64,000 nucleotides of DNA, taken from contig JACRLI010000015.1 of the NCBI GenBank assembly GCA_016235265.1, forward strand, positions 133,335 through 197,334, given 5' to 3'. The notes below the pieces were generated by a model. The model did not search any database. It had not been told where the DNA came from and saw only the letters and a list, made by a program, of their open reading frames with translations. Numbering within the stretch: the first letter of the stretch is position 1; every line of letters starts with the position of its first letter. This DNA is from Candidatus Eiseniibacteriota bacterium. GTDB taxonomy: Bacteria > Eisenbacteria > RBG-16-71-46 > JACRLI01. Position numbers and translations under genes: made by a program. Of the stretch, positions 1-64,000 are shown one piece after another.

Positions 1-35
1 CCCGGCGACCCAGAGCAGGCGCAGCGCGCGCACGA

Positions 36-440
36 TCAGGCCTTCAGCCCGCCGAGGCGCTGGTCGGGATCCACCAGGCCCAGGATGCGCACGCCGAAAT
101 TCTCGTCCACCACCACCACTTCCCCGCGGGCCACCAGCTTGCCGTTCACCAGCACGTCCACCGGGTCCCCGGCCGCCTTGTCGAGGCGGATCACGGAGCC
201 CAGTCCCAGCTCCAGGATGCTCTTGATGGGCATCTGGGCGTGACCCAGCTCCACCGAGAGCGGCAGTTCCACGTCCAGCAACAGGTCGATGCTGCGCGGC
301 GCGACCTGGCCGGGGTCCGGCGCCAGTTCCGGCAGCGCCACGGCCTGGGCCACCGCGGGGGTGTCCCCCCCGCCGAAGTCCCCGGCCGGCGCGTCCATCG
401 GCTCCTGCACGGAGTCGGAGGTCTCGAATGCTTCACTCAT
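36..440 (-). CDS. fliN: Flagellar motor switch protein FliN (SpoA domain)
   Basis: 134 aa; C-terminal motif VLVNGKLVARGEVVVVDENFGVRI is the FliN/SpoA signature; immediately follows fliM on the same strand. Confidence 0.9.
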   Translation of the reverse strand: MSEAFETSDSVQEPMDAPAGDFGGGDTPAVAQAVALPELAPDPGQVAPRSIDLLLDVELPLSVELGHAQMPIKSILELGLGSVIRLDKAAGDPVDVLVNGKLVARGEVVVVDENFGVRILGLVDPDQRLGGLKA

Positions 441-450
441 GGCTTGCTCC

Positions 451-1425
451 TCACGGTTCGAGGGAGATCACTTCCAGCGCGCGGTGACGGCCCACGCGGC
501 CCAGTCGCACCGAGCCCTTGGGCTGGCCCGAGATGCACAGCGGCAGGGTGCCCCGCGGCGTGCTGTCCAGCCGCACCACGTCGCCCACGCGCAGGTCGAG
601 CAGCTCCCCGATGCGGATCCGGGCGTGGCCCAGCACCCCGGCCACGTCCAGCGAGGTGGGTTCGATGCCGTCGCGCCACAGCTCCCCGGGGATCGGCGTG
701 GGCCGGCGCACCCGCTGGCCCGGGCTTCCGGCGGCGCCGGCCTTGCTGAGCGGCTCCTCGATGTCGCGGTGCTGGAAGCACAGGCTGGCGAACCCGGATG
801 CCTTGGGCAGCTGGATCTCGAAAGACACGAACAGCACCATGTCGCCGGCCGCGCCGGCGCTCACGAACTGCGGGTTGCTCTCGAACACGTCGATCTCGGG
901 CTGCAGCGCCACCACCGGTTTCCACGATTCCACCAGGTCGGGCAGCGCGCGCCGCACGATCTTCTGGATCACCGTCTGTTCCAGCGTGGTGAGGTGCTTG
1001 CCCTCCGAGCCCAGCAGCCCGGGACCGCCGAAGAGCCGGTCGATCATGGCCAGCAGCAGGCTCTGGTTGATCTCGAGGACCATGCCGCCCTCGAAGGGCG
1101 GGGTGCTCAGCACGGTGAGCCCGGTGGGGTTGGGCAGCGCCTGCTGGTACTCGGCGTACGTCACCCCGCTCACGGACACCAGCGAGACCTCCACCACGCA
1201 GCGCAGGTAGGCCGACAGCGAGTTGGCCAGCATGCGCGCGAAGGACTCGTGGATGCTCGTGAGGGTCCGGATCTCCTCCTTGGTGAGCCGGCTCGGCCGG
1301 CGGAAGTCGTAGGTGGTGATGTTCTGCGCCGGCATCCCGGGATCGCCGGGGGACGCCTCGAGGTCGCCGGTGGATACGGCGCTCATCAGGGCATCGATTT
1401 CTTCCTGGCTCAGAATGCCGGCCAT
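451..1425 (-). CDS. fliM: Flagellar motor switch protein FliM
   Basis: 324 aa; N-terminal MAGILSQEEIDALM (CheY-P binding peptide), FliM middle domain; sits in fliL-fliM-fliN order. Confidence 0.92.
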   Translation of the reverse strand: MAGILSQEEIDALMSAVSTGDLEASPGDPGMPAQNITTYDFRRPSRLTKEEIRTLTSIHESFARMLANSLSAYLRCVVEVSLVSVSGVTYAEYQQALPNPTGLTVLSTPPFEGGMVLEINQSLLLAMIDRLFGGPGLLGSEGKHLTTLEQTVIQKIVRRALPDLVESWKPVVALQPEIDVFESNPQFVSAGAAGDMVLFVSFEIQLPKASGFASLCFQHRDIEEPLSKAGAAGSPGQRVRRPTPIPGELWRDGIEPTSLDVAGVLGHARIRIGELLDLRVGDVVRLDSTPRGTLPLCISGQPKGSVRLGRVGRHRALEVISLEP

Positions 1426-1452
1426 CGGATTCCCCTGTCGGGCCGCGGGCGC

Positions 1453-2058
1453 CTACTGGCCCACGAACTCCGTGAAGTAGAGGTTGCGCACCGCGATGTC
1501 CTTCATCTTCTCGGACATCTTCGCCTTGATCACGTCGCGGATGCGCTGGCGTCCCTCGGGCGTGTTCAGCTCCGCCACGGTGCACTTGCCGAACTCGGTG
1601 ATCATCAGGTCGCGGAGCACTGCGTCGCGCGCCCCCAGCTCCTCCACTTCCTTCTCGCTGGCGACCTCGAAGGCCAGCCCGACCTTGATGTAGTGGATCT
1701 CGTCCTTGTCGGCCGAGTTGATGACCATGTCCTTCAGCTGGAACATCGGGCCCATGGCGGCCTCGACGGCCTTCTCGGGCTTCTTCTTCGCGCTCGCCTC
1801 GGCGCTCTTCGCCTTCGGCAGCACCACCATGTAGATGATCGCCAGCGAGGCGCCCACGATCACCACCAGGCCGCCCACGAGCCCCAGGATCAGGAACAGC
1901 GGGCCGCCTTTCTTCGCCGGGGCCCCCTTGACCTTGGCCTTGGGGTCCTTGGAATCCTTCGCGTCCTTCGCGCCCTTGGGATCCTTGGCGTCCTTGGGAT
2001 CCTTGGCGTCCTTCGCGTCCGTGGCAGGGGCCGCGGGGGCCTTGGCCTCATCGGCCAT
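1453..2058 (-). CDS. fliL: Flagellar basal-body-associated protein FliL, with N-terminal Lys/Asp repeat
   Basis: 201 aa; single TM helix (LFLILGLVGGLVVIVGASLAIIYMVV) followed by a FliL domain; position between motB and fliM. Confidence 0.85.
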   Translation of the reverse strand: MADEAKAPAAPATDAKDAKDPKDAKDPKGAKDAKDSKDPKAKVKGAPAKKGGPLFLILGLVGGLVVIVGASLAIIYMVVLPKAKSAEASAKKKPEKAVEAAMGPMFQLKDMVINSADKDEIHYIKVGLAFEVASEKEVEELGARDAVLRDLMITEFGKCTVAELNTPEGRQRIRDVIKAKMSEKMKDIAVRNLYFTEFVGQ

Positions 2059-2806
2059 CGTCGCCTCCTGTCGTGGTGGGCGGTGAGACCTCCGCCGGGG
2101 GCGGGGCCGGGGCCGCCAGAATCACGAAGTCCACGCGCCGGTTGCGCGCCTGGCCCTCGAAGCTGTCATTGGCCACCTCGGGCCGGTACTCGGCGTAGCC
2201 GGCCGCCGAGAGCTGTGCCGGCGACATCCGGTGGTTTTCCACCAGGTAGCGGATCACCGCGGTGGCCCGCGCCGACGAAAGCTCCCAGTTCGAGGCGAAT
2301 CGGTCGCTGTGGATGGGTACGTTGTCCGTGTGACCCTCCACCCTCACTTCGTTCGGGTACCGCGCGAGCAGCGTGGCCAGCGTGTCCAGGATGGCCCGCG
2401 CGCCCGGCTGGATCTCCGCCTTCCCCGACTCGAACAGCACCTTGTCGGAGAGCGACAGCACCACGCCCCGGGCGTCCTGCTTGATGCGCAGCTTTCCGGA
2501 GAGGGCCTCGGACTTGAGGTCTGCCTCCATCTTTCCCATAACGATCTTGAGATCGATGCTCTCCGACGGCACGTACGATTGGGTAGGAGCAACGACCGTG
2601 CCCATGTCCCCCTTCAGGAGCAACCCGCCGCCCGAGAGGATCTTGTGCAGCGCCGTGCTGACCGCCCCGAACTTCTTCGCGTCCACCTTCGACATCGAGT
2701 ACATGACGATGAAAAAGGCAAGCAGGAGCGTAATCAGGTCGGCGTAGGTCAGCAGCCAGCGCTCGGAGTTCTCGTGCTCCTCGTGGGACTGGCGGCGCCG
2801 GCTCAT
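2048..2806 (-). CDS. motB: Flagellar motor stator protein MotB (OmpA-like peptidoglycan-binding)
   Basis: 252 aa; N-terminal TM with LLTYADLITLLLAFFIVM motif; C-terminal OmpA domain (NRRVDFVI); 4-nt overlap with motA. Confidence 0.92.
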   Translation of the reverse strand: MSRRRQSHEEHENSERWLLTYADLITLLLAFFIVMYSMSKVDAKKFGAVSTALHKILSGGGLLLKGDMGTVVAPTQSYVPSESIDLKIVMGKMEADLKSEALSGKLRIKQDARGVVLSLSDKVLFESGKAEIQPGARAILDTLATLLARYPNEVRVEGHTDNVPIHSDRFASNWELSSARATAVIRYLVENHRMSPAQLSAAGYAEYRPEVANDSFEGQARNRRVDFVILAAPAPPPAEVSPPTTTGGDDGR

Positions 2807-3579
2807 GCGGCCTTCTTCTGGGGCTCGGTCCGGGCCTTGGGCTCCAGGAAGCTCAGCAGCTTGGTCCGGATGACGCGCGGATTTTCACCGCTCTGGATGG
2901 AAATTACCCCCTCCATGGCCAGTTCCAGGAACAGCTGCTCCTCCTCGTGCCTGACTTTCAACTTATCGCCGATCGGCAGGTAGAACAGGTTGGCCATGCC
3001 CACGCCCCACAGCGTGGCGATGAAGGCGCCGGCGATGGACTCGGCCATCTTGCTCGCGTCGCTGGTGTTGCCCAGGGTGTGGATCAGGCCCAGCACCGTC
3101 CCGATGATGCCCAGGGTCGGCGAGAACCCGCCCAGCTTCCCGAACAGCGTCGCGCCCTCCTTGTGCCGCACCGAGATGAACGCCATCTCCGTTTCCAGGA
3201 TGTTGCGCACCACCGCCGGGTCGGTGCCGTCCACCACCAGTTCCACGGCCTTCTTGAGGAAGGGGTCCTTGATCTTCTTGGCCTCGGACTCCAGGGGCAG
3301 CAACCCGTCGCGGCGGGCCTTCTCGGCCAGCGTCACGATGGTGTTGATCAGCTCCCCCGGGCTCCGCTCGCTGGAGAACATCGCGATCTTCAGGTACGTG
3401 GGCAGGGCCAGCACGGTCTTGAGCGAGGTGGTCATGGTGGACGCCCCGATGGTGCCGCCGATCACCAGCAGCATCGCCGGGATCTGGAGCACCGCGGCGA
3501 CCTCGCCGCCCTCCATGAGGTAGGAGACCAGGATCGAGCCCAGCGCCAGGACGAGTCCGCCGACGGTCGCGAGATCCAT
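2803..3579 (-). CDS. motA: Flagellar motor stator protein MotA
   Basis: 258 aa; four TM segments and MotA/TolQ/ExbB proton-channel motifs (GTVLGLIHTLGN...ATLWGV). Confidence 0.92.
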   Translation of the reverse strand: MDLATVGGLVLALGSILVSYLMEGGEVAAVLQIPAMLLVIGGTIGASTMTTSLKTVLALPTYLKIAMFSSERSPGELINTIVTLAEKARRDGLLPLESEAKKIKDPFLKKAVELVVDGTDPAVVRNILETEMAFISVRHKEGATLFGKLGGFSPTLGIIGTVLGLIHTLGNTSDASKMAESIAGAFIATLWGVGMANLFYLPIGDKLKVRHEEEQLFLELAMEGVISIQSGENPRVIRTKLLSFLEPKARTEPQKKAA

Positions 3580-3582
3580 GAC

Positions 3583-3909
3583 CTAGCGCTCCTCTCCGGA
3601 CCGCGGGGCCGTCGCCCACGGGCCGGGGATGGGCCCCGCCTGCGCGAGCGGCGCGTCCTGCGCCTCGTCCACTTCCTCCCGCCCCGACTCCTCCTCCTCC
3701 TGCCACGACCCCTCCACGACGTAGGGGGCCGCCATCAGGCGTCGGCGAAACTCGATCACCCGGGCCACCACCTCGTCCACCGGCTCGAGCACGTTCATCT
3801 TGTGCCCGGAGATCAGGGTGATGGTGGTGTCCGGCGTGCTTTCGAGCGTCTCGATCAGGTCGGCGTTGAGCACGCAATCCACGCCGTTGAGCTTGGTGAG
3901 ATGAATCAT
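3583..3909 (-). CDS. flbD: Flagellar protein FlbD with acidic C-terminal tail
   Basis: 108 aa; N-terminal 70 aa MIHLTKLNG...IETLES...ISGHKMNVLEPVDEVVARVIEF match the FlbD family; spirochete/Firmicute-type position between flgE and motA; GGAGG RBS. Confidence 0.8.
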   Translation of the reverse strand: MIHLTKLNGVDCVLNADLIETLESTPDTTITLISGHKMNVLEPVDEVVARVIEFRRRLMAAPYVVEGSWQEEEESGREEVDEAQDAPLAQAGPIPGPWATAPRSGEER

Positions 3910-3922
3910 GGTCCTCCGTGAC

Positions 3923-3946
3923 GGGCGGCCCGTCCCCGGGCCGCCC
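3923..3946 (-). other. Perfect 10-bp GC stem-loop (GGGCGGCCCG-tccc-CGGGCCGCCC) between flgE stop and flbD RBS
   Basis: Palindrome read directly from the sequence; no U tract follows it, so it is more likely an mRNA processing/stability element than a terminator. Confidence 0.5.
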
Positions 3947-3960
3947 CGCCAGGCCGCCGG

Positions 3961-5226
3961 CTAGCGCTTGATGTTGACGACTTCGCTCAGCAGCTCGTCG
4001 CCGGTGGTGATCATCCGGGCGTTGGCCTGGAACCCGCGCTGCGCGGTGATCAGGTCGGTGAACTCGGACGCCAGGTCCACGTTGGAGCCTTCCAGCGCGC
4101 CGGCGGAGATGCTGCCGAACGAGCCGGAGCCCGCCGAGCCCACCACCGCGCGGCCGGAGTTGAGCGACTCTTCCCACGAGTTGCCGTTGCCCTTGGTCAG
4201 CCCGGCGTCGTTGATGAAGCGGGCCAGCGCCACCTGGGCCAGCGTGCGCGTGACGCCGTTGGAGAAGCTGCCCACCACGTGACCCTGGCTGTCGATCGAG
4301 GTGCGCACCAGGTTGCCGGCGCTGTAGCCGTCCTGGCTGAACACGAACGCGGTGGTGTCGCCGGCGCTCGAGGTCATGGTGCCGAACGGGTTGTAGGCCG
4401 GCGACGTGGTGGTCGCCAGCTTGACCACGATGTCGGCCGCCCCGTTCGCCGGGCTGGGGGCGAGCGTGAGGTCGGTCACCGAGCTGGTGTTGAGCGTGCC
4501 GTCGGTGTTGAAGGTCAGCGCGCCGGCGCCGCCGGTGGCGGTGTAGCCCGTCGGCGGGGTCGGGATGGTCACGTTCCACACCAGCGGGCTGGTGGCATCC
4601 TTGGTCAGGCGCAGCGTCAGCGAGTGCTTGTTGCCGCGCGAGTCGTACACGGTGGTGGTGACGTCCACGTTGGTTCCCGCCGCCGCGCCGGCGTCCAGGT
4701 TGCCGTGGACTTCCATCTGCGTGGTCGGCTTGGCGGAGGCGGTGGCGTCGGTGGAGATGCGCAGGTCGGACAGCGCGGTGCCCGGCGCGATGGTGCCGGC
4801 GGCGTCGGCCATGTAGCCCTGCACCACCTTGCCGGTGCCCGGATCCACCAGGCGGCCCTGGGCGTCGAAGCTGAACGCGCCGGCGCGGGTGTACTGCTGC
4901 CCGCCGCCGCTGCCCAGGATGAAGAAGCCGTCGCCCTGGATGGCCAGGTCGGTGCCCAGGCCGGTGTTCTCCAGCGTGCCCTGGCCGAAGAAGTTGTCGA
5001 TGCCGGCCACGCCGGTGCCCATCCCGATCTGCATCGGGTTGGTGCCGCCCTGGGTGCCGCTGCCCGGCGAGGCCGCCTGCAGCAGCTGGGAGAACTGCTC
5101 GGCGAAGCGCGCCCGACCGGTCTTGAAGCCGATGGTGTTGATGTTGGCGATGTTGTTACCGATCACGTCCATCATGGTCTGGTGGGCCCGCAGGCCGGTG
5201 ACTCCGGAGAACATGGCTCGCAGCAT
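3961..5226 (-). CDS. flgE: Flagellar hook protein FlgE
   Basis: 421 aa from ATG at 5226, which is preceded by AAAGGAG. The ORF-track start at 5256 would place this RBS inside the gene. N-terminal MLRAMFSGVTGLRAHQTMMDVIGNNIANINTIGFK and C-terminal DLASEFTDLITAQRGFQANARMITTGDELL are flagellar rod/hook family signatures. Confidence 0.92.
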   Translation of the reverse strand: MLRAMFSGVTGLRAHQTMMDVIGNNIANINTIGFKTGRARFAEQFSQLLQAASPGSGTQGGTNPMQIGMGTGVAGIDNFFGQGTLENTGLGTDLAIQGDGFFILGSGGGQQYTRAGAFSFDAQGRLVDPGTGKVVQGYMADAAGTIAPGTALSDLRISTDATASAKPTTQMEVHGNLDAGAAAGTNVDVTTTVYDSRGNKHSLTLRLTKDATSPLVWNVTIPTPPTGYTATGGAGALTFNTDGTLNTSSVTDLTLAPSPANGAADIVVKLATTTSPAYNPFGTMTSSAGDTTAFVFSQDGYSAGNLVRTSIDSQGHVVGSFSNGVTRTLAQVALARFINDAGLTKGNGNSWEESLNSGRAVVGSAGSGSFGSISAGALEGSNVDLASEFTDLITAQRGFQANARMITTGDELLSEVVNIKR

Positions 5227-5310
5227 GGAAGTCTCCTTTGCTTTCAGGTTCCGCACCGGGCGCCGCCCCCAGGGGCGGGCCCGCGATTTGAGGTCGATTC
5301 CAACGCCCCC

Positions 5311-5994
5311 TTACTTCTTCACCGGGGCTTCCACGATCTGGGTCACGTCGGACAGGCTCACGGAGCGGTCGCCCACCAGCAGGTAGGTCTGACCGTGACT
5401 GAACTTCACCCCGGTCACGCGTCCGCGCACCAGCGTCTCCGCGGGCACCGCCGCGCCCTTGGCGTCGGTGGCGGTGACCTTGAAGGTGTACTCGCCGGCC
5501 GGGGCCGGCTGGCCGTCCGCGCCGTTGCCGTCCCAGGCCACGGTGTGCGAACCCTCGCCCATGCTGCCGGACTTCACCGTGGCCACCACCTTGCCGCTGG
5601 AGTCCACCACCTCCACCTTCACGCTGCCCGCGGCGCCGGAGAGGTTGAAGCCCAGGTCCACCTTGCCGCCGGCGGAGAGGGTGAACTGGTCGCCCCGGGC
5701 CTCCACGTCGCGGCCGATGAGCCCGGTGGTGAGCGAATTGTTCACCGACTGGTTGAGCAGAATGCTGGTGGCCATGCCGTCGTTCATGTTCTGCATCTGT
5801 TCCAGCGAAGAGAACTGCGCCAGCTGCGCCACGAACGCCTCGTTCTGGATCGGCTGCATGGGGTCCTGGTTGCGCAGCTGCGCGGTGAGCAGGAGCAGGA
5901 AGTCCTCCTTGCCCAGCGCGCTGGCGCCGCTCGCGCCCATGGTGGCGCCCAGGCTCGCGGCGGTGTTGGTGCCGTGAATCGCGTTCGTGCTCAT
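5311..5994 (-). CDS. flgD: Flagellar hook assembly/capping protein FlgD
   Basis: 227 aa from ATG at 5994 (GGGAGGTG RBS). FlgD N domain (FLLLLTAQLRNQDPMQP) plus Ig-like/FlgD Tudor C-terminal domain. The ORF-track N-terminal extension is Arg-rich junk. Confidence 0.9.
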   Translation of the reverse strand: MSTNAIHGTNTAASLGATMGASGASALGKEDFLLLLTAQLRNQDPMQPIQNEAFVAQLAQFSSLEQMQNMNDGMATSILLNQSVNNSLTTGLIGRDVEARGDQFTLSAGGKVDLGFNLSGAAGSVKVEVVDSSGKVVATVKSGSMGEGSHTVAWDGNGADGQPAPAGEYTFKVTATDAKGAAVPAETLVRGRVTGVKFSHGQTYLLVGDRSVSLSDVTQIVEAPVKK

Positions 5995-6031
5995 GACGTG
6001 CTCACCTCCCGTGCGGGCCCCGATGCCGGGG

Positions 6032-7918
6032 TCACGCGTACAAGTCCAGCCGGCCTTCGCGCGCCGCGCGGGGCGCGCCGGGTGCCGGAGCGATCTCCGT
6101 GGTCGTGGTCGCAGCCCGCGGGACTGCCGGGCGCGTGCGCGCCGGCGCCGCATCCCGGCGGCCGTGGCCCTCGAAACTCCCCCCCACTTCCACCCTGAGC
6201 GAAGTCACGCCGCGGGCGTCGGCCAGCGCGCGCTCCAATTCCGGAAGATGCTGCCGGATGGCCTCGCGGGCCTCCGGGCTGTCCGCCGCGAACTGCGCCT
6301 GCAAGTGGCCGTTCTCCATGCGCAGCCGGATCTCCACCTTGCCCAGCGATTCGGGGTGCAGCCGCACCGTGGCCTCGCTGGAACCCGGGGCGTGGAACTT
6401 GATCGCGATCTGGCTCACCAGCGTGTCCACGATCCGGCGCGCGGCGGGCGCGCCGGCGTGGGACTTCGACACCGGGGTCGCAGCCTCCTCGCGGGACCGG
6501 GCGCCCGGCGCGGCGGCCGTGGCGGAGTCGGCTCTCACCGCGGTCACCGCGTCGGCGGATCCACTCGAAACCGTGGTCGCAACATCCTGTGTCTTCATCA
6601 GTTGAGCGCGAGGCTCCGCTCCCGCCGGTGTCGTGCTGGCCGCGGGCTCGGAGGCGCCGGAACGGGGGTTTCCGCCCTCCTGCGTCAAAGCCTGTTCCCC
6701 TCCTCCCTGGCGCTGGGCCTCCACCACCGGGTGGGCGGGAGTGCCCGCGCCCCGGGCGGACTCGTGCGCCTGTGCACCGCGCGGGCCCGACGCCTCCGGG
6801 GCGGCGGACGCGGCAGCCTGTGGCGCGCCCGCGGCGGCTTCCGGCGCGGACGCGGCGCGGACGCCCCGCGGACCGGCTTCGCCGGCGCGGGCCGGGGCGT
6901 CGGCATTCGCCGTGCCTGCGGCATTCGGTTCCTGGTTCGGACGGGCGGCCTCCGGCTGCGCCTCGGGCGCGCCCGGGGCGTTGCCCTTCGCGTCCTGCGG
7001 CGTCACCGGCAGCGTGCCCGGCACACCTGCGCCGCTGGCGTTCGAGCGCGACGAAGTCGCCGGGGCCGAAGCTCCGGCGTCCTGGCCCGGCGCCGCGGCC
7101 GCGGTGTCCCCGGGCTGCGCCCCCGCGGCTTCCGCCTCCGCCTCTGCGCCTGCCCGGACCTGCGCCGCAACCGCGGTTGCCTGGCCCCAATCCGACTTCG
7201 ATGGCCCGGTCACCACCACGCGCGCGGCGGCCCCCAGCAGTTCCTTCAGGATCGCCCCCGCGGGGTCCCCGGCGTCTCCGTCCGGGCCGACGGCCGCGGG
7301 CAGGCCGGACCCGGCGGGCGCCGACGGGGTGCCCGTCGCGGCGGATGATTCGGGCTGCGGCGTCGTGCCCGGCGCGCCGGGGGACGCGCTCGCCGCACCC
7401 GGTCCGCCTTGCGGCGCGGCCGACTGCGGCTGCGGCACGCGGGCGGGTTCCCCACCGCCCGTCCCGTCCACTCCGACCTTCGATGCGCGCGGCGCAGTCC
7501 GTGCCCCGTCGGGGCCGGGGGTGCCGCCGGTCGCGCCGATCGGGGCGGCGCGCTCCGTCCGTGCGTCCTCGTCCCCCGCGGGCCGGTCCTCGCCGTCCGC
7601 ACCGCGGGCCGGGCGCGCCGGGGTGCTGACGTCGCGGGAATCGCGGGGCGCTGCGGCGTGTGCGGCGCGGGGCGCGTCGGTGTCGTCCCTCCGCCCGGTG
7701 CGCGGCGACGGGGTCGGCGCGCAGTCGCGGCGCGGGTCCGCGGCGCGGGCGCGGTCCCGCCCGCCCGGGGGCGCCGCCTGCGGGCGCGCGGCCAGGTCGA
7801 GCAGCGCCGCGAATGCAGCGCCCGGCCCGGCCTGCGGCGGGGCCGCGGGCCGGGGCTCGAACGGGTCGGTGCGCCGTGCCGCGGGGCGCGGGCGCGGAGA
7901 CTGGACGGATTCGCTCAC
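6032..7918 (-). CDS. fliK: Flagellar hook-length control protein FliK (Pro/Ala-rich)
   Basis: C-terminal FliK domain (VRLHPESLGKVEIRLRMENGHLQAQFAADSPEAREAIRQHLPELERALADAG); long low-complexity Pro/Ala N-region typical of FliK; GTG start overlaps the ylxF-like stop (GTGA). The rest of the 1102-aa ORF upstream is a shadow frame. Confidence 0.7.
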   Translation of the reverse strand: MSESVQSPRPRPAARRTDPFEPRPAAPPQAGPGAAFAALLDLAARPQAAPPGGRDRARAADPRRDCAPTPSPRTGRRDDTDAPRAAHAAAPRDSRDVSTPARPARGADGEDRPAGDEDARTERAAPIGATGGTPGPDGARTAPRASKVGVDGTGGGEPARVPQPQSAAPQGGPGAASASPGAPGTTPQPESSAATGTPSAPAGSGLPAAVGPDGDAGDPAGAILKELLGAAARVVVTGPSKSDWGQATAVAAQVRAGAEAEAEAAGAQPGDTAAAAPGQDAGASAPATSSRSNASGAGVPGTLPVTPQDAKGNAPGAPEAQPEAARPNQEPNAAGTANADAPARAGEAGPRGVRAASAPEAAAGAPQAAASAAPEASGPRGAQAHESARGAGTPAHPVVEAQRQGGGEQALTQEGGNPRSGASEPAASTTPAGAEPRAQLMKTQDVATTVSSGSADAVTAVRADSATAAAPGARSREEAATPVSKSHAGAPAARRIVDTLVSQIAIKFHAPGSSEATVRLHPESLGKVEIRLRMENGHLQAQFAADSPEAREAIRQHLPELERALADARGVTSLRVEVGGSFEGHGRRDAAPARTRPAVPRAATTTTEIAPAPGAPRAAREGRLDLYA

Positions 7919-8460
7919 GGGCGGCTGCCCTCCGGACCGGTCATGCCGGCCCACATCTGGGTGATGCGCACCGAGCGCTCCGGCCCGAACGCCTCCAGCA
8001 GGCGCGCGGCCTGCGGGGCCTTGAGCTGGCGCACGATGGCCATGGCGGTGACGTCGTCGAGCTGGCGCAGGATGCGCGCGGCGTCCTCGGCCTTCATCTC
8101 CGCGTAGATCTTCGCCAGCGCCTTGTCCTGGGCCTGCTGCTCCGGGGTGCGGGCCGCGGGCACGGCCTTGGCGACGGCGTCGCGCCGCGCGGCGTCGGCG
8201 TCCGGCTCCCCGGCGCCCGGCGCGGGGGCGGCAGCCACGGCGGCAGTCGGGACCGGCGCGGCGGCGGCGCTCTCCGCGGGCGCGGCGGCCCCGCCGGGTG
8301 CGGCAGGCGGCTCCGCCGGCGCCTTCGCCGGCGCGGTGCGCGACTGCGCCAGGCGCTGCTTCACCAGCGGCAGCAGGTGCTGCTGGGCCACACCGGTGGC
8401 GAACAGCAGCCCGGTGAAGATCCCCAGGAACGCGACCAGGAATATGGCGACCCACTTCAT
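7915..8460 (-). CDS. ylxF: YlxF/MotE-like flagellar protein (N-terminal TM plus MgtE_N-like domain)
   Basis: 181 aa; TM helix (WVAIFLVAFLGIFTGLLFA), Ala/Pro linker, C-terminal KIYAEMKAEDAARILRQLDDVTAMAIVRQLKAPQAARLLEAF resembling the MgtE_N domain of B. subtilis YlxF; conserved position between fliJ and fliK. Confidence 0.65.
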   Translation of the reverse strand: MKWVAIFLVAFLGIFTGLLFATGVAQQHLLPLVKQRLAQSRTAPAKAPAEPPAAPGGAAAPAESAAAAPVPTAAVAAAPAPGAGEPDADAARRDAVAKAVPAARTPEQQAQDKALAKIYAEMKAEDAARILRQLDDVTAMAIVRQLKAPQAARLLEAFGPERSVRITQMWAGMTGPEGSRP

Positions 8461-8466
8461 GGCGTC

Positions 8467-8913
8467 CTACACCCTCTCCAGGGACATCCGGCGCGCGTAG
8501 CGGCCGGCGTTCCTGTCGTTCAGCTCCCGCTCCTCGGCCCGGACCGTGTCCAGCCGGACCTCCTCGGCGATTCTCTCCTTGAGCCTCTCCAGCACCCGCA
8601 GCTGCTGGCGGGCCGCGGCCACCGCGTCCCGGGCCAGGGTCTCGGCCTGGTGCGCCCCCCGGAGCCGCGTCGCGGCCGCCCCACGGGCCTGCCGGTGTGC
8701 GTCGGCCAGGTCGCTCCAGGTGCGCACCGCCGCCGGATCCGAAATCTCCGCGCGCAGCGCCTGCAACGTGCGGTTTTCCTCGAGCTGCAGCCGCGCCACC
8801 TCCCGCTCCACCGCGGCGCGCGCCCCCACGGCCCGCGCCAGCGCCATCTGGCGGTCCTTCAGGGCCCGCGCCCGGAGGCGCTCCAGGCCGTGCAGCCGGT
8901 AGCGGCGGGTCAT
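8467..8913 (-). CDS. fliJ: Flagellar export chaperone FliJ
   Basis: 148 aa coiled-coil protein; position directly after fliI; FliJ-like heptad-rich sequence. Confidence 0.8.
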   Translation of the reverse strand: MTRRYRLHGLERLRARALKDRQMALARAVGARAAVEREVARLQLEENRTLQALRAEISDPAAVRTWSDLADAHRQARGAAATRLRGAHQAETLARDAVAAARQQLRVLERLKERIAEEVRLDTVRAEERELNDRNAGRYARRMSLERV

Positions 8914-8919
8914 GGCGGC

Positions 8920-10227
8920 CTAGGCCACCGCGGCGCGCAGGTGCGCCAGGGTGCCGTGAAACGGTTCCAGTTCGCCGGGGGCCTGCTGCAGGAACTGCTG
9001 CAGGCGCGGCCGCCGCTCCAGCGCGGCGTCGATGTCGGCGTTGCTGCCCCGGGCGTAGGCGCCGATCTGCACCAGGTCCTCCGCCTCGCGGTAGGTGGCC
9101 AGGTGCCGGCGGCCCTCCTGCGCCCACTTGCGGTGCTCCGGGTCCGCCACGTCGTGCATCACGCGGCTGACACTCTCCAGCACGTCGATGGCCGGGTAGT
9201 GCCCCGCGGACGCCAGGCGCCGCGAGAGCACCACGTGGCCGTCCAGCACCGAGCGCGCGGAGTCGGCGATGGGGTCGTTCATGTCGTCCTGTTCCACCAG
9301 CACCGTGTAGATGCCGGTCACCGAGCCGTCCGCGCCGCAACCCGAGCGCTCCAGGAGCTGCGGCATCAGTGCGAATACGCTCGGGGTGTAGCCGCGGGCC
9401 GTGGGCGGCTCGCCGGTGGCCAGGCCCACCTCGCGCTGCGCCATCGCCACGCGGGTGAGCGAGTCCATCAGCAGCAGCACCTGCGCGCCGCGGTCGCGGA
9501 AATACTCGGCGATGGTGGCGGCCAGCAGCGCGCCCTTCACCCGCACCAGGGCGGGCTGGTCGCTGGTCACCGTCACCACCACGGAGCGCTTCAGCCCCTC
9601 GGGGCCCAGGTCGCGCTCCAGGAAGTCGCGCACTTCGCGGCCGCGCTCGCCGATCAGCGCGATCACCGTGACCTCGGCCTCGGTGCCGCGCGCCATCATC
9701 CCCAGCAGCATGCTCTTGCCCACGCCCGAGCCCGAGAAGATGCCCATGCGCTGCCCGCGTCCCAGGGTCAGGAATCCGTCCACCGCGCGCACCCCGGACG
9801 CCAGCGGGCGCAGCACGCGGGCGCGTTTCAGCGGGTGCGGCGGCGCGGCATGCAGCGGGCGCATCTCGCCCGGAGGCAGGGGGCCCCCGTCGTCCATGGG
9901 AACGCCCATTCCGTCCAGGACCCGTCCCAGCATCCCCGGGCCCACCGGCGCCGACAGCGGCTGGCGCGTGCGCACCACCTCACTGCCCGGGTGCACCCCG
10001 CGCAGGTCGCCCAGCGGCATCAACAGCGCGCGGTCGCCCCGGAAGCCCACCACCTCGGCGCGCGCGGGCGGCTCGGTGCGGGAGGTGCAGATCTCGCACA
10101 GCTCGCCCACCGAGGCGGACAGCCCGGTGGCTTCCACCACCAGGCCCACCACCTGCGCCACCCGGCCGGTCACCCGGATGGAGTCGAAGCGGTTCACCCG
10201 CTCCAGCCTCGGTTCAAGCGTCGGCAT
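8920..10227 (-). CDS. fliI: Flagellum-specific ATP synthase FliI
   Basis: 435 aa; Walker A GSGVGKS, Walker B LLLMDSLTR, F1/T3SS-ATPase family. Confidence 0.95.
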   Translation of the reverse strand: MPTLEPRLERVNRFDSIRVTGRVAQVVGLVVEATGLSASVGELCEICTSRTEPPARAEVVGFRGDRALLMPLGDLRGVHPGSEVVRTRQPLSAPVGPGMLGRVLDGMGVPMDDGGPLPPGEMRPLHAAPPHPLKRARVLRPLASGVRAVDGFLTLGRGQRMGIFSGSGVGKSMLLGMMARGTEAEVTVIALIGERGREVRDFLERDLGPEGLKRSVVVTVTSDQPALVRVKGALLAATIAEYFRDRGAQVLLLMDSLTRVAMAQREVGLATGEPPTARGYTPSVFALMPQLLERSGCGADGSVTGIYTVLVEQDDMNDPIADSARSVLDGHVVLSRRLASAGHYPAIDVLESVSRVMHDVADPEHRKWAQEGRRHLATYREAEDLVQIGAYARGSNADIDAALERRPRLQQFLQQAPGELEPFHGTLAHLRAAVA

Positions 10228-10870
10228 CGGTCCCGGGCCTCTCTCCCAGCAGCATCCGTTCGATCTCCACCAGTTGCGTGGTCCACCGCGCGTCCACCGC
10301 CCCGTGCAGCGTGGTCACCAGCGCGCCGCCGCGCGCCACGCGGCGGTCCTCGATCACCTCGAAGTGCTCCACGCCCTCCACGATCCGCAGCCACGCCTCG
10401 CGCCGGGAGCGGACCGCTTCCAGGTCCTCCGGGTTCACGCGCAGCGTGATGCGGTCGCGCGCGGTGACCCGCTTGAGCGCCTCGGTGGTCATGCGCTCGG
10501 CCATGGTGCGGTCCTCCTCCGACAGCCGGCCCACGACCCTTCCCGCCACCGCCAGGGCCAGGCGCACCGCGTCGGTCTCCAGCTCGGATGTCATGCGCTC
10601 GCGGTGCTCCCACACCTCGCGGACCACCAGATCCAGCGTGGTGCGCAGTCCCTCGACCTCGGCCTCGCCCTGCGCGCGGCCCTCCACCACACCGTCCTCG
10701 AAGCCCCTGCGGTAGGCCGCCTCGCCCTGCGCCTCCGCCGACGGCTGGATGCGGACGTGCCGGGCGGGCTGGGGATAGGGCGCGAACACGGCCACCGGGG
10801 CGTCCTGCCCCGGGCCTTCCGCCGGCTCCGTGCGCACCGCGCCGCGGATGACGCTAGACGACGACTTCAT
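10214..10870 (-). CDS. fliH: Flagellar assembly protein FliH
   Basis: 218 aa; FliH/YscL-type C-terminal domain; overlaps fliI by 14 nt and fliG by 17 nt. Confidence 0.8.
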   Translation of the reverse strand: MKSSSSVIRGAVRTEPAEGPGQDAPVAVFAPYPQPARHVRIQPSAEAQGEAAYRRGFEDGVVEGRAQGEAEVEGLRTTLDLVVREVWEHRERMTSELETDAVRLALAVAGRVVGRLSEEDRTMAERMTTEALKRVTARDRITLRVNPEDLEAVRSRREAWLRIVEGVEHFEVIEDRRVARGGALVTTLHGAVDARWTTQLVEIERMLLGERPGTDADA

Positions 10871-11888
10871 CCTGCTTGCCTCCGCGCCCGGCGATCACGA
10901 TCTCGCCCTGCTCCTCGAGGGCGCGCACGGCGTCGATGACGTGCCGCTGGGCCTCCTCGAAGGTCTTGAGCTTCACCGGGCCCATCCTGTCGCGCTCCTC
11001 CTTGAGGATCTCCACCGCGCGCTCGGACATGTTGCGGAAGATCAGGTTCTTCAGCTCCTCGCTGGCGGCCTTGAGGGCCAGCGCCAGCTCCTTGGTGTCC
11101 ACTTCCTTGAGCAGCCGCTGGATGCCGCGGTCGTCGATGCGGCCGATGTCCTCGAACAGGAACATGAGGTTCTTCACCTGCTGCGACACCGCCGGGTTCT
11201 CCCGATCCAGGGTGGAGAGGATGTTGCGCTCCACGCCGCGGTCCAGCCGCTTCAGCAGGTCGGCCACCACCTGCACGCCCCCCACCTCGCTGGCCGACTG
11301 GCTCTCCACCGAGACCAGGTTCTGGCTCAGCACGCTCTCGATCTCGCTGATGGTGTCGGAGCTGATGTGGTCCATGGTCGCCAGGCGCGCCACGATTTCC
11401 GGCTGCGTCTCGGGCGGCAGCATGCTCAGCACCTCCGCCGCCTGCGGCACCCGCAGGTGCGCCAGGATCAGCGCGATGGTCTGCGGGTGCTCGTTGCGGA
11501 TGAAGTTCACCAGGTGCGCGGTCTCGAAGTTGCGCAGCATCTCGAAGCCGGTGGTTTCCACCGAGCCCTGCACCCGGTTCACGATCTCGCGCGCGCGGTC
11601 CCCGCCGAGGGCGCGCTCCAGCACCTGCTGGGCGTACGGGAGGCCGCCCTCCACGAAGTTCTCGCGGGTCATGGCCTCCTTGCCCACCTGCTCGAAGATC
11701 TGGTGCCGCAGCTCGCTGGGCACGTCGCCCAGCCGCGCGATCTCCAGCGTGAGCGACTCGATGTCCGCGGGCGGCATCTCCTTGAGCACCCGGGCGGAGT
11801 CCTCGGGTCCCAGGCTCACCATCAGCACGGCGGCGCGCTGCGCCCCGGTGAGCTGGGAGATCGAGGTGGTCTTCAGTTGCGGCTTCAA
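10854..11888 (-). CDS. fliG: Flagellar motor switch protein FliG
   Basis: 344 aa; FliG N/M/C domains with the conserved charged torque helix; ATGA overlap with fliF. Confidence 0.93.
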   Translation of the reverse strand: MKPQLKTTSISQLTGAQRAAVLMVSLGPEDSARVLKEMPPADIESLTLEIARLGDVPSELRHQIFEQVGKEAMTRENFVEGGLPYAQQVLERALGGDRAREIVNRVQGSVETTGFEMLRNFETAHLVNFIRNEHPQTIALILAHLRVPQAAEVLSMLPPETQPEIVARLATMDHISSDTISEIESVLSQNLVSVESQSASEVGGVQVVADLLKRLDRGVERNILSTLDRENPAVSQQVKNLMFLFEDIGRIDDRGIQRLLKEVDTKELALALKAASEELKNLIFRNMSERAVEILKEERDRMGPVKLKTFEEAQRHVIDAVRALEEQGEIVIAGRGGKQDEVVV

Positions 11889-13345
11889 TTCGGGTTCTCC
11901 TCGCGCATCCAGGCCCGGACCAGGGTGGCGACCTCCTGCGGCCGCTCACGGGCGAGCCGCGCCATGCGCTCCTCCATCCGCCGCCGCTGGATCTGCACCG
12001 GGTCCTGCTGGCCGTGGAGCTCCTCCTCCGGGGGCGGCGCCTGCGTCAGGCTGCCGAGGCCCTTCATGGCGGAGCGCAGGAAGAGCAGCAGCAGCAGGCC
12101 CACCACCACGTAGCCCACCTTGCCGCCGACCTTGCTCACCACGCCGAAGGTCTGGGCCTTCTTCATGTCCTTGGCCACCGCGTCCATCACCGAGGTGTCG
12201 AACGCCACGTTGGCCACTTCCAGCTCGTCCCCGCGCTTGGCGTCGATGCCCACGGCGTTGCGCACGATGTTGCGGATCTTGGTCAGCTCCTCCGGGCTGC
12301 GCGGCTGGTACTTGCGCGCGCCCTTGGCGTCCACCTGGTAGGCGCCGTCCACCATCACCGCCACCGACAGCTTGCGGATGCCGCCCGAAGCGCTGGCGAT
12401 GTGCTCCACGCTCTTGGACACCTCGTAGTTGACCACCGAGCTGGTGCTGCGCTCCCCGCCCCCCTGGCCCTGGGTGTCGTTCTTCTCCTCGCTGCGCACC
12501 ACCTGGTTGTCCGGGTCGTACTTCTCCACGGTGCGCTCGATCTTGTCGAAGTCCAGCTGCGCGCTGACCTGCACCACCGCGCGGTTGCTGCCCAGCACCT
12601 CCTCGAGCATGCCCTGCACCTTGTGGGACAGGTAGTTCTCCACGTTCTGCTGCAGTTCCAGCTGGTCGTTCGACAGCCCCGCGATGGAGTTGGCGGAGTG
12701 ACCCTTGGAGAGGACGTTGCCGTTGGTGTCGATCACCGTCACGTCCTCGGGCTTGAGCCCCTCCACGCCGCTGGCCACCAGCCGGGTGATGCCGTGGACC
12801 TGGCCCTGGTTCAGGCGGCCGCGGAGCTTGAGCACCACCGAGGCGGTCGGCACCGCGCGCTCCTCGGTGTAGAGGTGCGGCTCGGGCAGCACCAGGTGGA
12901 CGCGGGCCTGCTCCACCTCCTCGATGCCCTGGATGGTGCGCGTGAGCTCGCCCTCCAGGGCGCGCTGGTAGTTGAGCTTCTGCACGAAGTCGGTCATCCC
13001 GAAGTTGTTCTTGTCGAACACCTCGTAGCCCACCCCACCGGACTGCGGCAGCCCCGCGGTGGCCAGGTCGAGGCGCGTCTCGTAAACCTGCGCGGCCGGC
13101 ACCAGCACCGTGGCGCCGCCGTCCCGCAGCTGGAAGGGCACCTTCTTGGTGCGGAGCTTCTCCACGATCCTGCCGCCGTCCTCGGACTTCAGACCGGTGT
13201 AGAGCACCTGGTAGTCGGGGCGGCCGGCCCACGTGGCCACCAGCGCGCCGAGGGCCACCACGGCCAGCAGCGAAAGGACCACCGCCATGCGCTGGTTCGC
13301 GGACAACCGTTTCCAGGTCCCGAGGAGTCGATCCATTCCAGTCAC
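11885..13345 (-). CDS. fliF: Flagellar MS-ring protein FliF
   Basis: 486 aa; N-terminal TM, YscJ/FliF ring-building motifs, C-terminal TM plus FliG-binding tail. Confidence 0.9.
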   Translation of the reverse strand: MTGMDRLLGTWKRLSANQRMAVVLSLLAVVALGALVATWAGRPDYQVLYTGLKSEDGGRIVEKLRTKKVPFQLRDGGATVLVPAAQVYETRLDLATAGLPQSGGVGYEVFDKNNFGMTDFVQKLNYQRALEGELTRTIQGIEEVEQARVHLVLPEPHLYTEERAVPTASVVLKLRGRLNQGQVHGITRLVASGVEGLKPEDVTVIDTNGNVLSKGHSANSIAGLSNDQLELQQNVENYLSHKVQGMLEEVLGSNRAVVQVSAQLDFDKIERTVEKYDPDNQVVRSEEKNDTQGQGGGERSTSSVVNYEVSKSVEHIASASGGIRKLSVAVMVDGAYQVDAKGARKYQPRSPEELTKIRNIVRNAVGIDAKRGDELEVANVAFDTSVMDAVAKDMKKAQTFGVVSKVGGKVGYVVVGLLLLLFLRSAMKGLGSLTQAPPPEEELHGQQDPVQIQRRRMEERMARLARERPQEVATLVRAWMREENPN

Positions 13346-13421
13346 CCTTCATCGTTGTTCGGTCCGACGTCCATGTCCGTCCGGGGACTGTCCCCGGGCC
13401 CGGCCCGCTCCGCGGGCCTTC

Positions 13422-13736
13422 CTACAGCGGCATCCGCATCACTTCCTGGTACGCCGACACCAGTTTGTCGCGCATCTGCAGCACCAGGTCGAAGGCGATC
13501 TGGGCCTCCTGCTGCGCCAGCACCACGCGGTGCAGGTCCACCGGCCGGCCCTCCACCAGGGCCTGGTTCATCGCGTCCGAGCGCTGCGAGAGCGCGTTGG
13601 CCGTGTCCACGGCCTGGGTCAGCAGCTGCTGGAACGGCACCTGCGCCGGACCGGCGCCGGCGGCGGGGGTGGCGGCGGGCGAGGTCCCCTCGAGGGGCCG
13701 CCCGACCTCGATCGGGTTCAGGCGAATGGTCTCCAT
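13422..13736 (-). CDS. fliE: Flagellar hook-basal body complex protein FliE
   Basis: 104 aa from ATG at 13736 (ATGA overlap with flgC stop); FliE family C-terminus (IAFDLVLQMRDKLVSAYQEVMRMPL). Confidence 0.88.
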   Translation of the reverse strand: METIRLNPIEVGRPLEGTSPAATPAAGAGPAQVPFQQLLTQAVDTANALSQRSDAMNQALVEGRPVDLHRVVLAQQEAQIAFDLVLQMRDKLVSAYQEVMRMPL

Positions 13737-14233
13737 CAGCGGCCGATCTCCAGCGTCTTGTTGGCCATGTCCCGCGCCACCGTCAGCGCGGTCACGTTGG
13801 CCTCGTAGGCCCGCGAAGCGGCCATGAGGTCCATCATCTCGGTCACCGGGTTCACGTTCGGCATCCGCACGTAGCCCTTCTCGTCGGCGTCCGGGTGGCC
13901 CGGGTCGTACACCATGGGCAGTTCCGAGGGGTCGTCCTGCACCTCGCCCACCTCCACCCCGGCGGGCAGCACCTGGTAGCGCTCGGCGGCCACCTGGCCC
14001 GGGCCGGTCTTCATGCCGGCGGCCGGGGACGCGGGGCCTTCGGGCACCAGGATGCGCGGGCCGTCGAGCGCGGCGCGGAAGTCGGCCACCTGGCGGCGGT
14101 ACGGCCCGCCCTGGGGCGTCCTGGTCACGCTGGCGTTGGCGATGTTGTTGGCGATCACGTTCAGCCGGAGCCGCTGCGCGGCGAGCCCCGACGCGCTGAT
14201 CTCGAGACTGTTGAAGATGCCCATGTCCGGCAT
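13736..14233 (-). CDS. flgC: Flagellar basal-body rod protein FlgC
   Basis: 165 aa; N-terminal FNSLEISASGLAAQRLRLNVIANNIANASVTRTP and C-terminal rod-family motif. Confidence 0.92.
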   Translation of the reverse strand: MPDMGIFNSLEISASGLAAQRLRLNVIANNIANASVTRTPQGGPYRRQVADFRAALDGPRILVPEGPASPAAGMKTGPGQVAAERYQVLPAGVEVGEVQDDPSELPMVYDPGHPDADEKGYVRMPNVNPVTEMMDLMAASRAYEANVTALTVARDMANKTLEIGR

Positions 14234-14315
14234 GGTGCTTCCTCCGGGACGGGACCGCGCGGCGCGGCTCCCAGGATGCGCGCGCCCCGCAGCGGGGCGC
14301 GCTCACGAAACCTGC

Positions 14316-14726
14316 CTACCGGTCGACGATGGCCTGTCGGATCATCTTGTACTTCGCGGAGACCAGCTGGGCGATCGCGCCGTGGCGCAGCACGGTCTTC
14401 TGCAGCTCCACCATTTCGCGCTCGATGTCCACGTTGTTCACGCCGCTGCGCAAATCCGGGGAGGTGTCCACCTCCACCCGCGGCGACACGTGCCGCGCCC
14501 CGCGCGAGGCTTCCAGGTGCGCCGGGCCGTCCCCGGCCAGCTGCAGACGGTGCGGCTGCCGGGTGCGATCCTGGAGCAGCTCCTCGAACGCCACGTGCTT
14601 CGCCTGGTAGCCGGGAGTGCCCACGTTGGCGATGTTGTCCGCGGTCACCTTCTGGCGCAGCGCGGCCGCGTCGAGGCCCTGCCGCAGTCCCGGGATGCTT
14701 TCTCCGAAGAGGATCTTGTCCAGCAC
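14316..14726 (-). CDS. flgB: Flagellar basal-body rod protein FlgB
   Basis: Start re-assigned to GTG at 14726 (GGAGG 5 nt upstream). This gives MLDKILFGESIPGLRQGLDAAALRQKVTADNIANVGTPGYQAK, a classical FlgB N-terminus (compare E. coli MLDRL...). The ORF-track start at 14765 lies upstream of the sigma54 promoter core. Confidence 0.85.
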   Translation of the reverse strand: MLDKILFGESIPGLRQGLDAAALRQKVTADNIANVGTPGYQAKHVAFEELLQDRTRQPHRLQLAGDGPAHLEASRGARHVSPRVEVDTSPDLRSGVNNVDIEREMVELQKTVLRHGAIAQLVSAKYKMIRQAIVDR

Positions 14727-14756
14727 GTTCGCCTCCAGTCCGTGGAGGGGCAAAAC

Positions 14757-14771
14757 GCAATCCACGTGCCA
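14757..14771 (-). promoter_or_regulatory. Sigma54 (RpoN) -24/-12 promoter for the flgB...fliN operon
   Basis: Minus strand reads TGGCAC-GTGGA-TTGC (exact consensus TGGCAC-N5-TTGC); predicted TSS about 14745, 19 nt upstream of the flgB GTG. Confidence 0.75.
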
Positions 14772-14819
14772 CCCGGAGGGGCTCCGGGCATTTCCGACAA
14801 GATCAAGCAGGAAGGTGGG

Positions 14820-16231
<1,412 letters not shown>

Positions 16232-16235
<4 letters not shown>

Positions 16236-17380
16236 GCGTCCTCCGGAGGCAGGGACGGCAGGGTCAGGGTGAAGCAGGCCCCGTGCGGCTTCCGGTCCCG
16301 GTACGCGAGGGCGCCGCCGTGCGACTGCGCGGCCTTGGCGGCCAGCGCCAGGCCCAACCCGGTGCCGCGCGCCTTGCCGGTGATGAACGGTTCGAACATC
16401 CGGTCGCGCACGGCGGGATCCACGCCGGGGCCGGAGTCGGAAATCGTGAGCCGGTGCGCCTCGCCCGGGATCAGGGCCACCCGCACCCGGCCGCCCCGGG
16501 GCGAGGCTTCCACCGCGTTGCGAGCCACGTTGACCACGGCCGCCTGCAGGCGCGTCGCGTCCCCGCGGGTGAATGCGGCCCCCGGTCGCTTCCACACCAG
16601 GGCCACGCCGCGCTCGCGCGCCAGCGAACCGGTCTGCACCAGCGCGGATTCCACCACCGCGCGCAGGTCCACGGGGTCCTTGCGCGGCTCGAAGGGCCGC
16701 GTGAATTCCAGGAATTCGGAGACCAGGTCCTCCAGGGCGTGGATGCCGCAGCGGATCTTCTCCGCGTAGGCCCGGCGGGGGTCGGCCGGTTCCAGCCCGC
16801 GCTCCAGCAGGTCCAGGAAGCCGGACATGCCGCCCAGGGGGTTGCGAATCTCGTGTGCCGCCACCGCGGCCACCCGTCCCAGCGCCGCCAGCGAGCGGGC
16901 GCCCTCCAGCTCCTTGCGCAGCCGCACGTCCTCGGTGCGGTCGGTCAGGATCTCGACGGCCCCCAGCGGCTCGCCGCGCACGCCGCGCACCCAGGACACC
17001 TCGGAGTCGAGGTGACCGGAATCCGGTCCCAGGTCCAGCGCCTCGCTTCGGGGTCCGCCGGCGCGCAGGCGGTCCGCGGGCGAGGGGTGGCCGGGCCACA
17101 ACTCGGCGTACGCGTGCCCCCGCGCGGCCTCGCGGCCCACACCCAGCATGCGCTCCGCGGCGTGGTTCATGCTGCGCACGCGCCCGGAGGAGTCGCTCCA
17201 CACCAGGCCCAGCGGCAGGGACTCCATCACCCGGCCGACCCACAGGTGGAAGCCCTCGGACTCCTCGCGCACGCGACGCAACCGGTCGCGCAGCACGTAC
17301 AGTTCGGCCTCGTCCTGGGCAAGGCGCAGTTCCAGCTCCGCCTGCCCGGTCCAGTCGGTCCCCGGGTGCAGCACGGTCAT
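16232..17380 (-). CDS. PAS-domain sensor histidine kinase (HisKA plus HATPase_c)
   Basis: 382 aa from ATG at 17380 (ATGA overlap with upstream gene). H-box AAVAAHEIRNPLGGMSGFLDLL; G1/G2 boxes DSGPGVDPAVRDRMFEPFITGKARGTGLGLALA; cytoplasmic, no TM. Confidence 0.88.
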
Positions 17381-18504
17381 CGGGAGGTCATCCGCGCGGC
17401 CGAGCCCGCGCGAGCGCGGGCCTGGGCCGTCCAGTAGTCGTCCGGGTGGTGCGTCTCCAGCTCCTGCAGGCGGGCGGCGGCGGCCTGCGCCCGGCCCAGC
17501 CGCGTCTCGAGCTTGGCGCACTGGTGCAAGGACCAGGGTCGCTCGGGGGCCGCGGGATACGCGGCCATGGCCTCGACGTAGGCCGCGAGCGCGTCCTCCG
17601 GTCCGGCCAGGCGGTACTGGGCGTCGGCCCACTGGAAGTACGCGGTCCGCCGCGCGTCATCCTTCGATTCCGGGTCCGGAGTGATCTGCGTGGCGCGCCG
17701 GTACCAGCGCGCCGCCTCGTCGGTGCGCCCGGTGCGATCCAGCACCCGGCCCAGCAGCAGGTCCAGCGACACCGACTCGGCGCCCAGCTGCAGCGCCCGG
17801 CGGGCGTGACCTTCCACCCCATCCGGGGCGGCATGCAGCGCCCATTCCAGGAGGGCCAGCCGCGCGTACAGCGCCGCGGCCGAGTCCGCCGACAGGAACC
17901 TGGCGCAGCTGTCGAGCGCGGCGGCGGCCGCGACGGCGTCACCGCGCGCCAGGGCGGTGCGCACCGGTGCATCCGGGGCCCGGGAGGTGACCGTGCGGGT
18001 GTCGTGCGCGCGCCGGCCGGCGACCCCCGACTTCGGGGGCGGCGCGGGCGCGCGGATCGCGGCGGGGCCTGCGGAGCGACCGCGGGCGGTCGCGGGCGCG
18101 GCGCCGGACCGCGGGCCCGCGACGGATGAAGCCGGAGTTGCGGGCGCCGGCGCGGGCCCGCCGGCCAGCAGCAGCACGCCGGCCGAGTCCCTCCAGCTCA
18201 CCCAGTACGGCGCGCTCCGGGGCAGTTCCAGGATCAGGCGCGGGTGCGCGCCATCGAGGTCGCGCACCTGGGCCCGCCGCAGGCGATTCGCGCCCGGATC
18301 CGCCTCCACCTTCGCGTCGGCGGGAAAGTCCAGCACCACGCGTGGCGGGGAGCCCAGCTCCCAGACCTTCTGCGGACGCGGCCCGCGGAAGCGCAGCACC
18401 GCGTCCCCGCCGCCGGCCCGCGCCGACGGCGCCGGCCCGCACAGCGCCGCGGCGCACGCCAGCGCCAGCAGTGCGCGCCCCGCGCCCGGGGGCGGGTGGA
18501 TCAC
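17377..18504 (-). CDS. Secreted AMIN-like plus TPR-repeat protein
   Basis: 375 aa; signal peptide MIHPPPGAGRALLALACAAALCG; AMIN-like beta domain (RVVLDFPADAKVEADP...LILELP); C-terminal TPR/Sel1-like helical repeats; translationally coupled on both sides. Confidence 0.6.
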   Translation of the reverse strand: MIHPPPGAGRALLALACAAALCGPAPSARAGGGDAVLRFRGPRPQKVWELGSPPRVVLDFPADAKVEADPGANRLRRAQVRDLDGAHPRLILELPRSAPYWVSWRDSAGVLLLAGGPAPAPATPASSVAGPRSGAAPATARGRSAGPAAIRAPAPPPKSGVAGRRAHDTRTVTSRAPDAPVRTALARGDAVAAAAALDSCARFLSADSAAALYARLALLEWALHAAPDGVEGHARRALQLGAESVSLDLLLGRVLDRTGRTDEAARWYRRATQITPDPESKDDARRTAYFQWADAQYRLAGPEDALAAYVEAMAAYPAAPERPWSLHQCAKLETRLGRAQAAAARLQELETHHPDDYWTAQARARAGSAARMTSR

Positions 18505-18815
18505 GACTTCCTCGCGGCCCGGGCGGGCCGCGGCGGTTCGAGGCGCCGCTCGATCTCGCGCGCCAGCATGGCCACGGTGTCGCGCTGCAGGCTCTCCACC
18601 TCGCGCTCCGGCAGGCCCAGGGTGCGCGCGATCTCGCCGGCCGAGAGCTCCTCGTAGTAGTGCAGCGCCAGGACCAGCCGCCGCTTCTCGTCCAGCCGCG
18701 GCAGCGTGTCCACGATCAGGCGGCGCGCGGTGCTCTGCGCGTCCGGGGTGAGCGGCGGGTGGGCCGCGGGCGATCTCCCGGGCAGCCAGCCGAGCAGGGA
18801 TTCCACGGACAACAT
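18501..18815 (-). CDS. Sigma70 region-4-only protein (truncated sigma-factor-like HTH)
   Basis: 104 aa; LDEKRRLVLALHYYEELSAGEIARTLGLPEREVESLQRDTVAMLAREIER matches sigma70 region 4.2 (-35 binding HTH). No regions 2/3. ATGA-coupled to the AMIN/TPR gene. Confidence 0.55.
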   Translation of the reverse strand: MLSVESLLGWLPGRSPAAHPPLTPDAQSTARRLIVDTLPRLDEKRRLVLALHYYEELSAGEIARTLGLPEREVESLQRDTVAMLAREIERRLEPPRPARAARKS

Positions 18816-18825
18816 CGGGTCCCTC

Positions 18826-19221
18826 CTAGGTACCGGTCCGCCGCAGGCCGTCCAGGTACTTCTGGGCGCACTGCTGGACCTGTTCCGAACTGAACGGTTT
18901 CACCAGGTAGTCCTCCGCCCCGGCCTGAAGGCTCTGGTTGCGCACCGGCTCGTCCTGCTCGCTGGTCAGCACCAGCACCGGCACGCCGGCGAAGGCGGCG
19001 GAGCCCCTCACCGCGCGCAGCAGCGAGAGACCGTCCATGTTGGGCATGTTGAGGTCGGTGAAGATGAGCGCCGTCTCCGGGTTCCGGGCCAGCTGTTCGA
19101 GGGCGTCGTGACCGTCCATCGCCTCGATCACCCGGCAACCGATCAGGCGCAGGCTGAACGCGATGAACTTGCGCGTGGTCGGGGAATCATCGACGACGAG
19201 AACCAGCTGGGACATGACCAC
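18826..19221 (-). CDS. CheY-like single-domain response regulator
   Basis: 131 aa; LVLVVDDSPTTRK...DLNMPNMDGL...LVKPF receiver-domain residues. Confidence 0.85.
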   Translation of the reverse strand: MVMSQLVLVVDDSPTTRKFIAFSLRLIGCRVIEAMDGHDALEQLARNPETALIFTDLNMPNMDGLSLLRAVRGSAAFAGVPVLVLTSEQDEPVRNQSLQAGAEDYLVKPFSSEQVQQCAQKYLDGLRRTGT

Positions 19222-19237
19222 CTCTTGGGTGAATGTG

Positions 19238-20071
19238 CTAATCCTTGCGGTACCCGAGGCCTCGGCGAAAGGTGACCGGCCGGAACGCGCGGCTCACGCC
19301 GTGCAGCGATTCGGCCTTGCCCAGGAACAGGAACCCGCCGTCCCGCAGGCACTCGTAGAGCACCGCGGCGGCGCGCTTGCGCGAAGTCTCGGAGAAATAC
19401 ATCATCACGTTCCGGCAGAACACCGCGTCGGGCTCGGCCCGCTCCCCCGGCTCCAGCTCGAGCAGGTTCCCGGCCTCGAAGCTCACACCCTGCCTCCAGC
19501 GATCCCGCACCCGCAGCATGCCGGCGCGGTCCTCGAACAGCTGGGGCTTCACGGTTTCGGGCACGTCGCGCACCGCGGCGCCCCGGTATTCCCCGCGCCG
19601 GGCGTCGGCGACGCACCGCTCCGACAGGTCCCAACCCAGCACCTCCAGGCCCCGTTCCGACACCGCGTCGTCCTGCCCCAGCCGGTACCGCAGCGAGTAC
19701 GCCTCCTCGCCCGCCCCGCACCCCACGCTCCACACCCTCACCGGGCCTTCCCCGCCCAGCGGCGGGAGCACTTCCTCGACCAGCGCGTCCAGTTGTTCCG
19801 CCTCCCGGAAGAAGCCGCTCTCGTGGGGCGCGGCCAGGTCGCGAAGCTGGCGCAGTTCCTGCCCCGTCTCGTCGTACTTGAGTCTCAGCAGCAGGTCGTG
19901 GGCGCCCTGCGCGTCCACCGTCTTGAGCCGGCCCTGGAGCCGCTCCACCAGCAGCGGCAGCCGCGGGTCGGCGTAGTGCACGCCGGTGCTCTCGTGGATG
20001 AAGTCCCGCAGGGCCCCCCAGTCCTCGGGTGGCGCCACCAGGCGCTGCGGCGAGATCACCGGCACGAACAT
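19238..20071 (-). CDS. cheR: Chemotaxis protein methyltransferase CheR
   Basis: 277 aa; CheR N-terminal domain plus SAM-binding fold (VWSVGCGAGEEAYSL, CRNVMMYF). Confidence 0.88.
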   Translation of the reverse strand: MFVPVISPQRLVAPPEDWGALRDFIHESTGVHYADPRLPLLVERLQGRLKTVDAQGAHDLLLRLKYDETGQELRQLRDLAAPHESGFFREAEQLDALVEEVLPPLGGEGPVRVWSVGCGAGEEAYSLRYRLGQDDAVSERGLEVLGWDLSERCVADARRGEYRGAAVRDVPETVKPQLFEDRAGMLRVRDRWRQGVSFEAGNLLELEPGERAEPDAVFCRNVMMYFSETSRKRAAAVLYECLRDGGFLFLGKAESLHGVSRAFRPVTFRRGLGYRKD

Positions 20072-20437
20072 CTAGCCCGGCTCCCGGGCCAGCGCCTGCC
20101 GCACCCCCTCCACCAGCAGTTCCACGCGGAAGGGCTTCAGGAAGCACTGCACCGCGCCCGCCCCCATGACCTGGCGGACCAGCGCCGGGGTGCCGTGCGC
20201 GGTGATGGCGATCGCGGGCACGGCGCGCTTGCGCCGCGCCAGCCTGCGAATCAGGTTCACGCCCCCCAGGCCGGGCAGCCGCAGGTCGGCGATCACCAGG
20301 TCGCACGGCTCGCGCCGCAGCACCCGCAGGGCCTGTTCCGCGGAAGTCACGGTCACGGCCGCGAATCCCTCCTCCCCGAGCCGCTCCGCCAGGGCCCAGG
20401 CCGTGGCGCGCTCGTCCTCGACGATCAGAACTCTCAG
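20072..20437 (-). CDS. Response-regulator receiver-domain protein (start uncertain, possibly CTG)
   Basis: The conserved LRVLIVEDE...DLVIADLRLPGLGG...LKPF receiver fold begins about 80 nt upstream of the first canonical start (GTG at 20356). The in-frame stop is at 20501-20503. No ATG/GTG/TTG lies in the leader. Confidence 0.6.
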   Translation of the reverse strand: MRVLIVEDERATAWALAERLGEEGFAAVTVTSAEQALRVLRREPCDLVIADLRLPGLGGVNLIRRLARRKRAVPAIAITAHGTPALVRQVMGAGAVQCFLKPFRVELLVEGVRQALAREPG

Positions 20438-20505
20438 GTTGCCCCCACTCGCGTTGGCCAGCCCGCCCCGGGGAAGTCCGGATGCCAGCGTCCAGCAGCG
20501 CTAAG

Positions 20506-20520
20506 GCAATGCCTGTGCCA
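20506..20520 (-). promoter_or_regulatory. Sigma54 -24/-12 promoter upstream of the receiver-cheR-cheY-sigma_r4-AMIN/TPR-HK-RR operon
   Basis: Minus strand reads TGGCAC-AGGCA-TTGC; the in-frame stop of the receiver ORF lies just downstream, so this is the leader. Confidence 0.7.
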
Positions 20521-20666
20521 GATTTCGGGGTTGGGTGCGGGTTTGGAGGAGGGCTGTAACTGCTTGCGCGGCAAGCGGCTCAAATGCAGCGGGGGCGGCC
20601 GGTTTTGCCGCCCCCCGGAAAATGCTTCCGCCCCGGCGGGTGGGACCCGCCCGGGTCGGCAGATTC

Positions 20667-22053
<1,387 letters not shown>

Positions 22054-22079
<26 letters not shown>

Positions 22080-23580
22080 GGCGCTTCTCCAGGGGCAGCT
22101 CGAGGGTGATGGTGGTGCCCCGGCCGGGGGTGCTCTCGGCGGAGATGCTGCCGCCGTGCTCGTGAATGATGGACTGGCAGATCGCGAGGCCCAGCCCGGT
22201 CCCCGTGGCGCGGGTGGTGAAGAACGGGTCGAACAGGCGCGGCAGGTGCTCGGCCAGGATCCCCTCGCCGGTGTCCGACACCCGCAGGCGCACCACCGGG
22301 CGCGCCGCCGCCGGCGGACCCTGCGGCAGCAGGCTGTCCTCGGCGCGCCGCCCGCCGGTGCGGCGGATGAACGGCGGGCTCTCCGCGAGGCGCGCATCCA
22401 GCGTGAGCTTGCCGCCGCGGGGCATGGCCTCGAGGGCGTTGCGGAACACGTTGAGCAACACCTGGATGAGCTGGTCGCCGTCGGCGAACACCTCGGGCAG
22501 CGGATCCTGTTCCTGGAACTCGATCACCACGCCCTGCCGGCCGGCGGCGTCGGCCACCAGTGCGAGCGCCTTGCGCGCGCAGTCCGGCAGCGAGACGCGC
22601 CGCAGCGTGAGGGTCCAGGGGCGCGCGTAGTCTAGCAACCCTGAAACGATCCTGTCCAGCCGGTTGACCTCGTCCTGGATCACGTCCAGGAAGCGACGGC
22701 GGTCGTCGCCCTCCTCCAGCCGGTTGCGCAGCACCTGCGCGCTGGTCGCGATGCCCGCGAGGGGATTGCGGATCTCGTGCGCCACGCCCGCGGAGAGCTC
22801 GCCCAGCACCGCCAGGCGGTCGCGCCGGCGCGCCTGTTCCTGCGCGCGGCGCTCCTGGCTGCGGTCGGAGATCACCACCGCGTGGCCCGCACCGCGGCCC
22901 AGCGGAACCGCGCGCAGCACCAGCGCCAGGCTGTGTCCGGTGGGGTGCGGCGCGCGCACCTCGAGGGCCACCCCCGGCGCCAGGGGCCATGGGAACCCGG
23001 CGTCCTGGCCCAGGGCCGCCGCGAGCGGGAGCCCCACGAGGCCGGCCGCCGGCACGCCCAGGATGTGAGCCGCCGAATCGCTGGCCGCGGTGACCGCGCC
23101 GTCGCCGGCCACCGTGAGCAGACCCTCCTCCAGCAGCGCGCCCGCCACGGCCCAGGCGTGCGCGCGCCGCGCGGCGTCCCACGTCTCGAACGCCGACCGC
23201 GCGGCGGACGCGGCCACCCGCCGGAGCGCGGCGCGCCGGCCGGGCGGCAGCGCGGCCCGCACGCGCACCAGCAGCACGCACGCGCGCCACGGGTCCGAGG
23301 GCCGATGCAGTGGGAACGGGGAGCCGGAGCCGGGGACCGTCTCCGCCAGGGCGGCGCGCAGCGCGCGGCGGCCGGCGGCGTCCAGGCGGCGGTGCGCCAG
23401 CGCGGGCGCCAGGCCGGGAAGGCGCCACGCCACGCCGAATGCGGTGACCCCGCGTTCTCGGGCCAGCAGATCCATGACAGGTTCGAAGAGTCGGGCCGGG
23501 GCGGGGACGGGGATCGGGACGGCGCTGCGGGCGCTGCGGGAGGCTCGGGGCTTCGGGACGGACGGACGGCGTTCGGTCAC
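22054..23580 (-). CDS. Sensor histidine kinase (cytoplasmic, N-terminal sensing region plus HisKA/HATPase_c)
   Basis: 508 aa; H-box LSAGVAHEIRNPLAGI; N/G boxes LLNVFRNALEAM...DTGEGI...GTGLGLAI; overlaps the RR start by 26 nt; N-terminal start uncertain. Confidence 0.85.
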
Positions 23581-23602
23581 GGGCCCCTCACACGGTTGGC
23601 CT

Positions 23603-25621
23603 CTAGGGGAAGGAACTGGCCAGGTCGACCACCTCCCGCCACTCCGGGCGTTCGGCGCGGACGCGGTCGAGCGCGGCGCGCACTTCTTCGCCGCCCATCC
23701 GGCCCAGCGCGGTGATGGCCGCGCGCACGAGGTCCTCTTCGGGGCGCTCCAGCAGCGCGACCAACGGCCGCACCGCCTCCTGCACCCCCAGGGAGCCCAG
23801 CCCCCCCGCGGCCGCCACGGTCACCACCGTGGCGGGATCGCCCAGCGCGCGGACCAGCAGGTCGGGCACGCCCGGGTGGCCGCTCCCCGCGAGGGTGTTC
23901 ACGAGATGGTAGCGGACCCACGGATCCGGATCCTCCAGCATGCCCGTGAGCTGGGGGAACACCGCGTTCATGTCAATCGCCGCCAGGGCCTGCAGCGCCG
24001 ACTGGCGCACCCCGGCAGCCGGATCGCGCAGCACCGGGAGCAGCGGCTCCAGCGCCCGCGGGTCGCGCAGCCGCGCCAGGGAGACGGCCGCCGACTGGCG
24101 GACCATCTCGTCGCCGTGGTGCAGCGCCTCGAGCAGCGGCTCCAGCACCGCCTCGTCCCCGATGAAACCCAGCGCGGACACCGCGAGGCGGCGGCGCTCG
24201 GGGTCGGGGTGGTGCAGGTCCTCGTTCAGGCTGCGCACCACGTCGTCGCCGGAGAGCAGCACCAGCGCCCCGAGCGCGGACTCTCGCACCTCGGGCGCTT
24301 CATCGTCAAGCCGGGCGCGGAGCGCCGCGGCCGCCTCCGGAACCCGGAGCCAGCCCAGGGCGCGCGCGGCGCAGGCGCGCACCGCGGGGATGGGATCGGC
24401 CAGCAGCGCCACCAGCGGGGCGCCGTCGCCATCCCGGCCGCACTGGCCCAGCGCCAGCGCCGCGGCGGCGCGCAGCCGTTCGTCGTCGGAGGACAGCAGC
24501 TCGGACATGGCCTCCACCACCCGCGGGTCGGAGTGCGAAGCCAGCATCTCCAGGGCCAGGCAGCGGGCGGCCACGCCGGCTTCGCGCGCCACGCGCACCA
24601 GGTGCGGCACCACGTCGTCGGGGGTGCGCTCCAGCGCGCGCCGGGCCTGGTTGCGGATCTCCTCCACGGGGTCCTCCAGCCGCGCCGCCAGCACGGCGGT
24701 GACCGCCGTCGAGGGCGGGCACAGGGCCAGCACGCGGAGCGCCGCGAGGCGGATGTCCCACTCCTCGCACCCGGAGGCGTCCACCAGGTCGGGGACCATG
24801 AAGTCCAGGGAGCCGTCGGCGGCCTCGCCCACCGGGCCCTTCTCGAGCAGCCGGCTCACGGCGCGGATGATGGCGTGGCGCAGCGGCGCCGGCGCCCCCC
24901 GGTAGCCCGACATCAGCGGGCGCAGGGTGTCCGGCGAGCCCACCTGGCCCAGCGCGTTGGCCGCGGCGAAGCGCACCATCAGGTCGTCGTGGTCCAGGGA
25001 TTCCAGCAGCAGCGGCACGGCGCGCGGGTCCCCCTGGCGGCCGAGTGCCTCGGCCAGGGCGCAGCGCAGTTCGGGCCGCTCGCGGAATACGTCCATCAGG
25101 TGGGTGGCCACCTCGGCGCCGCGGAACTTGCCCAGCGACTCGGCGGCCGCGAAGGCCACGTTGGGGTCGGGGTCGCGCAGCCCGTGCACCAGCGTGGCGG
25201 CGGCCCGCGGGTCGCGCACCTCGCCCATCAGCTCGAGCGCGAACTTCCGCGTGCTGGGCTCGGCCGCGGCGGCCGCGCCCACCAGCACGCCCACCGCGTG
25301 CTCACCCAGGCCGGCCAGCGCGGAGCCCGCGCGGTTGCGCAGGCCCAGGTCGTTGGATCCCAGCAGCCCGCCCAGCGCGGCGGCGGTGTCCTGGCCCCCG
25401 CGCATGCGCAGCGCCTCGGCGGCGGTCTCCCGCACGCTCTGGCGCGGATCGGAGAGCAGGCCCACCAGCGCCGGCACCGCGCGGGAATCCCGGCACAGGC
25501 CCAGCCGCGACGCGGCGCGCCGGCGCACCCGGTCCTCGGGGCTCCCGGCCTCGGCCAGGAGCTGCTCGATGTCCGGGCCCGAACCGGCGATCACGCCGGG
25601 GATGTCCCTGCCCGGGGTCAC
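23603..25621 (-). CDS. HEAT-repeat (PBS-lyase type) protein, 672 aa
   Basis: At least 14 tandem repeats of about 31 aa of the form L..LL.D.D..VR..AA.ALG; begins 3 nt after the STAS gene stop. Confidence 0.8.
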   Translation of the reverse strand: MTPGRDIPGVIAGSGPDIEQLLAEAGSPEDRVRRRAASRLGLCRDSRAVPALVGLLSDPRQSVRETAAEALRMRGGQDTAAALGGLLGSNDLGLRNRAGSALAGLGEHAVGVLVGAAAAAEPSTRKFALELMGEVRDPRAAATLVHGLRDPDPNVAFAAAESLGKFRGAEVATHLMDVFRERPELRCALAEALGRQGDPRAVPLLLESLDHDDLMVRFAAANALGQVGSPDTLRPLMSGYRGAPAPLRHAIIRAVSRLLEKGPVGEAADGSLDFMVPDLVDASGCEEWDIRLAALRVLALCPPSTAVTAVLAARLEDPVEEIRNQARRALERTPDDVVPHLVRVAREAGVAARCLALEMLASHSDPRVVEAMSELLSSDDERLRAAAALALGQCGRDGDGAPLVALLADPIPAVRACAARALGWLRVPEAAAALRARLDDEAPEVRESALGALVLLSGDDVVRSLNEDLHHPDPERRRLAVSALGFIGDEAVLEPLLEALHHGDEMVRQSAAVSLARLRDPRALEPLLPVLRDPAAGVRQSALQALAAIDMNAVFPQLTGMLEDPDPWVRYHLVNTLAGSGHPGVPDLLVRALGDPATVVTVAAAGGLGSLGVQEAVRPLVALLERPEEDLVRAAITALGRMGGEEVRAALDRVRAERPEWREVVDLASSFP

Positions 25622-25623
25622 GT

Positions 25624-25944
25624 TCAGGCCGCCTGGTCCATGGACCGGTGCATGCCGAAGACGTGCGAAAGCTGGGTCAGCTCGAACACTTCCTGCACCT
25701 GCGGCTGCAGCGAGAGCAGGCGCAGCGTGGCGCGCCGCTCCCGGCAGCGCTTGAGGCAGGTGATGAGCGAGGCCAGCCCCGCGCTGTTGACGAACGGCAC
25801 CGCCCGCAGGTCGATGGCCACGTGGAGCCCGGACTGCGCCAGCGCGGAGATCTCCTCCACGAGGAGGTTGCCGGCCTCGCCGTCCAGGCGTCCCGAGACC
25901 TCCAGGACGACTCCGTTGGGCACTTGCGATTTCTTCAGTGTCAT
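25624..25944 (-). CDS. STAS-domain anti-sigma-factor antagonist (RsbV/SpoIIAA-like)
   Basis: 106 aa from ATG at 25944 (AAGGAG RBS). ...DLRAVPFVNSAGLASLITCLKR... has the conserved phosphorylatable Ser context of SpoIIAA-family proteins. Confidence 0.8.
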   Translation of the reverse strand: MTLKKSQVPNGVVLEVSGRLDGEAGNLLVEEISALAQSGLHVAIDLRAVPFVNSAGLASLITCLKRCRERRATLRLLSLQPQVQEVFELTQLSHVFGMHRSMDQAA

Positions 25945-25975
25945 CTCCCGCTCCTTGGGGTTTCGGGGTTGCCGG

Positions 25976-26443
25976 TCACCCGGCCTTGCGCATTTCCATT
26001 GCGCCGGGGCGCGTCTTCCACATCCGGACCCGGTTTTCACCCGGGCCGCGGACCACCTCCACGTTGTCCATCAGCCGCAGCATCAACGCCACCCCGCGCC
26101 CCCCCTCCAGCATCTCGCGGTTGCGTTCGGTGACGGACTGCAGGCGGCCCACGTCGAAGCCGTTCCCGCGATCCACCACGTCGAACCACACGCCGTCCTC
26201 GACGTCGCTCACCACCAGCTCCACGGTGCGGTCGGCCCGCCGGCTGTTGCCGTGCGTGATGGCGTTGTGCATCGCCTCGTTGACCGCCAGGTCGATCCGG
26301 AAGGTGTCCCTCCGGCTCCACCCGCTGGCGCGGAGGAATGTCCGCAGACCGTGGCTCACCCACGGCAGCATGGCCGGGTCGCTGGGCAGTTCCACCCGGA
26401 ACCAGTGTTGCGCCGCTCCCAGGCGGCCGGCGTCGCGGTTCAC
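25976..26443 (-). CDS. Anti-sigma regulatory factor / serine protein kinase (RsbW/SpoIIAB-like HATPase_c)
   Basis: About 155 aa from GTG at 26443 (GTGA overlap with the phosphatase stop). N-box AVNEAMHNAITHG, G-box VVDRGNGFD, GRGVALM motif. Confidence 0.75.
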   Translation of the reverse strand: MNRDAGRLGAAQHWFRVELPSDPAMLPWVSHGLRTFLRASGWSRRDTFRIDLAVNEAMHNAITHGNSRRADRTVELVVSDVEDGVWFDVVDRGNGFDVGRLQSVTERNREMLEGGRGVALMLRLMDNVEVVRGPGENRVRMWKTRPGAMEMRKAG

Positions 26444-27726
26444 TCCGCCCTCCCCACCAGCACGGTCAGGTCGTCCGAGACGCCCCCGGGCCCCGCGTAC
26501 AGCCGGACCTCCTCCACGATGCGCGCGGCCAGCTCCTTCACCGGCAGCCCGCGCGCGGCGCGCACGGTGGCCAGCAGCCGTTCCATCCCGAAGAGCGAGT
26601 CGTCGGGGCCGTGCGCCTCGGTCACCCCGTCGGTGTAGAACACCAGGAGATCGTCCGGCGCCAGCGTCACCTCGCCGGCCACGTAGGTCATCTCCGGGAA
26701 CTGGCCCAGCACGCCGCCCCGGGCGGTGAGCCAGGCCGGCTCGCCCTCGCGCGGCAGCCACAGCGCCGGGCAGTGCCCCGCGTTGGCGTAGCGAAAGGTC
26801 CGCGTGGCGGCTTCGTACAGCCCGTAGAAGAGCGTCACGAACACGGATGCGTAGCGCTCGGTGTCCTCGCACAGCGCCAGGTTGACGCCGCGCACCGCGC
26901 CCGCCGGGTCCGAGTGCAGCGCCGCCTCGCGGCGCACCAGGCTTCTCGTGGCCACCATGAACAGCGCCGCGGGCACGCCCTTGTCGGAGACGTCCGCCAC
27001 CACCACCCCCGCCGCGCCCCCCGGGCCGCGCACGAAATCGAAGTAGTCGCCCCCCACCTTGCCCATCGGGAAGTACGCGGTGGCCCAGCGGATGCCGGTG
27101 CCCTCCGGCTCGCGGCCGGGCAGCAGCGCCATCTGGACCTGCCGGGCGATGCCCAGCTCCCGCTCGAGCGCCTGCTTCTCGAGGTCCACCTGGTGCAGCC
27201 GGGCGTTCTCGATGGCCACGGTGGCCAGGCCCGCCAGCGCGCCCAGGCTGTCTGCGGCCGCGGCATCCAGGCCCTCGTAGGCCAGGTTGGCGATCACCAG
27301 CGCGCCGAGGGCGTGACCCTTGTGCCGCAGCGGAACCGCGACCAGCGACTCCAGGCTCACGCCCTGCGGCACGCTCTGGAAGCGCGGGTCGTGCAGGCAA
27401 TCCGGCGACCAGACCATCTCCCCGGTCCGCGTGACGCACTCGGGAACGGTCTCGCCTCCCTGGAGCCGCAGTTGCTCCAGCACGTCCCCTTCCAGGCCCC
27501 ATGCCACCCGCGCGTGCGGGGTCTCGGCCTCCAGCCACAGGCAGCCCACTTCGGCGCCCGCCATGTGCAGGGCCGCGTCCATCAGGGTGCTGAGGATCTG
27601 GTCCCGGTCGAAGGTGGAGGTGAGCAGCGCGGCCACATCCGTGAGTTCCCGGATGCGCGCCAGGCCCAGCTCCAGCTCCGCGCGGTCGTCCACGGCCGGC
27701 GCGGCCACCTTGATCGCCTGGAGCAC
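26440..27726 (-). CDS. GAF-domain PP2C-type serine phosphatase (RsbU/SpoIIE-like)
   Basis: 428 aa; N-terminal GAF; C-terminal PP2C/SpoIIE domain with metal-binding GGDYFDF...VADVSDKGVPAALFM...YTDGVTE. Confidence 0.85.
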   Translation of the reverse strand: MLQAIKVAAPAVDDRAELELGLARIRELTDVAALLTSTFDRDQILSTLMDAALHMAGAEVGCLWLEAETPHARVAWGLEGDVLEQLRLQGGETVPECVTRTGEMVWSPDCLHDPRFQSVPQGVSLESLVAVPLRHKGHALGALVIANLAYEGLDAAAADSLGALAGLATVAIENARLHQVDLEKQALERELGIARQVQMALLPGREPEGTGIRWATAYFPMGKVGGDYFDFVRGPGGAAGVVVADVSDKGVPAALFMVATRSLVRREAALHSDPAGAVRGVNLALCEDTERYASVFVTLFYGLYEAATRTFRYANAGHCPALWLPREGEPAWLTARGGVLGQFPEMTYVAGEVTLAPDDLLVFYTDGVTEAHGPDDSLFGMERLLATVRAARGLPVKELAARIVEEVRLYAGPGGVSDDLTVLVGRAE

Positions 27727-27748
27727 CGGCGCCCTCCCCCGCGGGCCG

Positions 27749-28612
27749 TCAGGCGGCCTGCGGGACCTCCGCGTCCGGCGTGCCCATCACTTCCTCCGCC
27801 TGCTTCCATTCCTTCTGGAACTCGACGGCCAGGTCCGCCGCGCGCTCGAAGGGCACGGTGGCCGCCTGCCACAGCGTGGCGTCCACGTCCGCCGCGGCCC
27901 GGCCCGCGTCCAGCGCGTGGGCCAGGGAATCCGCCAGCGCCACCAGGTGCACCAGCGGTTGGTGCTGCGCGTCCGCAGCGGCGGGTGAGTGGTGGTGAGT
28001 GATGGCCGCCACGATGACGTCGGGGAGCTTCCACTTGGTCGCCAGCCATCCACCCACCTCGCCATGCGAGGCACCCAGGAACTCCCGCTCGGCGTCGGAC
28101 GCGGAGTTCTGCCGCTCCTTCGCCGACGCCAGGGCCTCCTCGTATTCGACCGTGGCCACCACGTCGAGCACCAGCTTGCCCAGGTCGTGGACCAGGCCCG
28201 CGGACATCGCGGCTTCGCTGTCGCGGCCCACCGCGCGGGCCAGCACCCGGCCGCCCACGCCCACACCCAGCGAGTGCCGCCAGAACTCCTGGGGCTGGAA
28301 CGTCTTCGCCCCCGCGCCCGCGATCATGCGGTGCACGGAGGCGGACAGGGCCAGGCTGCGGATGGTGTTGAAGCCGAGCACCAGGGCGCACTGGGGCAGC
28401 GAGACCATCCCGTTGCGGCGGCCGAAGTACGCGGAGTTGGCCAGGCGCAGCATCCGGGCGGCGAGCGCCGGCTCCTGGCTGATCAGCTCGTTGAGCCGCG
28501 ACACGGAGGACTTGGGGTCGTCCACCGCCGCGATGATCTTGGTGACCACCACGGGGAGCGACGGCAGATTGGGAGTGCGCTCCACCTTCTGCTGGAGTTC
28601 GGCGAGTAGCAT
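27749..28612 (-). CDS. HDOD-domain signalling protein
   Basis: 287 aa; HDOD family (IIAAVDDPKSSVSRLNELISQEPALAARMLRLANSAYFG...LVHDLGKLVL...ITHHH). Confidence 0.8.
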   Translation of the reverse strand: MLLAELQQKVERTPNLPSLPVVVTKIIAAVDDPKSSVSRLNELISQEPALAARMLRLANSAYFGRRNGMVSLPQCALVLGFNTIRSLALSASVHRMIAGAGAKTFQPQEFWRHSLGVGVGGRVLARAVGRDSEAAMSAGLVHDLGKLVLDVVATVEYEEALASAKERQNSASDAEREFLGASHGEVGGWLATKWKLPDVIVAAITHHHSPAAADAQHQPLVHLVALADSLAHALDAGRAAADVDATLWQAATVPFERAADLAVEFQKEWKQAEEVMGTPDAEVPQAA

Positions 28613-28721
28613 TCGGGGAACTCTCCGAGGCCGGGGGCCTGGTGAAGGAGACTCTGGCTTTCAGGCGCCCCGGGGGCGCCCCGCACCGGCTCGGCCGGGT
28701 GCTCCGGTTCCGCGCACGGTC

Positions 28722-29042
28722 CTAGTGGGCCGGCTTGCGGAACGCGCTCAGGAGGGCCTCGACGATGGAGCCCCGGACCTCGGGACGCTCGTAGTAGCCC
28801 TCCTGGACGCGCTGCCGCGCCTGCTGCACCCGCTCCTCCCGGACATCCGGCACGTCCGCCGCCGCCCGCTTCACGGCCACCACGGCCTCGTGCACCCGCA
28901 GCTGGTCGCGGCCCTCCTCGGAGATGTCAATCTCGTCCGAGGACGGCCGGTCCGGCTTGCGGGAGGCGTCGCTGGCGGAAGCCTTGCGCGGGGGCTGGCT
29001 TCCCTCGGCGGCTCGGAACCGGTCGATCGGCGGAATCGGCAT
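28722..29042 (-). CDS. flgM: Anti-sigma28 factor FlgM
   Basis: 106 aa from ATG at 29042. C-terminal VREERVQQARQRVQEGYYERPEVRGSIVEALL matches the FlgM sigma28-binding helices. Confidence 0.75.
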   Translation of the reverse strand: MPIPPIDRFRAAEGSQPPRKASASDASRKPDRPSSDEIDISEEGRDQLRVHEAVVAVKRAAADVPDVREERVQQARQRVQEGYYERPEVRGSIVEALLSAFRKPAH

Positions 29043-29104
29043 GCTGGCTCTCTCCCGGGCGCTCGCGCCCGCGGGTGCGGTGAGTGTCGGGTTCGGCTTC
29101 GGCT

Positions 29105-29431
29105 TCAGGCGCTGCGCCGGCGCACGGGGTCTTTTCCCGCGTACCGGGAAGCGCATCGCTCCTGCATCTCCAGCGATTCCAGCTCGCGGGCCACCCGGTC
29201 CTGCTCCGTCACCACGGCGCGGTGGCAGAGCGCGAGCATCCGGGTGGCCGCCTCGGCCCAGCGCCTCGGCTCCGGGGCCGGGGCGCCGGCCGCGCGGAGG
29301 GCCCGGACGTGCTCATCGCACTCGGCGCCCGCCCGCGCGGCGGCCTGGAAGTCCATGCTCCGGAGAGCGGACCTCAGGCGCCGGGCGGAATCAAACAGTT
29401 CACGGGCCGGGTGGCGGGAAGTCTCAGGCAA
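29105..29431 (-). CDS. Hypothetical helical protein between flaG and flgM
   Basis: 108-aa ORF (MDFQAAARAGAECDEHVRALRAAG...), predicted helical. It sits where a chaperone-type gene is often found, but no family was recognised. Confidence 0.4.
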   Translation of the reverse strand: MPETSRHPARELFDSARRLRSALRSMDFQAAARAGAECDEHVRALRAAGAPAPEPRRWAEAATRMLALCHRAVVTEQDRVARELESLEMQERCASRYAGKDPVRRRSA

Positions 29432-29789
29432 CGCCGCCCTCGCCCGTGTCGGGTTCCTTCTCCTGTTCCTTGGCGTAGGCGCGCCGGATGCGAAGGGCCT
29501 CGTCCGTGGGGATCTGGCGCAGCACGTCGCCGCTGTCCTTGTCCACCACGCGGATGATGGTCTCCCGCAACTGCTGGTCCACGCTGAACATCACCCGCGT
29601 GCCCACCGGGGTGGGACCGGGCTGCTTCTCGCCGCCCTCCGGAGCCTGCCCCATCACGTGGGGCCGGACCGGCGCGCGGGTCGTGCCGGCATCATGCGTT
29701 CCGTCGCCGGACGCCGGTTCCGCCACGGCCCCGCTGTCCCACGTCGTGGGCATCGGGGTTCCGGGCTTGAGTGGTTCGATCGAGCTCAT
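29424..29789 (-). CDS. flaG: FlaG-family flagellar protein
   Basis: 121 aa from ATG at 29789 (GAGAGGA RBS). C-terminal VMFSVDQQLRETIIRVVDKDSGDVLRQIPTDEALRIRRA matches the FlaG family. Confidence 0.75.
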   Translation of the reverse strand: MSSIEPLKPGTPMPTTWDSGAVAEPASGDGTHDAGTTRAPVRPHVMGQAPEGGEKQPGPTPVGTRVMFSVDQQLRETIIRVVDKDSGDVLRQIPTDEALRIRRAYAKEQEKEPDTGEGGVA

Positions 29790-29813
29790 GCCGTCCTCTC
29801 TTGGCACGGGCGC

Positions 29814-31214
29814 CTAACCGCCCGTCAAACTGGACAGCTGTGACTGCCGGTCTGCCAGCGAGTTGGCAAGATCCTGAAGTCGGGCAAACTGCGCCACGAG
29901 CTGTTTCCGCCTGCGATCCAGGCGATCTTCCAATCCCGCCTTCCTGGCGTCGAGTGAAGCGGACAGGTCGTCGAGAGCTCGGGTCTCGAGGCGAAGCCTG
30001 CCGCCGGTTGAGGTGAAGTCGTCGACCAGGGTGTAGAGCCGCGAGGCGACTCCGTTGCTTCCCGCGAATACCGCCACGACCTGCGCCGGGTTGGCGTCGA
30101 GCGCCGCGGCGAGCTTGCTTTCGTCGGTGACCGAGAGCGTGCCGTCCTGGGCCGCGTCGATGCCCAGGTCGTACAGCCCCGCCGGGGCGCCGGCCGACAC
30201 TCCGTCCACCCGCCCGCCGGTGATGTCGCGCAGGTCGCCGCGCAGCGAACCGAACGAGCTGTTTCCGGACAGCGGGCCGCGGGTCTTGCCGTCATCGGAG
30301 ATGGCGCTCTTGGCCCGCACGTAGCCCAGCACGGCGTTGTACTTGGTGATGAAGTCGTCCACGACCTTCCGCGTGGCGGTGCCGTCGGCGGCGACCGTGA
30401 AGCTCACCGGGGTGGCGCTCTTCGCGTTGAGCGTGAGCGTGACCCCGGAGAGCACGTTGGCCACCTGGTTGCTGGCCGACGACAGGTCGAGCCCGTCCAG
30501 GTTGAAGGCCGCGTCCCTGGCCTGCTGGATGGTGGCCGCCGAGTACGAGGAGGACGTGGAGGCCCCCTGGATGCCCAGCTGGGCCGCCAGGCCGCCGGTG
30601 GCGTCCGCCACGTTGGCGACCAGGTTCTCCACGCCGGTCTTGGTGGACTGCAGCACCAGCCGGCGCGTGCCGGCGGCGGCGTCGGTGGTGATCACGGAGG
30701 CGCTGGCGCCGATGCCGGCCGCGTTCACGGCCTGCGCGATCGTCGAGAGCGCGGTGTCGTCGCTGAGCCCCGCGCCCAGGGTCACCTGGATGCGGGTGGT
30801 CGTGCCGCCCACCGTGATGTCGAAGGCGTAGTCGCCGGCCGCGAAGTCGGTGGCCGACTTGTTGAAGCTGCCGCTGCCCAGCATGTGCGACTGGGCCAGC
30901 TCGGTGACCGTCACCTGGTGGGTGCCGCGGGCCGCGCCCGCGGCCGCCGTGGCGCTGACCACCTGGGCGTTGGAGTTGGTGACGCTGAAGCCCAGCAGCG
31001 GGGAGAGCGTGCCGGTGCCGCGCAGGCCGTCCACCGCCGTGCGCAGGTCCGAGAGCATCTTCCCGATGTCGCTGAGGATGCCACGCGTCACGTCCAGCTG
31101 GGAGCGGCGCGCGATCAGCTTGTTGATCGGGCCGCGTTCCAGCTGCAGGAGCTGCTCGATCTGGGTGGCGAACTTGCCCCCCGATGTGGAGCTCACGCTG
31201 GACGTGGTGGCCAT
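29814..31214 (-). CDS. fliD: Flagellar filament cap protein FliD (HAP2)
   Basis: 466 aa; FliD N-terminal coiled coil (TSGGKFATQIEQLLQLERGPINKL) and C-terminal FliD domain. Confidence 0.88.
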   Translation of the reverse strand: MATTSSVSSTSGGKFATQIEQLLQLERGPINKLIARRSQLDVTRGILSDIGKMLSDLRTAVDGLRGTGTLSPLLGFSVTNSNAQVVSATAAAGAARGTHQVTVTELAQSHMLGSGSFNKSATDFAAGDYAFDITVGGTTTRIQVTLGAGLSDDTALSTIAQAVNAAGIGASASVITTDAAAGTRRLVLQSTKTGVENLVANVADATGGLAAQLGIQGASTSSSYSAATIQQARDAAFNLDGLDLSSASNQVANVLSGVTLTLNAKSATPVSFTVAADGTATRKVVDDFITKYNAVLGYVRAKSAISDDGKTRGPLSGNSSFGSLRGDLRDITGGRVDGVSAGAPAGLYDLGIDAAQDGTLSVTDESKLAAALDANPAQVVAVFAGSNGVASRLYTLVDDFTSTGGRLRLETRALDDLSASLDARKAGLEDRLDRRRKQLVAQFARLQDLANSLADRQSQLSSLTGG

Positions 31215-31236
31215 GGTGCTTCCTCCCCCCGCGGCG

Positions 31237-31596
31237 TCAGGCCGCGGTGGACATTCCGGCTTCCTTGCCGGTCAGGGCCGCGTGGCGGCTCTCTTCCATC
31301 GCCTGCTTCCACGCGTCGCGGAGGCAGGAGAGGATGCGTTCGGGCTGCTCGAAGCGGTTTTCCCGGACTTCGCGCAGGGCGTAGTCGTACAGCACCAGGA
31401 AGTTGCCCGCGACGGGCTGGTTGAAGTCGAGCGCCGCGATCAGCTCGGTGAGCACGTCGCGCACCAGCGACCGGTCCTGCTTGCGGCAGCCCTTCAGTCC
31501 CAGGTCGTAGGCCGCGAGCACGAGTTCCTGCGGGTTGCGGCTCAGGAGGTCGTGCTCGACGTAACGGCGGCTGCTGGAGTCCAGGTTCGACGGCAA
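31237..31596 (-). CDS. fliS: Flagellar export chaperone FliS (TTG start)
   Basis: 119 aa; FliS four-helix signature (ELVLAAYDLGLKG...AGNFLVLYDYALREV). Confidence 0.85.
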   Translation of the reverse strand: MPSNLDSSSRRYVEHDLLSRNPQELVLAAYDLGLKGCRKQDRSLVRDVLTELIAALDFNQPVAGNFLVLYDYALREVRENRFEQPERILSCLRDAWKQAMEESRHAALTGKEAGMSTAA

Positions 31597-31628
31597 AGGG
31601 GGCCTCGCTGCGTTGGTGTTGCTTCCGT

Positions 31629-31728
31629 TGATCCCGGGACCTCATCCCGGGTCTCTCATCCCCGGTTTCCCTTCCCCGGGCTTCCCATCCCGGGTCCGTG
31701 ATTCCGGGTTTCCGGCGGTCCCGGCGGG
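31629..31728. repeat. Seven tandem imperfect 13-15 bp repeats with CCCGGG/CCCCGG cores in the fliC-fliS intergenic region
   Basis: Read directly: TGATCCCGGGACC / TCATCCCGGGTCT / CTCATCCCCGGTTTCC / CTTCCCCGGGCTTCC / CATCCCGGGTCCG / TGATTCCGGGTTTCC / GGCGGTCCCGGCGGG. Confidence 0.8.
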
Positions 31729-31803
31729 GGCCCTTCGGCCCCCGCCGGGCGCACGGATTCGTCACGGGATCCTCAAAGAAGGGATCCCAGGCCCGGTCCC
31801 GGC

Positions 31804-32643
31804 CTAGCGGAACAGGGCCAGCAGCGCCTGCGAGTTCACGTTCGCCTGGGCGAGCACGGACGTGGACGTCTGCTGCAGGATCTGGTCGCGGACCACCAGC
31901 ATCTGCTCGTGGGCCACGTCGGCGTCCATGATTCGGCTGTAGGCCGCCTCGGTGTTGGTGATGGCCACCGCGATCACGTCTTCCTTGACGGTGAACCGGT
32001 TGGTCAGCGATCCCACGGTGGTCAGGCCGGAGTTGACCGTGGCCAGCGCGGAGGTCACTTCCTGCAGGTACGTGGAGTAGTTGCTGCTGTTGATGACGGT
32101 GCCCGAGGTGAGGCCGCTCATCTGCGTCATCGCCAGCGCGGTCGCCGAGTAGTTGCCCGACGTGAAGGCGGTCTGGCTGCCCTCGCCCGTCTGGAAGGTG
32201 AAGGTCACCGCGCTCGCCAGCAGGGACACACCGTTGAACGAGGTGTCGCTGGCGATGCTGTTGATTTCGTTCGTCAGCTGGGTCAGCTGCGCCGAGATCG
32301 CCTGCCGCTCGGTGGTGCCCAGGGAGTCCGAGGCCGCCTTCAGGATCTTGGACGACATCTCGGAGAGCACGTCCTTCATCTTCTCGAGGCCGCCCTCGGC
32401 GACGCCGATGAGGTTCTTCGCCTCACCCAGGTTGTCCATCACCTGGTTGAGGTTACGATTCCGGATGTCCAGCTTGCTGGCGATGGTCAGACCCGCGGGG
32501 TCGTCACCGGCCTCGTTGATCCGCTTTCCGGTCGCCAGGCGCAGCTGGTGGACAGCCAGGTCGCGGCTCACACCACGCAGGGCCTGCAGGATGTTCAAGC
32601 TCTGGATGTTGGACCGGATCCGTGAAATGTCCGAAGACGCCAT
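31804..32643 (-). CDS. fliC: Flagellin FliC (short, 279 aa)
   Basis: Conserved flagellin N-terminus (RIRSNIQSLNILQALRGVSRDLAVHQLRLATGKRINEAGDDPAGLTIASKL) and C-terminus (LAQANVNSQALLALFR); AAGGAG RBS. Confidence 0.93.
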   Translation of the reverse strand: MASSDISRIRSNIQSLNILQALRGVSRDLAVHQLRLATGKRINEAGDDPAGLTIASKLDIRNRNLNQVMDNLGEAKNLIGVAEGGLEKMKDVLSEMSSKILKAASDSLGTTERQAISAQLTQLTNEINSIASDTSFNGVSLLASAVTFTFQTGEGSQTAFTSGNYSATALAMTQMSGLTSGTVINSSNYSTYLQEVTSALATVNSGLTTVGSLTNRFTVKEDVIAVAITNTEAAYSRIMDADVAHEQMLVVRDQILQQTSTSVLAQANVNSQALLALFR

Positions 32644-32784
32644 TGGGAGATGACTCCTTGTGGTGCTTCACCATCCGTGGCGAAGCGGGTTTCCATACCC
32701 GAGGGTCTCGCAAGATCCCTCTGCGTTCGGGGATCCCATCGCCGGGCCGAGCTCCTCACCGGGGATCCAACCGTCTGGACTGGG

Positions 32785-32812
32785 TTTTCGGCATTACTCG
32801 CAGGAACTTTAG
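32785..32812 (-). promoter_or_regulatory. Sigma28 (FliA) promoter for fliC
   Basis: Minus strand reads TAAAGTT-N-GCCGAAAA with an exact 15-nt spacer between TAAA and GCCGAAAA (consensus TAAA-N15-GCCGATAA); about 140 nt upstream of the fliC ATG. Confidence 0.75.
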
Positions 32813-32937
32813 CCGGGCGGACCCCGGCGCGCCGCCGGGGTGCGGGAAGTGCCGGCGGACCGCGGTGCCGGGCCCGCGCGCACCCTCCGACCGGCCTCGT
32901 GGTGGGCGCCCGGCCAATCCGGCGGGCGCCGGCGCAA

Positions 32938-35829
32938 TCAGGCGGCTGCCCGCCCGGCCAGCGAGGGATCCGCGGCCAGGGCGCGCTCGTACGCCCCGGC
33001 GGCTTCGTCCTCGCGCCCCGCGGCCAGCAGCGCCAGGGCGTACTGCGACAGCAGCTGCGCGTCCGAAGCGTGCTGGGGCGTGAGCCTCTCGAACACCTTG
33101 AGACTCTCCGCCACGCGCCCCGCTTCCCGCAGCGCCACCGCACGCAGGAACTCGGTGTGCGGGTCGCCGCTGTCCTCGCGGAAGAGCTCCTCGAGCAATT
33201 CCAGCGCCTCGCCGGGCAGGTGGGCCCGGATCCGGGCGGCCGCCACGCGCGTGCGCAGTTCCCGCGGCGCCCCGACCACGCCCAGCGCGGCCAGCTCCAG
33301 GTCCCGCCCCTCGCGTTCCATCTGCTCGGCGATCCGCAGCGTGCACTGCCACGCGTTGTGCCGCGCGGGCTGAAGACCCGGGTCCAGCGACAGGGCGCGG
33401 TCGAAGGACTGCAGGGCCTCGCCGTAGCGTCCCGACTGGTACAGGGCGTTGCCCAGGTTGTAGCGGGCCAGCGCGGACTCCGGCTGCAGTTCCGCCGCGC
33501 GCATGTATTCGCGCACGGCCTCCCCGAAGCGGCCCAGGTAGTAGAGGCAGTTTCCGTGGTCCAGGCGCAGCGGGCCCTCGTCCAGGCTCTCCTCGCATGC
33601 CAGGCCCTGTCCCGAGGCCAGCAGCCTCCCCAGCAACTCCGCCGCGACCTGGTAGTCGCGCCCCATGAACTCGATGCCCGCGCGCAGGTAGGTCACCAGC
33701 GCGCTGTTCGGGCGGGCGGCCTCGGCCTCGTCCAGGTGGGAGCGGGCGGTCTCCCGGTTGCCCTCCGCGAGCGCGATCTGCGCCAGCTTGACGTGCGCCA
33801 GCGACAGGGCCTCGGGCGGCAGCGAGCGCCCGTGCAGCGAGGCCTCCAGCGGGATCACCGCGTCGGCGTTGCGTCCCAGCGCGAAGAGGGTCACGCCCAG
33901 ATGGAACAACAGGAACCGGTCCCCCGGACGTTCCGCGATCTCCCGGTGCAGCAGTCTCAGGTTGCGCTCCTGCTTGACGCGCAGCGTCTGCGCGTCCAGG
34001 CCGTAACCCGCGTGCAGGATGCGGATGTTGCTCCGCGCCAGCCGCGCCCCCCCCCGCACCAGCGAGGGAAGCACCTGCTCGTGCACCCGGCCCTCGAAGG
34101 CCACGCCCGGGAGCTTGCGGAACACGCGGCAGTAATGGTGGGACACCCCGCTCACCGCCTCGCCGTCGCGCATGCGGTTGGCGATCACCACCTCGGCCGC
34201 GTCCCAGCGCCCGCCGCGGAGCAGGGCCCGGAGTTCGTCCACGGAATCGGGGTCCAGCTCCTCGTCCGCATCCAGCACCAGCACCCACGGGCCCCGGGCG
34301 TGGGACAGCGCCAGGTTGCGCGGCGCGGAGAAGTCATCGTCCCAGGTGGTCGTGATCACCGCGGCGCCCATCGCGCGGGCCAGGTCGGGCGTGCCGTCCA
34401 CCGAGCCGGTGTCCACGACCACGATCTCATCAGCCACGCCGCGCACGCTGGCCAGCGCGCGCTCCAGCGAAGGCCGCGCGTCCCGCACGATCATGCACAC
34501 GCTCAGGTCCGCCCCGGTGACGCGGCTGCCGGAGACCAGCTCATCCTCGTCCATGGTCTCCTGCAACCGCAGCAGCTCGGCGTTTCCCGGCACGTGGGCC
34601 GCGCCCGACGCCAGCGCGGCGCGCGCCTCGTGGGGCCGGCCCAGCCCCATCAGCACGCGGGCCAGGGCCAGGTGCCCTTCGGGCAGGTGCGGTGTGAGCC
34701 GGGTGGCCTTCTCCAGGTGGGCCCGGGCGCTCTCCAGCTCCCCGGCCACCTCATCCAGCGACGCCAACTCCAGCAGCGCCTCCGCGGAGTTGGGCTGCAG
34801 GCGCAGCGCCGCCTCCAGGTGGGCGCGGGCGCGCGCCGGGTAGCCGCGGATCCGCTCGCACAGGGCCAGCTGCACGCGCACGTGCACCGGCTCGGCGTGG
34901 AAGTCCATCACCGCGTCGCTGGGCGGGGGCGGGGATTCCAGCAGCGAGGTCAGGATTTCCGCCGCGCGGGTGGGGTCGCCCGAGCGGCGGGCGGCCTCCG
35001 CCCGCAGCAACATCCCGCACTGCGTCCGGTCGTCCTCGCCGATCGCCTCCAGGGCCTCGGCGTTTCGCCCCGTCTCCAGGGCGCAGATGCACAGGTTCCA
35101 GTGCGCCTGCTGCAGGAACTCCGCTGGCAGCGGCGCCTCGAGCAGCCTGCGGAACAGGCCCCGGGCGCGCTCGTACTCGCCCATTGCCATCAGCGCGTTG
35201 GCGAGGTTGCGTTGCACCATGGGATCGTCGGAGCGCAGCCGCGCCTCCTCCTCCACGATGGCCAGGTTCCGCGCGCGGCGGGCCGGCTCGCGCTGCGGGT
35301 CGGCGTAACCGAGGTGGCGGATCACCACCGGGACGCGCTGGGCCGCCGCCGCCAGGGGCCCGTCCGGCCCGATCACCTGCTCGTGGAGCGCTCCCTCGAA
35401 GCGCACTCCCGGGAGGCGGCGGAAGACGCGGGGATAGTAGTGGGACAGCCACACTCCGGAATGGCGGTGCCGGGCCTCGCTCTCGATCCGCAGGCACATC
35501 GCCGGGAGGTACTCATCGGCATTTTCCAGGAACCGGCGCAGCCGCGCGCCGTTGAAGAAGTCGATGCGCTCGTCGGCGTCCAGGTACAGCACCCAGTCCC
35601 CGGTCGCCTGCGCCAGCGACGCGTTCCGTGCGGCGGCGAAATCGCCGGTCCACGCGAACCCGGACACCCGCGCGCCGGCGTCCCTCGCGATCTGCGCGGT
35701 GCGGTCGGTGGAGCCGGTGTCCACGACGATCATCTCGTCCACGAACTCGGAGGCCATCGCGAGGCACTCGCGCATGTGGACCTCCTCGTTCTTGACGATC
35801 ATGCACAGCGAAAGCCGGACCTCGGGCAC
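32938..35829 (-). CDS. Tandem-duplicated GT2 glycosyltransferase-TPR protein (two GT2 plus TPR modules), 963 aa
   Basis: Two copies of the family-2 glycosyltransferase DxD core (LSLCMIVKNEE...VVDTGSTDRT...LYLDADE and LSVCMIVRDARP...VVDTGSVDGT...LVLDADE), each followed by TPR repeats. Confidence 0.8.
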   Translation of the reverse strand: MPEVRLSLCMIVKNEEVHMRECLAMASEFVDEMIVVDTGSTDRTAQIARDAGARVSGFAWTGDFAAARNASLAQATGDWVLYLDADERIDFFNGARLRRFLENADEYLPAMCLRIESEARHRHSGVWLSHYYPRVFRRLPGVRFEGALHEQVIGPDGPLAAAAQRVPVVIRHLGYADPQREPARRARNLAIVEEEARLRSDDPMVQRNLANALMAMGEYERARGLFRRLLEAPLPAEFLQQAHWNLCICALETGRNAEALEAIGEDDRTQCGMLLRAEAARRSGDPTRAAEILTSLLESPPPPSDAVMDFHAEPVHVRVQLALCERIRGYPARARAHLEAALRLQPNSAEALLELASLDEVAGELESARAHLEKATRLTPHLPEGHLALARVLMGLGRPHEARAALASGAAHVPGNAELLRLQETMDEDELVSGSRVTGADLSVCMIVRDARPSLERALASVRGVADEIVVVDTGSVDGTPDLARAMGAAVITTTWDDDFSAPRNLALSHARGPWVLVLDADEELDPDSVDELRALLRGGRWDAAEVVIANRMRDGEAVSGVSHHYCRVFRKLPGVAFEGRVHEQVLPSLVRGGARLARSNIRILHAGYGLDAQTLRVKQERNLRLLHREIAERPGDRFLLFHLGVTLFALGRNADAVIPLEASLHGRSLPPEALSLAHVKLAQIALAEGNRETARSHLDEAEAARPNSALVTYLRAGIEFMGRDYQVAAELLGRLLASGQGLACEESLDEGPLRLDHGNCLYYLGRFGEAVREYMRAAELQPESALARYNLGNALYQSGRYGEALQSFDRALSLDPGLQPARHNAWQCTLRIAEQMEREGRDLELAALGVVGAPRELRTRVAAARIRAHLPGEALELLEELFREDSGDPHTEFLRAVALREAGRVAESLKVFERLTPQHASDAQLLSQYALALLAAGREDEAAGAYERALAADPSLAGRAAA

Positions 35830-35859
35830 GGTGTTCCTCCTCGATGCGCGCGGCGGCCG

Positions 35860-36657
35860 CTACGCCGCCCGCTGCGCCGTCTCCAGCCGCCGGAGCAGGC
35901 TGGGCAGCAGCGCCAGCTCCGGGTTGCGCCATTTCTGCTGGAACAGGGCGCGGTTGCGTTCGATCAACGCCATGTAGTCCACGCCCTCGGCGCGGAATGT
36001 GGCGCTGCCCTCGTGGTGCACGAAGCAGCTTTCCACCACCAGGCACTTCAGGCCCAGCAGGCGGGTCCTCAGGCAGTAGTCGTCGTCCTCGAAGTTGCCG
36101 ATCCCGAAGCGCTCGTCCCATTCGCCCACGGCGTCGGCCGTCTCCCGGGTGAAGGCGAGGCAGAAACCCACCAATCGCTCCACCTCGCGCACCGCGCCGA
36201 AGCGCGTGGCGGCCAGGGTGCGGGCCACGCCGTCGGGCCCGCCGCTGCGCGCGTAGTCCACCGGGACGCACTGCGCACCGGAGCAGTTGTTGGTGAGCGG
36301 GCCCGCCAGCCCCGCGCCGGGCAACGCCAGCGCCTCGTGCAGCTCCTCCAGCCAGCCCGGAGTGACCTGCACGTCGCTGTTGAGCAGCACCAGCGTCCCG
36401 CCGCGGGAAGCGTCCACCAGCTGGTTGACGGCAGCCGCGAAGCCGCGGTTCCCGGGATTCACGATCAGGCGCACGTCGCGGCCGGCGAGGTCCTCGCGCA
36501 CGTCCGCGCGGGAGCCGTTGTCCACGATCACGATCTCGTGGGGCTGCCGGGTGTGGCGGCCGATGCTCTCGAGAGCCAGCCGCAGCAGCGGCAGCTGGTT
36601 CCATACCGGCACCAGGATGGACGTGAGCCGGGGTTCGATTCCGCGTTCAACCGGCAA
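35860..36657 (-). CDS. GT2-family glycosyltransferase (probable TTG start overlapping upstream stop)
   Basis: About 265 aa; TSILVPVWNQ...IVIVDNGS...LNSDV...FGIGNFEDDDYCLR family-2 GT motifs. Confidence 0.7.
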   Translation of the reverse strand: MPVERGIEPRLTSILVPVWNQLPLLRLALESIGRHTRQPHEIVIVDNGSRADVREDLAGRDVRLIVNPGNRGFAAAVNQLVDASRGGTLVLLNSDVQVTPGWLEELHEALALPGAGLAGPLTNNCSGAQCVPVDYARSGGPDGVARTLAATRFGAVREVERLVGFCLAFTRETADAVGEWDERFGIGNFEDDDYCLRTRLLGLKCLVVESCFVHHEGSATFRAEGVDYMALIERNRALFQQKWRNPELALLPSLLRRLETAQRAA

Positions 36658-39529
36658 GGGGCAGTTCCTCCTCCCCGGCGGCGCCCAGCAGGCGCAGCCG
36701 GTCGTGGATGTCCTCGTTTCGCGGGGCCAGCTTGCGGGCCAGGTGGAAGCACTGCACCGCCATGTCCGTGCGCCCGATGGAGAGCAGGCAGTCCCCGGTG
36801 TCCAGCAGCGCCTCAGGATCCTGTGGATCCAGTTCGAGCAGCCGGGAGAACGCCCCGGCGGCCTCCTCCCCGCGCCCCAGGTGGCGGAGCACGTGGGCCA
36901 GGTGGCCCAGCGCCCGTCGCGAGCGCGGGGCGCGTCGCACGGCCTCCGCGAATTCCCGGGCCCCGGCTTCGAAGTCTCCGCAAGCGCAGCGCGCAATCCC
37001 CAGCAGCAGCGCCAGTTCCGCCGGCCCGTCGCCCGTGGCGTGGGCGGCCTCGAGGCGTGCCACCGCCTCGCGCACGAGCCCCGCGTCGAGCTCTTCCGAT
37101 GCGGCGCGCAGCAGCGCGCGCACCGCGGGGTCGCCCGCCTCGGGCAGGTCCGGCACGGCGCGCACCGGCGGGTGCCCCAGCAGGAAGTACTCCGCCGCGG
37201 TCACGCCCCACTTGAGGGCGAACGCCCGCGCCGCCGAAGGCGCGCCTTCCTCCGGGTCCCCGCCGTCCACGTGCACGTAGGTGTCGCGGGCCACCGTGAG
37301 CCCCAGGCCCGACTCCCGGGCCCGCAGGCAGAAGTCGTCCACGGCCGCCTGCCCGTCCAGCGCCTCGTCCAGCTCGCCGATGCGCTCCACCACCTCGCAC
37401 CGGAGCGCCAGGCATTCGGGACGGAGCCCGGGAGTGTCCGCGTAGTCCATCCGCCGCAGCGCGCGCAGCTGCGCCGCGGCCTCCGCCGGCCCGGCCGAGC
37501 AGAGCGCCTCGCCGACCGCCTGGGCGCCGGAGGGCACCGGCAGCAGCGGGCCGGCCATGCCGGCCGCGTCCCGGTCGGCCAGCGCCCCCAGGAGCCCCTC
37601 GAGCCACCCGGCGGTCACCCGGGCCCGGTCGTCGAGCAGCACCACGAAGCGTCCCTTGGCCGCGCGCACGGAGGCGTTGGCGGCGCGGGACAGGCCCGGG
37701 GCGGACCCGGTCCCGACCGCGCGCGCACCCAGCCGCGCCAGCTCCGCGGGGAATGCCCCGCAGCCCGGGTCCCAGGCCACCAGGATTTCGTGGGACAGCG
37801 TCGTGTGGCGGCGCACCGCCTCCGCGCACTCCGCGGCCTGGCGCACGCCATGCCCGGGCAGGAGCACCACGGAGGTGAGGCCGACGGGCAGCACCTCCGT
37901 GCGCGGCCCCCCGCCCCGGCGGCGCCAGCAGGTCAGGAACCCGTCCTCGAGATGCACCGGATGAACGTCGGGCCGCACCCGCCCCGCCCACCGGGCGTTG
38001 AGCACCTTGGCGTTGTGCGACATGCGCGAGAAGCGCTCCGGGCCGCCCATGGACTCGTGGTGCGTGAGGACGCTGCGGGGTCGGTACACCACGCGGAAGC
38101 CGTGGGCCCGGGCGCGGAAGCACAGGTCCACGTCCTCGAAGCCGTTCCAGTAGGCGGGATCGAAACCGCCCAGCGCGTCGAACAATTCCCCGCGAACCAG
38201 GCAGCACGCCGCGGTGACCACCTGGAAGTCCCGCGGACGGTCCACGTGCGGGGCCCCGGCCGGGTCGTGCTGGTAGATGTGGAACCCGGTCACCCCCTGC
38301 GGGAAGTCGGGGTTGCCGGCCACCGTCACGCCGGCGTGCTGGATGGTCCCGTCGGGGAACAGCAGCTTGCTGCCCGCGATCCCCACCGTGGGGTCCTGGT
38401 CCAGCGCCTCCACCAGCGGCCCGAGCCAGCCCGGGTGCGCCTCGGTGTCGTTGTTGAGCAGCAGCACGTGGCAACCGGCGGCCGCGCGCGCGCCCTGGTT
38501 GCAGGCCCTCGCGAACCCGACATTCACCGGGTTGCGGATCAGCCGGATGCGCGGCAGGAACTCCGCCAGCGCCTCGCGCGGGTCCTCCACCGAGGCGTTG
38601 TCCACGACCACCACCTCGAAGCTGGCCCCCGCGGGGACGGAGAAGAGCGAGGCGAGACACTGCCGCGTCCATTCGGACTTCCCGTAGGCGGGGATCACCA
38701 CGGTGGCGTCGGGACGCTTCGTGGCCGGGTCGCACCGCCACGCGGAGGGCCGCAGGTCCGGGAAGCCGCGCAGGCCGGCGGCCGCGCCCGCGCCGCACGC
38801 GGTGCACTCCAGCGGACGGCATTCGCGGCCGGTGGCGCAAACCGCGGCGGCGGCGCAGGCCGGGCACAGCAGGGCCGGCGCCAGCGCCTCCGCCACGGCG
38901 GCCGGGCCGGAGCCCGGGAGCCCGGAGAGGCTGTCGAGCACGGGCACCCGGGGCTCCAGGCGCGTGAGGACCACCAGCGTGCGCCCCGAATCCGGGGAGG
39001 CCGTGGACCGAGCCAGGCGCGCCCACGCGCCGCGCTGCGAGCGCAGCGCGCGGCTCACCTCGGGGCGCACCTCGGGCAACCGGTCGGCCTGGGCGGCGGC
39101 GCACTCCACCGCCGCGCTGCCCCAGGGGAGCCTGCGGGTCTCGAAGCGCCCGTCGGAGCGGGCGTGCCACTCGATTCTCCCGGCCAGGCCCGCGGGGGCG
39201 GCCACCACCACCAGCTCCGCGGCCACCCGCATCGCGGCGGTGAGGATCGCCTCCAGTTCCCCTTCCGCCAGGTCGGCGCCGGCGTCGGTCCACGCCACGG
39301 CCCGCACCGCGCCCTCGCGCAGCGCCGGCCGGGCGGGATCGCCCAGCAGCGTGATCTCCGCCCGCCCCGGACGCGCCCCGTACACCGGCCCCAGGCCCAG
39401 GTGCGGCGCGTCCCACGCCCCATTCCACCCGTCCCGGCCGTGCCGCAGTTCCAGCACCGAGGAGCAGTCCAGGCCGGCGTCCTCCAGGAATCCGGTCAGC
39501 GGCGCCCAGCGCACCACGTCACCCAGCAT
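36647..39529 (-). CDS. Multi-domain glycosyltransferase (Cys-rich zinc-ribbon-like motif, two GT2-like domains, TPR C-terminus), 960 aa
   Basis: CPACAAAAVCATGRECRPLECTACG Cys cluster; GT2 core (TVVIPAYGKSEW...VVVVDNAS...LLLNNDTEAHPGWL...DVDLCFRA); second Rossmann-like GT-A region; TPR repeats. Confidence 0.75.
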   Translation of the reverse strand: MLGDVVRWAPLTGFLEDAGLDCSSVLELRHGRDGWNGAWDAPHLGLGPVYGARPGRAEITLLGDPARPALREGAVRAVAWTDAGADLAEGELEAILTAAMRVAAELVVVAAPAGLAGRIEWHARSDGRFETRRLPWGSAAVECAAAQADRLPEVRPEVSRALRSQRGAWARLARSTASPDSGRTLVVLTRLEPRVPVLDSLSGLPGSGPAAVAEALAPALLCPACAAAAVCATGRECRPLECTACGAGAAAGLRGFPDLRPSAWRCDPATKRPDATVVIPAYGKSEWTRQCLASLFSVPAGASFEVVVVDNASVEDPREALAEFLPRIRLIRNPVNVGFARACNQGARAAAGCHVLLLNNDTEAHPGWLGPLVEALDQDPTVGIAGSKLLFPDGTIQHAGVTVAGNPDFPQGVTGFHIYQHDPAGAPHVDRPRDFQVVTAACCLVRGELFDALGGFDPAYWNGFEDVDLCFRARAHGFRVVYRPRSVLTHHESMGGPERFSRMSHNAKVLNARWAGRVRPDVHPVHLEDGFLTCWRRRGGGPRTEVLPVGLTSVVLLPGHGVRQAAECAEAVRRHTTLSHEILVAWDPGCGAFPAELARLGARAVGTGSAPGLSRAANASVRAAKGRFVVLLDDRARVTAGWLEGLLGALADRDAAGMAGPLLPVPSGAQAVGEALCSAGPAEAAAQLRALRRMDYADTPGLRPECLALRCEVVERIGELDEALDGQAAVDDFCLRARESGLGLTVARDTYVHVDGGDPEEGAPSAARAFALKWGVTAAEYFLLGHPPVRAVPDLPEAGDPAVRALLRAASEELDAGLVREAVARLEAAHATGDGPAELALLLGIARCACGDFEAGAREFAEAVRRAPRSRRALGHLAHVLRHLGRGEEAAGAFSRLLELDPQDPEALLDTGDCLLSIGRTDMAVQCFHLARKLAPRNEDIHDRLRLLGAAGEEELPLAG

Positions 39530-40538
39530 CTCGGCCTCCGTCCGGTCGCCTTTCGTGGCCGGCCGCCTCGCGGCGGGCCAGCTCGTCCAGCGCGTACACC
39601 GTGCGCTCCGCCTCTTCCAGCGTCACCGCGGCCTCGCACGGGAAGCTCAGCGCGCGCCGCAGGTACTCCACCGCGCCGGGAAAGCTCCGCCGCACGTGAG
39701 GATCGTCGGGGTCCAGCCCCAGGGCCAGCCGCAGCTGCGGCCGCGCCACGCGCACGCCGCGCGCGTGCAGCTGGCGCGCCCATGCCGCGTTGGGATAGGC
39801 CGTCGAGCCGAACAGCACCCGCACCGTGTAGCGCGGCCACGTGCCGCGGGTGCCGCGCGCGTACTCGGGCAGGCGGACGCCATCCAGCGGGCCCCAGGCG
39901 GATTCCCAGAGCGCGGCCAGGCGGCGCTGCCCCGCGACGCGCGCGGGAAGGGCCGCCAGGAATTCCTCCAGCGCCGGATCGGCCGGCGCCCCCACCTCAA
40001 CGGAGGGCGGGGGCAGCTTGCGACCCGCCTCCTCCACCGTGCCCGCGTCGGCCGAGGCGATGCGCGCCGCGCGGTCGGGACCGTGCAGCAGCACCGCGTC
40101 GGCGTGGGCCCCCGGAAGGAAGCCCTGGGCCATCGCCCCCAGCGACTCGCGCACCTCCTCGACCACCACCGCGTCACGGCGCCGGGCCAGGGCGGCCAGT
40201 TGCGGTCCGTCCGGCGGCAGGCCGTCCACGTCGGCGCACCACAGGGCCTCGAAGCCCCGGCCTTCGCGGGCCACCGAGGACACATCCAGGCGCCCGGTGT
40301 CGGGATCCACATCCAGCGGGACCACGTCACAACCGCCCCGCCTCAGAGCCTCGGCGGCCTGCGTGCAGCCCCACACCGGCAGCGCCACGCGCGCGCCGGG
40401 CCCCAGGCCCAGCGTGCGCGACAGCGCCTGCGCGGCGGTGCGGAACGGGACCGGTCGGGTCAGCGCGACCACCTCCAGGTGGTCCTCCAGTCCCTCGGGC
40501 AGCCCCGCGGGGCGGATCGGCTGGCGCAGCGCGCTCAC
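39519..40538 (-). CDS. DegT/DnrJ/EryC1-like (PLP-dependent sugar aminotransferase-like) protein, possibly degenerate
   Basis: 339 aa from GTG at 40538 (GTGA overlap); VALPVWGCTQAAEALRRGGCDVVPLDVDPDTGRLD resembles the DegT motif (PSFTF.A...G..PVFVDID..T.NID); assignment is tentative. Confidence 0.45.
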   Translation of the reverse strand: MSALRQPIRPAGLPEGLEDHLEVVALTRPVPFRTAAQALSRTLGLGPGARVALPVWGCTQAAEALRRGGCDVVPLDVDPDTGRLDVSSVAREGRGFEALWCADVDGLPPDGPQLAALARRRDAVVVEEVRESLGAMAQGFLPGAHADAVLLHGPDRAARIASADAGTVEEAGRKLPPPSVEVGAPADPALEEFLAALPARVAGQRRLAALWESAWGPLDGVRLPEYARGTRGTWPRYTVRVLFGSTAYPNAAWARQLHARGVRVARPQLRLALGLDPDDPHVRRSFPGAVEYLRRALSFPCEAAVTLEEAERTVYALDELARREAAGHERRPDGGRDAG

Positions 40539-41515
40539 GAGGCGGCTCTCCAGGCCGCGCCGCGGGCATCGCGGGTTCGGCCCGCGTCCGCGGCGGCCCA
40601 GGCGCGCATCTCGCGCAGCCCTTCCCGGAGCGTCACCGACGGGGCCCAGCGCAGCAGCCGCGCCGCGAGCGAGGGGTCCCCGCGCATGCGGCCGATCTCG
40701 GCCAGCGGCGCGGGGTGGGTGACGAAGGTGTAGCCGACCCCCGCCGACATGGAGCGCCCCAGCTCGGAGAGGCGCGTCTCCTCGCCGGAGGCGGCGTGCA
40801 CCACCGTGCCGTGCACGCGGAGATCCTCGCCCATCTCGGCCAGCAGCCGCGCCACGTCCCGGGCGTGCACGAAGTCGCGGCTCTGACGGCCGTCGCCGTG
40901 GATCTTCACCTTCTCGCCGCGGGCGACGCGGCGGGCGAACGTGGCGATCACGCTGTCGTCCTCCTCCCCTTCGGGAACGGGGCCGTACGCGCCGAACACC
41001 CGGCACACCGAAACCGGCAAACCGTGGGTGTGATCGCAGGACAGCGCCAGCTGCTCGGCCGCCAGGAGCGCCGCGGCGCGCGGTGTGCGCGCCGCGGTGG
41101 GCCAGGACTCCGACTGCTTCTCCCGGCCGCGGTAGGGCTCCAGCACCTCGGAGCTGCCCGCGAGCACCAGCCGCGCCCGGTGCGCCCGGCACGCCTCCAC
41201 CACCTCCAGCGCCTCGCCGACCACGCGGCGGAACGCCTCACGCGGCGACGCGTCCGCGGCGGAGGCACGCGGCACCTGCCAGAAACACACCGCCGGCCGC
41301 TCCGAGAACACCGGCAGCAGCTCCTCGGGGTTGCCCACGGCGCCCGCGCTGAAACCCAGGAATCCCTCCCGGCCCGCCAGCTCCGCGTACCCGCGGGCGG
41401 AGGCCTCCGACCTGCCCAGCACGCGCACCGAGTGTCCGCGCGCCAGCCACTCGGCGACCAGCGCGTGGCCCAGGGCGCCCGAGCCGCCGACCAACGCCGC
41501 GCTCAGGCCGCGCAC
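40535..41515 (-). CDS. NAD-dependent epimerase/dehydratase (SDR family)
   Basis: About 326 aa from GTG at 41515; glycine-rich NAD motif VGGSGALGHALVAEWLARGHSV; epimerase C-terminal region. Confidence 0.65.
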   Translation of the reverse strand: MRGLSAALVGGSGALGHALVAEWLARGHSVRVLGRSEASARGYAELAGREGFLGFSAGAVGNPEELLPVFSERPAVCFWQVPRASAADASPREAFRRVVGEALEVVEACRAHRARLVLAGSSEVLEPYRGREKQSESWPTAARTPRAAALLAAEQLALSCDHTHGLPVSVCRVFGAYGPVPEGEEDDSVIATFARRVARGEKVKIHGDGRQSRDFVHARDVARLLAEMGEDLRVHGTVVHAASGEETRLSELGRSMSAGVGYTFVTHPAPLAEIGRMRGDPSLAARLLRWAPSVTLREGLREMRAWAAADAGRTRDARGAAWRAAS

Positions 41516-44103
41516 GCCTCCGCCTTCCCGGGGCGCGGCGCAGGCCGGGCCCGCAGCGCCTCCTCCAGGCCCTCCACCAGGTCCATCCGGCTTTGGGCGC
41601 GCGCGCGGCGCAGCGCCTCGGCGGTCGCGTCCCGCGCCCCGGCGTAATCGCCCATGCGCGCCAGGAGGTCGGCGCGCCGCAGGGCCGGCGCGAGCTCGCC
41701 GGGCATCAGCTCGCACAGGCGCGCATAGCCGCTGGCCGCCACCGGCAGGTTCCCGTGGGTCTCCGCGAGGCGCGTGGCCTCGGATACCGCCCAGGTGTTG
41801 GCGGGCTCCAGGTTGATCGCCTGCTGGTACTGTCCGACGGCGTCCTGCACCCGCCCGGCGGCCTCCAGCACGCGCCCGCAGGCCACCAGCAGCACGGCGG
41901 GTCGCGGGGTTTCAAGCAACTCCCGCCGCATCAGCTCGCCCGCGGCGCCGAAGTCGCGCATGGCGGCCAGGGAGAGCGCCAGGCCGGACACGGCCCCGGG
42001 CAGGTGCGGATGGGCGCCCAGCACGCGGGCGAAGATTTCCGACGCGGCCTCGGGGGAGTTGGACTCGAGCAGTTCGTGCCCGCGGCTCATGGCGTCGGCC
42101 AGGTGCACCGGATCGCCCAGGTCGCGCTCCTCCCGGGGCCCGTCCGGTCCCAGGCCCAGAGCGGGTCCGAGGAGGCTGGCGATGCGCTCGTCGCCATGCG
42201 CCTCTCGCACCAGCTCGCGCCCCGCGCGCGAAAGCGCCTCCCACGCCTCCTTCGAGTCGTACAGCTCCGCGATGGCGCGGGCGAACCCCTCGGGGTCCGA
42301 TGCGATCCTCGCGTTCCGCCCATCCACCAGGTGCATGCCCTCGGCGCCCACCGGGGTGGTCACGCACGGCAGGCCGCAGCCCAGCGCCATGGCGATCTTG
42401 CCCTTGAGCCCCGCACCGTAGCGCAGCGGGGCGATCGAGACGCGGGCCCCGGAGAGGTACGGGGCCAGGTCGGGAACGTAACCGGTGACCTCGATGTCCC
42501 CTCCGTGGAGCCGCCGCACCGATTCCGGCGGGCGGTCACCCACGATGCGCCAGCGCACGCCGGGCAGCAGTTCGCGCACCCGGGGCCACACCTCGGCGTG
42601 GAACCACGCCACCGCGTCCACGTTGGGCAGGTGGCGGAAGCCCGCCAGGAACACCAGGTCGCGGCGCGCCTCGAAACCGGGCTCGTGCTCGTCCACGTGG
42701 TAGACGTCGGGCACCACGCGCACGTCGCGATCCGGCAGGTGGCGCAGCAGCTCGAGTCGGTCGTCCTCGGTGACGGTCAGCACGGTGTTGGCGCAGCGGT
42801 AGGCCGCCAGTTCCCGGGCCTGCATCTGACGGAACGGCCTCCAGGTCTCCGGGAGGTCCTCCTGGCGCGCGCGGCGGGCGTGCCGCAGGAAATCGAGGTC
42901 CACCGAGTCGATCACGATGCGCGTCCGCGGACTCTCCTGGATCAGCCGGGGAATGAGGCGCAGGGCCGACTCGTAGAACGGCAGCAGCGCGACGTCGTAG
43001 TCGCGACCCGCGAGCAGCGCGCCCATCGCCGCGGAGGGGTCCACCCGCGGCGGGCTGCCCTGCAGCGGGCGGTCCAGCGGGTACACCATCACTCCCGTGG
43101 CGCGCAGCCGCTCCACGTAGGGAGCCAGATCGATGCCTTCGTGCTCCCCGCTGTGCAGGCAGGCCACGGTCACGTGGTGGCCGCGCTCCGCGAGGAGCCG
43201 CACCATGTTGTGGATGCGCTGGAAGCCGGAGGCGCGGTCGAAGAGCGGCGGGATCTCGTGGAACATCAGCACCTGGCGGCCCGAGATGCGGTGCGCCGCG
43301 CGCGCGGTCTCACGCGGGTCGCGGGTCACGACCGGCTGGAGGCGCAGTTCCGCGGTCCACTTCTCGAGGAACTTGGGCCGGTTGACGGCCTGGAACTTCT
43401 TGAATCCGGACTCGGTGTCGCGGCCCGCGGTCACGCCCTCGTGATGCACCACCCGTGCGGCGGGCTGGTAGACCACCCGCAGGCCCTCGCGGCGCGCGGC
43501 GAAACACAGGTCGGTGTCTTCGTAGTAGGCGGGCGCGAAGCGGCGGTCGAAGCCACCCAGCTTCCGGAACAGGCTGGCGCGCGCCAGCAGGCAGGCGCCG
43601 GAGCCGTAGTCCACCTCGCGGACGTAGGCGTACTCGGGAGCCTCGGGATCGCCGCCGCGGCCGTAGTTGCATCCGGTGGCGTCGGAGAAGAGGATGCCGC
43701 CCGCCTCCTGCAGCGTGCCGTCGGTGTTGAGCAGGCGCGCACACACGACTCCCGCGGTGGCGTCGCGCTCGGCGGTATCCACCAGCGCCTCGAGCCAGCC
43801 GGGCGCGGGGAGGGTGTCGTTGTTGAGGAACACCAGGTACTCGCCGCCCGCGACCTCGGCAGCGCGGTTGTTGCCGTCCACGAAGCCGAGGTTCTCCGGG
43901 CTGGAGATCACCTGCATGGCGCCCTCGGGGAGGCTGCCCCGGAACGCCGCCAGCCAATCCCCGGTGCCGTCGGTGGACGCGTTGTCCACCACCACCAGTT
44001 CGTAGAGGCCGGCGGGCGTGACGTCGCGCACCCGCTCCAGGCAGGCGCGGGTGTGCGCGAGGTGGTTGAAACAGACGACCAGGATGCTGGCTTTCGGCGG
44101 CAT
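41503..44103 (-). CDS. Multi-domain glycosyltransferase (GT2 plus GT4-like plus TPR), 866 aa
   Basis: ATG at 44103 with GAGGAG RBS; N-terminal GT2 (ILVVCFN...VVVDNAS...FLNNDT...YYEDTDLCF); central GT-B/GT4-like region (GAGLKGKIAMALGCGLPCVTTPVGAEG); C-terminal TPR. Confidence 0.8.
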   Translation of the reverse strand: MPPKASILVVCFNHLAHTRACLERVRDVTPAGLYELVVVDNASTDGTGDWLAAFRGSLPEGAMQVISSPENLGFVDGNNRAAEVAGGEYLVFLNNDTLPAPGWLEALVDTAERDATAGVVCARLLNTDGTLQEAGGILFSDATGCNYGRGGDPEAPEYAYVREVDYGSGACLLARASLFRKLGGFDRRFAPAYYEDTDLCFAARREGLRVVYQPAARVVHHEGVTAGRDTESGFKKFQAVNRPKFLEKWTAELRLQPVVTRDPRETARAAHRISGRQVLMFHEIPPLFDRASGFQRIHNMVRLLAERGHHVTVACLHSGEHEGIDLAPYVERLRATGVMVYPLDRPLQGSPPRVDPSAAMGALLAGRDYDVALLPFYESALRLIPRLIQESPRTRIVIDSVDLDFLRHARRARQEDLPETWRPFRQMQARELAAYRCANTVLTVTEDDRLELLRHLPDRDVRVVPDVYHVDEHEPGFEARRDLVFLAGFRHLPNVDAVAWFHAEVWPRVRELLPGVRWRIVGDRPPESVRRLHGGDIEVTGYVPDLAPYLSGARVSIAPLRYGAGLKGKIAMALGCGLPCVTTPVGAEGMHLVDGRNARIASDPEGFARAIAELYDSKEAWEALSRAGRELVREAHGDERIASLLGPALGLGPDGPREERDLGDPVHLADAMSRGHELLESNSPEAASEIFARVLGAHPHLPGAVSGLALSLAAMRDFGAAGELMRRELLETPRPAVLLVACGRVLEAAGRVQDAVGQYQQAINLEPANTWAVSEATRLAETHGNLPVAASGYARLCELMPGELAPALRRADLLARMGDYAGARDATAEALRRARAQSRMDLVEGLEEALRARPAPRPGKAEACAA

Positions 44104-44161
44104 GGCTCCTCGCGCGGAAATGGAAGACGGATGGCCGGGCGGGCCGGACATCCTGCGGAGA

Positions 44162-44176
44162 GCAACCGATGTGCCA
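44162..44176 (-). promoter_or_regulatory. Sigma54 -24/-12 promoter for the glycosyltransferase island
   Basis: Minus strand reads TGGCAC-ATCGG-TTGCT (exact consensus), about 58 nt upstream of the 44103 ATG. Confidence 0.75.
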
Positions 44177-44313
44177 TGCGGGAAGGCAATCGAAGCGAGG
44201 GGCTATCTTACGGAATGCCTTGAGGAAGCGCCGGGGCCGGGAAATGGCCACCGGGCGGAACGGAAAAGGGCGCCGGCGGATAAGCCACCGGGCGCCCAGA
44301 ATCTGGCCGAGGA

Positions 44314-44559
44314 TCAGTCCTTCTTGGGTTTCACCTTCCGGAGCACCCGGGCGGCATCCTTGATGTCCAGCGGGGAGGCGTTCGCCGCGCGGCGATTCTC
44401 CTCCTGGATGCGCTCGTAGATCTCCTCGCGGTGAACGATCACCTCGGGCGGAGCTTCGATCCCGAGCTTCACCTGCGTGCCGCGGACTTCGAGGACCGTG
44501 ATTTTCACGTTGTCCCCGATCCGAATGTTCTCGCCCAACTTCCGTGTTAGGACCAGCAT
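44314..44559 (-). CDS. csrA: Carbon storage regulator CsrA (flagellin translational repressor type)
   Basis: 81 aa from ATG at 44559 (GGAGG RBS); [51 protein letters not shown] is the canonical CsrA fold sequence. Confidence 0.93.
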
Positions 44560-44609
44560 CAGTTGCTGCCTCCGCGGCCGGACGCCATCGGGCGCCCGAA
44601 CCCGGCTCA

Positions 44610-45056
44610 TTATCGCACGGTCTGTGTCTCGGAGATAAGCGGAATTTCCGCCCGCACCGGGTAACCGCTCTCGAAGAGGACCACCTGCATACCCTTGTGG
44701 GACTTGGGATTGAGCATGATTGGGCCGCGCATGTTGGCGGTCACATGGGGCTGTCCCGTCCCCACCGAGACGATCACCAGCGGCACGACCGGGTCCTCGG
44801 GCACCGAGCCCAGGGCCCGGCGTTCCACCTCACCCAGGGGCACCACGTACTTCGGGTTGAGCAACAGCGGCGATACCACCGGGAAGCAGATCTCGGGCTC
44901 GTCCACCGCGATCAGCCAGTCGAAGGGCGCGTACTCATCGAGATGCAGGTAACCGAAGCGGCGCAGCTCCTCGAACCCCAGGAGGCCGTGCTTGAACTCG
45001 TACACGGCGCCATCGGGCAGGTCCACCTCGCCGAACTGCGAGTTGTTGAGCTTCAT
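44610..45056 (-). CDS. fliW: Flagellar assembly factor FliW (CsrA antagonist)
   Basis: 148 aa; FliW family ([27 protein letters not shown]...); fliW-csrA adjacency downstream of flgK-flgL as in Bacillus. Confidence 0.88.
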
Positions 45057-45068
45057 GAGCCTTTCCCT

Positions 45069-45995
45069 CTAGCCCAGCAGCTGGCCAAGACCCATCTGCA
45101 GGATCCTGTTGCCCACCGCCAGCGCCTGCTGGTAGATGAGTTGCTCCGCCTGGAGATCCGCGGCGGCGCTCGCCGTGTCGATGTCCTCCACGCGCGAGCG
45201 GTTGCTTTGCAGCACCACCGCCTGGTCCTCGAGTTTCGTCTGGACGTCGTCGAGCCGCTGCCAGCGAGACCCCGCGAGGGCCTCCTGCGCCGACACCTGC
45301 TCGTGGAGCGTCTGCAGCTGCGGGACCAGCGCGCGGACGGCGTTGCCGTCGTTGGCGGCCAGCGCGTCTCGCAACTGGATGAGGCTGGCGAAGTAGTCGA
45401 TCGAGCCCGGGGGCGCGCCCGTGCCCCCGAAGATATCGGCGGCGTTCAGGTTGACCTTGAGGATGTTGCCCTTGTCGATCTGCCGGTTGATGGCGTCCGT
45501 GGTCACGGCCGGGTCAAGGGCCACCGCGGTGATCTTGCCCGACCCGTCCCGGGTGGCCACGAACGGCGGCGTGCTGGTGTGGGTGCCGGCCAGGGTGTAG
45601 CGACTCAGGCTGTGGTCGTTGCCCGTGTCCAGCGCGGTCTCGAGCAGCTGGTCGATTGCCGCCGCCAGCGCCGTGCGGGCCGACGCGGTGTTGGAGTCGT
45701 TGGCGCCGCGCTGGGCGGTCACGATGGCGTCGGCCAGCGTCTTGCCGGCGGCCTTGGCCACCGAGGCGGCCTGTTCCACGATGGTCTTGGCGTCGGAGAC
45801 GTTCGACTGGTACTGCTGGTTGGCGCTCAGCGCGTTGATCGTCGCCGCCACCTGCTGGGCCCCCACGGGGTCGTCGGAGGGCGTGAGGATCCGTTTCCCG
45901 GTGGCGACGACGCGCTGGAGCTCGAACAACCGCTGCTGGTGCGCCTGCAGGTCGCTCAGGAAGAAGTCCGCGTACATCCGGGAACTGATCCGCAT
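45069..45995 (-). CDS. flgL: Flagellar hook-associated protein 3 FlgL
   Basis: 308 aa; flagellin-like N and C helices (QQALAVGNRILQMGLGQLLG). Confidence 0.85.
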   Translation of the reverse strand: MRISSRMYADFFLSDLQAHQQRLFELQRVVATGKRILTPSDDPVGAQQVAATINALSANQQYQSNVSDAKTIVEQAASVAKAAGKTLADAIVTAQRGANDSNTASARTALAAAIDQLLETALDTGNDHSLSRYTLAGTHTSTPPFVATRDGSGKITAVALDPAVTTDAINRQIDKGNILKVNLNAADIFGGTGAPPGSIDYFASLIQLRDALAANDGNAVRALVPQLQTLHEQVSAQEALAGSRWQRLDDVQTKLEDQAVVLQSNRSRVEDIDTASAAADLQAEQLIYQQALAVGNRILQMGLGQLLG

Positions 45996-45997
45996 GA

Positions 45998-47350
45998 CTA
46001 CCTCGCCACCATCGCCAGGATGGTGCTCATCATCGTGTCCACCGCCGTCACCAGCTGGCTGGCGGCCTGGAAGGACTTCTGCGCGGTCAGGAGATGGGTC
46101 ATCTCCTCCTCGTTGTTCACGCCACCCACCGCCTCGCGCTGGTTCTGCATCTGCTGGAGCAGCAGCCTCTGGTTCTGGCTCATGTCGATGGCCTGCGCGC
46201 TGCTCGCGCCCACCGAGCCCACGATGCCCTCGTAGAAGCCGTGGAAGGTGGTGGTCCCCCCCGACATGGTCAGCGTGTCGCGCAGCCCCGCCAGGCGGAG
46301 CGCCAGGCTGTTGTCGCCCGGCGCGCCGGAAGTGCCGGTGTCGATGCGGCCGGGGTTGGCCTCGGTCAGCGGGTCCAGGCCCAGGCCCGCGGCGGTGCTG
46401 CCGCTGAAGATGCTCGCCCCGGTGGGGCCGGTGGACTGGATCGCGTTCACCTGGCTGGCGAAGGTGGCGGCGAGCGTGTCCAGCTGGGTCTTGTACCCGG
46501 GCAGGGTGTTGACCTTGAGCTCCTCCAGGGCCGCGATCTCGCCCCGCAGCACGGGGGCCGAGTTGCCGTCGGTGGTCTGCATGACCATCCGGCCGCCCAC
46601 GTTGGCGACGCCGCTCACGGTGCGAACCTGGTCGCCGTCCACCAGGTTCAGCCCGCCCACGCGGACGGTGACCACCCCGGCGCGGTGCTCGTCGAAGCTG
46701 ATGTCGGCCATGCCGGAGATCTCGTCCAGCAGCATGTCGCGCCGGTCGCGCAGGTCGTTGGGCTGCTCGCCGGCGCTGGTGACCGCCGCGATCTGGGTGT
46801 TGAGGGCGGCGATCTGCTGCAGGTTGCTGTTGAACTTGATCAGGTCGCCCTTGATCTGGCCGTCCACGTTGTCCGAGATGCTCTGGAGCTGGGCGGCAAG
46901 GCCGTGGAAGGTGTCCACGACCGAGCGGGCCTGGTTCATCACCGCCGCCTTGGCGGAGAGGTCCTCCGGGTGGTTGGCGAGCACCTGGTAGGAATCGAAG
47001 AACTTGCCCAGGGTGGCGGAGAGCCCGTTGTCGCTGGGCTCCTTGAACACCGCCTCGAGCTGGCCGAAGACGTTTTCGCGCACTCCCCAGCGGCCCGCGT
47101 TGCTGCTTTGCATGCGGGTCTGCACGTCCGCCAGCGTGTCGCGCATGCGGCGGATCTGCGTGACCGTCACGCCCGTGCCGAGCTGGCCCGGGAAGTAGTC
47201 CACCGGGTCCGTGGCGCCCAGGAGCGCCACCTGGCGCGTGTAGCCCGGGGTGTTGGCGTTGGCGATGTTGTGGCTCACCACGCTCAGCAGATTCTGCTGG
47301 GCCTGAAGGGCGCGGCGGGCGATCTCGAGCTGGGAAATGAGGCCCGACAT
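45998..47350 (-). CDS. flgK: Flagellar hook-associated protein 1 FlgK
   Basis: 450 aa; N-terminal LLSVVSHNIANANTPGYTRQ rod/hook motif and FlgK C-terminal domain. Confidence 0.9.
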   Translation of the reverse strand: MSGLISQLEIARRALQAQQNLLSVVSHNIANANTPGYTRQVALLGATDPVDYFPGQLGTGVTVTQIRRMRDTLADVQTRMQSSNAGRWGVRENVFGQLEAVFKEPSDNGLSATLGKFFDSYQVLANHPEDLSAKAAVMNQARSVVDTFHGLAAQLQSISDNVDGQIKGDLIKFNSNLQQIAALNTQIAAVTSAGEQPNDLRDRRDMLLDEISGMADISFDEHRAGVVTVRVGGLNLVDGDQVRTVSGVANVGGRMVMQTTDGNSAPVLRGEIAALEELKVNTLPGYKTQLDTLAATFASQVNAIQSTGPTGASIFSGSTAAGLGLDPLTEANPGRIDTGTSGAPGDNSLALRLAGLRDTLTMSGGTTTFHGFYEGIVGSVGASSAQAIDMSQNQRLLLQQMQNQREAVGGVNNEEEMTHLLTAQKSFQAASQLVTAVDTMMSTILAMVAR

Positions 47351-47352
47351 GG

Positions 47353-47850
47353 CTAGATCCTCCGGCTCACGATGCGCGGGCCGCCGGCGGATTCAGCCTT
47401 CCCCGCCTCGCCGTAGAACTGGACCTGGCCGGTCTCGCCCAGGATCAGGCGGACTGCGCGGTCGGTCATGTCGAGACTGTTGCGGATCAGCAGCAGGTTC
47501 TGCCCGTTCAGGGTGTGCAGGCGCCCCATCATGTCGCGGAACTCGGTCCGCAGCCGGTCGAGGCGCACCGCCGCCACGCCCAGGGACATCTGGGAGAGCC
47601 GCTCCATGGTGAGCTGCTCGGCGGGGATGCCGGTCTGTTCCGAGATCTTGCACAGGATCCCCGCCCGGCGCTCCGCGAGTTCCTCGACGCGCGAGGCCAC
47701 CGCGCGCATCTCGACCAGTGCCCGGTCCAGCGAGCCCGCGTCACTGGCCACGAGCAGCCGCTGCTCCTCCTGGCTCAGCGTGAACAGGCGCTCGTAGTGG
47801 CGGTACTCTTCCGCCAGGACCTGGCTCAGTTCCTCGAGTAGCAGCTGCAT
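47353..47850 (-). CDS. flgN: FlgN-family flagellar export chaperone
   Basis: 165 aa helical protein directly upstream of flgK-flgL; FlgN-like N-terminal region; GGGAGGGAG RBS. Confidence 0.7.
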   Translation of the reverse strand: MQLLLEELSQVLAEEYRHYERLFTLSQEEQRLLVASDAGSLDRALVEMRAVASRVEELAERRAGILCKISEQTGIPAEQLTMERLSQMSLGVAAVRLDRLRTEFRDMMGRLHTLNGQNLLLIRNSLDMTDRAVRLILGETGQVQFYGEAGKAESAGGPRIVSRRI

Positions 47851-47873
47851 GGGGCTCCCTCCCTCGACAGACA

Positions 47874-47900
47874 GTATCGGCCGCGGACGGCAAAACTTGA
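47874..47900 (-). promoter_or_regulatory. Sigma28 (FliA) promoter for flgN-flgK-flgL-fliW-csrA
   Basis: Minus strand reads TCAAGTTT-N11-GCCGATAC (consensus TAAAGTTT-N11-GCCGATAA; 15-nt spacer), about 24 nt upstream of the flgN ATG. Confidence 0.7.
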
Positions 47901-47961
47901 CCTGTTCCGGCCGGCGCGTAATTCAAGGAATTGCGGGACCGGGGCTTCCGCCCCGCCCGGG

Positions 47962-49242
47962 TCAGGACCGGTCGAGCCGGCCCAGGATCTGGCGGACATA
48001 GCGGCGCGTCTCCGGGTACGGTGGCACGCCGCCGTGGCGCTCCACCGCGGTCGGACCGGCGTTGTAGGCCGCCAGCGCGTGCGTCACGCTCCCGCCGAAG
48101 CGGTCCAGCAGCTGGGCCAGGTAGCGGGCGCCGCCGCGCACGTTCTCCCAGGGATCGAACACATTCTTCACGCCCATGGCTCGCGCGGTGTCGGGCATCA
48201 GCTGCATCAGCCCCGAGGCGCCCTTCGGCGAGACCGCGCGCGGGCGGCCGGCGGACTCGGTGAGCAGGACCGCCTCCAGCAGCCGGGAGTCCACGCCGGT
48301 TTCGTGCGCCGCCCGCAGGATCATGGGCTGCAGCTCCGGCGAGGCGCGGCGGGCACCGGATGCGGCCGCGGCCGCGGCGGTGCGGTCGGCAGGGCCCGGA
48401 CGGGCGGCGGCGCGGACGCGGTGCGCGGGCAGCGTCGCGGTTTCGCGCGGGCCCGCGGATTGGGTCGGAGCTCCGGCGGGCTGGGTGCCCGCGGCCCGGG
48501 AGTCCGGAGCGGCGGGGATGGCCCGCCCGCGCGGCGCGGCGGCCGAAAGGGCCGGAGCCGACTCGATCTCGGCGGCCAGGCTGCCCAGCCCGCCCGGCGC
48601 GGGCGCCGGCGCCGGGGGAATCCCGGCGGCGTGCGCGGCGCGCGGAGCGGAGGGCGAATTCGTGTGCCGGGAAGGCCGTGCCTGCAGGCCGCCCTCCGCG
48701 GACGCGGACGCGGACTGCGCCCGATAGGCCTGGACGCGCACGTCGGCGGGAATCGATACCGGGCCCGCGGCGCTCCCGGAGCACCACGGCAGGGCGTCCG
48801 CCGCGCCGCCCAGGGCCACCGGCGCGGGGGCGGTCGCGCCGTCCGCGCGAGGCAGCGCCACCGGCGCGCCGGCGGTCTCGTCGCCGCCGCGCGGCAGCCG
48901 GATGGGTGCACCGTCTCCGGACCGTTCGGGCTGCGGGCGCATCCGGTCGGCCAGCGTGCGCTCCATCATCGGGGCCACGCCGAAACCGGAGCGCGCGGCC
49001 ACCTTCTCTGCCACCGCCTGGTCCATGAAGCTGCCATACACCTCGTTGTCCATGCCCTTGCCGAACAGCCCGCTGGGCATGGTGGTCCGGCGCATGTCCT
49101 GCAGCACCCGCGCCACCAGCACCGCCTCGAACTGCTGGCAGGTCTTCTTGAGCTTCGCGCGCTGCGCGCCTGCGCGCGCGGCGTCGAGGCCGGGGGCGTC
49201 CACGCGCGCCACCTCGGCGCGCGGCGCGGGGGCGGTGCTCAC
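47962..49242 (-). CDS. flgJ: FlgJ: rod-binding domain fused to an SLT/GH23 lytic transglycosylase domain
   Basis: 426 aa; N-terminal Rod_binding motif (CQQFEAVLVARVLQDMRRT...FGKGMDNEVYGSFMDQAVAEKVA); C-terminal SLT motifs (ESAGRPRAVSPKGASGLMQLMPDTA...AYNAGP); ATGA overlap with flgI. Confidence 0.8.
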   Translation of the reverse strand: MSTAPAPRAEVARVDAPGLDAARAGAQRAKLKKTCQQFEAVLVARVLQDMRRTTMPSGLFGKGMDNEVYGSFMDQAVAEKVAARSGFGVAPMMERTLADRMRPQPERSGDGAPIRLPRGGDETAGAPVALPRADGATAPAPVALGGAADALPWCSGSAAGPVSIPADVRVQAYRAQSASASAEGGLQARPSRHTNSPSAPRAAHAAGIPPAPAPAPGGLGSLAAEIESAPALSAAAPRGRAIPAAPDSRAAGTQPAGAPTQSAGPRETATLPAHRVRAAARPGPADRTAAAAAASGARRASPELQPMILRAAHETGVDSRLLEAVLLTESAGRPRAVSPKGASGLMQLMPDTARAMGVKNVFDPWENVRGGARYLAQLLDRFGGSVTHALAAYNAGPTAVERHGGVPPYPETRRYVRQILGRLDRS

Positions 49243-50390
49243 AGGATGACCAGCTCCGCCTGCAGCGAGCCGGCTTCCTTGAGCGCCTGGAAGATGGCGA
49301 TGAGGTCGCGCGGGGTCACGCCGATGGTGTTGAGCATGCGCGCCAGCGACTCAGGCGTGGCCGCCCCGGGCAGCGCGATGGCGTGCCCGCCCTGCTCCTT
49401 CGCGGTGAGCTCGTCCACCCGCTCCACCACGGTGCGCGAGCTGTCGGAGCCGAAGGGCTCCGGCTGCGAGATCACCGGGGTGCTCTCCTTCACCTCGATG
49501 GTCAGCCCGCCGTGCGCCAGCACCACCGGCAGCAGCCGCACCGCACCGCCCGCGACCACCGTGCCGGTGCGCTCGTTGATCACCACCCGCGCGGGCTGGT
49601 CGGGCTCGACGTCAATCTGCTCCAGGGCCGCGGCGAATTCCGCCTGCCGGGCGCCCCACGTGGAATCCGGGTACGACACCGCCACGGTGCCGGCGTCCCG
49701 GGCCACCGCCAGGGTCGCGCCCAGCCTCTCGTTCACCGCCCGCGCCACGCGCGATGCGGTCAGGAAGTCGGGCTGGTCCAGGACCACCTGCACCCCGCCC
49801 TGGCCCTCGATCTCCATGGGCACCTCGCGCTCCACGAGGGCGCCGGAGGGCACGCGGCCCACCAGCGGGTGGTTCTTCTGCACCGAGTTGCCCCCGCCGC
49901 TGCCCGCCGAGAAACCCCCGATGCTCACGGCCCCCTGGGCCACGGCGTAGACGCGCCCGTCGGCGCCGCGCAGCGGGGTCTGCAGCAGCATCCCGCCCTG
50001 CAGGCTGCTGGCGTCGCCCAGCGACGAAACCGTCACGTCCATGCGGCCGCCGGAGCGCTGGTACGCGCCCAGGTTGGCGGTCACCATGACCGCGGCCACG
50101 TTCTTCACCTTGATCTCGGCGGGCGACAGGTTCACGCCCTGCGCCACCAGCAGGTTGGCCAGCGAGCGCACCGTGAACCCGGTGCCCTGCTTGTCGCCGG
50201 TCCCGTCGAGGCCCACCACCAGGCCGTAGCCCGTGAGCTGGTTCTCGCGCACGCCCTGCAGGTGCGCCACGTCCTTGAGGCGCGCGGCGCGCGCGGGCCC
50301 GCCGCACGCGCACGCGGCCAGGGCGACCAGCAGCACGGCGGTCGCGGCCCGGCCGGCGGGCGGAAGGCGTCTGGAGCTCGGCACGGTCAT
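49239..50390 (-). CDS. flgI: Flagellar P-ring protein FlgI
   Basis: 383 aa from ATG at 50390; signal peptide; FlgI family throughout (VVGLDGTGDK...). Confidence 0.92.
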   Translation of the reverse strand: MTVPSSRRLPPAGRAATAVLLVALAACACGGPARAARLKDVAHLQGVRENQLTGYGLVVGLDGTGDKQGTGFTVRSLANLLVAQGVNLSPAEIKVKNVAAVMVTANLGAYQRSGGRMDVTVSSLGDASSLQGGMLLQTPLRGADGRVYAVAQGAVSIGGFSAGSGGGNSVQKNHPLVGRVPSGALVEREVPMEIEGQGGVQVVLDQPDFLTASRVARAVNERLGATLAVARDAGTVAVSYPDSTWGARQAEFAAALEQIDVEPDQPARVVINERTGTVVAGGAVRLLPVVLAHGGLTIEVKESTPVISQPEPFGSDSSRTVVERVDELTAKEQGGHAIALPGAATPESLARMLNTIGVTPRDLIAIFQALKEAGSLQAELVIL

Positions 50391-50407
50391 GGTCTGCGTC
50401 CCCCCGG

Positions 50408-51019
50408 TCAGAAGATCCAGTTGAGCACGCGCGAGATCAGGCCCTGGCGCTGTGCGGCGGTGTTGGGGCCGTGGCCCTTGTAGGCGATCTTCGCGTCCGC
50501 GAGGTAGGTGGAGAGCACCGTGTTGTCGCCCCTCACGTCCTCGGGGCGCACCGTCGCGGTGATCGTGATCTCCTCGCTGTCGTTGTTCACCCCCACCAGC
50601 CGGTCGCCCTGGATCTGGAGGTTCCCGTTGGGGTCCACCCCCACCACGCGCGCCGTCAGGCGCGCGTTGAGCTTGCTGTTGAGGTCGTTCTTGCCCGAGC
50701 CGTTGAAGTCGTTCTTGGACGATGCCTCGGTCTTGAAGGCCTTCAGGAACCCGAACAGGCCGATGCCCGGGGCCCCGTTGTTGCTGAACTTGCTCTCCTT
50801 GGCCGTCTGCGCGGTGGCCTGGTTGGATCCGCTGGCCGACTCCACGATCAGCACCGTGACCAGGTCCCCCACCCCGCGGGCGCGCCGGTCGGCGAACATG
50901 CCGGGCGCGCCCTCCTTCCACAGCGATTCCGCCGCCGAGGGCCCCGCGAGGCACAGCAGCGCGGCCACCGCCGGGCCGAGCGCGGCGGACGCCGCGAACC
51001 ATGCGTGCTTCGATCGCAT
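50408..51019 (-). CDS. flgH: Flagellar L-ring protein FlgH
   Basis: 203 aa from ATG at 51019 (AAGGGGG RBS); signal peptide; FlgH family (GDLVTVLIVESASGSNQA...LQIQGDRLVGVNNDSEEITITATVRP). Confidence 0.9.
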   Translation of the reverse strand: MRSKHAWFAASAALGPAVAALLCLAGPSAAESLWKEGAPGMFADRRARGVGDLVTVLIVESASGSNQATAQTAKESKFSNNGAPGIGLFGFLKAFKTEASSKNDFNGSGKNDLNSKLNARLTARVVGVDPNGNLQIQGDRLVGVNNDSEEITITATVRPEDVRGDNTVLSTYLADAKIAYKGHGPNTAAQRQGLISRVLNWIF

Positions 51020-51033
51020 CCTGGAGACCCCCT

Positions 51034-51705
51034 TCACGGCACGAGTTCGGCGACGCCGGGGCCGGTCACCCGGACCTTCAGCAGCGTGCCGTTGTTGGGC
51101 CCGCGGGCCCGGATCACGTCGCCCAGCCCGCCTTCCTGCTGCGCCTGGGCCTGGAAGCGAATCACCACGGTGGCGGTCTGGGCGCTCACCGCCAGTGCCG
51201 TCCCGCGCTTCACCACCGGGGCGCGCTCCAGGCATGCCGGGGTGAGCCACGAACCGGCCGCCAGGGTGCGCCGCATGCGCATGCCATCCGCCTGGGCCGG
51301 CCCGGCCACCGGACGCTCGCCCGGCGGCAGGACCTCCACCGAGACATCCACGTCCCCGGGCTGCAGCACCTCGCCGGCGCGCACCGCCCGGAGCACCCGC
51401 AGCCCCGCTCCCACGCGCTCGCAGCGCAGCGCGGCGGTGACCGCGTTCAGGATCCGCCCGTCGCGCAGCACCTGGACGGTGCACGGCACCACTCCCGGGC
51501 GCGGCTCGCCCGTGGGCGGCACCAGCCGCACCCCGGTGGCGCCGGCCGGCACGGGCATCGCCGTCCACGGCCGGGCCAGGCTCCAGCGCAGGGAGTCGCC
51601 GCCCAGGGTGTGCGGCAGCCGCTCGGACGCCAGCCGGACGAGGTCCGTCTCTCCGAGCGTGCCGCTCAGCCCCAGCGCGAGTACCAGGAATGAGACCAGG
51701 TTCAT
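51034..51705 (-). CDS. flgA: Flagellar P-ring assembly chaperone FlgA (SAF domain)
   Basis: 223 aa; signal peptide; C-terminal SAF/FlgA domain (LKVRVTGPGVAELVP). Confidence 0.75.
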   Translation of the reverse strand: MNLVSFLVLALGLSGTLGETDLVRLASERLPHTLGGDSLRWSLARPWTAMPVPAGATGVRLVPPTGEPRPGVVPCTVQVLRDGRILNAVTAALRCERVGAGLRVLRAVRAGEVLQPGDVDVSVEVLPPGERPVAGPAQADGMRMRRTLAAGSWLTPACLERAPVVKRGTALAVSAQTATVVIRFQAQAQQEGGLGDVIRARGPNNGTLLKVRVTGPGVAELVP

Positions 51706-51711
51706 CGCCGC

Positions 51712-52503
51712 CTACCTGCGAATGTTGTTGGCCTGCGCCATCATCTCGTCGGAGGTCTGGATGGACTTGGCATTCACTTCGTAGGCTCGCTGGGCCACGA
51801 TCATGTCCACCATCTCCTCCACCACCTCGACATTCGAACGCTCCAGGAAACCCTGCTGGATGCTGCCCAGGCCGGTCTGGCCCGGCACGCCCGTGACCGG
51901 CTGGCCGCTGCTGGAGGTGGCGGCGTACAGGTTGCCGCCCTCGCTGGAGAGGCCCGCTTCGTTGATGAACCGCGCCATCTCCATCTGGCCCACACGCTGC
52001 GGCTGGTTGCTGCCCGGCACGGTCACCGCGACGGTGCCGTCCTTGGAGATCTGCACCGCGGTGGCCTCCGACGGGATGGTGATCTCGGGCTGCATCGGCA
52101 GGCCCTCGGCGTTAACCAGGCGGCCCTCCTCGTCCAGGCGCAGCGAGCCGTCCCGCGAATACACGGTGATGCCGTCGGGACGGGTGAACTGCAGGAAGCC
52201 GTCGCCCTCGATGAGCAGGTCGAGCGGGTTCCCGGTGGTCTGGCTGTCGCCCTGCGCGAAGATCTTCGGCGAGCCCACCAGGCGCGTGCCGTGCCCGATC
52301 TGCATGGCCACCGGCGTCTGCTGCGCGGTGCCCGGGGCGCCGCCCGCGGCGGGCTTGACGGTCTGGTAGAGCAGGTCCTGGAACTGCACCCGGGACTTCT
52401 TGTAGCCGGTGGTGTTCACGTTCGCCAGGTTGTGCGCGATCGAGTCCACGTAGGTCTGCTGGGCCTGCATGCCCGAGGCAGCGGTGCGCATCGCACGGAT
52501 CAT
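51712..52503 (-). CDS. flgG: Flagellar distal rod protein FlgG
   Basis: 263 aa; MIRAMRTAASGMQAQQTYVDSIAHNLANVNTTGYK; C-terminal LERSNVEVVEEMVDMIVAQRAYE. Confidence 0.93.
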   Translation of the reverse strand: MIRAMRTAASGMQAQQTYVDSIAHNLANVNTTGYKKSRVQFQDLLYQTVKPAAGGAPGTAQQTPVAMQIGHGTRLVGSPKIFAQGDSQTTGNPLDLLIEGDGFLQFTRPDGITVYSRDGSLRLDEEGRLVNAEGLPMQPEITIPSEATAVQISKDGTVAVTVPGSNQPQRVGQMEMARFINEAGLSSEGGNLYAATSSSGQPVTGVPGQTGLGSIQQGFLERSNVEVVEEMVDMIVAQRAYEVNAKSIQTSDEMMAQANNIRR

Positions 52504-52532
52504 GGTGATTCCCTTTCTTCAGTCGGGGCCCG

Positions 52533-53261
52533 CTAGCGGGCGCGGCCGACGTTGTTGATGAGCACCGAGAGGGTGTCGCCCTGGAGCTGCGCGCTCTTCA
52601 TGTTCGACTCGTAGCTCCGGAAGGCGGCCACCATGTCGATCATCTCCTCGACCGGGTTCACATTCGAACCTTCGAGGAACCCCTGTTTCACCGTCGCGCC
52701 CGTGGCGGCGACGGGCTGTCCGGACGAGGCCCACAGGGTGGCGCCTTCGCGCGTCAGCTCCGCACCCTCGGGGAACTTCACCAGGCGCAGCCTGCCGGCG
52801 GGCTGGCCGCCCGTGGTCACCGTGCCGTCGGGCGAGATCGTCACGTCGCCCTCGACGCGGATCGGGCCGCCCTCCCCCAGGACCTGGGAACCGTCGGGCA
52901 GCGACAGCTGGCCCCCGGCGTTCATCGTGAAGTTGCCGGCTCGGGTGTAGCGCTCGCCCGCGGGAGTGCTCACCGCGAAGAAGGCGTCGCCGGTGATGGC
53001 CAGGTCCAGCGGGTTGCCGGTCTGGTCCACCGAACCCGGCCGCATGTCGGGGCGCGTCCGCGGGTCGGCGGCCAGCGACGGCCCGCCGGGCATGGGGGCC
53101 GGCGAGCCACCCGCGGCGGCCTGCTTGAGCACGCTCTGGAAGCTCACCTTGTCCCGCTTGAACCCGGGCGTGAGGGCGTTGGCCAGGTTGTTGGCCAGCG
53201 TTTCCTGCTGCGCGATGCGCGGCAGGATGCCTTCACGAGCCCGACGAAGTCCCTCGATCAC
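52533..53261 (-). CDS. flgF: Flagellar proximal rod protein FlgF
   Basis: About 242 aa from GTG (GGAGGTG about 6 nt upstream); LANNLANALTPGFK and C-terminal LEGSNVNPVEEMIDMVAAFRSYE rod motifs. The long N-terminal extension in the ORF track (to 53597) lacks homology and would bury the sigma54 promoter. Confidence 0.8.
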   Translation of the reverse strand: MIEGLRRAREGILPRIAQQETLANNLANALTPGFKRDKVSFQSVLKQAAAGGSPAPMPGGPSLAADPRTRPDMRPGSVDQTGNPLDLAITGDAFFAVSTPAGERYTRAGNFTMNAGGQLSLPDGSQVLGEGGPIRVEGDVTISPDGTVTTGGQPAGRLRLVKFPEGAELTREGATLWASSGQPVAATGATVKQGFLEGSNVNPVEEMIDMVAAFRSYESNMKSAQLQGDTLSVLINNVGRAR

Positions 53262-53311
53262 GACGTTCACCTCCGCGGCGGCCGGATAGACCTGTCCGGC
53301 AGCCGGAATCG

Positions 53312-53326
53312 CAACGGACGTGCCAC
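53312..53326 (-). promoter_or_regulatory. Sigma54 -24/-12 promoter for flgF-flgG-flgA-flgH-flgI-flgJ
   Basis: Minus strand reads TGGCAC-GTCCG-TTGC (exact consensus), about 50 nt upstream of the flgF start. Confidence 0.72.
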
Positions 53327-53550
53327 GGGCCCGCGAGCGGCCGGGGACGGCCCCGGGCGGCGCGCCCATGTGCCGAATTCGCTGGGAGAGGCGCGGCGGG
53401 GGCGCAGGTGTGGAGGTCCCGGCCCCCGAGGGCGTGGCGGGGCTGTCGGGGCCGCGGGGGCAGGAACAAATTGACCGCGGGCGGCAAATTCTGCCGCCCG
53501 AAGCCCGGCCGGCGCGTGCAATAATGCGAAGCCACGAAACGAGGTCCGGG

Positions 53551-55841
53551 ATGACCAGAACGCGCACCCTGGTATATCCGACAGCGTTCTTCTTCACCGC
53601 CGTGTGGCTGCTCGCCGTGGTGCAGGGCTTTCGACAGCCCTACACCGGGGCGGCGGTGCAGAGCGGCCGCGTGGACATGGTGGAGCCCGGCGGGCCCGCG
53701 GACCTCGCGGGGGGCACCCCCCGGCGCGCGAGATCACCTGGCAGGCGCTGCTGGCCCTCTCCGGCCTGGCGCTCATCCTGCTGGGCCTGTGGGTCCACCG
53801 CCGCAGGCCGCAGCCCGCGACCGCGCTGTTCCTGCTGCTGTCGGTGCTCCTGGCGCTCATCTTCAAGCCCTCCCTGCAGCTGCCCCCCGAGGTGCCCGCC
53901 CCCCTGGAGGAGTGGGTGCTGCAGGCGGCGCAGCTGGGCTTCCCGCCCCTGCTGATCCACTTCGTGATGCTCTTCCCGCCGCGCGCCGGCGGGCCGCAAC
54001 CCTCGAGGCGGCGCCTGGCCGCGGTGTACCTGCCGGCGGTGGCGCTGCTGCTGGTGAACGGCAGCGTGGCCACGGCGGCGCTGGCCGCCCCGGGGGAGTA
54101 CCACCGGGCGCTGGAGGCGGCCCAGGGGGTGGCGGCGCTCTACTTCCTGGGCGCGCTCGCGGTGGCATCGGCGCTGCTGCTGCGCACCTACCGGCGCGTG
54201 CGCACCACGGTGGAGCGCAACCGGATGCGGGTGGCGCTGTGGGGAACGCTGGTGGGCCTGCTGCCGCCGGCTTTGACCACGGTGGCCCTGATGTGGGTGC
54301 CGCTGTCGGCGGTGCCTTGGAGCCGCTACGCCTCGCTCTCGCTGTTGCTGGTCCCGGCCGCGTTCGCCGACGCCGCGGTGCGGCACCGGCTCTTCGATTT
54401 CGAGGTGGCGTTCAAGCGGGGCCTGGTCTACAGCACGCTGGCCGCCGCCTCGCTGGCGGTGTACGTGCTGCTGGCGCAGGTCGCCGGGCGGTGGCTCTCG
54501 CGGGCCACGCACCTGCCGGACCTGGTGTGGCCGGCGCTCTCGGTGTTCGCCGCCGGGCTGCTGTTCGCGCCCGCGCGGGCGCGGCTCTCCACCGCGGTGG
54601 ACCAGCTCTTCCTGCGCGGCCCATTCGACTACCGCGCGGCGCTGCTGCGCCTCACCCACGAACTGGCCCGCGTGCCCACCGTGGACGCCCTGATGGAGCG
54701 GGGCTTCCCGGGCCTGCTGGCGGCGCTGGGGCTCAAGCAGCTGGCCTTCTATCATGGAAGCGCGCCCGAAGCGCTGCGGCTGCGCCGCGCCGTGCCGGCG
54801 GACGCCGACCCCCCCGCCGAACTGTGCGTGCCCCCGGACTGCGCGCTGGCCGGCCTGGATGAGGCGGCGCCGTGGGACCCCGACACCGCCGCATGGAGCG
54901 GGTTGCCTTTGGAATCCCGGCGCGCGCTCGACGCCATGCGCGCCTGCGCCCTGGCGCCGCTGCGCCTCGATGGGCGGCTGGTGGGGCTGTGGGTGCTGGG
55001 ACCTCGCGCCGCGGGCCCGTGGTACGAGCCCGCCGATCTCGAGTTGCTCACCGGGCTTTCCGACCAGACGTCGCGCGCGCTGGACCGCGAGAGGGCGCAG
55101 CGGGAGGCCGAGACCCAGGCCCACCTCAAGCGCGAGTTGCTGGTGGCCCGGCACCTGCAGCGCATGCTGGTGCCGGCCCACACCCCGATCTACCCCACCT
55201 TGGACCTGGCCAGCGCCAGCCTGCCCTGCGAAGAGGTCGGGGGCGACTACTTCGATTTCATGCCGCAGGGCGACCACCGCTTCGGGTTCGTGATCGCCGA
55301 CAGTTCCGGCAAGGGAGTGCCCGCCGCGCTCCTGATGGCCGGCCTGCAGGCCCAGTTCCGCGCCGAGGCGCCGCGCCATCCCAGCCCCGGGGAGCTGCTG
55401 GCCCTGCTCAACGCCCGGGTGCGCCCGGAGGACGATCCCCGCAGGTACGTGGCCCTCTTCTACGCGCAGGTGGACGTGCGCGAGCGGCGCATCCGCTACG
55501 CCAACGGCGGGCACCCGCCGCCCATGCTGCTGCGCGCCAGCGGCTCGGTGGAACGGCTGAACGAGGGCGGCCTGCTGCTGGGAGTGTCCCCGGATGCCGG
55601 CTACCCGGAGGGCGAACTACAGCTGGAGCGCGGCGACCTGCTGGTGTTCTACACCGACGGGGTGGTCGAAGAACGCTCGGGCGACGATTTCTATGGCGAC
55701 GGCCGGCTGGAATCCGCCCTGGCCCGGCACCGCCACCTGCGCGCCCACCGCCTGGTGGACCGGGTCATCGAAGACGTGCAAGCTTTTAGCGGTGCGCCAC
55801 TTGGAGACGACGTCACGGTCGTGGCGATGAAGTTCCTCTAA
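53551..55841 (+). CDS. Membrane-bound sensor phosphatase: N-terminal TM/PDZ-like segment, about 8 TM helices, GAF, PP2C (SpoIIE-type). Reading frame broken in a G6-CA-C6 tract near 53709-53722
   Basis: ATG at 53551 (GAGG RBS) opens MTRTRTLVYPTAFFFTAVWLLAVVQGF...VEPGGPADLAGG. The main ORF (track 53604..55841) continues in a different frame with ...PPAREITWQALLALSGLALILLGLWV. One extra C in the C6 run joins them seamlessly. C-terminal PP2C motifs (GGDYFDF...IADSSGKGVPAALLM...FYTDGVVE). Confidence 0.65.
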
Positions 55842-56122
55842 GCTCTCCGGCCCCCAATCCCCGTTGGCCCCATCCATGCAATCCCCCCTTCAGAGTCCGG
55901 TGCTTTCTGCCGATACCCCAGGTGACGCCCCCGGTCGCATTGCGCCGGCACCCTGGCCAATGGAGGTGACGCTCAACCCGGAAGGCGAAGCCGGTAGACT
56001 ACCGGTCCTCTGCCACGGCCCCAACCGAAACCGGACCCGCCTCACCTCGCCTGGACCCCTGCGACGGCGGGCCCCTCGAGCAGCCTGGGACACGGGTGAA
56101 GAGCCCGTCCCTGGAGGGAACC

Positions 56123-56179
56123 ATGGATCCGGTCATTCTAGGGCTCCTGATCGACATCTTCTGGTGGCTGCACCGCTAG
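56123..56179 (+). CDS. Candidate small hydrophobic peptide (18 aa, MDPVILGLLIDIFWWLHR)
   Basis: ATG preceded by GGAGGGAACC in an otherwise non-coding 570-bp gap; too short for the ORF track. Confidence 0.3.
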   Translation: MDPVILGLLIDIFWWLHR

Positions 56180-56410
56180 CCGGAAGGTGACCCGAAGGCA
56201 GAGACGCCGGGGAAATTCCCTGATCCCCGGCGCACACCGGAGTGCGCGACGGCCGCGGGACGGCCCCGCACGCTCACGATGAATCCGGAAACCCCGACCG
56301 CACGGAAGCGGCCGGGGTTTCGCGTTTGGGGCGAATGGCGGGAGGCTTCGCGCCGCCGCGCCTGCCCGCCGCTACTCCCTGCCCCCCCTCTCCGCTACAC
56401 TGGCCCCGCG

Positions 56411-57628
56411 ATGGATCCCTTCGACCAGACCTCCCGCCTTCTCGCGGAATGCCGGGAACTGCAGCAATCGCTGCGCCGCTTCAGGACTCTGCGCGCGCTG
56501 CTCGCCGCCCCGGAAGGACCCGGGCTGCGGGCCCGCCTGGCGCGCGTGCTCGGCCACGTGAGGCTGCATGTGCCGACCGCCGGAGGGCCGCGACCCGGAG
56601 CGCCCGGCCCGGTTGCGTCGCTGCCGCCCGGGGATCCGGCGACTGCCGCGGCGCCGGATTCCCCGAAACCAGTGCGAGCCGTCCACTGGAACATCGAGAA
56701 GGCCCTGCGCCGCGCCGGCATCGAGCGGGCGCTGCGGGAGGAGCCCGGGCTCGCGGACGCGGACCTGGTGTTGCTCAACGAAGTGGATGTGGGCATGGCG
56801 CGCTCCGGCAACCTCGACGTGGCCGCCTCTCTGGGCGCGGCGCTGGGGCGGTTCGCGGCGTGGGCCCCGATGTTCCTGGAAATCACCGCGGGGCGCGACG
56901 ACGATGTGGCCGCCGCCGGCGGACGTGGGAATGCGGAAGGCCTCCTGGGCCTGGCGGGGCTGTCGCGATGGCCGCTGGGCGCGGTCCGCGTTGTGGAGCT
57001 TCCCTCTCCCTCCGAATTCCAGTTCGAGGTCGAGCGCATGTTCGGCCGGCACGTGGCGCTGGTGGCGGAGGTGCTGCGCCCCGGCGCGCCATTCGTGGCC
57101 GTCGCCGCGCACCTGGAAGTGCACCGCGGGCGCGCCCACCGCGCGGCGCAGGTGCGGGCCGCGGCGGAGGCGCTGCGGGGCGAGACCCGCCCGGTGATCC
57201 TGGGCGGCGACTTCAACACCCACACATTCGACCGGGGCGTGCCCCTGGCTTCGTTGCGCGCGGGCCTGCCGCTGCTGCTGGCCCCGGAAGCCGCGCTGGA
57301 GCGCCGCTTCGTGAGGCCCTTCGAGGGGCGCACGCGCGAGTTCCTGTTCGACGAGCTGCGGGACGCGGGTTTCGCGTGGGAGCCGTTCACCGACTTCGCG
57401 CCCACCCTGCGGCTGCGCTTCGAGCGCGTGCGTGAGGCCCGCGGGTTGTCCACGCTGCTGGGGCCGTTCCGGAACGCGGTGCTCGCGAGGATGGAGCGGC
57501 GGGCGCTGCTGAAGCTGGATTGGTTCGCGGGCCGCGGATGGAGCGGCGGGCGCGGGTGGACGGTGGTGGGGCTGGACGGGCCGGAGGGGCTCTCGGATCA
57601 CGCCCCGGTGGGTGCGGAGTTTCGCTGA
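56411..57628 (+). CDS. Endonuclease/exonuclease/phosphatase (EEP) family protein
   Basis: About 405 aa from ATG at 56411. EEP catalytic motifs (HWNIEKALRRAG...LLNEVD...GGDFNTH...SDHAPV). Confidence 0.75.
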   Translation: MDPFDQTSRLLAECRELQQSLRRFRTLRALLAAPEGPGLRARLARVLGHVRLHVPTAGGPRPGAPGPVASLPPGDPATAAAPDSPKPVRAVHWNIEKALRRAGIERALREEPGLADADLVLLNEVDVGMARSGNLDVAASLGAALGRFAAWAPMFLEITAGRDDDVAAAGGRGNAEGLLGLAGLSRWPLGAVRVVELPSPSEFQFEVERMFGRHVALVAEVLRPGAPFVAVAAHLEVHRGRAHRAAQVRAAAEALRGETRPVILGGDFNTHTFDRGVPLASLRAGLPLLLAPEAALERRFVRPFEGRTREFLFDELRDAGFAWEPFTDFAPTLRLRFERVREARGLSTLLGPFRNAVLARMERRALLKLDWFAGRGWSGGRGWTVVGLDGPEGLSDHAPVGAEFR

Positions 57629-57712
57629 GGCGGCCGTGAGCGGTGTGGCGCGGCCGGCGCCGCTCGCGTGCTCCATCCGGCGCGGGGCGCGCCGTCGCGG
57701 GCACGGGCCCCG

Positions 57713-58501
57713 TCAGCCGGCGCGCAACCCGGTGAGAAACGCCCCCGCCGCGCGGGCGGCGCCCTCCGGTCCGGCGGCGTCCATGCGCTTGAGCAGCGCC
57801 GAGCCCACGATCACCGCGTCCGCCAGGCCGGTGAACCGGCCCACGTGCGCGGCACTCTCGATGCCGAAGCCCACGGCGACCGGCAGCGGCGTCATGGCGC
57901 GCAATCCGCGCAGCAGCTCCTCCAGGCCCGCGGCGGCCTCGCCCTTGCCGGTGACCCCGGTGCGGCTCACCACGTACACGTAGCCGCCCGCGCCTTCCAG
58001 GATCCGCCGCAGCCGCCCGGGGCGGGTGAGCGGAGTGACCAGGCGCACCGCGCCCACGCCGGCGTCGCGCAGCGCGTCCCACACCTCCGGCAGCTCGTCG
58101 GGAGGCACGTCGGTGAGGATGACCCCGTCCACCCCCGACTCCGCGGCACGGCGCGCGAACGCCCCGGCGCCGAAACGCAGCAGCGGGTTGGCGTAGGTCA
58201 TCATCACGATCGGCAGGGCGCAGCGGGCGTGGATCTCGGCAGCCATGGCCAGCGAGCGCTCCACGGTCATGCCGTGGCCCAGCGCCACCTGCGAGGAGGC
58301 CTGGATCACCGGCCCGTCGGCGATGGGATCGGAAAACGGGATGCCCAGCTCGAGCGCGGCGGCCCCGGCCGCGGCCAGTGCCACGGCGGCGTCCACGGTT
58401 CGCGCGGGGTCGGGGTGGCCTGCGGTCAGGAACGGCACCAAAGCGGGACGGCCCCCCGGGGAGCAGACCCGGAGAGCCGTCTCGAGACGCGCCGCGGGCA
58501 T
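57713..58501 (-). CDS. trpA: Tryptophan synthase alpha subunit TrpA
   Basis: 262 aa from ATG at 58501 (ATGA overlap). TrpA motifs (LVPFLTAGHPD, ELGIPFSDPIADGPVIQ, VGFGI). Confidence 0.9.
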   Translation of the reverse strand: MPAARLETALRVCSPGGRPALVPFLTAGHPDPARTVDAAVALAAAGAAALELGIPFSDPIADGPVIQASSQVALGHGMTVERSLAMAAEIHARCALPIVMMTYANPLLRFGAGAFARRAAESGVDGVILTDVPPDELPEVWDALRDAGVGAVRLVTPLTRPGRLRRILEGAGGYVYVVSRTGVTGKGEAAAGLEELLRGLRAMTPLPVAVGFGIESAAHVGRFTGLADAVIVGSALLKRMDAAGPEGAARAAGAFLTGLRAG

Positions 58502-59010
58502 CAGCGCGGGAACATCGAGACCGGGTCGGTCTCGTACCCCAGCGGCGTGTAGCGCGGGTTCCAGGTGCCCGGCATGCGCTGGTACTGGATGGTGATCAGC
58601 GAGTGCTCGCCGGCCTTGTAGCTCAAGTTGACGTCGTGCAGGAACAGCCCCGGCTTGGCGGAGTAGCCGAAGTACGAGCCGCTGGACATGAACAGGTTGC
58701 CCACCCCCACCGACATGGTGAGCGGGCCCGAGGCGCGGTAGTTGAGGCGGGTGACGTTCAGTCCCTGGGAGAGCGTGCCGCCGCCGCCCGACATCACCGA
58801 AAAGGTGGTCTCGTTGGTGATCTTGAAGCGGCTGGGGTCCAGCGCCCCCAGGAGCGAGCGCGAGCCCGAACCCGAATAGCCCGCCGGCGAGCCCTGCTCC
58901 GACGAACGGCCGAACATGTCCAGCCCGCTGCGCGAAAGGTAGGTGTCCTCCGCGCGCGCGGTGGTGGCGCAGGCGGCGAGAACCACGAGAATTGCCAGGC
59001 AGCGCTTCAT
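58501..59010 (-). CDS. Secreted hypothetical protein (signal peptide; possible small beta-barrel)
   Basis: 169 aa from ATG at 59010 (GGGAGGAAC RBS); signal peptide MKRCLAILVVLAACATTARA; Gly/Ser/Tyr-rich beta-type composition. Confidence 0.5.
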   Translation of the reverse strand: MKRCLAILVVLAACATTARAEDTYLSRSGLDMFGRSSEQGSPAGYSGSGSRSLLGALDPSRFKITNETTFSVMSGGGGTLSQGLNVTRLNYRASGPLTMSVGVGNLFMSSGSYFGYSAKPGLFLHDVNLSYKAGEHSLITIQYQRMPGTWNPRYTPLGYETDPVSMFPR

Positions 59011-59295
59011 GGGTTTGCGTTCCTCCCTGGAAGACCGGAGGCCAGGCCCCGGCCGACACATCCTCTAGATTAGGTCAGGCTGGCCGGGCAAGTCAACGGC
59101 CAGGGAATCGGGACCCCGGGAGGTCGGCTGGGGTCGCCGCGGCGTAATCGCCGCTGCCGCAACGTCCGGAAGGGCGCAGACTCCCCCGGGGCCGTCGCGG
59201 CCGGTACTGAATAGGACGCGCGAGACGACCGCGGGGTTCCCCCGGAAACGCCCCGGCCCCCGGCGCGCAGGACGGGGGCCGCAGGCGGAATGGGA

Positions 59296-59319
59296 CGGGC
59301 GGCCCGCGAAGGCCGCCCG
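59296..59319 (-). terminator. Candidate intrinsic terminator hairpin downstream of the MglA-like gene
   Basis: Palindrome CGGGCGGCC-cgcgaa-GGCCGCCCG (9-bp stem) 29 nt after the stop, followed on the transcript by a modestly U-rich stretch (UCCCAUUCC). Confidence 0.35.
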
Positions 59320-59347
59320 CGCAGTGACGTCCAGGCGAGCCGGCGAC

Positions 59348-60955
59348 CTACTCGTCGACGGCCTGGACCTCGATGACGAGGTTGATCCGCACCTTCTGCC
59401 CCGGCTTCAGCCCCGAGAGGCTCACCGGGATGGTAAAGGTGCGGTCCACCGGTGCGGGCCCGGCTTCGCCGTGGGCCGCCGCGACCGGGGCTCCAACCTC
59501 GTGGTGCAACTCGACGACTTCGGCCTGCAGCTTCGGGTACGGCGCCTGCGAGCCGGCGCCCGGGCGACCGCCGATGCTCTCCGGCAAGTCGCGGCTGCCG
59601 AACCCCTCGCGGAAGTCGGGCAGGTCCAGCGGACGGTCGTCGGAGGGCGGGGGCAGCTCGTCCGCCTGCACGGCGGCCGCCTCCTCCAACGATGCGGACA
59701 CCGCGGGCGGCTCGAACACTGTGGCCGGCTCCGGCCGGGTCACCACCGCCGGCGGCGCGCACGTCTCCACCGCGGTGGCCGCGAAGCCGGCGGATTCCGC
59801 CTGCTGCCGCGCGGCAAACTCAGACACTCCCACCGCCTCGACGGACTCCTGGACCGGGGGCGCGACGCCATTGCCCTTGCCGGTCTTGAGCCACGTGGCG
59901 AACCGCTCCGCGAGCGACGGAGCCCGCCGGGAAGCAGCCGCGGAGTACATGGACGCCTCCGCCGGGGAAGCGCCGTACGTGGAGGCGTCCGCTGAAGCGG
60001 CCGCGGCCATCGCCGCGCCTGCGCCCGCGGCCGAAGCCATCGCCGGCTCCGGTTCGGGCACCGCCGGCTGCGGGGGCGGCGCCGGTGCCAGTGGCTGGCT
60101 CTCCCGCACCCCTGGCGCGGCGGCCGCCGGGGCGGGATCGAAGACCGCCGGAGCGGGAGCCTGGATCTCGGGCCGGCTCGTCTCGCGGACGGCCGGCGCC
60201 GGCGCGTGGGACGCGGAAGCGGCCTCGAAGGCCACCGGCTCGGGCTCCGGCAGGGATCGCGCCGGCGCCGGCGCGGACGCCGCCGGCGGGGCGGAAGGAG
60301 AAGCGGGCGCGGAAGCCATGGGACGCGCTTCGCCGGCGGACATCGCCGACGAACTGCGCGCGCCGAGCTTCAGCTCCCGGTTCAGGTTCTCGAGCAGCAG
60401 CCGCGACACGCCGCGGAAAGTCTCGAACACTCCGTCACCCTTGACCGCCACCGCCTCGAACCACGGCACGCCCTTGGGGTTGAGCTCGCGGTTGAGCTCT
60501 TCGACGGTGTAGACATCCGGCAGGTCGCGCTTGTTGTACTGGATCACCCAGGGCACCTGGTCCAGGGACAGGTTGTACTCGGCCAGGTTGTCCACCAGGT
60601 TCTGCAGGCTGTCCAGGTTCTCCTGCATCCGGCCGCGCTCCGAGTCGGCCACGAACACGATGGCGTCGGCCCCCCGCAGCACCAGCTTGCGGGTGGCGTT
60701 GTAGAACACCTGCCCCGGCACGGTGTAGAGCATGAACCGGGTCTTGAAGCCGGAGATCTCGCCCAGGTCAATGGGCAGCAGGTCGAAGAACAGCGTGCGG
60801 TCGTTCTGGGTCTTCATCGAGACCATCTTGCCGCGGCTGGTGGACGGGATGGCGCCGTAGATGAACTCGAGGTTGGTGGTCTTGCCGGAGAGCCCGGTGC
60901 CGTAATAGACCAGCTTGGCGTTGATTTCGCGGCCCGAATAACTTACGACAACCAC
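59348..60955 (-). CDS. MglA-like Ras-family small GTPase fused to a roughly 340-aa Ala/Pro-rich low-complexity region and a C-terminal beta-rich domain
   Basis: GTG at 60955 with AGGAGG RBS. First about 195 aa align with Myxococcus MglA (REINAKLVYYGTGLSGKTTNL...DRTLFFDLLP...TVPGQVFY...VIQYNKRDL). The rest is a long A/P/S-rich segment ending in TFTIPVSLSGLKPGQKVRINLVIEVQAVDE. Confidence 0.75.
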   Translation of the reverse strand: MVVVSYSGREINAKLVYYGTGLSGKTTNLEFIYGAIPSTSRGKMVSMKTQNDRTLFFDLLPIDLGEISGFKTRFMLYTVPGQVFYNATRKLVLRGADAIVFVADSERGRMQENLDSLQNLVDNLAEYNLSLDQVPWVIQYNKRDLPDVYTVEELNRELNPKGVPWFEAVAVKGDGVFETFRGVSRLLLENLNRELKLGARSSSAMSAGEARPMASAPASPSAPPAASAPAPARSLPEPEPVAFEAASASHAPAPAVRETSRPEIQAPAPAVFDPAPAAAAPGVRESQPLAPAPPPQPAVPEPEPAMASAAGAGAAMAAAASADASTYGASPAEASMYSAAASRRAPSLAERFATWLKTGKGNGVAPPVQESVEAVGVSEFAARQQAESAGFAATAVETCAPPAVVTRPEPATVFEPPAVSASLEEAAAVQADELPPPSDDRPLDLPDFREGFGSRDLPESIGGRPGAGSQAPYPKLQAEVVELHHEVGAPVAAAHGEAGPAPVDRTFTIPVSLSGLKPGQKVRINLVIEVQAVDE

Positions 60956-61079
60956 AAAGCCTCCTTGCGAGATGCGGCCCGCCCGGCGGTGCGTGAGGCC
61001 GGTGCTCGCCTGCGATGCGAATCGGCAGCCTTCAGCGGGATTGGGCGCATTGGGCGCGGATTCCCTGCCCTGAAGATTC

Positions 61080-61094
61080 GCACCATTCGTGCCA
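61080..61094 (-). promoter_or_regulatory. Sigma54-like promoter upstream of the MglA-like gene (imperfect -12)
   Basis: Minus strand reads TGGCACG-AATG-GTGC; GG and GC correctly spaced but G replaces T at -14; about 110 nt upstream of the GTG. Confidence 0.4.
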
Positions 61095-61207
61095 GCCTCC
61101 CGGTCGTTGGGAGCGCGGACTTTGCAGGCGGCTTTCGCGGGTTTCGTCGAGCCGGGACGCGCAAACTGCACGGGGAACCGGGCAGACTCGCGATCGCCCC
61201 GCGACCG

Positions 61208-61654
61208 TCAGCTGGCCATGGCCGCGACGGCGCTCCGGCGAATCCAGATTCCTTCCTTCTCCTTGAGCTGCGGGCCCCCCTCCAGGCGGGCGTCGGGCGC
61301 GGTGTAGTGCGAGAGGAAGATCCGCTTGAGCTCCGGGTAGTGCTCGGTCGGGAAGTAGCGACACACGCGCGTGACCATGCCGTCGGTGTCCGAATAGACG
61401 TAGAGCGTGACCTCGGTCACCCGGTCGAACGTGTTCTGGCTGTACGCGACCTCGGGGGACTCCTCGAGGTCGAGCCACAGCGAGGCGCCACAGTTGCGGA
61501 CCTCGAAGCCGTGCTTGTGGACCATCAGGTATTCCCACAAGCCGAAGATTTCCATCGGGATGTAGCGGGAGCTCGGTGCGGACCGGCCGCTGCTGACTTC
61601 GCAGCGAACGAGCTTCTGGCTGGGCATGGGTCTTCCTCCTTGAAAGACCGACAT
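61208..61654 (-). CDS. Hypothetical protein (148 aa)
   Basis: ORF with coding-like composition (MPSQKLVRCEVSSG...EIFGLWEYLMVHKHGFEVRN...); no family recognised. Confidence 0.4.
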   Translation of the reverse strand: MSVFQGGRPMPSQKLVRCEVSSGRSAPSSRYIPMEIFGLWEYLMVHKHGFEVRNCGASLWLDLEESPEVAYSQNTFDRVTEVTLYVYSDTDGMVTRVCRYFPTEHYPELKRIFLSHYTAPDARLEGGPQLKEKEGIWIRRSAVAAMAS

Positions 61655-61874
61655 TGGGCGGGCGCCCGGTTACGGTGTCGCACTATAGCCAGAGCCGGCG
61701 ATAAGTGTCAACGAGGGGTATGGCCCGCCGGCGGCTCCCGGCCGGCCCCCCCCGACCGGGCGGAGCGGGAGACGGGGCGCGGCCGCGGCTGCGCGAACGC
61801 CCCCGCTGGGCTATGATGGCCGGGTTCTGTGCCGTCCGATGAGCAGCGCCCAACCCACGGGAGAGGAAGCAGCG

Positions 61875-63329
61875 ATGTCGAGCGCAATCGAGGGTCTGAA
61901 GCCGGAACTGGTCTGGAAGTACTTCGCCGGGCTGTCGAAGATTCCCCGCGGATCGAAGAACGAAGCGGCCGCGGGCGCGTGGGTCCTGAAGGTGGCGAAG
62001 CAGCTGGGGCTGGAAGCGCGCCAGGACCGCTGGGGTAACGTGGTGGCGCGCAAGCCGGCCTCGCCCGGTCGCGAACGGACGCCCTCGGTGTGCCTGCAGG
62101 GCCACCTGGACATGGTGTGCGAGAAGCGTCCCGATCTCAAACACGACTTCCTCAAGGACCCGCTGAACCTGGTGCGCGACGGGGAGTGGCTGCGGGCCGA
62201 CGGCACCACGCTGGGAGCCGACAACGGCATCGCGGTGGCCTCGGCGCTGGCGATCATGGAGGACCGCTCCCTGGAGCACGGCCCGCTGGAATTCCTGTTC
62301 ACGGTGGACGAGGAGACCGGCCTGACCGGGGCCAAGGGGCTGGAGCCCGGCTTCGTGACCAGCCGCATCCTGCTGAATCTCGACTCCGAGGAGGAGACCG
62401 CGCTGTTCGTCGGCTGCTCCGGCGGGCGCGACACCAACGGGAACTGGGCCCTCGAGTGGGACGCGGCCCCCGCGGGCTCCGTGGCCCTTGAGATCACCGT
62501 GGGAGGGCTGCGGGGCGGCCACTCGGGCCTGGAGATCGACAAGGGCCGCGGCAACGCCATCAAGATCCTGGGCCGCGCGCTGCGCCTGGCGGGGGAATCC
62601 GGAGCGCGGCTGGCGCGCATGGACGGCGGCAACAAGCGCAACGCGATCCCGCGCGACGCGGTGGCGCTGGTGTGGGTTCCGAAGGCGAAGCTGGCGGGCG
62701 CGACCGCCGCGCTGGAGGAGTTCGACCGCGTGGCGCGCGCGGAGCTGGCCACCGTGGAGCCCGGGTTGCGGGTGACCGCCACGGCGGTGAAGACGCGCGG
62801 CGGAAAGGTATTCCGGCGCCCGCTGCAGAAGAAGCTGCTGCAGGTGATCTCGGGGCTGCCCCACGGCGTCATCAAGATGAGCGCGGAGATCTCGTGGCTG
62901 GTGGAGACCTCCACCAACGTGGCGGTCATCGCCACCGGCAAGAAGTCGGTGTCCCTGGCCACCAGCCAGCGCAGCTCGGTGGCGTCCGAGATCCAGGAGA
63001 TCGGCGACACGGTGGTGGCGGTGCTCGAGCTGGGCGGGGCCGAGGTGCATGTCTCCGACGGTTACCCGGGCTGGAAGCCCAACCTGGACTCGCCCATCCT
63101 CAAGACCGCGGCAGGCACCTACCGCCGGCTGCGCGGCAGCGAGCCGGACGTGAAGGCGGTCCACGCCGGCCTGGAGTGCGGCATCATCGGGGAGCGCTAC
63201 CCCGGAATGGACATGGTCTCGTTCGGCCCGGTGCTGGAGTCGGTGCACTCGCCGGAGGAGCGCATCCACGTCGGCTCGGTGGGGCGGTTCTACGAGTTCC
63301 TGCTGGCGATCCTGAAGGACGTGAAGTAG
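61875..63329 (+). CDS. pepD: Aminoacyl-histidine dipeptidase PepD (M20 family)
   Basis: About 484 aa from ATG at 61875 (GGGAGAGGAAG RBS); PepD signature (GNVVARKPAS...HLDMVCEK...GADNGIAVA...DEETGLTGA). Confidence 0.88.
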   Translation: MSSAIEGLKPELVWKYFAGLSKIPRGSKNEAAAGAWVLKVAKQLGLEARQDRWGNVVARKPASPGRERTPSVCLQGHLDMVCEKRPDLKHDFLKDPLNLVRDGEWLRADGTTLGADNGIAVASALAIMEDRSLEHGPLEFLFTVDEETGLTGAKGLEPGFVTSRILLNLDSEEETALFVGCSGGRDTNGNWALEWDAAPAGSVALEITVGGLRGGHSGLEIDKGRGNAIKILGRALRLAGESGARLARMDGGNKRNAIPRDAVALVWVPKAKLAGATAALEEFDRVARAELATVEPGLRVTATAVKTRGGKVFRRPLQKKLLQVISGLPHGVIKMSAEISWLVETSTNVAVIATGKKSVSLATSQRSSVASEIQEIGDTVVAVLELGGAEVHVSDGYPGWKPNLDSPILKTAAGTYRRLRGSEPDVKAVHAGLECGIIGERYPGMDMVSFGPVLESVHSPEERIHVGSVGRFYEFLLAILKDVK

Positions 63330-63335
63330 GCGGCG

Positions 63336-63455
63336 CGGACGGCAGTGGCGGGGCGCCGGGGTCGTCCGGCTGCGCGAACCGCACTGGCGGGGGCGCCGGG
63401 CCGGTCCGGGTGCGCGGACGGCGCTGGCGGGGCGCCGGGGTCGTCCGGCTGCGCC
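63336..63455. repeat. Three tandem 40-bp GC-rich repeats (REP-like, each with an internal hairpin) between convergent pepD and a membrane-protein gene
   Basis: GACGGCAGTGGCGGGGCGCCGGGGTCGTCCGGCTGCGCG / AACCGCACTGGCGGGGGCGCCGGGCCGGTCCGGGTGCGCG / GACGGCGCTGGCGGGGCGCCGGGGTCGTCCGGCTGCGCC. Confidence 0.75.
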
Positions 63456-63510
63456 GGATCGACGCCCGGCGCTGCCACCGACCTGTATCTGCGGAGATGA
63501 TGCTGAAGCG

Positions 63511-63978
63511 CTACGCGGTGCGCATCCTCCGGCTTCGGCCTGCGGTCGCCAGGGCGACCAGCACCGGCACGGCTGCCAGGTAGAACCACGGCGCGCCCAG
63601 GGCCACCGACTCCTTCCACGCACCCATGTAGTCCAGCGGCGGCACCTGGTTGAGCGGGCCGAAGTACCACAGCAGCGTGTAGACAGCCTCGAAGGCGCGC
63701 GGCGTGTTGCTCCACGCGCCCAGCGCCAGCGCCAGCGAGGGCACGAACGCGGCCCCGGCGAGGAACGCCCCCACGCCCGCGGCGTCCCCCGCCATCGCCA
63801 GCCTCACCCCCACCCCGGCCCCGGCGGCCAGCGCCAGCAGGAACCCGGCCAGCCAGGTGGCCGGAAGCTGCCTCAGGAGCGGATGGGGACCGGAGAAGAT
63901 CATCCCCGAGACACCGTGGCGCACTTCGCGGGCACCCATGGAGGACCACGCGGCCAGCGGCCAGATCCAGGCGGCCAC
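63511..63978 (-). CDS. Hypothetical polytopic membrane protein (start may lie beyond window)
   Basis: 155 aa, hydrophobic helices (LAGFLLALAAGAGVGV..., WFYLAAVPVLVALATA). Confidence 0.4.
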   Translation of the reverse strand: MAAWIWPLAAWSSMGAREVRHGVSGMIFSGPHPLLRQLPATWLAGFLLALAAGAGVGVRLAMAGDAAGVGAFLAGAAFVPSLALALGAWSNTPRAFEAVYTLLWYFGPLNQVPPLDYMGAWKESVALGAPWFYLAAVPVLVALATAGRSRRMRTA

Positions 63979-64000
63979 CAGGATGCTGCGGCGCGAAATG

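Follow-up and report, generated by a model that had tools for sequence, protein, structure and literature searches.

The control of flagellar genes by two-component systems acting together with sigma-54 is already known from Vibrio, Pseudomonas, Campylobacter and Geobacter. The flagellar systems of this kind that govern rod and hook genes, reviewed in PMC7064773, are FlrBC of Vibrio cholerae, FleSR of Pseudomonas aeruginosa and FlgSR of Campylobacter jejuni and Helicobacter pylori. There, the genes for the MS ring, rotor and export gate form an earlier class, and it is their assembly that triggers the kinase. FlbD of Caulobacter crescentus and DVU1063 of Desulfovibrio vulgaris have atypical receivers and no cognate kinase, FlbD working with FliX. 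PMC3333781 reports the motif of DVU1063 and the enhancer of FlbD, CCCGGCA-N5-TGCCGGG. In Geobacter sulfurreducens, the clusters starting with flgB (GSU0407) and fliL (GSU0420) are RpoN-dependent (PMC2725144).

The window, i.e. the whole 64-kb stretch of DNA that was analysed, comes from an uncultured bacterium related to Candidatus Eisenbacteria, of an FCB-related candidate phylum, unlike the Geobacter clusters, which belong to the Desulfuromonadota. The host DNA is about 72% GC and a MglA-like gene is present. As in the Geobacter cluster, a predicted RpoN promoter precedes flgB and a similarly ordered set of genes (flgB to fliN/flhB in Geobacter, where there is no FlhDC), and further sigma-54 promoters are found before other flagellar operons; unlike there, no internal sigma-54 promoter is evident at fliL and the regulator is a different one. 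Our main reading, to which we give a probability of about 0.8, is that the sequence at 14771-14757 is a working RpoN promoter activated via the neighbouring regulator EBP1 and a pair of dyads. It allows promoter, start codon and candidate enhancer to be annotated with confidence for this operon in a candidate-phylum bacterium that cannot yet be cultured, and it leaves the general understanding of flagellar regulation unchanged. The features on which the analysis is based are collected in Table 1.

Table 1. Features of the flgB region and of the other sigma-54 promoters in the window
Feature	Position	Strand	Remarks
flgB-flgC-fliE-fliF-fliG-fliH-fliI-fliJ-X-fliK-flgD-flgE-flbD-motA-motB-fliL-fliM-fliN	36..14726	-	18 co-directional genes; Pfam
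flgB CDS, 136 aa	14316..14726	-	GTG start 14726-14724; Pfam Flg_bb_rod, TIGR01396
Shine-Dalgarno GGAGG	14732..14736	-	5 nt before GTG; GGAG kept in L001/L081/L002
Predicted transcription start	14743..14747	-	from sigma-54 promoter geometry
Conserved extended promoter block TGGCACGTnnnTTGCGnTTTGC	14750..14771	-	phylogenetic footprint, alignment of 4 sequences
Sigma-54 -24/-12 core TGGCACGTGGATTGC	14757..14771	-	GG 14770-14769, GC 14758-14757
EBP1, NtrC-class sigma-54 activator, 471 aa	16235..14820	-	Pfam REC + AAA+ + HTH_8
Candidate enhancer dyad B, GGCA-GAAAT-TGCC, GGCAGAAATTGCC	14868..14880	-	centre ~-129 from predicted start
Candidate enhancer dyad A, CGCA-AAACT-TGCC	14890..14902	-	centre ~-151 from predicted start
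HK1, PAS-HisKA-HATPase histidine kinase	16232..17380	-	Pfam; overlaps EBP1 start by 4 nt
Third exact sigma-54 core	20506..20520	-	right after EBP2 gene; heads REC-CheR-CheY-sigma70r4-TPR-HK1-EBP1
EBP2, second REC-AAA+(GAFTGA)-HTH_8 activator	20667..22079	-	preceded by HK2
HK2, kinase before EBP2	~23820-22054	-	
Fourth exact sigma-54 core	44162..44176	-	after csrA; heads glycosyltransferase/sugar-epimerase genes upstream of flagellin
Second exact sigma-54 core	53311..53325	-	heads flgF-flgG-flgA-flgI-flgJ-flgN-flgK-flgL-fliW-csrA
Perfect dyad GGCA-GAATT-TGCC, GGCAGAATTTGCC	53483..53495	-	intergenic, ~190 nt before predicted flgF start

The element before flgB, TGGCACGTGGATTGC, matches the sigma-54 core TGGCAC-N5-TTGC at 10 positions out of 10: on the minus strand, TGGCAC (14771-14766) is followed by the spacer GTGGA and by TTGC (14760-14757), so that the GG and GC dinucleotides are exactly 10 nt apart; the base after TTGC is a G where the consensus has A/T. 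The initial annotation had placed this sequence 30 nt before the GTG at 14726, with a GGAGG in between, and the coordinates are correct. It had also described an activator gene ending 49 nt upstream; the gene does adjoin the core, but its TAA stop codon (14822-14820) leaves 48 nt before TGGCAC.

Exact cores occur four times in the 64-kb window versus 0.13 expected from shuffled sequence, and none of 100 shuffles reached four. All four are intergenic, lie on the coding strand ~30-70 nt before proposed start codons, and stand just 5' of a flagellar or regulatory operon. Cores with at most one mismatch were at chance level (6, including the four exact ones, versus 4.8 expected). A wider comparison took in 160 genomic and metagenomic flgB loci, amounting to 2.7 million strand-nt, in which only 12 exact cores were present; all 12 were upstream of flgB and on the same strand, and 8 of them were at most 300 nt from it (background: 0.0013 per 300 nt). 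Loci with an exact core include L001, L002, L004, L013, L055, L081, L092 and L093. Seven further flgB loci had a TGGCAT variant, and no sigma-54 core was found in the Firmicute or Chloroflexi flgB loci examined. The same core stands upstream of flgB in related MAGs of Eisenbacteria, Latescibacterota and Zixibacteria. A myxobacterial (Anaeromyxobacter) origin of the window, suggested by the high GC content and the MglA-like gene, was rejected, since FlgB and EBP have their nearest relatives in Eisenbacteria-type MAGs; L081 was the only close relative added by the metagenome scan. When the window was aligned with L001, L081 and L002, the core, the SD/start region and the dyad block emerged as conserved islands in otherwise diverged sequence; the block TGGCACGTnnnTTGCGnTTTGC is invariant in the four sequences and its flanks are scrambled. 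A motif found far above chance, correctly oriented and kept in position in orthologous loci across candidate phyla bears out the original proposal of a sigma-54 promoter, and supports the view that 14771-14757 is one of textbook type, ahead of the main flagellar operon.

Sigma-54 promoters have a fixed start geometry. From it we infer that transcription starts ~12 nt past the C of the -12 element (14757), which would give a leader of ~19-21 nt. The rpoN gene is not among the annotated ORFs of the 64-kb window; the presence of sigma-54 in the genome is deduced from the two GAFTGA activators and the four cores.

Translation from the GTG at 14726 gives (M)LDKILFGESIPGLRQGLDAAALRQKVTADNIANVGTPGY. 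The resulting 136-aa protein scores 93.9 bits with the FlgB equivalog TIGR01396 (cutoff 59.05), its residues 11-133 aligning almost end to end with positions 5-130 of the 131 in the profile; Pfam Flg_bb_rod spans residues 16-41, which puts the rod motif at a normal distance from the start. The frame is open from 14819 and holds an in-frame GTG at 14765, so that the core might be conceived as a chance match, or as part of a longer FlgB starting there. The codon at 14765, which the initial annotation had called an upstream ATG, is in fact a GTG (CAC-GTG-GAT) formed by the promoter's own spacer, and no SD sequence precedes it. The reassignment of the start to 14726 was right: orthologs have an ATG at this position, and in L004 and L013 stop codons lie 2-3 codons upstream. 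In addition, the 13-residue extension shows no protein conservation (L002 has 21 extra nt there) and the FlgB profile is covered already from residue 4-11, while the core itself is both enriched and conserved. The comparative data already refute the longer protein and the chance match, to which we attach next to no probability. Exact searches with the 136-aa protein and with the longer, 149-aa version matched no recorded protein. A gene caller that takes the longest ORF would probably make FlgB 13 codons too long, which the start at 14726 corrects.

Both dyads in front of the core are inside the coding tail of EBP1, within its last 30 codons. Dyad A is invariant in L001, L081 and L002, at the same offset from the core (-131), and dyad B is found in the same three loci at the same offset (-109). 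Single dyads occur at -122 in L004, -136 in L013 and -131 in L055, three loci in which flgB is preceded by a gene other than that of the EBP. The dyad density is 2.0/kb, versus 0.24/kb for the background. Codon usage in the block is unusual, with CAA (3.4%) and TTG (2.6%) in dyad A and GCA (3.1%), GAA (17.7%) and ATT (4.7%) in dyad B; the joint product of these five frequencies is ~2e-7. Moreover, the A/T pattern of the block is kept even where the amino acids differ among relatives. The block would be an example of a regulatory site constraining codon choice inside a gene. Strict copies of the dyad number two in the window (14880-14868 and 53495-53483) against 0.13 expected, a comparison that is circular, since the sites were already known when the pattern was drawn up; support for the dyads comes from the orthologs and from the match with the literature. 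Their core, GGCA-N5-TGCC with an A/T-rich centre, is that of the FlbD ftr sites and of the DVU1063 motif as quoted in PMC3333781, and, like those, they precede flagellar sigma-54 promoters by ~100-190 nt, which is within the ~80-200 nt span of upstream activator positions. Such an FlbD-like core recurs before flgB in several FCB-related candidate phyla. The dyad pair is the newly found element here, and we propose it, on sequence grounds, as a candidate activator site in the end of the EBP1 gene. Not all four promoters are marked by a strict dyad: none precedes the glycosyltransferase core, and those before the REC core are degenerate. Inspection by eye of the segment between the dyads and the flgB core gave no convincing IHF site.

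EBP1 is complete in its catalytic and phospho-acceptor residues, with D9, D10, D52, T81 and K102, a Walker A motif at 171 and GAFTGA at 218, and its orthologs are directly upstream of flgB in L001, L081 and L002. No hydrophobic segment is seen in HK1 (maximum 19-aa Kyte-Doolittle value of 0.84), which indicates a cytoplasmic kinase. The pair thus resembles FlrBC, FleSR and FlgSR, in which a cytoplasmic kinase and an NtrC-type REC-AAA+-HTH regulator are also encoded within the flagellar cluster and a sigma-54 -24/-12 promoter also stands directly before flgB and flgF-type rod genes; like FlrB and FleS, HK1 has a PAS domain. By curated models, EBP1 is not an ortholog of FlrC, FleR or FlgR, and it ranks nearer to Aquifex NtrC4 and NtrC1 than to FlrC and FleQ. 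Compared with FlbD and DVU1063, it differs by a normal phospho-acceptor pocket and by the overlapping gene of a kinase, HK1.

Neither EBP1 nor EBP2 reaches the curated cutoffs that would make it an ortholog of FlbD, FlrC, FleR or FlgR. EBP1 scores 276 bits with the NCBIfam FlgR model and 373 bits with the FlbD equivalog NF050807 (cutoff of 750 in both cases); its best NCBIfam matches are the generic AtoC/NtrC models, again below cutoff, and in the PDB ranking FlrC and FleQ stand below NtrC4, NtrC1, LuxO and ZraR. We tried to identify EBP1 as an ortholog of FlbD, FlgR, FlrC, FleQ, AtoC, NtrC or ZraR and rejected all of these assignments. With two activators nearby, neither of them a named ortholog, synteny is the one argument for pairing EBP1 with the dyads. 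It could be, then, that the promoter is sigma-54 dependent but activated by EBP2, or by an activator encoded elsewhere, and that EBP1 has other targets: two complete GAFTGA activators are found within 8 kb, and L004, L013 and L055 have a dyad and a core without an adjacent EBP gene. We regard this as quite unlikely, since the dyads are physically part of the EBP1 gene, an arrangement kept in L001, L081 and L002, and since the EBP2 gene abuts a different sigma-54 core, where the dyads are degenerate and a different palindrome is found (GCTTGC-CGC-GCAAGC, 20576-20562).

If EBP1 is indeed the activator, the sigma-54 RNA polymerase would first sit on the -24 GG/-12 GC core as a closed complex. HK1, co-transcribed with EBP1, presumably phosphorylates it on D52; EBP1 would then bind the dyads centred at ~-151 and ~-129 inside its own gene, loop to the promoter and open it by ATP hydrolysis via the GAFTGA loop. 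Transcription would start near 14745, leaving a ~20 nt leader with GGAGG, and FlgB would be translated from the GTG at 14726. The transcript would run from there through flgC to fliN, and would probably go on past the end of the window into the export-gate genes. The distal-rod/ring operon beginning with flgF is likewise preceded by a promoter of this type, and by a perfect dyad.

The gene order of the operon is almost identical to that of the Borrelia burgdorferi flgB operon and of the Bacillus subtilis fla/che operon, which continue with fliPQR-flhBA-flhFG and start from housekeeping sigma-70/sigma-A promoters. The operon of the window is headed instead by an enhancer-dependent sigma-54 promoter; the ancient flgB-to-fliN order, housekeeping-driven in spirochetes and Firmicutes, can sit behind such a promoter. 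It also departs from the FlrBC, FleSR and FlgSR species in that fliF, fliG, fliHIJ, fliM and fliN share the sigma-54 operon with flgB, with no recognisable separate promoter. Since the window ends 35 nt past fliN and contains neither fliPQR nor flhAB, the operon probably extends further.

The initial annotation had proposed one transcript covering 18 genes with near-zero gaps. Pfam confirmed the 18 genes, but not the uniformly short gaps: four junctions (flgB/flgC, fliE/fliF, flgD/flgE and flgE/flbD) measure 51-84 nt. From flgB to fliN, the junctions are of 82, -1, 76, -4, -17, -14, 6, 6 and -4 nt up to X/fliK, then of 37, 84, 51, 3, -4, -11, 27 and 10 nt. The cluster could instead give rise to several mRNAs if promoters or sites of RNA processing lay in the longer gaps, which have GC-rich hairpins and could hide promoters of another type. 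The similarly ordered Geobacter cluster has a sigma-54 promoter at fliL that was verified by primer extension (PMC2725144), and a 9/10 core, GGGCAC-N5-TTGC, is found here at 2603-2589 inside motB, 531 nt before fliL. This last site was rejected as a fliL promoter, one-mismatch cores being at chance frequency in the window. No sigma-54 core of at least 9/10 and no sigma-28-like site is present in any gap of the operon, and no terminator-like or sigma-70-like site was seen on its strand. The intercistronic hairpins, considered as attenuators or terminators, were likewise rejected: they are no stronger than predicted from composition (z of -1.9 to +0.1) and they are not conserved, the flgB-flgC gap being of only 15-47 nt in relatives. 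Division into several mRNAs is, on the whole, a somewhat unlikely alternative, and a single flgB-fliN transcript of ~14.7 kb is plausible.

Transcription might also enter from upstream. The genes from 20500 down to 36 are all co-directional, and no canonical terminator lies between the EBP1 stop codon at 14820 and the core: the 48-nt spacer holds no structure other than a 7-bp hairpin without T-tract (z = -2.5), which is not conserved in L001. Read-through over more than 20 kb from the core at 20520-20506 could then be the main source of flgB mRNA, with the 14771 site as a secondary, internal booster. We find this unlikely, because such read-through would not need a full enhancer/promoter unit, and because the core and dyads are kept in L004, L013 and L055 although no activator operon stands before flgB in these loci, which argues that the promoter works on its own.

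The relatives were compared at the flgB locus; the flgF, REC and glycosyltransferase promoters are known from the window alone. The REC core, 5.8 kb upstream of the flgB core, has degenerate dyads nearby (20629-20617 and 20609-20597). A tentative extension of the main reading, distinctly less probable than the reading itself, is that all early and middle flagellar genes (those of the MS ring, C ring, export ATPase, rod, hook and stator) may be governed by a sigma-54 relay of two tiers, without any early class that depends on a housekeeping sigma factor. In the first tier, HK2/EBP2 may fire the promoter at 20520-20506 and hence the chemotaxis-like REC/CheR/CheY module together with HK1/EBP1; in the second, EBP1 may fire the flgB and flgF promoters via dyads of the FlbD type, including the pair within its own coding sequence. 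Were this so, fliF, fliG and the export genes would be behind an EBP1-dependent promoter, a finished MS ring and export gate could not be the signal for HK1, and HK1 would have to sense something other than what FlrB, FleS and FlgS sense. Finally, sigma-28-type promoters were found before flagellin and flgN and FlgM is present, late genes being behind promoters of this type in the FlrBC, FleSR and FlgSR systems as well; with sigma-54 ahead of the flgB and flgF operons, this points to a hierarchy in which sigma-54 acts early and sigma-28 late.

A search of the window for the sigma-54 -24/-12 pattern TGGCAC-N5-TTGC returned four exact matches versus 0.13 expected from 100 dinucleotide-preserving shuffles of the window (72.5% GC), none of which reached 4. 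When one mismatch was allowed only two further sites appeared, with about 4.8 expected in total, so that the signal resides in the exact matches. Each of the four falls between genes, on the coding strand, with some 30-70 nt to the proposed start codon. One of them, TGGCACGTGGATTGC, stands in front of flgB, as the initial annotation had proposed; the adjacent end of EBP1, the gene of an NtrC-class activator, is 48 nt away (TAA at 14822-14820) and not 49.

Promoters, candidate enhancer elements and genes of the window
Feature	Position	Strand	Remarks
Sigma-54 core TGGCACGTGGATTGC	14771-14757	(-)	Exact match
Genes 3' of this core		(-)	flgB, flgC, fliE, fliF, fliG, fliH, fliI, fliJ, MgtE_N-like small gene, fliK, flgD, flgE, flbD, motA, motB, fliL, fliM, fliN (Pfam)
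GGAGG ribosome-binding site	14736-14732	(-)	Five bases before GTG 14726
Dyad CGCA-AAACT-TGCC	14902-14890	(-)	Conserved block in EBP1 tail
Dyad GGCA-GAAAT-TGCC	14880-14868	(-)	Conserved block in EBP1 tail
Strict dyad GGCAGAATTTGCC	53495-53483	(-)	Intergenic, ~190 nt upstream of predicted flgF sigma-54 start
EBP1	16235-14820	(-)	Complete NtrC-class sigma-54 activator: receiver, AAA+, HTH_8
Exact core	20520-20506	(-)	Heads REC, CheR, CheY, sigma-70-region-4-only protein, TPR protein, HK1, EBP1
Exact core	53325-53311	(-)	Heads flgF-flgG-flgA-flgI-flgJ-flgN-flgK-flgL-fliW-csrA
Exact core	44176-44162	(-)	Directly after csrA; heads large glycosyltransferase and sugar genes toward flagellin, fliS, fliD, flaG, flgM
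Sigma-28 (FliA)-type promoter TAAAGTTCCTGCGAGTAATGCCGAAAA	32811-32785	(-)	Before flagellin gene (32667-31804); one mismatch
Sigma-28 (FliA)-type promoter TCAAGTTTTGCCGTCCGCGGCCGATAC	47900-47874	(-)	Before flgN
FlgM gene	29312-28722

The promoter is conserved in relatives. Just 12 exact cores are found in 160 flgB loci (2.7 million strand-nucleotides), every one of them upstream of flgB and on its strand. The exact core precedes flgB in eight related loci (L001, L081, L002, L004, L013 from Latescibacterota, L055 from Zixibacteria, L092 and L093), at -45 from the start in L001, L081 and the window and at -66 in L002; seven further loci carry TGGCAT variants, and neither form occurs upstream of flgB in the Firmicute and Chloroflexi loci examined. 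The closest FlgB relatives are uncultured, with 71% identity for L001 and L081, 60% for L002 and 45% for L004, the last two being Candidatus Eisenbacteria MAGs; after them rank Latescibacterota, Zixibacteria, Ignavibacteria, Armatimonadota and many Firmicutes. Although labelled Candidatus Saccharimonadales, L001 (DATKKS010000203.1) has 72% GC and carries flgB with the activator and promoter of the window; this contig is therefore probably mis-binned and from an Eisenbacteria-like organism. It is nearly identical to the metagenome contig L081 in the flgB region. In an alignment of the window, L001, L081 and L002, four stretches stand out as conserved from scrambled surroundings: one block of the activator's C-terminal tail, the activator stop codon, TGGCACGTnnnTTGCGnTTTGC, and GGAG plus the start codon. 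Three more distant loci, L058:3491, L152:3694 and L153:2056, from Melioribacteraceae and two metagenome contigs, have their exact core some 510-520 nt before flgB on the same strand, which suggests a small additional gene between promoter and flgB in these lineages.

The re-assignment of the flgB start to GTG 14726 holds. The frame from this codon translates as (M)LDKILFGESIPGLRQGLDAAALRQKVTADNIANVGTPGY, and the product matches the NCBIfam FlgB equivalog at 93.9 bits (cutoff 59), residues 11-133 aligning to profile positions 5-130 of 131. An ATG occupies exactly this position in L001, L081, L002, L004 and L013, and a stop codon 2-3 codons upstream makes a longer N-terminus impossible in L004 and L013. 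The longest-ORF start at 14765 does overlap the promoter, but its codon is GTG, not ATG as had been stated; it is created by the promoter spacer itself (CAC-GTG-GAT), and no ribosome-binding site precedes it. The exact FlgB protein, with either start, has no record in a large assembly index.

The conserved block in the EBP1 tail, GCGCAAAACTTGCCGCCCGGGGCGGCAGAAATTGCC, contains two dyads of the GGCA-N5-TGCC type, 22 bp apart. Relative to the core they begin at -131 and -109, and do so alike in the window, L001, L081 and L002. L004, L013 and L055 have a single dyad each, at -122, -136 and -131 respectively; the gene upstream there is not that of the activator. Dyad density is 2.0 per kb upstream of cores versus a background of 0.24 per kb. 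The block has five rare codons (CAA, TTG, GCA, GAA and ATT, at 3.4%, 2.6%, 3.1%, 17.7% and 4.7% of their synonymous sets; product ~2e-7), and its A/T pattern (GAT TTT, AAT TTT) is kept in relatives despite differing amino acids, which suggests selection at the level of the DNA, not at that of the protein. The sole other strict copy in the window is GGCAGAATTTGCC; the in-window count (2 versus 0.13), being post hoc, is not relied on. A regulatory role of the dyads is supported by their position, codon usage and the second copy. Published motifs (PMC3333781) provide an independent match, the dyad having been derived before they were found: CCCGGCA-N5-TGCCGGG for the enhancer of Caulobacter FlbD, and GGCA...TGCC for DVU1063, a flagellar activator of Desulfovibrio. 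Upstream of the core at 20520-20506 (REC operon) the dyads are degenerate only (GGAA-GCATT-TTCC, 20629-20617; GGCA-AAACC-GGCC, 20609-20597), and there is none upstream of the core at 44176-44162. A perfect palindrome unlike the dyads, GCTTGC-CGC-GCAAGC (20576-20562, minus strand), some 45-55 nt before the REC-operon core, may be the site of another regulator.

The phospho-acceptor pocket of EBP1 is normal (D9, D10, D52, T81, K102); its Walker A motif is at 171 and GAFTGA at residue 218. HK1, whose stop overlaps the EBP1 start, is a PAS-HisKA-HATPase kinase without membrane segment. The sequence establishes the motifs, with their enrichment and conservation, the start codon and the protein domains. 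From these we infer that sigma-54 polymerase would be bound at the flgB core as a closed complex. HK1 would phosphorylate EBP1, which would attach to the two dyads (centres at about -151 and -129) and, by looping, reach the promoter and melt it at the expense of ATP. The predicted transcription start is near 14745, followed by a ~20-nt leader bearing GGAGG, with FlgB made from GTG 14726.

All 18 genes from flgB to fliN are confirmed by Pfam. Their supposedly near-zero gaps are found at most, not all, of the 17 junctions (82, -1, 76, -4, -17, -14, 6, 6, -4, 37, 84, 51, 3, -4, -11, 27 and 10 nt), four of which are 51-84 nt. There is no terminator-like or sigma-70-like site on the operon strand in 1-17700, and no sigma-54 core of at least 9/10 or sigma-28-like site in the gene gaps. 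The four larger gaps contain GC-rich hairpins whose strength does not exceed that of shuffled sequence (z = -1.9 to +0.1), and relatives, with 15-47 nt between flgB and flgC, do not conserve them. Hence a single flgB-fliN transcript would be the simplest reading. The proposed length of ~14.7 kb is consistent with the sequence as a lower bound only, since the window stops 35 nt past fliN and has no fliPQR, flhAB, flhFG or fliA; in operons of such gene order (Borrelia flgB, Bacillus fla/che) these genes normally follow fliN. Read-through from the sigma-54 promoter at 20520 may also supply the operon, because nothing terminator-like separates EBP1 from flgB: the sole structure there is an unconserved 7-bp hairpin (14788-14772, no T-tract, z = -2.5). 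FliK (6032-7918, minus strand; 628 aa) is extremely Ala/Pro/Gly/Arg-rich outside its C-terminal Flg_hook domain, and the GC3 of its gene is too atypical for detection by simple frame-based gene finding.

In its mode of working, the system can be likened to FlrBC (Vibrio), FleSR (Pseudomonas) and FlgSR (Campylobacter/Helicobacter), flagellum-associated two-component systems that activate sigma-54 rod/hook promoters (PMC7064773). It also recalls that of Geobacter, with a predicted RpoN promoter at flgB and verified ones at fliL and flgJ (PMC2725144). The scores do not support placing EBP1 in the FlbD, FlgR, FlrC or FleQ ortholog groups: it falls below every cutoff of the curated ortholog models (FlbD, 373 versus 750; FlgR, 276 versus 750), and in the ranking Aquifex NtrC4 and NtrC1 come nearer to it than FlrC or FleQ do. 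The dyad core is FlbD-like, yet EBP1, unlike FlbD, has a conventional receiver and a kinase. What sets the system apart most clearly from the proteobacterial model is the placing of the MS-ring, C-ring and export ATPase genes in one sigma-54 operon together with flgB. Its genes are arranged in the ancestral flgB/fla-che order, elsewhere transcribed from a housekeeping promoter. The flgB finding is real, and the initial annotation had read promoter and start correctly in essentials; the mode of control is already known and the lineage uncultured.

Nearly the whole flagellar regulon is encoded in the window, including FlgM but no full fliA. Given the four cores and the sigma-28-type promoters before flagellin and flgN, its predicted layout is a familiar scheme in which sigma-54 serves the early and middle genes and sigma-28 the late ones. 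A second kinase/activator pair, HK2/EBP2 (~23820-20667), ends just before the core at 20520-20506; a two-tier sigma-54 relay is possible and, with the candidate enhancer inside the activator's own coding sequence, is a useful addition. The receiver gene that begins directly behind this core (20435-20500, minus strand) lacks any in-frame ATG, GTG or TTG ahead of the receiver domain; its likeliest start is CTG 20437-20435 behind GGGGG, the alternative being an assembly frameshift. The same operon encodes a small protein (18501-18899, minus strand) with sigma-70 region 4 only and weak FliA/ECF-like matches, which could be an anti-sigma-like or decoy factor.

The stretch from 44176 to ~32938 (minus strand), about 11 kb, is occupied by very large genes for glycosyltransferase-TPR fusions (GT2/GT1) and by an epimerase gene, and ends just before flagellin; this is probably a sigma-54-controlled flagellin glycosylation island. 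An in-frame ATG at 44151 is nearly at the predicted transcription start, and the mRNA could be leaderless. The ~750 nt between flgA and the FlgI domain (50280-51033, minus strand) hold no FlgH or other Pfam domain in the frame tested, and FlgH (L-ring) was found nowhere in the window. A 9/10 sigma-54-like core, TGGCACGAATGGTGC (61080-61094, minus strand), precedes the gene of an MglA/Arf-like small GTPase by ~110 nt; one-mismatch sites are not enriched over chance. Finally, the flagellar operons are flanked (26440-28660, minus strand; 53475-55841, plus strand) by an HDOD-domain gene and two GAF-SpoIIE (PP2C-type) phosphatase genes, one of which diverges from the flgF promoter; these genes may give partner-switching or c-di-GMP-related inputs to motility.

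Follow-up and report, generated by a model that had tools for sequence, protein, structure and literature searches.

The 64,000-nucleotide stretch of Candidatus Eiseniibacteriota DNA analysed here (the window) carries, in a putative sigma-54-dependent operon in front of flgB, a 104-aa gene (r4) that encodes a stand-alone sigma region 4. By its profile matches the domain is of the FliA/WhiG (sigma-28) type, and judged by domain content the protein cannot be a sigma factor, because regions 2 and 3 are absent and it can therefore neither bind core RNA polymerase as a sigma nor open a promoter. We tentatively favour the reading that r4 is a protein-binding mimic of sigma-28 region 4 with the anti-sigma-28 factor FlgM as its leading candidate partner, a proposal that we consider credible though still short of probable.

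An earlier note on this DNA had treated r4, a secreted AMIN/TPR protein, a PAS kinase and a sigma-54 regulator as a four-gene unit. Its coordinates are correct, all on the minus strand, but the four genes form the distal part of a seven-gene cluster (REC, CheR, CheY, r4, AMIN-like/TPR, kinase, regulator) that begins with a receiver gene behind a predicted sigma-54-type promoter at 20520-20505. In the direction of transcription, the features are:

20505-20520, minus strand: predicted sigma-54-type promoter TGGCACaggcaTTGC before the seven-gene cluster (weighted consensus scan 19.5/21)
20075-20437, minus strand: receiver-domain (REC) gene, about 121 aa, no canonical start codon (Pfam Response_reg 88.5 bits from CTG 20437)
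19238-20071, minus strand: CheR-type methyltransferase, 277 aa (Pfam CheR 6e-41)
18826-19215, minus strand: CheY-like single-domain response regulator, 129 aa (Pfam Response_reg 3e-26)
18501-18815, minus strand: r4, stand-alone FliA/WhiG-type sigma region-4 protein, 104 aa, ATG start with AGGAGG 7 nt upstream
17377-18504, minus strand: secreted AMIN-like/TPR protein, 375 aa, GTG start, signal-peptide-like N-terminus, Pfam TPR_2
16232-17380, minus strand: soluble PAS histidine kinase, 382 aa (Pfam PAS_4, HisKA, HATPase_c)
14820-16235, minus strand: NtrC-type sigma-54-dependent response regulator, 471 aa (Response_reg, Sigma54_activat 3.7e-66, AAA_lid_14, HTH_8)
14757-14771, minus strand: predicted sigma-54-type promoter TGGCACgtggaTTGC directly upstream of flgB (scan 20/21)
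14316-14725, minus strand: flgB, first gene of the flgB-flgC-fliE-fliF... operon, likely GTG start at 14725 after GGAGG

The TGGCACaggcaTTGC promoter lies in the intergenic gap past the stop (20667) of an upstream sigma-54 regulator, and the same element, GTGGCACAGGCATTGCC, is found at the same place in locus L001. The start of the longest flgB ORF (14765) falls within the TGGCACgtggaTTGC promoter. Near-palindromes lie upstream of both promoters. Translated from CTG 20437, the REC product matches Response_reg over profile positions 1-110/111, and with the first ATG, GTG or TTG, at 20356, as start the product would lack strand 1 and the acidic pocket; the alignment with the L001 orthologue begins at 20422. 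A CheR gene occupies the same place in a JGI contig of 8259 bp. The best NCBIfam match of the CheY-like protein is CheY (3.5e-22, under the model cut-off), and the protein is 77.5% identical to the 129-aa REC protein that precedes r4 in L001. Downstream of r4, the 4-nt overlaps that the earlier note had described are present at all three junctions, two of them reading ATGA as claimed; the one at 18504-18501 reads GTGA and thus uses a GTG start.

Homology to the last 65 residues of FliA could mean that r4 is the C-terminal remainder of a full-length sigma gene broken by frameshift or truncation, or else a chance ORF in GC-rich DNA, but we give this virtually no probability and rejected it on several grounds. 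The intact CheY-like gene stops 10 nt before the r4 start, its stop codon being part of the r4 ribosome-binding site; it is read in another frame and leaves no room for regions 2 and 3. Moreover, r4 has its own ATG and AGGAGG, and all of its approximately 30 relatives are 101-132 aa long and share the same N-terminal peptide from Met1. Together with a GC3 of 0.90 and a dN/dS of about 0.29-0.36 (approximately 0.36 against the L001 orthologue), this conserved length indicates that the ORF is a real gene under purifying selection and not a chance ORF. The set of r4, REC protein, secreted AMIN-TPR protein, soluble kinase and sigma-54 regulator also recurs in distant Eisenbacteria-like loci. The earlier note had named two outcomes that would speak against it, a frameshifted full-length sigma gene in the upstream frames and a gene set lacking from relatives; neither was found, since r4 is no such remnant and the set is kept.

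In every locus recovered, r4 adjoins a gene for a REC domain. In L006, L011 and L007 it shares 4 nt with a REC/CheB-like gene, and in L012 3 nt separate the genes; in the distant loci the neighbour is a REC plus degenerate CheB-like protein. Scans of genome contigs and metagenome contigs with the r4 family alignment returned only the already known L001/L002 contig.

The region-4 assignment, and with it the statement in the earlier note that the ORF lacks the core-binding regions, holds by Pfam, NCBIfam, AlphaFold2 (AF2) and Foldseek alike. The HMM scan that the note had proposed found Sigma70_r4_2 (8e-10) and Sigma70_r4 (8e-9) at residues 32-82, above the gathering scores, and no Pfam match to region 2 or region 3; NCBIfam sigma models align through their C-terminal 60-75 positions only, far under their cut-offs. 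The AF2 model (pLDDT 76) is a four-helix sigma-4 fold preceded by 31 residues comprising a conserved peptide and a low-confidence linker, and its Foldseek matches are sigma-4 domains, several of them in complexes with anti-sigma factors. In a sequence profile search of the PDB the top seven matches were FliA/WhiG proteins (4e-13 to 8e-9), with SigF, ECF sigma factors and RpoS ranking below, and when 1.8 billion representatives were searched, the full-length sigma relatives that ranked best among those inspected were FliA-like proteins of 250-263 aa. The sigma-28 signature RLVLALxYYEEL (LALYYxEEL) is present.

An ECF sigma/anti-sigma pair does not fit, as r4 has no sigma-2; the protein downstream of r4 gave no match to an anti-sigma domain, and only about 10 residues precede its hydrophobic segment. 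Pfam found no REC domain within r4, and among the matches no fusion of the domain to REC, AAA+ or other domains was found: the long matches that we checked as candidate fusions were ordinary ECF sigma factors with C-terminal extensions. Many 80-aa region-4-only matches (P0199 and others) were set apart as a different family because the N-terminal motif is missing from them, their recognition helix is basic and their genes adjoin ruvCAB. We found nothing relevant in the literature on region-4-only sigma paralogues or on Eisenbacteria flagellar regulation. We define the r4 family as proteins of about 105 aa with an N-terminal MLSVE(S/T)L peptide and a sigma-28-type region 4, which no characterised family matches; by domain content, its current label 'sigma-70 family RNA polymerase sigma factor' is wrong.

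Residues of r4 were mapped onto P. aeruginosa sigma-28 through a HMMER alignment to P. aeruginosa FliA; the E. coli sigma-70 row of the residue table (R584-Q589) is unreliable because of an insertion and was not used. In the P. aeruginosa protein, FlgM contacts L187, I191, L200, A203, L204, Y206, E209 and L210 of sigma-4, and S224 and Q228 read bases of the -35 element (PMC12784957). The r4 equivalents of the eight contact residues are I, L, L, A, L, Y, E and L, that is, 8/8 identical or conservative, and other family members mostly retain them; in E. coli SigE, L200, A203, Y206 and E209 correspond to M, T, E and G, respectively. Conversely, S224 is replaced by R71 and Q228 by S75, both positions vary in the family (R/P/D/G/S/E/A and S/T/R/E/A/D, respectively) and the FliA recognition motif SESRVSQIH (SESRVSQ) is lost. 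In the r4 family (n=19) the net charge of the recognition helix averages -1.6, compared with +0.1 in FliA-type region 4 (n=7, five full-length FliA-like sigmas and two short proteins with the FliA recognition motif) and +3.5 in the unrelated 80-aa family (n=2). Invariant positions in the close subfamily comprise the N-terminal peptide, helix 4.1, the first HTH helix, and V73, T80 and L84 of the last helix; the base-reading positions are not among them, and a wider alignment of 15 sequences has no invariant position in the recognition helix. The N-terminal peptide itself, MLSVESLLGW in the window, is nearly invariant.

This pattern of kept contact residues, replaced base-reading residues and an acidic, variable recognition helix counts for a mimic that binds protein, and bears directly on the main rival, which we regard as unlikely but keep seriously in view: that r4 is a small sequence-specific DNA-binding regulator, a solo HTH like the GerE/LuxR type with a new specificity and a basic tail, which autoregulates its operon or co-regulates the flgB promoter. 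The predicted fold is an intact HTH, the Arg/Lys-rich C-terminal tails of family members would suit nucleic-acid binding and count against a protein-binding mimic, the near-palindromes upstream of both promoters could be operators, and the 80-aa family with its strongly basic recognition helix suggests that stand-alone region-4 DNA binders probably exist. On the other hand, the recognition helix of r4 is net acidic and the least conserved part of the domain, both sigma-28 base-reading positions are replaced and not conserved, and what is invariant instead is the N-terminal peptide and helix 4.1, whose positions do not face DNA in sigma factors. GerE (PF00196)/LuxR was absent among the six Pfam families that matched r4 at E<=0.1, and the near-palindromes are explained equally well as sites for the two NtrC-type activators.

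For a protein-binding mimic, the window offers a candidate partner:

28725-29156, minus strand: FlgM anti-sigma-28 factor (Pfam FlgM 28.0 bits against a cut-off of 25), candidate partner of r4

Together with the sigma-28-type promoter that precedes fliC, this gene shows that the organism has a FliA/FlgM circuit, which counts for the mimic; FlgM is also encoded in L006 and L011. The suggestion of the earlier note that the fragment is a decoy for anti-sigma factors is not proven but has gained some support, as the domain is of the FliA type, its FlgM-contact residues are kept, its -35-reading residues are lost and the window holds genes for FlgM and an RsbW-like kinase. The RsbW-like kinase as target is the least likely part of that idea, as RsbW-type kinases are not known to target region 4. 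As for the position of its gene, ORF 26040-26363 has no Pfam match and was rejected; the RsbW-like gene is 25979-26443, in another frame.

Several observations count against FlgM as the partner. In any sigma-28 region 4, most of the kept contact residues also form the hydrophobic core and the groove that binds the beta-flap, so that their retention may reflect fold and ancestry only. The C-terminal helix of the window FlgM ends in ...SIVEALLSAF, and in a by-eye comparison the Glu of P. aeruginosa FlgM that bonds to Y206 is a Phe. A decoy made with the early flagellar genes would also free sigma-28 prematurely unless it were itself controlled. Finally, the module in L007 and L012 comes after a type IV pilus/T2SS-like cluster, with no FlgM gene visible on the contig; this case against a flagellar role is weakened because both contigs break off within the regulator gene and because their kinase shares 57% identity with that of the flagellar loci L006 and L011.

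The same groove could instead hold the beta-flap tip of RNA polymerase, with r4 either competing with region 4 of sigma-70 or sigma-28 (in an anti-sigma- or appropriator-like manner that favours sigma-54) or joining the sigma-54 holoenzyme as an accessory subunit. What is conserved in r4 is the groove in which sigma-4 takes up the flap-tip helix, and the gene is always co-transcribed with sigma-54 activators behind predicted sigma-54-type promoters. However, one domain on its own would probably not dislodge a sigma factor of several domains from core polymerase, and we know of no precedent for a sigma-70-family domain that acts on sigma-54 holoenzyme; we consider this explanation quite improbable.

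The constant adjacency of r4 and REC genes also counts for the mimic, and it can be read in another way, namely that r4 is an adaptor within its module that binds the neighbouring receiver or sigma-54 activator, either supplying the output half of a split response regulator or serving the NtrC-type protein as anti- or co-activator. Beyond the invariable REC neighbour, this is suggested by the CheY-like protein, which carries DD, D55, T85, Y104 and K107, that is, all phospho-acceptor residues and the equivalent of Tyr106, and by the amphipathic N-terminal peptide of r4, which is modelled by AF2 with a confidence of about 70 (against less than 50 for the linker that follows) and loosely resembles the CheY-binding N-terminus of FliM, LSQEEIDALM. 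Yet the likeness to FliM is limited to LS.E.(L/I), the EIDAL core being missing, no fusion of r4 to REC or AAA+ came to light, and an adaptor role leaves the retained FliA-specific surface residues A50, Y53 and E56 unexplained. Overall, we judge an adaptor role to be improbable.

Returning to the sigma-28 mimic with FlgM as leading candidate partner, we picture its action as follows. r4 would be made from the sigma-54-dependent operon together with two receivers, CheR, the AMIN-like/TPR protein, the PAS kinase and the NtrC-type activator, whose gene sits in front of the predicted flgB promoter, and it would act by binding protein rather than DNA. An amphipathic helix of the partner, for which the C-terminal helix of FlgM is the best candidate, would lie in the conserved sigma-28-type hydrophobic groove that helix 4.1 and the LALxYYEEL helix of r4 form. 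In this way r4 could buffer, titrate or escort FlgM and so link the sigma-54 tier of flagellar gene expression with the sigma-28/FlgM checkpoint. Control would probably be exerted through the invariant N-terminal peptide and the CheY-like receiver encoded next to r4, possibly by phosphorylation. A more specific version, by analogy with PhyR, has r4 and the neighbouring receiver form a split, phosphorylation-controlled sigma-28 mimic, a partner switch derived from FliA region 4 that captures FlgM while the sigma-54 tier is switched on, so that FliA is freed with no need for FlgM to be secreted; we think this version improbable.

The gene downstream of r4 had been described in the earlier note as coding for a periplasmic AMIN-like/TPR protein and as an odd partner for a cytoplasmic kinase. 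Its N-terminus is hydrophobic (ALLALACAAAL, with ARA|G), and a beta-rich AMIN-like domain (approximately residues 38-115) is followed by a disordered Pro/Ala linker (117-174) and an 11-helix TPR domain (179-374). The TPR part of the description stands: TPR_2 matches at 6.9e-7 (29.3 bits against a cut-off of 27), AF2 models eleven helices with pLDDT >90, and Foldseek returns generic TPR proteins (E 1.7e-6 to YrrB, OGT-TPR and PilF). AMIN (PF11741), however, had no Pfam match at E<=0.1 in the full window protein and none at E<=1 in its N-domain, which AF2 models as beta-rich with low confidence, and is suggested weakly, through orthologues only. These reach 19.8 and 18.0 bits, under the cut-off of 20.5, their N-domain profile matches the AMIN region of Myxococcus PilQ (E 0.0088), and hhalign aligns the window N-domain with the orthologue AMIN domain (probability 68%, E 4.7e-5). 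The window protein is also collinear with a 695-aa AMIN+TPR protein of L007. Rather than an accident of the window locus, the gene is a conserved member of the module in the loci of relatives. Set beside the AMIN domains of PilQ and AmiC, the domain is a borderline match in the orthologues and escapes detection in the window protein. Like PflA/PflB, MotX and FlcA, periplasmic TPR scaffolds of flagellar motors, the protein is secreted, bears TPRs and is encoded among flagellar genes, but no sequence relationship to them was found.

Pfam bore out the remaining domain calls (TPR, PAS/HisKA/HATPase_c and REC/Sigma54_activat/HTH_8). The PAS kinase has no transmembrane-like segment (maximum 19-residue Kyte-Doolittle average 0.84). 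The regulator has REC, AAA+ and a Fis-type HTH, carries the GAFTGA motif and is 50-51% identical to its counterparts at the same position in L006 and L011; against the NCBIfam models FlgR and FlbD it scores 276 and 373 bits, respectively, under cut-offs of 750 each. In FlgS/FlgR of Campylobacter and Helicobacter, FleS/FleR of Pseudomonas and FlrB/FlrC of Vibrio there is likewise a soluble PAS kinase and an NtrC-type activator beside rod and hook genes with a sigma-54-type promoter. The likeness takes in a second kinase/activator pair upstream here, and sigma-28/FlgM as the last tier. We know of no sigma-4-only gene, CheR/CheY set or AMIN/TPR gene in the same operon of those loci.

Flagellar gene hierarchies are a textbook case of gene expression coupled to assembly, with secretion of FlgM regarded as the main control on the FliA/FlgM checkpoint. 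If our preferred reading is true, a conserved, separately encoded copy of the FlgM-binding domain, made from the sigma-54 tier beside receivers, would add a layer of control by sigma mimicry, which has so far been known mainly from PhyR in Alphaproteobacteria, and r4 would show a sigma domain put to new use as a regulator. Were the split mimic true, it would provide a signalling-based bypass or tuning of the hook-basal-body checkpoint. The value of the case is limited in that the hosts are uncultured Eisenbacteria-like bacteria and any role of r4 is a prediction from sequence; even with another partner, the r4 family would be mislabelled as a sigma factor in current annotation.

Among known systems, GerE and other solo LuxR-type HTH proteins are likewise small and stand alone, with a fold akin to that of sigma region 4. 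GerE dimers bind DNA, whereas r4 has an acidic, variable recognition helix and no Pfam match to that family. PhyR, in the PhyR/NepR/EcfG system of Alphaproteobacteria, uses a degenerate sigma-like domain that reads no promoter and is linked to a receiver to titrate an anti-sigma factor. The parallel to r4 is one of concept only: PhyR is a single polypeptide, derived from ECF sigma factors, in which sigma-2-like and sigma-4-like parts are fused to REC, while r4, a putative anti-sigma binder, is a sigma-28-type sigma-4 alone with the REC genes separate. Closest by profile is region 4 of FliA/WhiG, as seen in complex with FlgM (PDB 1RP3 and 9WSF; PMC12784957), with which r4 shares the four-helix fold, RLVLALxYYEEL and all eight FlgM-contact residues. 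In contrast to FliA/WhiG, r4 lacks regions 2 and 3 and the 3/4 linker, has S224 and Q228 replaced and SESRVSQIH lost, adds the MLSVE(S/T)L peptide and a basic tail, and is encoded in a sigma-54 regulatory operon instead of a fliA locus.

The small sigma-like gene of the flgB-proximal unit encodes a 104-aa protein (r4 protein) that contains sigma region 4 alone, as the earlier note had proposed: Pfam matches were confined to Sigma70_r4_2 and Sigma70_r4 (residues 32-82), NCBIfam sigma models aligned only via their final 60-75 positions, and neither database revealed another sigma region. The AlphaFold2 (AF2) model shows a four-helix sigma-4 fold (pLDDT 76), the PDB neighbours of which are isolated sigma-4 domains and sigma/anti-sigma complexes. 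A frameshifted sigma remnant, which the earlier note had considered, was excluded, since a complete CheY-like gene (18826-19215) in another frame ends 10 nt upstream and leaves no space for regions 2-3. About 30 homologues span 101-132 aa and share one peptide starting at Met1, and dN/dS is 0.36 against L001, the locus of the closest relative, and 0.29 between two distant members. The alignment to the tail of sigma models might invite the reading of a pseudogene remnant, which the uniform length of the homologues and these dN/dS values render vanishingly improbable; the r4 protein is a real gene product and is not a sigma factor. A Candidatus Eisenbacteria MAG encodes an identical protein on a 549-kb contig, and the public annotation of the r4 protein, 'sigma-70 family RNA polymerase sigma factor', is wrong by domain content.

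When the r4-family profile was compared with the PDB, the seven best matches were FliA and WhiG (4e-13 to 8e-9), with SigF, ECF sigma factors and RpoS ranking below them, and the full-length sigma relatives that we inspected among the best matches from 1.8 billion representatives were FliA-like proteins of 250-263 aa carrying LALYYYEEL. Residues were mapped using a HMMER alignment to P. aeruginosa FliA (sigma-28), with contacts taken from its complexes with FlgM and with an open promoter (PMC12784957). Eight sigma-4 residues of this protein form the FlgM interface (L187, I191, L200, A203, L204, Y206, E209 and L210), and the substitution L204R weakens FlgM binding about 200-fold (PMC12784957). 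Their equivalents in the window protein are I34, L38, L47, A50, L51, Y53, E56 and L57; the eight are largely retained throughout the r4 family and E. coli SigE differs at four of them, the main caveat being that most also serve as core and flap-groove residues in any sigma-28 region 4. The base-reading residues S224 and Q228 (PMC12784957) are replaced by R71 and S75 in the window protein and vary freely across the family, and the FliA motif SESRVSQIH is lost. The charge of the recognition helix averages -1.6 over 19 members, making it net acidic, compared with +0.1 in seven region-4 sequences of FliA type (five from full-length FliA-like sigma factors, two from short proteins with the FliA recognition motif) and +3.5 in two members of an unrelated 80-aa family. 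Invariant within the close subfamily are the N-terminal peptide MLSVESLLGW, helix 4.1, the first HTH helix and V73/T80/L84 of the last helix; distant members start with MLSxE(T/S)L.

Based on the retained groove residues, the lost base-reading residues and the acidic, variable recognition helix, we argue that the r4 protein would act via protein contacts and not by canonical reading of a -35-type element. A small DNA-binding regulator with new specificity is the main rival, a possible and somewhat less likely reading against which the helix charge speaks. The conserved surface of the r4 protein is equivalent to the sigma-28 groove into which either the beta-flap tip helix or the FlgM C-terminal helix fits (1RP3, 9WSF). 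Among the candidate partners, we tentatively rank FlgM first, with the r4 protein as a putative sigma-28 mimic, because the sigma-28-specific residues A50/Y53/E56 are retained, the supercluster also contains the FlgM gene and the presence of a sigma-28 promoter indicates a working circuit of this kind. The interpretation in the earlier note, a decoy for anti-sigma factors such as FlgM, is partly supported. Binding to the beta-flap, for which the conserved groove would also be suited, appears improbable. If FlgM is the partner, the r4 groove would hold its C-terminal helix, and the CheY-like protein, which has the complete phospho-acceptor set and the Tyr106 equivalent, and the invariant N-terminal peptide would be candidate control elements. 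This amphipathic peptide is modelled with higher confidence than the linker that follows it (AF2). It loosely resembles the FliM N-terminus (LSQEEIDALM) and the C-terminal helix of the window FlgM (LSVESLLGW vs SIVEALLSAF); both similarities are too short to evaluate and serve as leads only.

A separate, abundant region-4-only family of 80 aa (P0199, P0189 and related proteins, contigs L008-L010) has a strongly basic recognition helix and lacks the MLS motif. Its members are encoded by themselves near ruvCAB on the three contigs examined, one member being annotated as Nitrospinae, and are probably true small DNA-binding proteins.

The coordinates previously assigned to the four genes from r4 to the regulator were correct, and their grouping is real, but they form part of a seven-gene operon with a sigma-54-type promoter. 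All three junctions are 4-nt start/stop overlaps, the first of which reads GTGA and not, as had been claimed for every junction, ATGA.

20520-20505, minus strand: sigma-54-type promoter TGGCACaggcaTTGC, in the gap between regulator 1 and the REC gene
18815-18501, minus strand: r4 ORF
18504-17377, minus strand: TPR protein (secreted, 375 aa, AMIN-like/TPR)
17380-16232, minus strand: PAS kinase 2
16235-14820, minus strand: sigma-54 regulator 2 (NtrC-type)
14771-14757, minus strand: sigma-54-type promoter TGGCACgtggaTTGC, a strong match immediately before flgB

Genes downstream of the first promoter, an element also found at the equivalent position in L001, are separated by 0-25 nt or overlap, and the ribosome-binding site of r4 includes the stop codon of the CheY-like gene (TAGGAGGgacccgATG). 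In the REC gene heading the operon (20075-20500, minus strand), starting at any ATG, GTG or TTG would leave the domain incomplete; the full REC domain (Pfam, 88.5 bits) requires a CTG start at 20437, or ATC/CTG close by, and the alignment with the L001 orthologue begins at 20422, where the window has GTC. This could reflect a non-canonical start, a point mutation in the start codon or an assembly error. In the flgB start region (14725-14771, minus strand), the longest ORF starts at GTG 14765, inside the sigma-54-type promoter, and the true start is likely GTG 14725, which follows GGAGG; automatic FlgB calls of ~149-154 aa are therefore probably too long. GC-rich near-palindromes with common half-sites TGCCGC/GCGGCA lie on the minus strand at 20562-20576 (GCTTGC-CGC-GCAAGC) and 14877-14893 (TGCCGCCC-G-GGGCGGCA), ~40-55 and ~105-120 nt upstream of the two promoters, respectively, and are possible activator binding sites.

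Relatives share this gene set. A JGI contig repeats the full order (kinase 1, regulator 1, REC, CheR, REC, r4, TPR, PAS kinase, regulator, flgB) with identical 4-nt overlaps, a TPR protein of 378 aa and a regulator of 471 aa. A different version is common to two more distant Eisenbacteria (L006, L011) and two unassigned contigs (L007, L012): r4 (105-110 aa), REC plus degenerate CheB-like, AMIN/TPR, soluble kinase and sigma-54 regulator. Here, r4 overlaps the next gene via TTGA or ATGA in L006, L011 and L007 and lies 3 nt from it in L012. That gene (L006 8321-9238; L011 9321-10235; L007 8315-9274; L012 8131-9090) fuses REC to a CheB-methylesterase-like domain that is weakly matched and probably degenerate (Pfam 4e-5 and 2e-4); the window lineage is without it and has REC, CheR and CheY upstream of r4 instead. 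The recurrent company of r4 would suit a module-internal adaptor binding REC, CheB-like or activator proteins, a reading that does not account for the retained sigma-28-specific residues and is improbable beside FlgM mimicry. A sigma-54-like element with a weak -12, TGGCA(C/T)-N5-TT(G/T/A)(A/C), lies ~45-65 nt upstream of the r4 start in the distant loci. In L011, one reversed FapA gene is followed by flgB-flgC-fliE-fliF. In L007 and L012, the module is preceded by a type IV pilus/T2SS-like cluster; since both contigs stop within the regulator gene and their kinase shares 57% identity with the one in L006 and L011, a flagellar neighbourhood is possible there too. The L001/L004 contig DATKKS010000184.1 is labelled Candidatus Saccharimonadales and is probably mis-binned, given its 75% G+C and synteny with the Eisenbacteria flagellar regulatory cluster. 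We conclude that r4 proteins are a conserved, uncharacterised family of stand-alone sigma-28-type region 4 within a sigma-54 flagellar regulatory module.

The second gene, considered an odd partner in the earlier note, is a conserved member of this module. As read from the sequence and not by a predictor, its product starts with a Sec-like signal (R10, ALLALACAAAL, ARA|G); AF2 places six low-confidence strands at residues 46-115, followed by a disordered Pro/Ala linker and then a TPR domain of 11 helices (pLDDT >90) that structurally matches generic TPR proteins only. The TPR assignment thus holds, and the AMIN assignment is weak and comes via orthologues: Pfam gave no AMIN match in the window N-domain, which aligns to the orthologue domain with an hhalign probability of 68% in a protein collinear with the L007 AMIN+TPR protein. 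Orthologue N-domains score 19.8 and 18.0 bits against Pfam AMIN, just below the cut-off of 20.5, and match the AMIN region of Myxococcus PilQ (E 0.0088). The distant proteins comprise a signal peptide, AMIN domain, long acidic linker and TPR domain, encoded by one or two genes. Kinases at this position lack a membrane segment across loci, and the TPR protein may be a co-expressed structural or scaffold protein.

The operon lies in one large flagellar supercluster (window G+C ~72%), nearly all genes of which are on the minus strand, in this order:

flgF, flgG, flgA, flgH, flgI, flgJ-like, flgN, flgK, fliW, glycosyltransferases
fliC, fliS, fliD, flaG, flgM (FlgM gene 28725-29156); sigma-28-type promoter CTAAAGTTC-N11-GCCGAAAA upstream of fliC (~32784-32811, minus strand)
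HDOD, GAF-SpoIIE phosphatase, RsbW-like kinase (25979-26443), STAS (25627-25944), HEAT-repeat protein (790 aa)
kinase 1, sigma-54 regulator 1
REC, CheR, CheY-like, r4 protein, TPR protein, PAS kinase 2, sigma-54 regulator 2
flgB, flgC, fliE, fliF, fliG, fliH, fliI, onwards to fliM and fliN

Gene content and promoter-like sites suggest a three-tier hierarchy that runs from sigma-54 with regulator 1, via sigma-54 with regulator 2, to sigma-28/FlgM. Further high-scoring sigma-54-type sites (TGGCAC-N5-TTGC, minus strand) lie at 53325 (upstream of flgF), 44176 (start of a glycosyltransferase gene) and 2603 (within motB before fliL). GGA motifs near the RBS in the fliC leader are consistent with the nearby FliW gene; a CsrA gene was seen in L006 and L011. 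The partner-switching set (HDOD to HEAT, 25627-28660, minus strand), immediately upstream of kinase 1 and regulator 1, is also kept in L001, and the window shows no sigma factor cognate to it. Three very large glycosyltransferase-TPR fusion proteins (~900-990 aa; 32941-44202, minus strand) between fliW and fliC are possibly a flagellin glycosylation system.

Literature searches turned up nothing about FliA paralogues reduced to region 4 or about flagellar regulation in Eisenbacteria. The kinase and regulator share their architecture with the flagellar FlgS/FlgR, FleS/FleR and FlrB/FlrC pairs, yet the regulator scores far short of the curated FlgR and FlbD cut-offs, and none of those loci is known to us to carry a sigma-4-only gene, a CheR/CheY set or an AMIN/TPR gene, in agreement with the earlier view that the composition is unlike any of them. 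In concept, the r4 protein comes closest to PhyR and its sigma-factor mimicry; since PhyR is one polypeptide chain of ECF sigma factor origin, the r4 protein does not belong to its family.

Follow-up and report, generated by a model that had tools for sequence, protein, structure and literature searches.

The canonical rsbV-rsbW-sigB and spoIIAA-AB-sigF partner-switch modules are sigma-linked, and in the Vibrio fischeri syp locus SypE and SypA are encoded with SypF, a histidine kinase, and SypG, a sigma54 activator. In the Pseudomonas aeruginosa HptB-HsbR(PA3346)-HsbA(PA3347)-FlgM pathway, motility is under the control of a PP2C phosphatase, a kinase of the RsbW type and a STAS protein, with no dedicated sigma gene; the STAS protein is the output and, when unphosphorylated, binds FlgM (PMC8256260). 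SypE/SypA and Bordetella BtrU/BtrV/BtrW are also partner switches with non-sigma outputs. What Btr governs is a type III secretion apparatus, which is related to flagellar export (PMC8256260). Partner-switch genes occur within che clusters as well: ancestral F7 chemosensory clusters (stage 1/2) contain STAS and serine phosphatase genes (PMC7184735), and Shewanella che1 encodes CrsR/CrsA, in which CrsR, a REC-PP2C-kinase fusion, controls RpoS (PMC9855816). Two HEAT proteins from che clusters bind CheY-type regulators. Cpc7 of Myxococcus xanthus Che7 binds CheY7 (PMC11514114), and the haloarchaeal HEAT_PBS protein OE2401F of Halobacterium binds CheY, CheD, CheC2 and Fla proteins, and motor switching depends on it (PMC2666748). 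Loss of the HDOD proteins Xanthomonas GsmR, Campylobacter Cj0248 or Pseudomonas SadB alters motility or flagellar synthesis (PMC11004494; PMC12075610).

The DNA analysed here, referred to as the window, is a 64,000-nucleotide stretch from a Candidatus Eiseniibacteriota bacterium in which a flagellar supercluster extends from fliN (position 36) to flgF (about 53.6 kb). The supercluster includes two histidine kinase (HK)/sigma54-activator pairs and the five genes under study (Table 1), which a sequence-only reading had described as a partner-switching module with HEAT-repeat and HDOD proteins, placed directly after flgM. A Pfam search of the window bore out all five domain calls and the identity of FlgM, whose likely ATG is preceded by GGGAGAG. 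Direct reading of the sequence confirmed the GTGA coupling, in which the PP2C stop overlaps the RsbW start. The close STAS-HEAT spacing also stands, with the spacer between the STAS TGA and the HEAT GTG start being 2 nt rather than the 3 nt given earlier. The other gaps are 22 nt (HDOD-PP2C), 22 nt (HEAT-HK1) and 109 nt (flgM stop to HDOD ATG). A neighbourhood search recovered the same five-gene order in two more contigs of Eisenbacteria type, L001 and L002 (56-72% identical), and the arrangement in the window is therefore no chance juxtaposition.

Table 1. Features of the five-gene block and its surroundings in the window (RR, response regulator).
Feature	Position	Strand	Evidence
flagellin-gene sigma28-type promoter	32785..32811	-	TAAAGTTCCTGCGAGTAATGCCGAAAA, 1 mismatch to TAAA-N15-GCCGATAA
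flgM (anti-sigma-28), 106 aa from likely ATG at 29042	28722..29042	-	Pfam FlgM 28.8 bits, cutoff 25
HDOD protein, 287 aa	27749-28612	-	Pfam HDOD 193 bits, HD 38 bits
GAF-PP2C (SpoIIE/RsbU-type) serine phosphatase, 428 aa	26440-27726	-	Pfam SpoIIE 161.8, GAF_2 54.5 bits
RsbW/SpoIIAB-type serine kinase, 155 aa	25976-26443	-	Pfam HATPase_c_2 87 bits
STAS anti-sigma-antagonist-like protein, 106 aa	25624-25944	-	Pfam STAS 62.5 bits
all-HEAT (CpcE/NblB-like) solenoid protein, 672 aa	23603-25621	-	Pfam HEAT_2 329.5 bits, 9 stretches spanning the entire protein
histidine kinase HK1 (HisKA + HATPase_c)	22054..23580	-	Pfam; 71% identical to L001 HK
sigma54-dependent response regulator 1, RR1 (REC-AAA+-HTH_8)	20667..22109	-	Sigma54_activat 213 bits; 82% identical to L001
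sigma54 promoter TGGCAC-N5-TTGC, before RR-CheR-RR-sigma4 operon	20506..20520	-	zero mismatches, intergenic
single-domain response regulator RRa	20072..20356	-	Pfam Response_reg 68 bits; 75% identical to L001 RR1
CheR-type methyltransferase	19238..20071	-	Pfam CheR 140.5 bits; 33% identical to Zixibacteria che-block CheR
CheY-like single-domain response regulator RRb	18826..19221	-	top NCBIfam CheY 78.9 bits; 50% identical to RR after CheR in L123
sigma70-region-4-only protein	18501-18815
PAS histidine kinase HK2	16232..17632	-	Pfam PAS_4, HisKA, HATPase_c
sigma54-dependent response regulator 2, RR2, immediately upstream of flgB	14820..16229	-	Pfam
perfect sigma54 promoter, before flgB-flgC-fliF...	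14757..14771	-	motif match

Judged by sequence, the GAF-PP2C, RsbW and STAS proteins make up a true partner-switch trio of the RsbU/RsbW/RsbV type, and their catalytic motifs are intact. The alignment shows no variation at the PP2C residues D227, D230, D245, D366, D418 and D419, and the window phosphatase and the module phosphatases of Zixibacteria and L009 are for the most part each other's best matches. The kinase conserves the N box (NEAxxNAxxHGN), G1 (DxGxG) and G2 (GGRG); its top PDB match is RsbW 6M36, and its best NCBIfam matches are the RsbW and SpoIIAB models, although it scores far under their equivalog cutoffs (40 vs 145 bits). The STAS protein passes NCBIfam TIGR00377, the anti-sigma-antagonist superfamily model (64.8 bits, cutoff 53.45). 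Its Ser54, in F-V-N-S-A-G-L, aligns with the serine of the TM1442 DSAGL motif and with that of the RsbV DSTGL motif, which we take to be Ser56, and is the predicted phosphorylatable residue; neither N53-S54 nor the T-Q-L motif varies across the clade. The stand-alone GAF-PP2C, earlier singled out as distinguishing this system, does not do so, as GAF-SpoIIE proteins of ~425 aa are very common (2480 matches).

The trio forms one orthologous clade of 816 STAS clusters, and the phylum-level names among the matches listed are Zixibacteria in every case. Orthology within the STAS/PP2C clade extends over Eisenbacteria, Zixibacteria, Ignavibacteriales-labelled MAGs and L009. Across the metagenome loci (n=80), RsbW, or a fused PP2C-RsbW, lies upstream of STAS in 62/62 and PP2C in 34/35. 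The genes downstream take one of two forms, HEAT-CheY-CheR-CheY-CheY-CheZ-CheA-CheB-PAS-HK-sigma54 activator or RR-HK-sigma54 activator-motAB-flgBC-fliFG; motAB-flgBC-fliFG follows in 5/6 HEAT-less loci with enough sequence. The window is collinear with the Zixibacteria block from 14.8 to 27.7 kb. HK2 is probably the counterpart of the Zixibacteria-block HK, and HK1 forms an Eisenbacteria-specific pair with RR1. The HK of the Ignavibacteriales-labelled L018 scores 155 bits to HK2 vs 121 to HK1, whereas that of Zixibacteria L005 slightly prefers HK1 (141 vs 132 bits); the sigma54 RRs of L018 and L005 score 376 and 429 bits to RR2 vs 326 and 337 to RR1. The five genes represent, in a single lineage, an undescribed block that is widespread among uncultured Zixibacteria and Eisenbacteria and in which a serine-phosphorylation switch adjoins regulator genes for chemotaxis and flagella. 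The variant is new; the idea itself is known.

As in HsbR, PP2C and kinase are fused in some Zixibacteria; in the window, unlike in Hsb, the kinase is a separate gene. The module input is a GAF domain, whereas the Hsb input is an Hpt-fed receiver; the block also holds HEAT, HDOD and che genes and a sigma54 two-component system, and the lineages are unrelated. The Zixibacteria module resembles F7 and Che1 in being contiguous with cheY-cheR-cheZ-cheA-cheB, but those clusters have no GAF, HEAT, sigma54 two-component system or flagellar structural genes alongside, and the window keeps only CheR and two CheY-like genes of the che complement, with CheA, CheW, CheB, CheZ and MCP genes absent from it. 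As in syp, the partner switch of the block is accompanied by genes for an HK and a sigma54 activator. Syp and Btr, however, have other domain fusions (RsbW-REC-PP2C in SypE), act on biofilm polysaccharide or an injectisome instead of flagella, and lack HEAT and HDOD partners.

In 24/37 loci the PP2C start is preceded, at 10-25 nt, by a sigma28-type promoter, T[CA]AA-N14-16-[GT][CT]CGA[TAC][AT], whereas shuffles gave 0.17 on average and at most 3; the promoter is conserved within otherwise unalignable intergenic DNA. In the window, a motif search found no such promoter directly before flgM, HDOD or PP2C, and the nearest recognisable one upstream of the module is that of the flagellin gene. Membership of the window module in the sigma28 regulon rests on fliC read-through or an unrecognised promoter. 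The position after flgM, reported by the sequence-only reading, is shared with L002, where a flgM ortholog occupies the same place, but is lineage-specific and not a general rule: in the much larger Zixibacteria clade the trio follows DUF512-der and precedes che genes and an HK-sigma54 activator, with motAB-flgBC after these, and flgM is not within 10 kb. The flgM adjacency is specific to Eisenbacteria and represents one evolutionary event.

With slightly less than even confidence, we favour a working RsbU/RsbW/RsbV-type partner switch in the motility regulon, with the STAS protein as output and FlgM as preferred target. We infer that both enzymes are active and that the switch has a ligand input: the RsbW-like kinase would phosphorylate STAS at Ser54, the GAF domain would sense a cytoplasmic ligand and GAF-PP2C would then strip the phosphate, so that the phosphorylation state of STAS would select its binding partner. 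As the sequence-only reading had noted for the window, no sigma-factor gene lies beside the trio, and the same holds in every locus with labelled neighbouring genes. For this reason, an output carried by STAS on a non-sigma target, as by HsbA, SypA, BtrV, RbaV and HmpV, is most likely. FlgM/sigma28 is the leading candidate by analogy with HsbA, for which FlgM binding is known: STAS in its unphosphorylated form would bind FlgM, freeing sigma28 and so adjusting the expression of late flagellar and chemotaxis genes. Against this, fliA itself was not found within the window, and a two-component target fits equally, because RR-HK-sigma54 activator, and not flgM, is the neighbourhood conserved throughout the lineages. 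Sequestration of a sigma factor encoded elsewhere (sigma28 or group-3) by the RsbW-like kinase, with unphosphorylated STAS freeing it, would be the classical anti-sigma arrangement. The RsbW and SpoIIAB matches of the kinase and the superfamily match of STAS are consistent with this scheme, as is the control of unlinked RpoS by che-cluster-encoded CrsR/CrsA (PMC9855816). The lack of an adjoining sigma gene in any examined locus and the kinase's score far under the equivalog cutoffs speak against it, and we consider it improbable and less likely than a STAS-borne output. Comparably improbable is modulation of the adjoining HK/sigma54 activator pair, and thereby of sigma54-dependent basal-body genes, in the manner of syp. 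RR-HK-sigma54RR is the sole neighbourhood kept in all lineages (Eisenbacteria, Zixibacteria types A/B, L009, L018 and L020), and in the window flgB, flgF and the RR-CheR operon each have a perfect sigma54 promoter in front of them; a sigma54-like site lies between motB and flgB in three Zixibacteria loci. However, the conserved order may just reflect a conserved regulatory island, and the sigma28-type promoter before the trio assigns it to a late stage of the hierarchy, later than sigma54-dependent genes. To our knowledge, direct action of a STAS or RsbW protein on a sigma54 activator has not been documented, and the presumed point of action of SypA lies downstream of syp transcription.

The HEAT protein suggests a chemosensory branch, in which phospho-dependent STAS would dock on HEAT, and HEAT would bind CheY-like regulators or CheR, giving a motor or chemotaxis output rather than a transcriptional one. 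Its gene (636-711 aa) follows STAS at no more than 53 nt (18-53 nt, an upper bound) in 40/40 HEAT-containing loci, and an overlapping CheY-like gene follows it in L018 and L170. The closest non-orthologs of the window protein sit in che clusters, adjoining CheW, CheR, CheY or MCP, and HEAT presence tracks CheR (both in 12 loci, neither in 8, HEAT only in 2, CheR only in 0); together these place it, at the level of sequence, in a chemotaxis-cluster HEAT family. The sequence-only reading knew of no described role for it in such systems; it is no orphan accessory of the switch, given these relatives, the HEAT-less loci and the CheY binding already known for Cpc7 (PMC11514114) and OE2401F (PMC2666748). 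Like these two, it is an all-HEAT, CpcE/NblB-like solenoid (160 bits to the NblB-like NCBIfam model, below the equivalog cutoff), but neither is described beside a STAS or partner-switch gene, and we make no orthology call because the similarity is repeat-driven. Within our preferred reading, HEAT would be a chemotaxis-cluster scaffold, probably docking CheY-like regulators, and would have been inherited jointly with CheR and CheY-like genes. A chemosensory output is nonetheless unlikely, if somewhat less so than the sigma-factor and sigma54 schemes. HEAT cannot be the universal target, because 27/60 loci (~45%) keep the trio without it; its presence follows CheR, not the switch, and the window is without the core che genes listed above. 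Linkage without functional meaning, with a general stress or second-messenger switch lying by chance among motility genes, would agree with the extreme abundance of GAF-SpoIIE phosphatases, which are often orphan, and with L009, L020 and L150, which have the trio with HK-sigma54RR and no flagellar gene in the 5-8 kb flank available. This is very improbable: the trio lies for the most part among motility genes, here and in distant relatives, the che/sigma54-regulator/flagellar synteny is kept in lineages whose proteins are only 30-40% identical, and the sigma28-type promoter is conserved.

The HDOD gene lies upstream of PP2C, besides the window, only in L001, L002 and L009, so that its adjacency is confined to Eisenbacteria and one other lineage. 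GsmR is a REC fusion, described as an HDOD-containing response regulator, and SadB is a YbaK-HDOD fusion without most metal ligands. The window protein differs from them in being stand-alone, in retaining the conserved His/Asp positions and in its pairing with a partner switch. Its solved relatives include Cj0248 (1VQR) and the di-iron HDOD protein 3HC1, and H113, H142-D143, H183 and H206-H207 are conserved in the alignment with the latter. The protein may be an Eisenbacteria-specific accessory, possibly a metal-dependent sensor.

The PP2C-RsbW-STAS trio of the module (23603-28612, minus strand) is very probably a genuine motility-linked partner switch, and by its signatures it looks functional. 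Pfam confirms all five domain calls of the sequence-only reading (HDOD, GAF plus SpoIIE, HATPase_c_2, STAS, and HEAT_2) in the genes to which they had been assigned. The GAF-PP2C phosphatase matches SpoIIE with 161.8 bits, and its PPM aspartates D227, D230, D245, D366, D418, and D419 occupy invariant alignment columns. The kinase scores 87 bits against HATPase_c_2 and aligns best with RsbW (6M36); its N, G1, and G2 ATP-binding boxes (NEAxxNAxxHGN, DxGxG, and GGRG) are kept across the clade. The STAS protein, which scores above the TIGR00377 cutoff, aligns with RsbV, TM1442, and SpoIIAA, and its Ser54, invariant in nine of nine aligned orthologs, falls on the serine of DSTGL in RsbV and of DSAGL in TM1442. 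We take the serine of this DS(T/A)GL motif to be the phospho-acceptor (Ser56 in RsbV). The HDOD protein (193 bits, Pfam) shares the His/Asp positions of its HD-like pocket with the di-iron HDOD structure 3HC1, the metal coordination of which has been described (PMC12075610), and HEAT_2 repeats make up the entire HEAT protein.

The phosphatase and kinase genes overlap as GTGA, just as had been read. The tight STAS-HEAT spacing also stands, with its length corrected: the TGA stop is followed by 2 nt, rather than 3 nt, and then by a GTG start. Gaps of 22 nt flank the block on both sides, and 109 nt separate the flgM stop from the HDOD start. A hairpin in the flgM-HDOD interval was considered as an attenuator and rejected, its stability being the same as that of shuffled sequences (z = 0.10). 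The flagellar supercluster said to surround the module is borne out. The window, about 72% G+C with nearly all real genes on the minus strand, runs fliN, fliM, fliL, motBA, flbD, flgE, flgD, fliJ, fliI, fliH, fliG, fliF, flgC, and flgB, then the regulatory block, then flgM, flaG, fliD, fliS, and fliC, three large glycosyltransferase-TPR genes, and fliW, flgK, flgN, flgJ-like, flgI, flgA, flgG, and flgF. No fliA was found in the window, and Rfam and tRNA scans gave no matches.

A neighborhood check places the same five-gene order in two Eisenbacteria-type contigs, L001 (GCA_035542815.1, DATKKS010000184.1) and L002 (a Logan assembly). Both read HDOD-GAF-PP2C-kinase-STAS-HEAT-HK-sigma54 RR, and L001 additionally has RR-RR-sigma4-only downstream. 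L001, a 9.8-kb contig deposited as Candidatus Saccharimonadales, has 75% G+C, proteins 59-82% identical to those of the window, and an identical gene order; it clearly belongs to the lineage of the window, and mis-binning of an Eisenbacteria contig is the probable cause of its label. The next-best phosphatases are 36-38% identical to that of the window, and each heads a PP2C-RsbW-STAS trio, after which come response regulators, a histidine kinase, and a sigma54 activator. These loci are from Zixibacteria (L005, L010, L011, and L025, with L005 92% identical to a named Zixibacteria MAG) or labeled Ignavibacteriales (L018 and L020), together with L009, and best-hit relationships between the phosphatases are mostly reciprocal. 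The L009 locus likewise carries HDOD ahead of PP2C but lacks flagellar genes within 8 kb; its slot after STAS (10138-11169) holds a 343-aa protein, followed by a short HK (257 aa). The 343-aa protein was rejected as a divergent HEAT protein, as it has no HEAT match and combines hydrophobic, TM-helix-like segments with a charged Glu/Lys/Gln-rich C-terminal tail; a 100-aa ORF upstream of HDOD in L009 was rejected as FlgM, having neither Pfam nor BLAST support.

The STAS proteins of the clade carry the signature F-[VI]-N-S-x-G-L … E-[IV]-F-[ED]-x-T-Q-L. An unsaturated metagenome scan with the clade-specific STAS motif E[VIL]F[ED][ILV]TQL gave 295 pattern matches, 172 relatives, and 80 loci. An earlier genome scan with the GAF-PP2C alignment was dominated by paralogs and supplied only a few Zixibacteria and Ignavibacteriales-labeled loci, with no Eisenbacteria genome among the at least 600 matches listed. 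A STAS profile search returned 816 protein clusters (90% identity) at E ≤ 1e-12; among the matches listed, phylum-level names are all Zixibacteria, and a few are labeled only "bacterium". Taxon labels of MAG loci are those given by depositors.

Across the 80 loci, RsbW or a fused PP2C-RsbW lies immediately upstream of STAS wherever there is room (62/62), PP2C is present upstream in 34 of 35, and the housekeeping pair DUF512-der is found upstream in 24 of 25. The first gene 3′ of STAS encodes a HEAT protein (636-711 aa) in 31 of 60 loci and a receiver protein in 27 of 60. The type A order, taken from Pfam on L123 and the gene table of a 4.46-Mb Zixibacteria contig (L170), is DUF512-Der-[GAF-]PP2C-RsbW (sometimes fused)-STAS-HEAT-RR-RR-CheR-RR-RR-CheZ-CheA-CheB-PAS-HK-sigma54 RR; the 10-kb flank covers type A loci up to the sigma54 activator. 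The type B order (L092, L119, L138, L156, and L159), without HEAT and che genes, is STAS-RR-HK-sigma54 RR-motA-motB-flgB-flgC-fliF-fliG. L020 (9836-11713) and L170 (8248-9972) encode the (GAF-)PP2C and RsbW-like kinase as a single fusion protein of 574-625 aa, a logic shared with HsbR/CrsR, although the L020 and L170 proteins have no receiver domain.

Judged by gene order and similarity, the window is collinear with type A, and the Eisenbacteria arrangement is therefore the same island with lineage-specific changes. The sigma54 activators of L018 and L005 resemble the window's RR2 (14820-16229), directly before flgB, more than RR1 (20667-22109), and in L123 the receiver that follows CheR shares 50% identity with RRb, which has the same place after CheR in the window. 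The L018 kinase is closer to PAS-HK2, the histidine kinase beside RR2, than to HK1, beside RR1. The L005 kinase is slightly nearer to HK1 (141 vs 132 bits), which weakens the assignment of kinase counterparts. The Eisenbacteria island lies behind flgM rather than der, has HDOD added in front and an extra HK-sigma54 RR pair after HEAT, and carries a sigma28-region-4-only protein and a TPR protein in place of CheZ-CheA-CheB. Linkage of the trio to che genes, the RR-HK-sigma54 activator set, and flagellar operons is conserved, with flgM adjacency in Eisenbacteria.

Within the window, sigma28-type promoters precede fliC, fliW, and flgN, and flgM, HDOD, and PP2C have no sigma28- or sigma54-type promoter immediately ahead of them. 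In the relatives, the der-PP2C spacers, otherwise unalignable, carry T[CA]AA-N14–16-[GT][CT]CGA[TAC][AT] 10-25 nt before the start codon. This motif precedes PP2C in 24 of 37 loci (22 distinct instances), whereas 1000 shuffles averaged 0.17 and never exceeded 3; in several other loci the -10 element is paired with a variant -35. The motif agrees with the sigma28 consensus TAAA-N15-GCCGATAA, and we infer that the operon in the relatives belongs to the sigma28 (late flagellar/chemotaxis) regulon. Another sigma28-like motif, which 25 loci carry within rsbW, was rejected as a coding artifact of the conserved G1-box peptide xN-x5-ADIxD. The rsbW-internal pattern, a perfect-looking TAAA-N15-GCCGATA about 190 nt before the rsbW stop (L095-L165), is a warning for motif-based promoter calls. 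The region-4-only protein has an LVLxLYYxEEL-type motif, and among solved structures it is best matched by region 4 of WhiG and FliA (sigma28 family); it could be a FlgM decoy or a competitor at sigma28 -35 elements.

Features of the window and its relatives (window coordinates unless a locus is named)
Feature	Position	Strand	Context
Perfect sigma54 promoter TGGCAC-N5-TTGC	14771-14757	-	before flgB
Perfect sigma54 promoter TGGCAC-N5-TTGC	20520-20506	-	before RR-CheR-RR-sigma4 operon
Perfect sigma54 promoter TGGCAC-N5-TTGC	44176-44162	-	before glycosyltransferase gene
Perfect sigma54 promoter TGGCAC-N5-TTGC	53325-53311	-	before flgF
Sigma-factor region 4-only protein, 104 aa	18501-18815	-	conserved in L001; operon behind perfect sigma54 promoter 20520-20506
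Small conserved ORF, about 83-108 aa, without family match	29105-29431; L002 2544-2852	- (window)	lies between flaG and flgM in the window and in L002
Glycosyltransferase-TPR proteins, three (900-990 aa)	32938-35859, 36647-39622, 41503-44202	-	between fliC and fliW
Second SpoIIE/PP2C phosphatase, larger than the first (up to 788 aa), partial GAF match	53475-55841	+	divergent, flagellar cluster edge, adjoins flgF
HEAT relative (L003/L004)			CheW-HEAT-CheR-CheB
HEAT relative			CheY-CheA-CheW-MCP-HEAT
HEAT relative			MCP-CheW-HEAT-CheR

Functional statements beyond these sequence features are inferences: the GAF-controlled phosphatase would remove the phosphate from STAS-Ser54~P, and the STAS protein would be the output of the switch. 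After the example of PA3347/HsbA, a STAS protein that binds FlgM when unphosphorylated (reviewed in PMC8256260), we choose FlgM/sigma28 as the most likely target of the STAS protein in Eisenbacteria, a tentative choice that we hold with more doubt than confidence. The window FlgM exceeds the Pfam cutoff (28.8 vs 25 bits) but not that of the NCBIfam equivalog (28.6 vs 40.75). Its start is most likely 29042, where an SD-like GGGAGAG lies ahead of the ATG, and its gene occupies a typical position after fliS-fliD-flaG; fliS-fliD-flaG-orf-flgM is also upstream of the module in L002. In the classical anti-sigma alternative, the kinase would act on an unlinked sigma factor, as in CrsR/CrsA-RpoS (PMC9855816). 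The absence of a sigma factor gene beside the trio, which had been claimed earlier, holds in the window and the relatives covered: no full-length sigma70-family gene was found among the scanned window ORFs, in the Pfam gene tables of L001, L002, L005, L009, and L170, or among ORFs labeled in other loci. A cognate sigma gene in the operon is a trait of canonical sigB and sigF modules. The switch might instead act on the HK-sigma54 activator pair in a syp-like manner; this pair follows STAS in both type A and type B loci.

Output might also run through a HEAT/CheY branch. The HEAT protein is a chemotaxis-cluster protein, all-HEAT and che-encoded in relatives: HEAT and CheR co-occur (both in 12 loci, neither in 8, HEAT only in 2, and CheR only in 0), CheR and two RRs lie 3.5 kb downstream of HEAT in the window, and the three best-scoring non-ortholog HEAT relatives whose context was examined are all in che clusters. 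The distance from the STAS stop to the first aligned HEAT residue is ≤53 nt in 40 of 40 HEAT-containing loci. The window HEAT protein scores 220 bits to the L018 HEAT protein vs 218 to a che-cluster HEAT protein; because repeats dominate these scores, a separate clade of STAS-linked HEAT proteins is not resolvable from them. As for precedents, Cpc7 of M. xanthus binds CheY7 (reviewed in PMC11514114), and OE2401F, a HEAT_PBS protein of Halobacterium, has CheY, CheD, CheC2, and Fla proteins as interaction partners and is needed for motor switching (PMC2666748). At its furthest, and improbably in our estimation, a phosphorylation-gated STAS-HEAT complex would link the Ser/Thr partner switch with His-Asp chemosensory signaling (CheY-like regulators and CheR), as an unrecognized, widely conserved control layer of flagellar behavior in Zixibacteria and Eisenbacteria; in Eisenbacteria, this node would also take in FlgM and a metal-binding HDOD sensor.

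Other motility or chemotaxis partner switches are known, namely HptB-HsbR-HsbA-FlgM, CrsR/CrsA in Shewanella che1 (PMC9855816), RbaV, and HmpV. HptB-HsbR-HsbA uses a REC-PP2C-kinase fusion fed by Hpt, whereas the window has GAF instead of REC, a separate kinase gene, and no Hpt domain. Ancestral F7 che clusters carry STAS and serine-phosphatase genes (PMC7184735). In F7 stage 1/Che1-CrsRA, these are contiguous with cheA, cheW, cheR, cheB, and MCP genes; of such genes, the window contains just those for CheR and two CheY-like RRs, and CheA, CheW, CheB, and MCP are absent. Unlike the window, the Zixibacteria orthologs have cheY-cheR-cheZ-cheA-cheB downstream. HDOD proteins have repeatedly been tied to motility (GsmR, Cj0248, and SadB; PMC11004494, PMC12075610). 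A literature search found no paper describing this architecture, and the combination appears to be undescribed: a GAF input, a kinase that is either separate or fused, and a che-type HEAT gene in tight coupling, together with a sigma54 two-component system and flagellar operons, behind a sigma28-type promoter. It is abundant in Zixibacteria, and the Eisenbacteria version has flgM and HDOD as additions. Little is understood of partner switches whose outputs are not sigma factors, and what HEAT proteins do in chemosensory clusters is almost unexplored. Our analysis defines a large natural family in which the trio, preceded by a sigma28-type promoter, is firmly tied to che genes, flagellar operons, and a sigma54 two-component system, supplies a list of candidate targets (FlgM, HEAT, CheY-like regulators, and the HK/sigma54 activator pair), and gives a first view of the layout of flagellar regulation in two uncultured phyla. 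Should the link to FlgM or to HEAT prove true, HsbA-type logic would reach beyond Pseudomonas, with no new principle thereby established.

Elsewhere in the window, the second SpoIIE/PP2C phosphatase could be another input phosphatase acting on the module's STAS protein. The three glycosyltransferase-TPR genes together look like a flagellar-regulated flagellin glycosylation island; a perfect sigma54 promoter precedes one of them. Directly 3′ of the flagellin stop, at about 31730-31760, is a strong GC hairpin, GCCCGGCGGGGGCC-GAAG-GGCCCCCGCCGGG, after which a GGA-containing repeat run (CCCGGGAT / GGGAAG ...) lies ahead of fliS (both about 31600-31800, minus strand). Given fliW in the cluster, these GGA repeats could be a CsrA-type binding leader.
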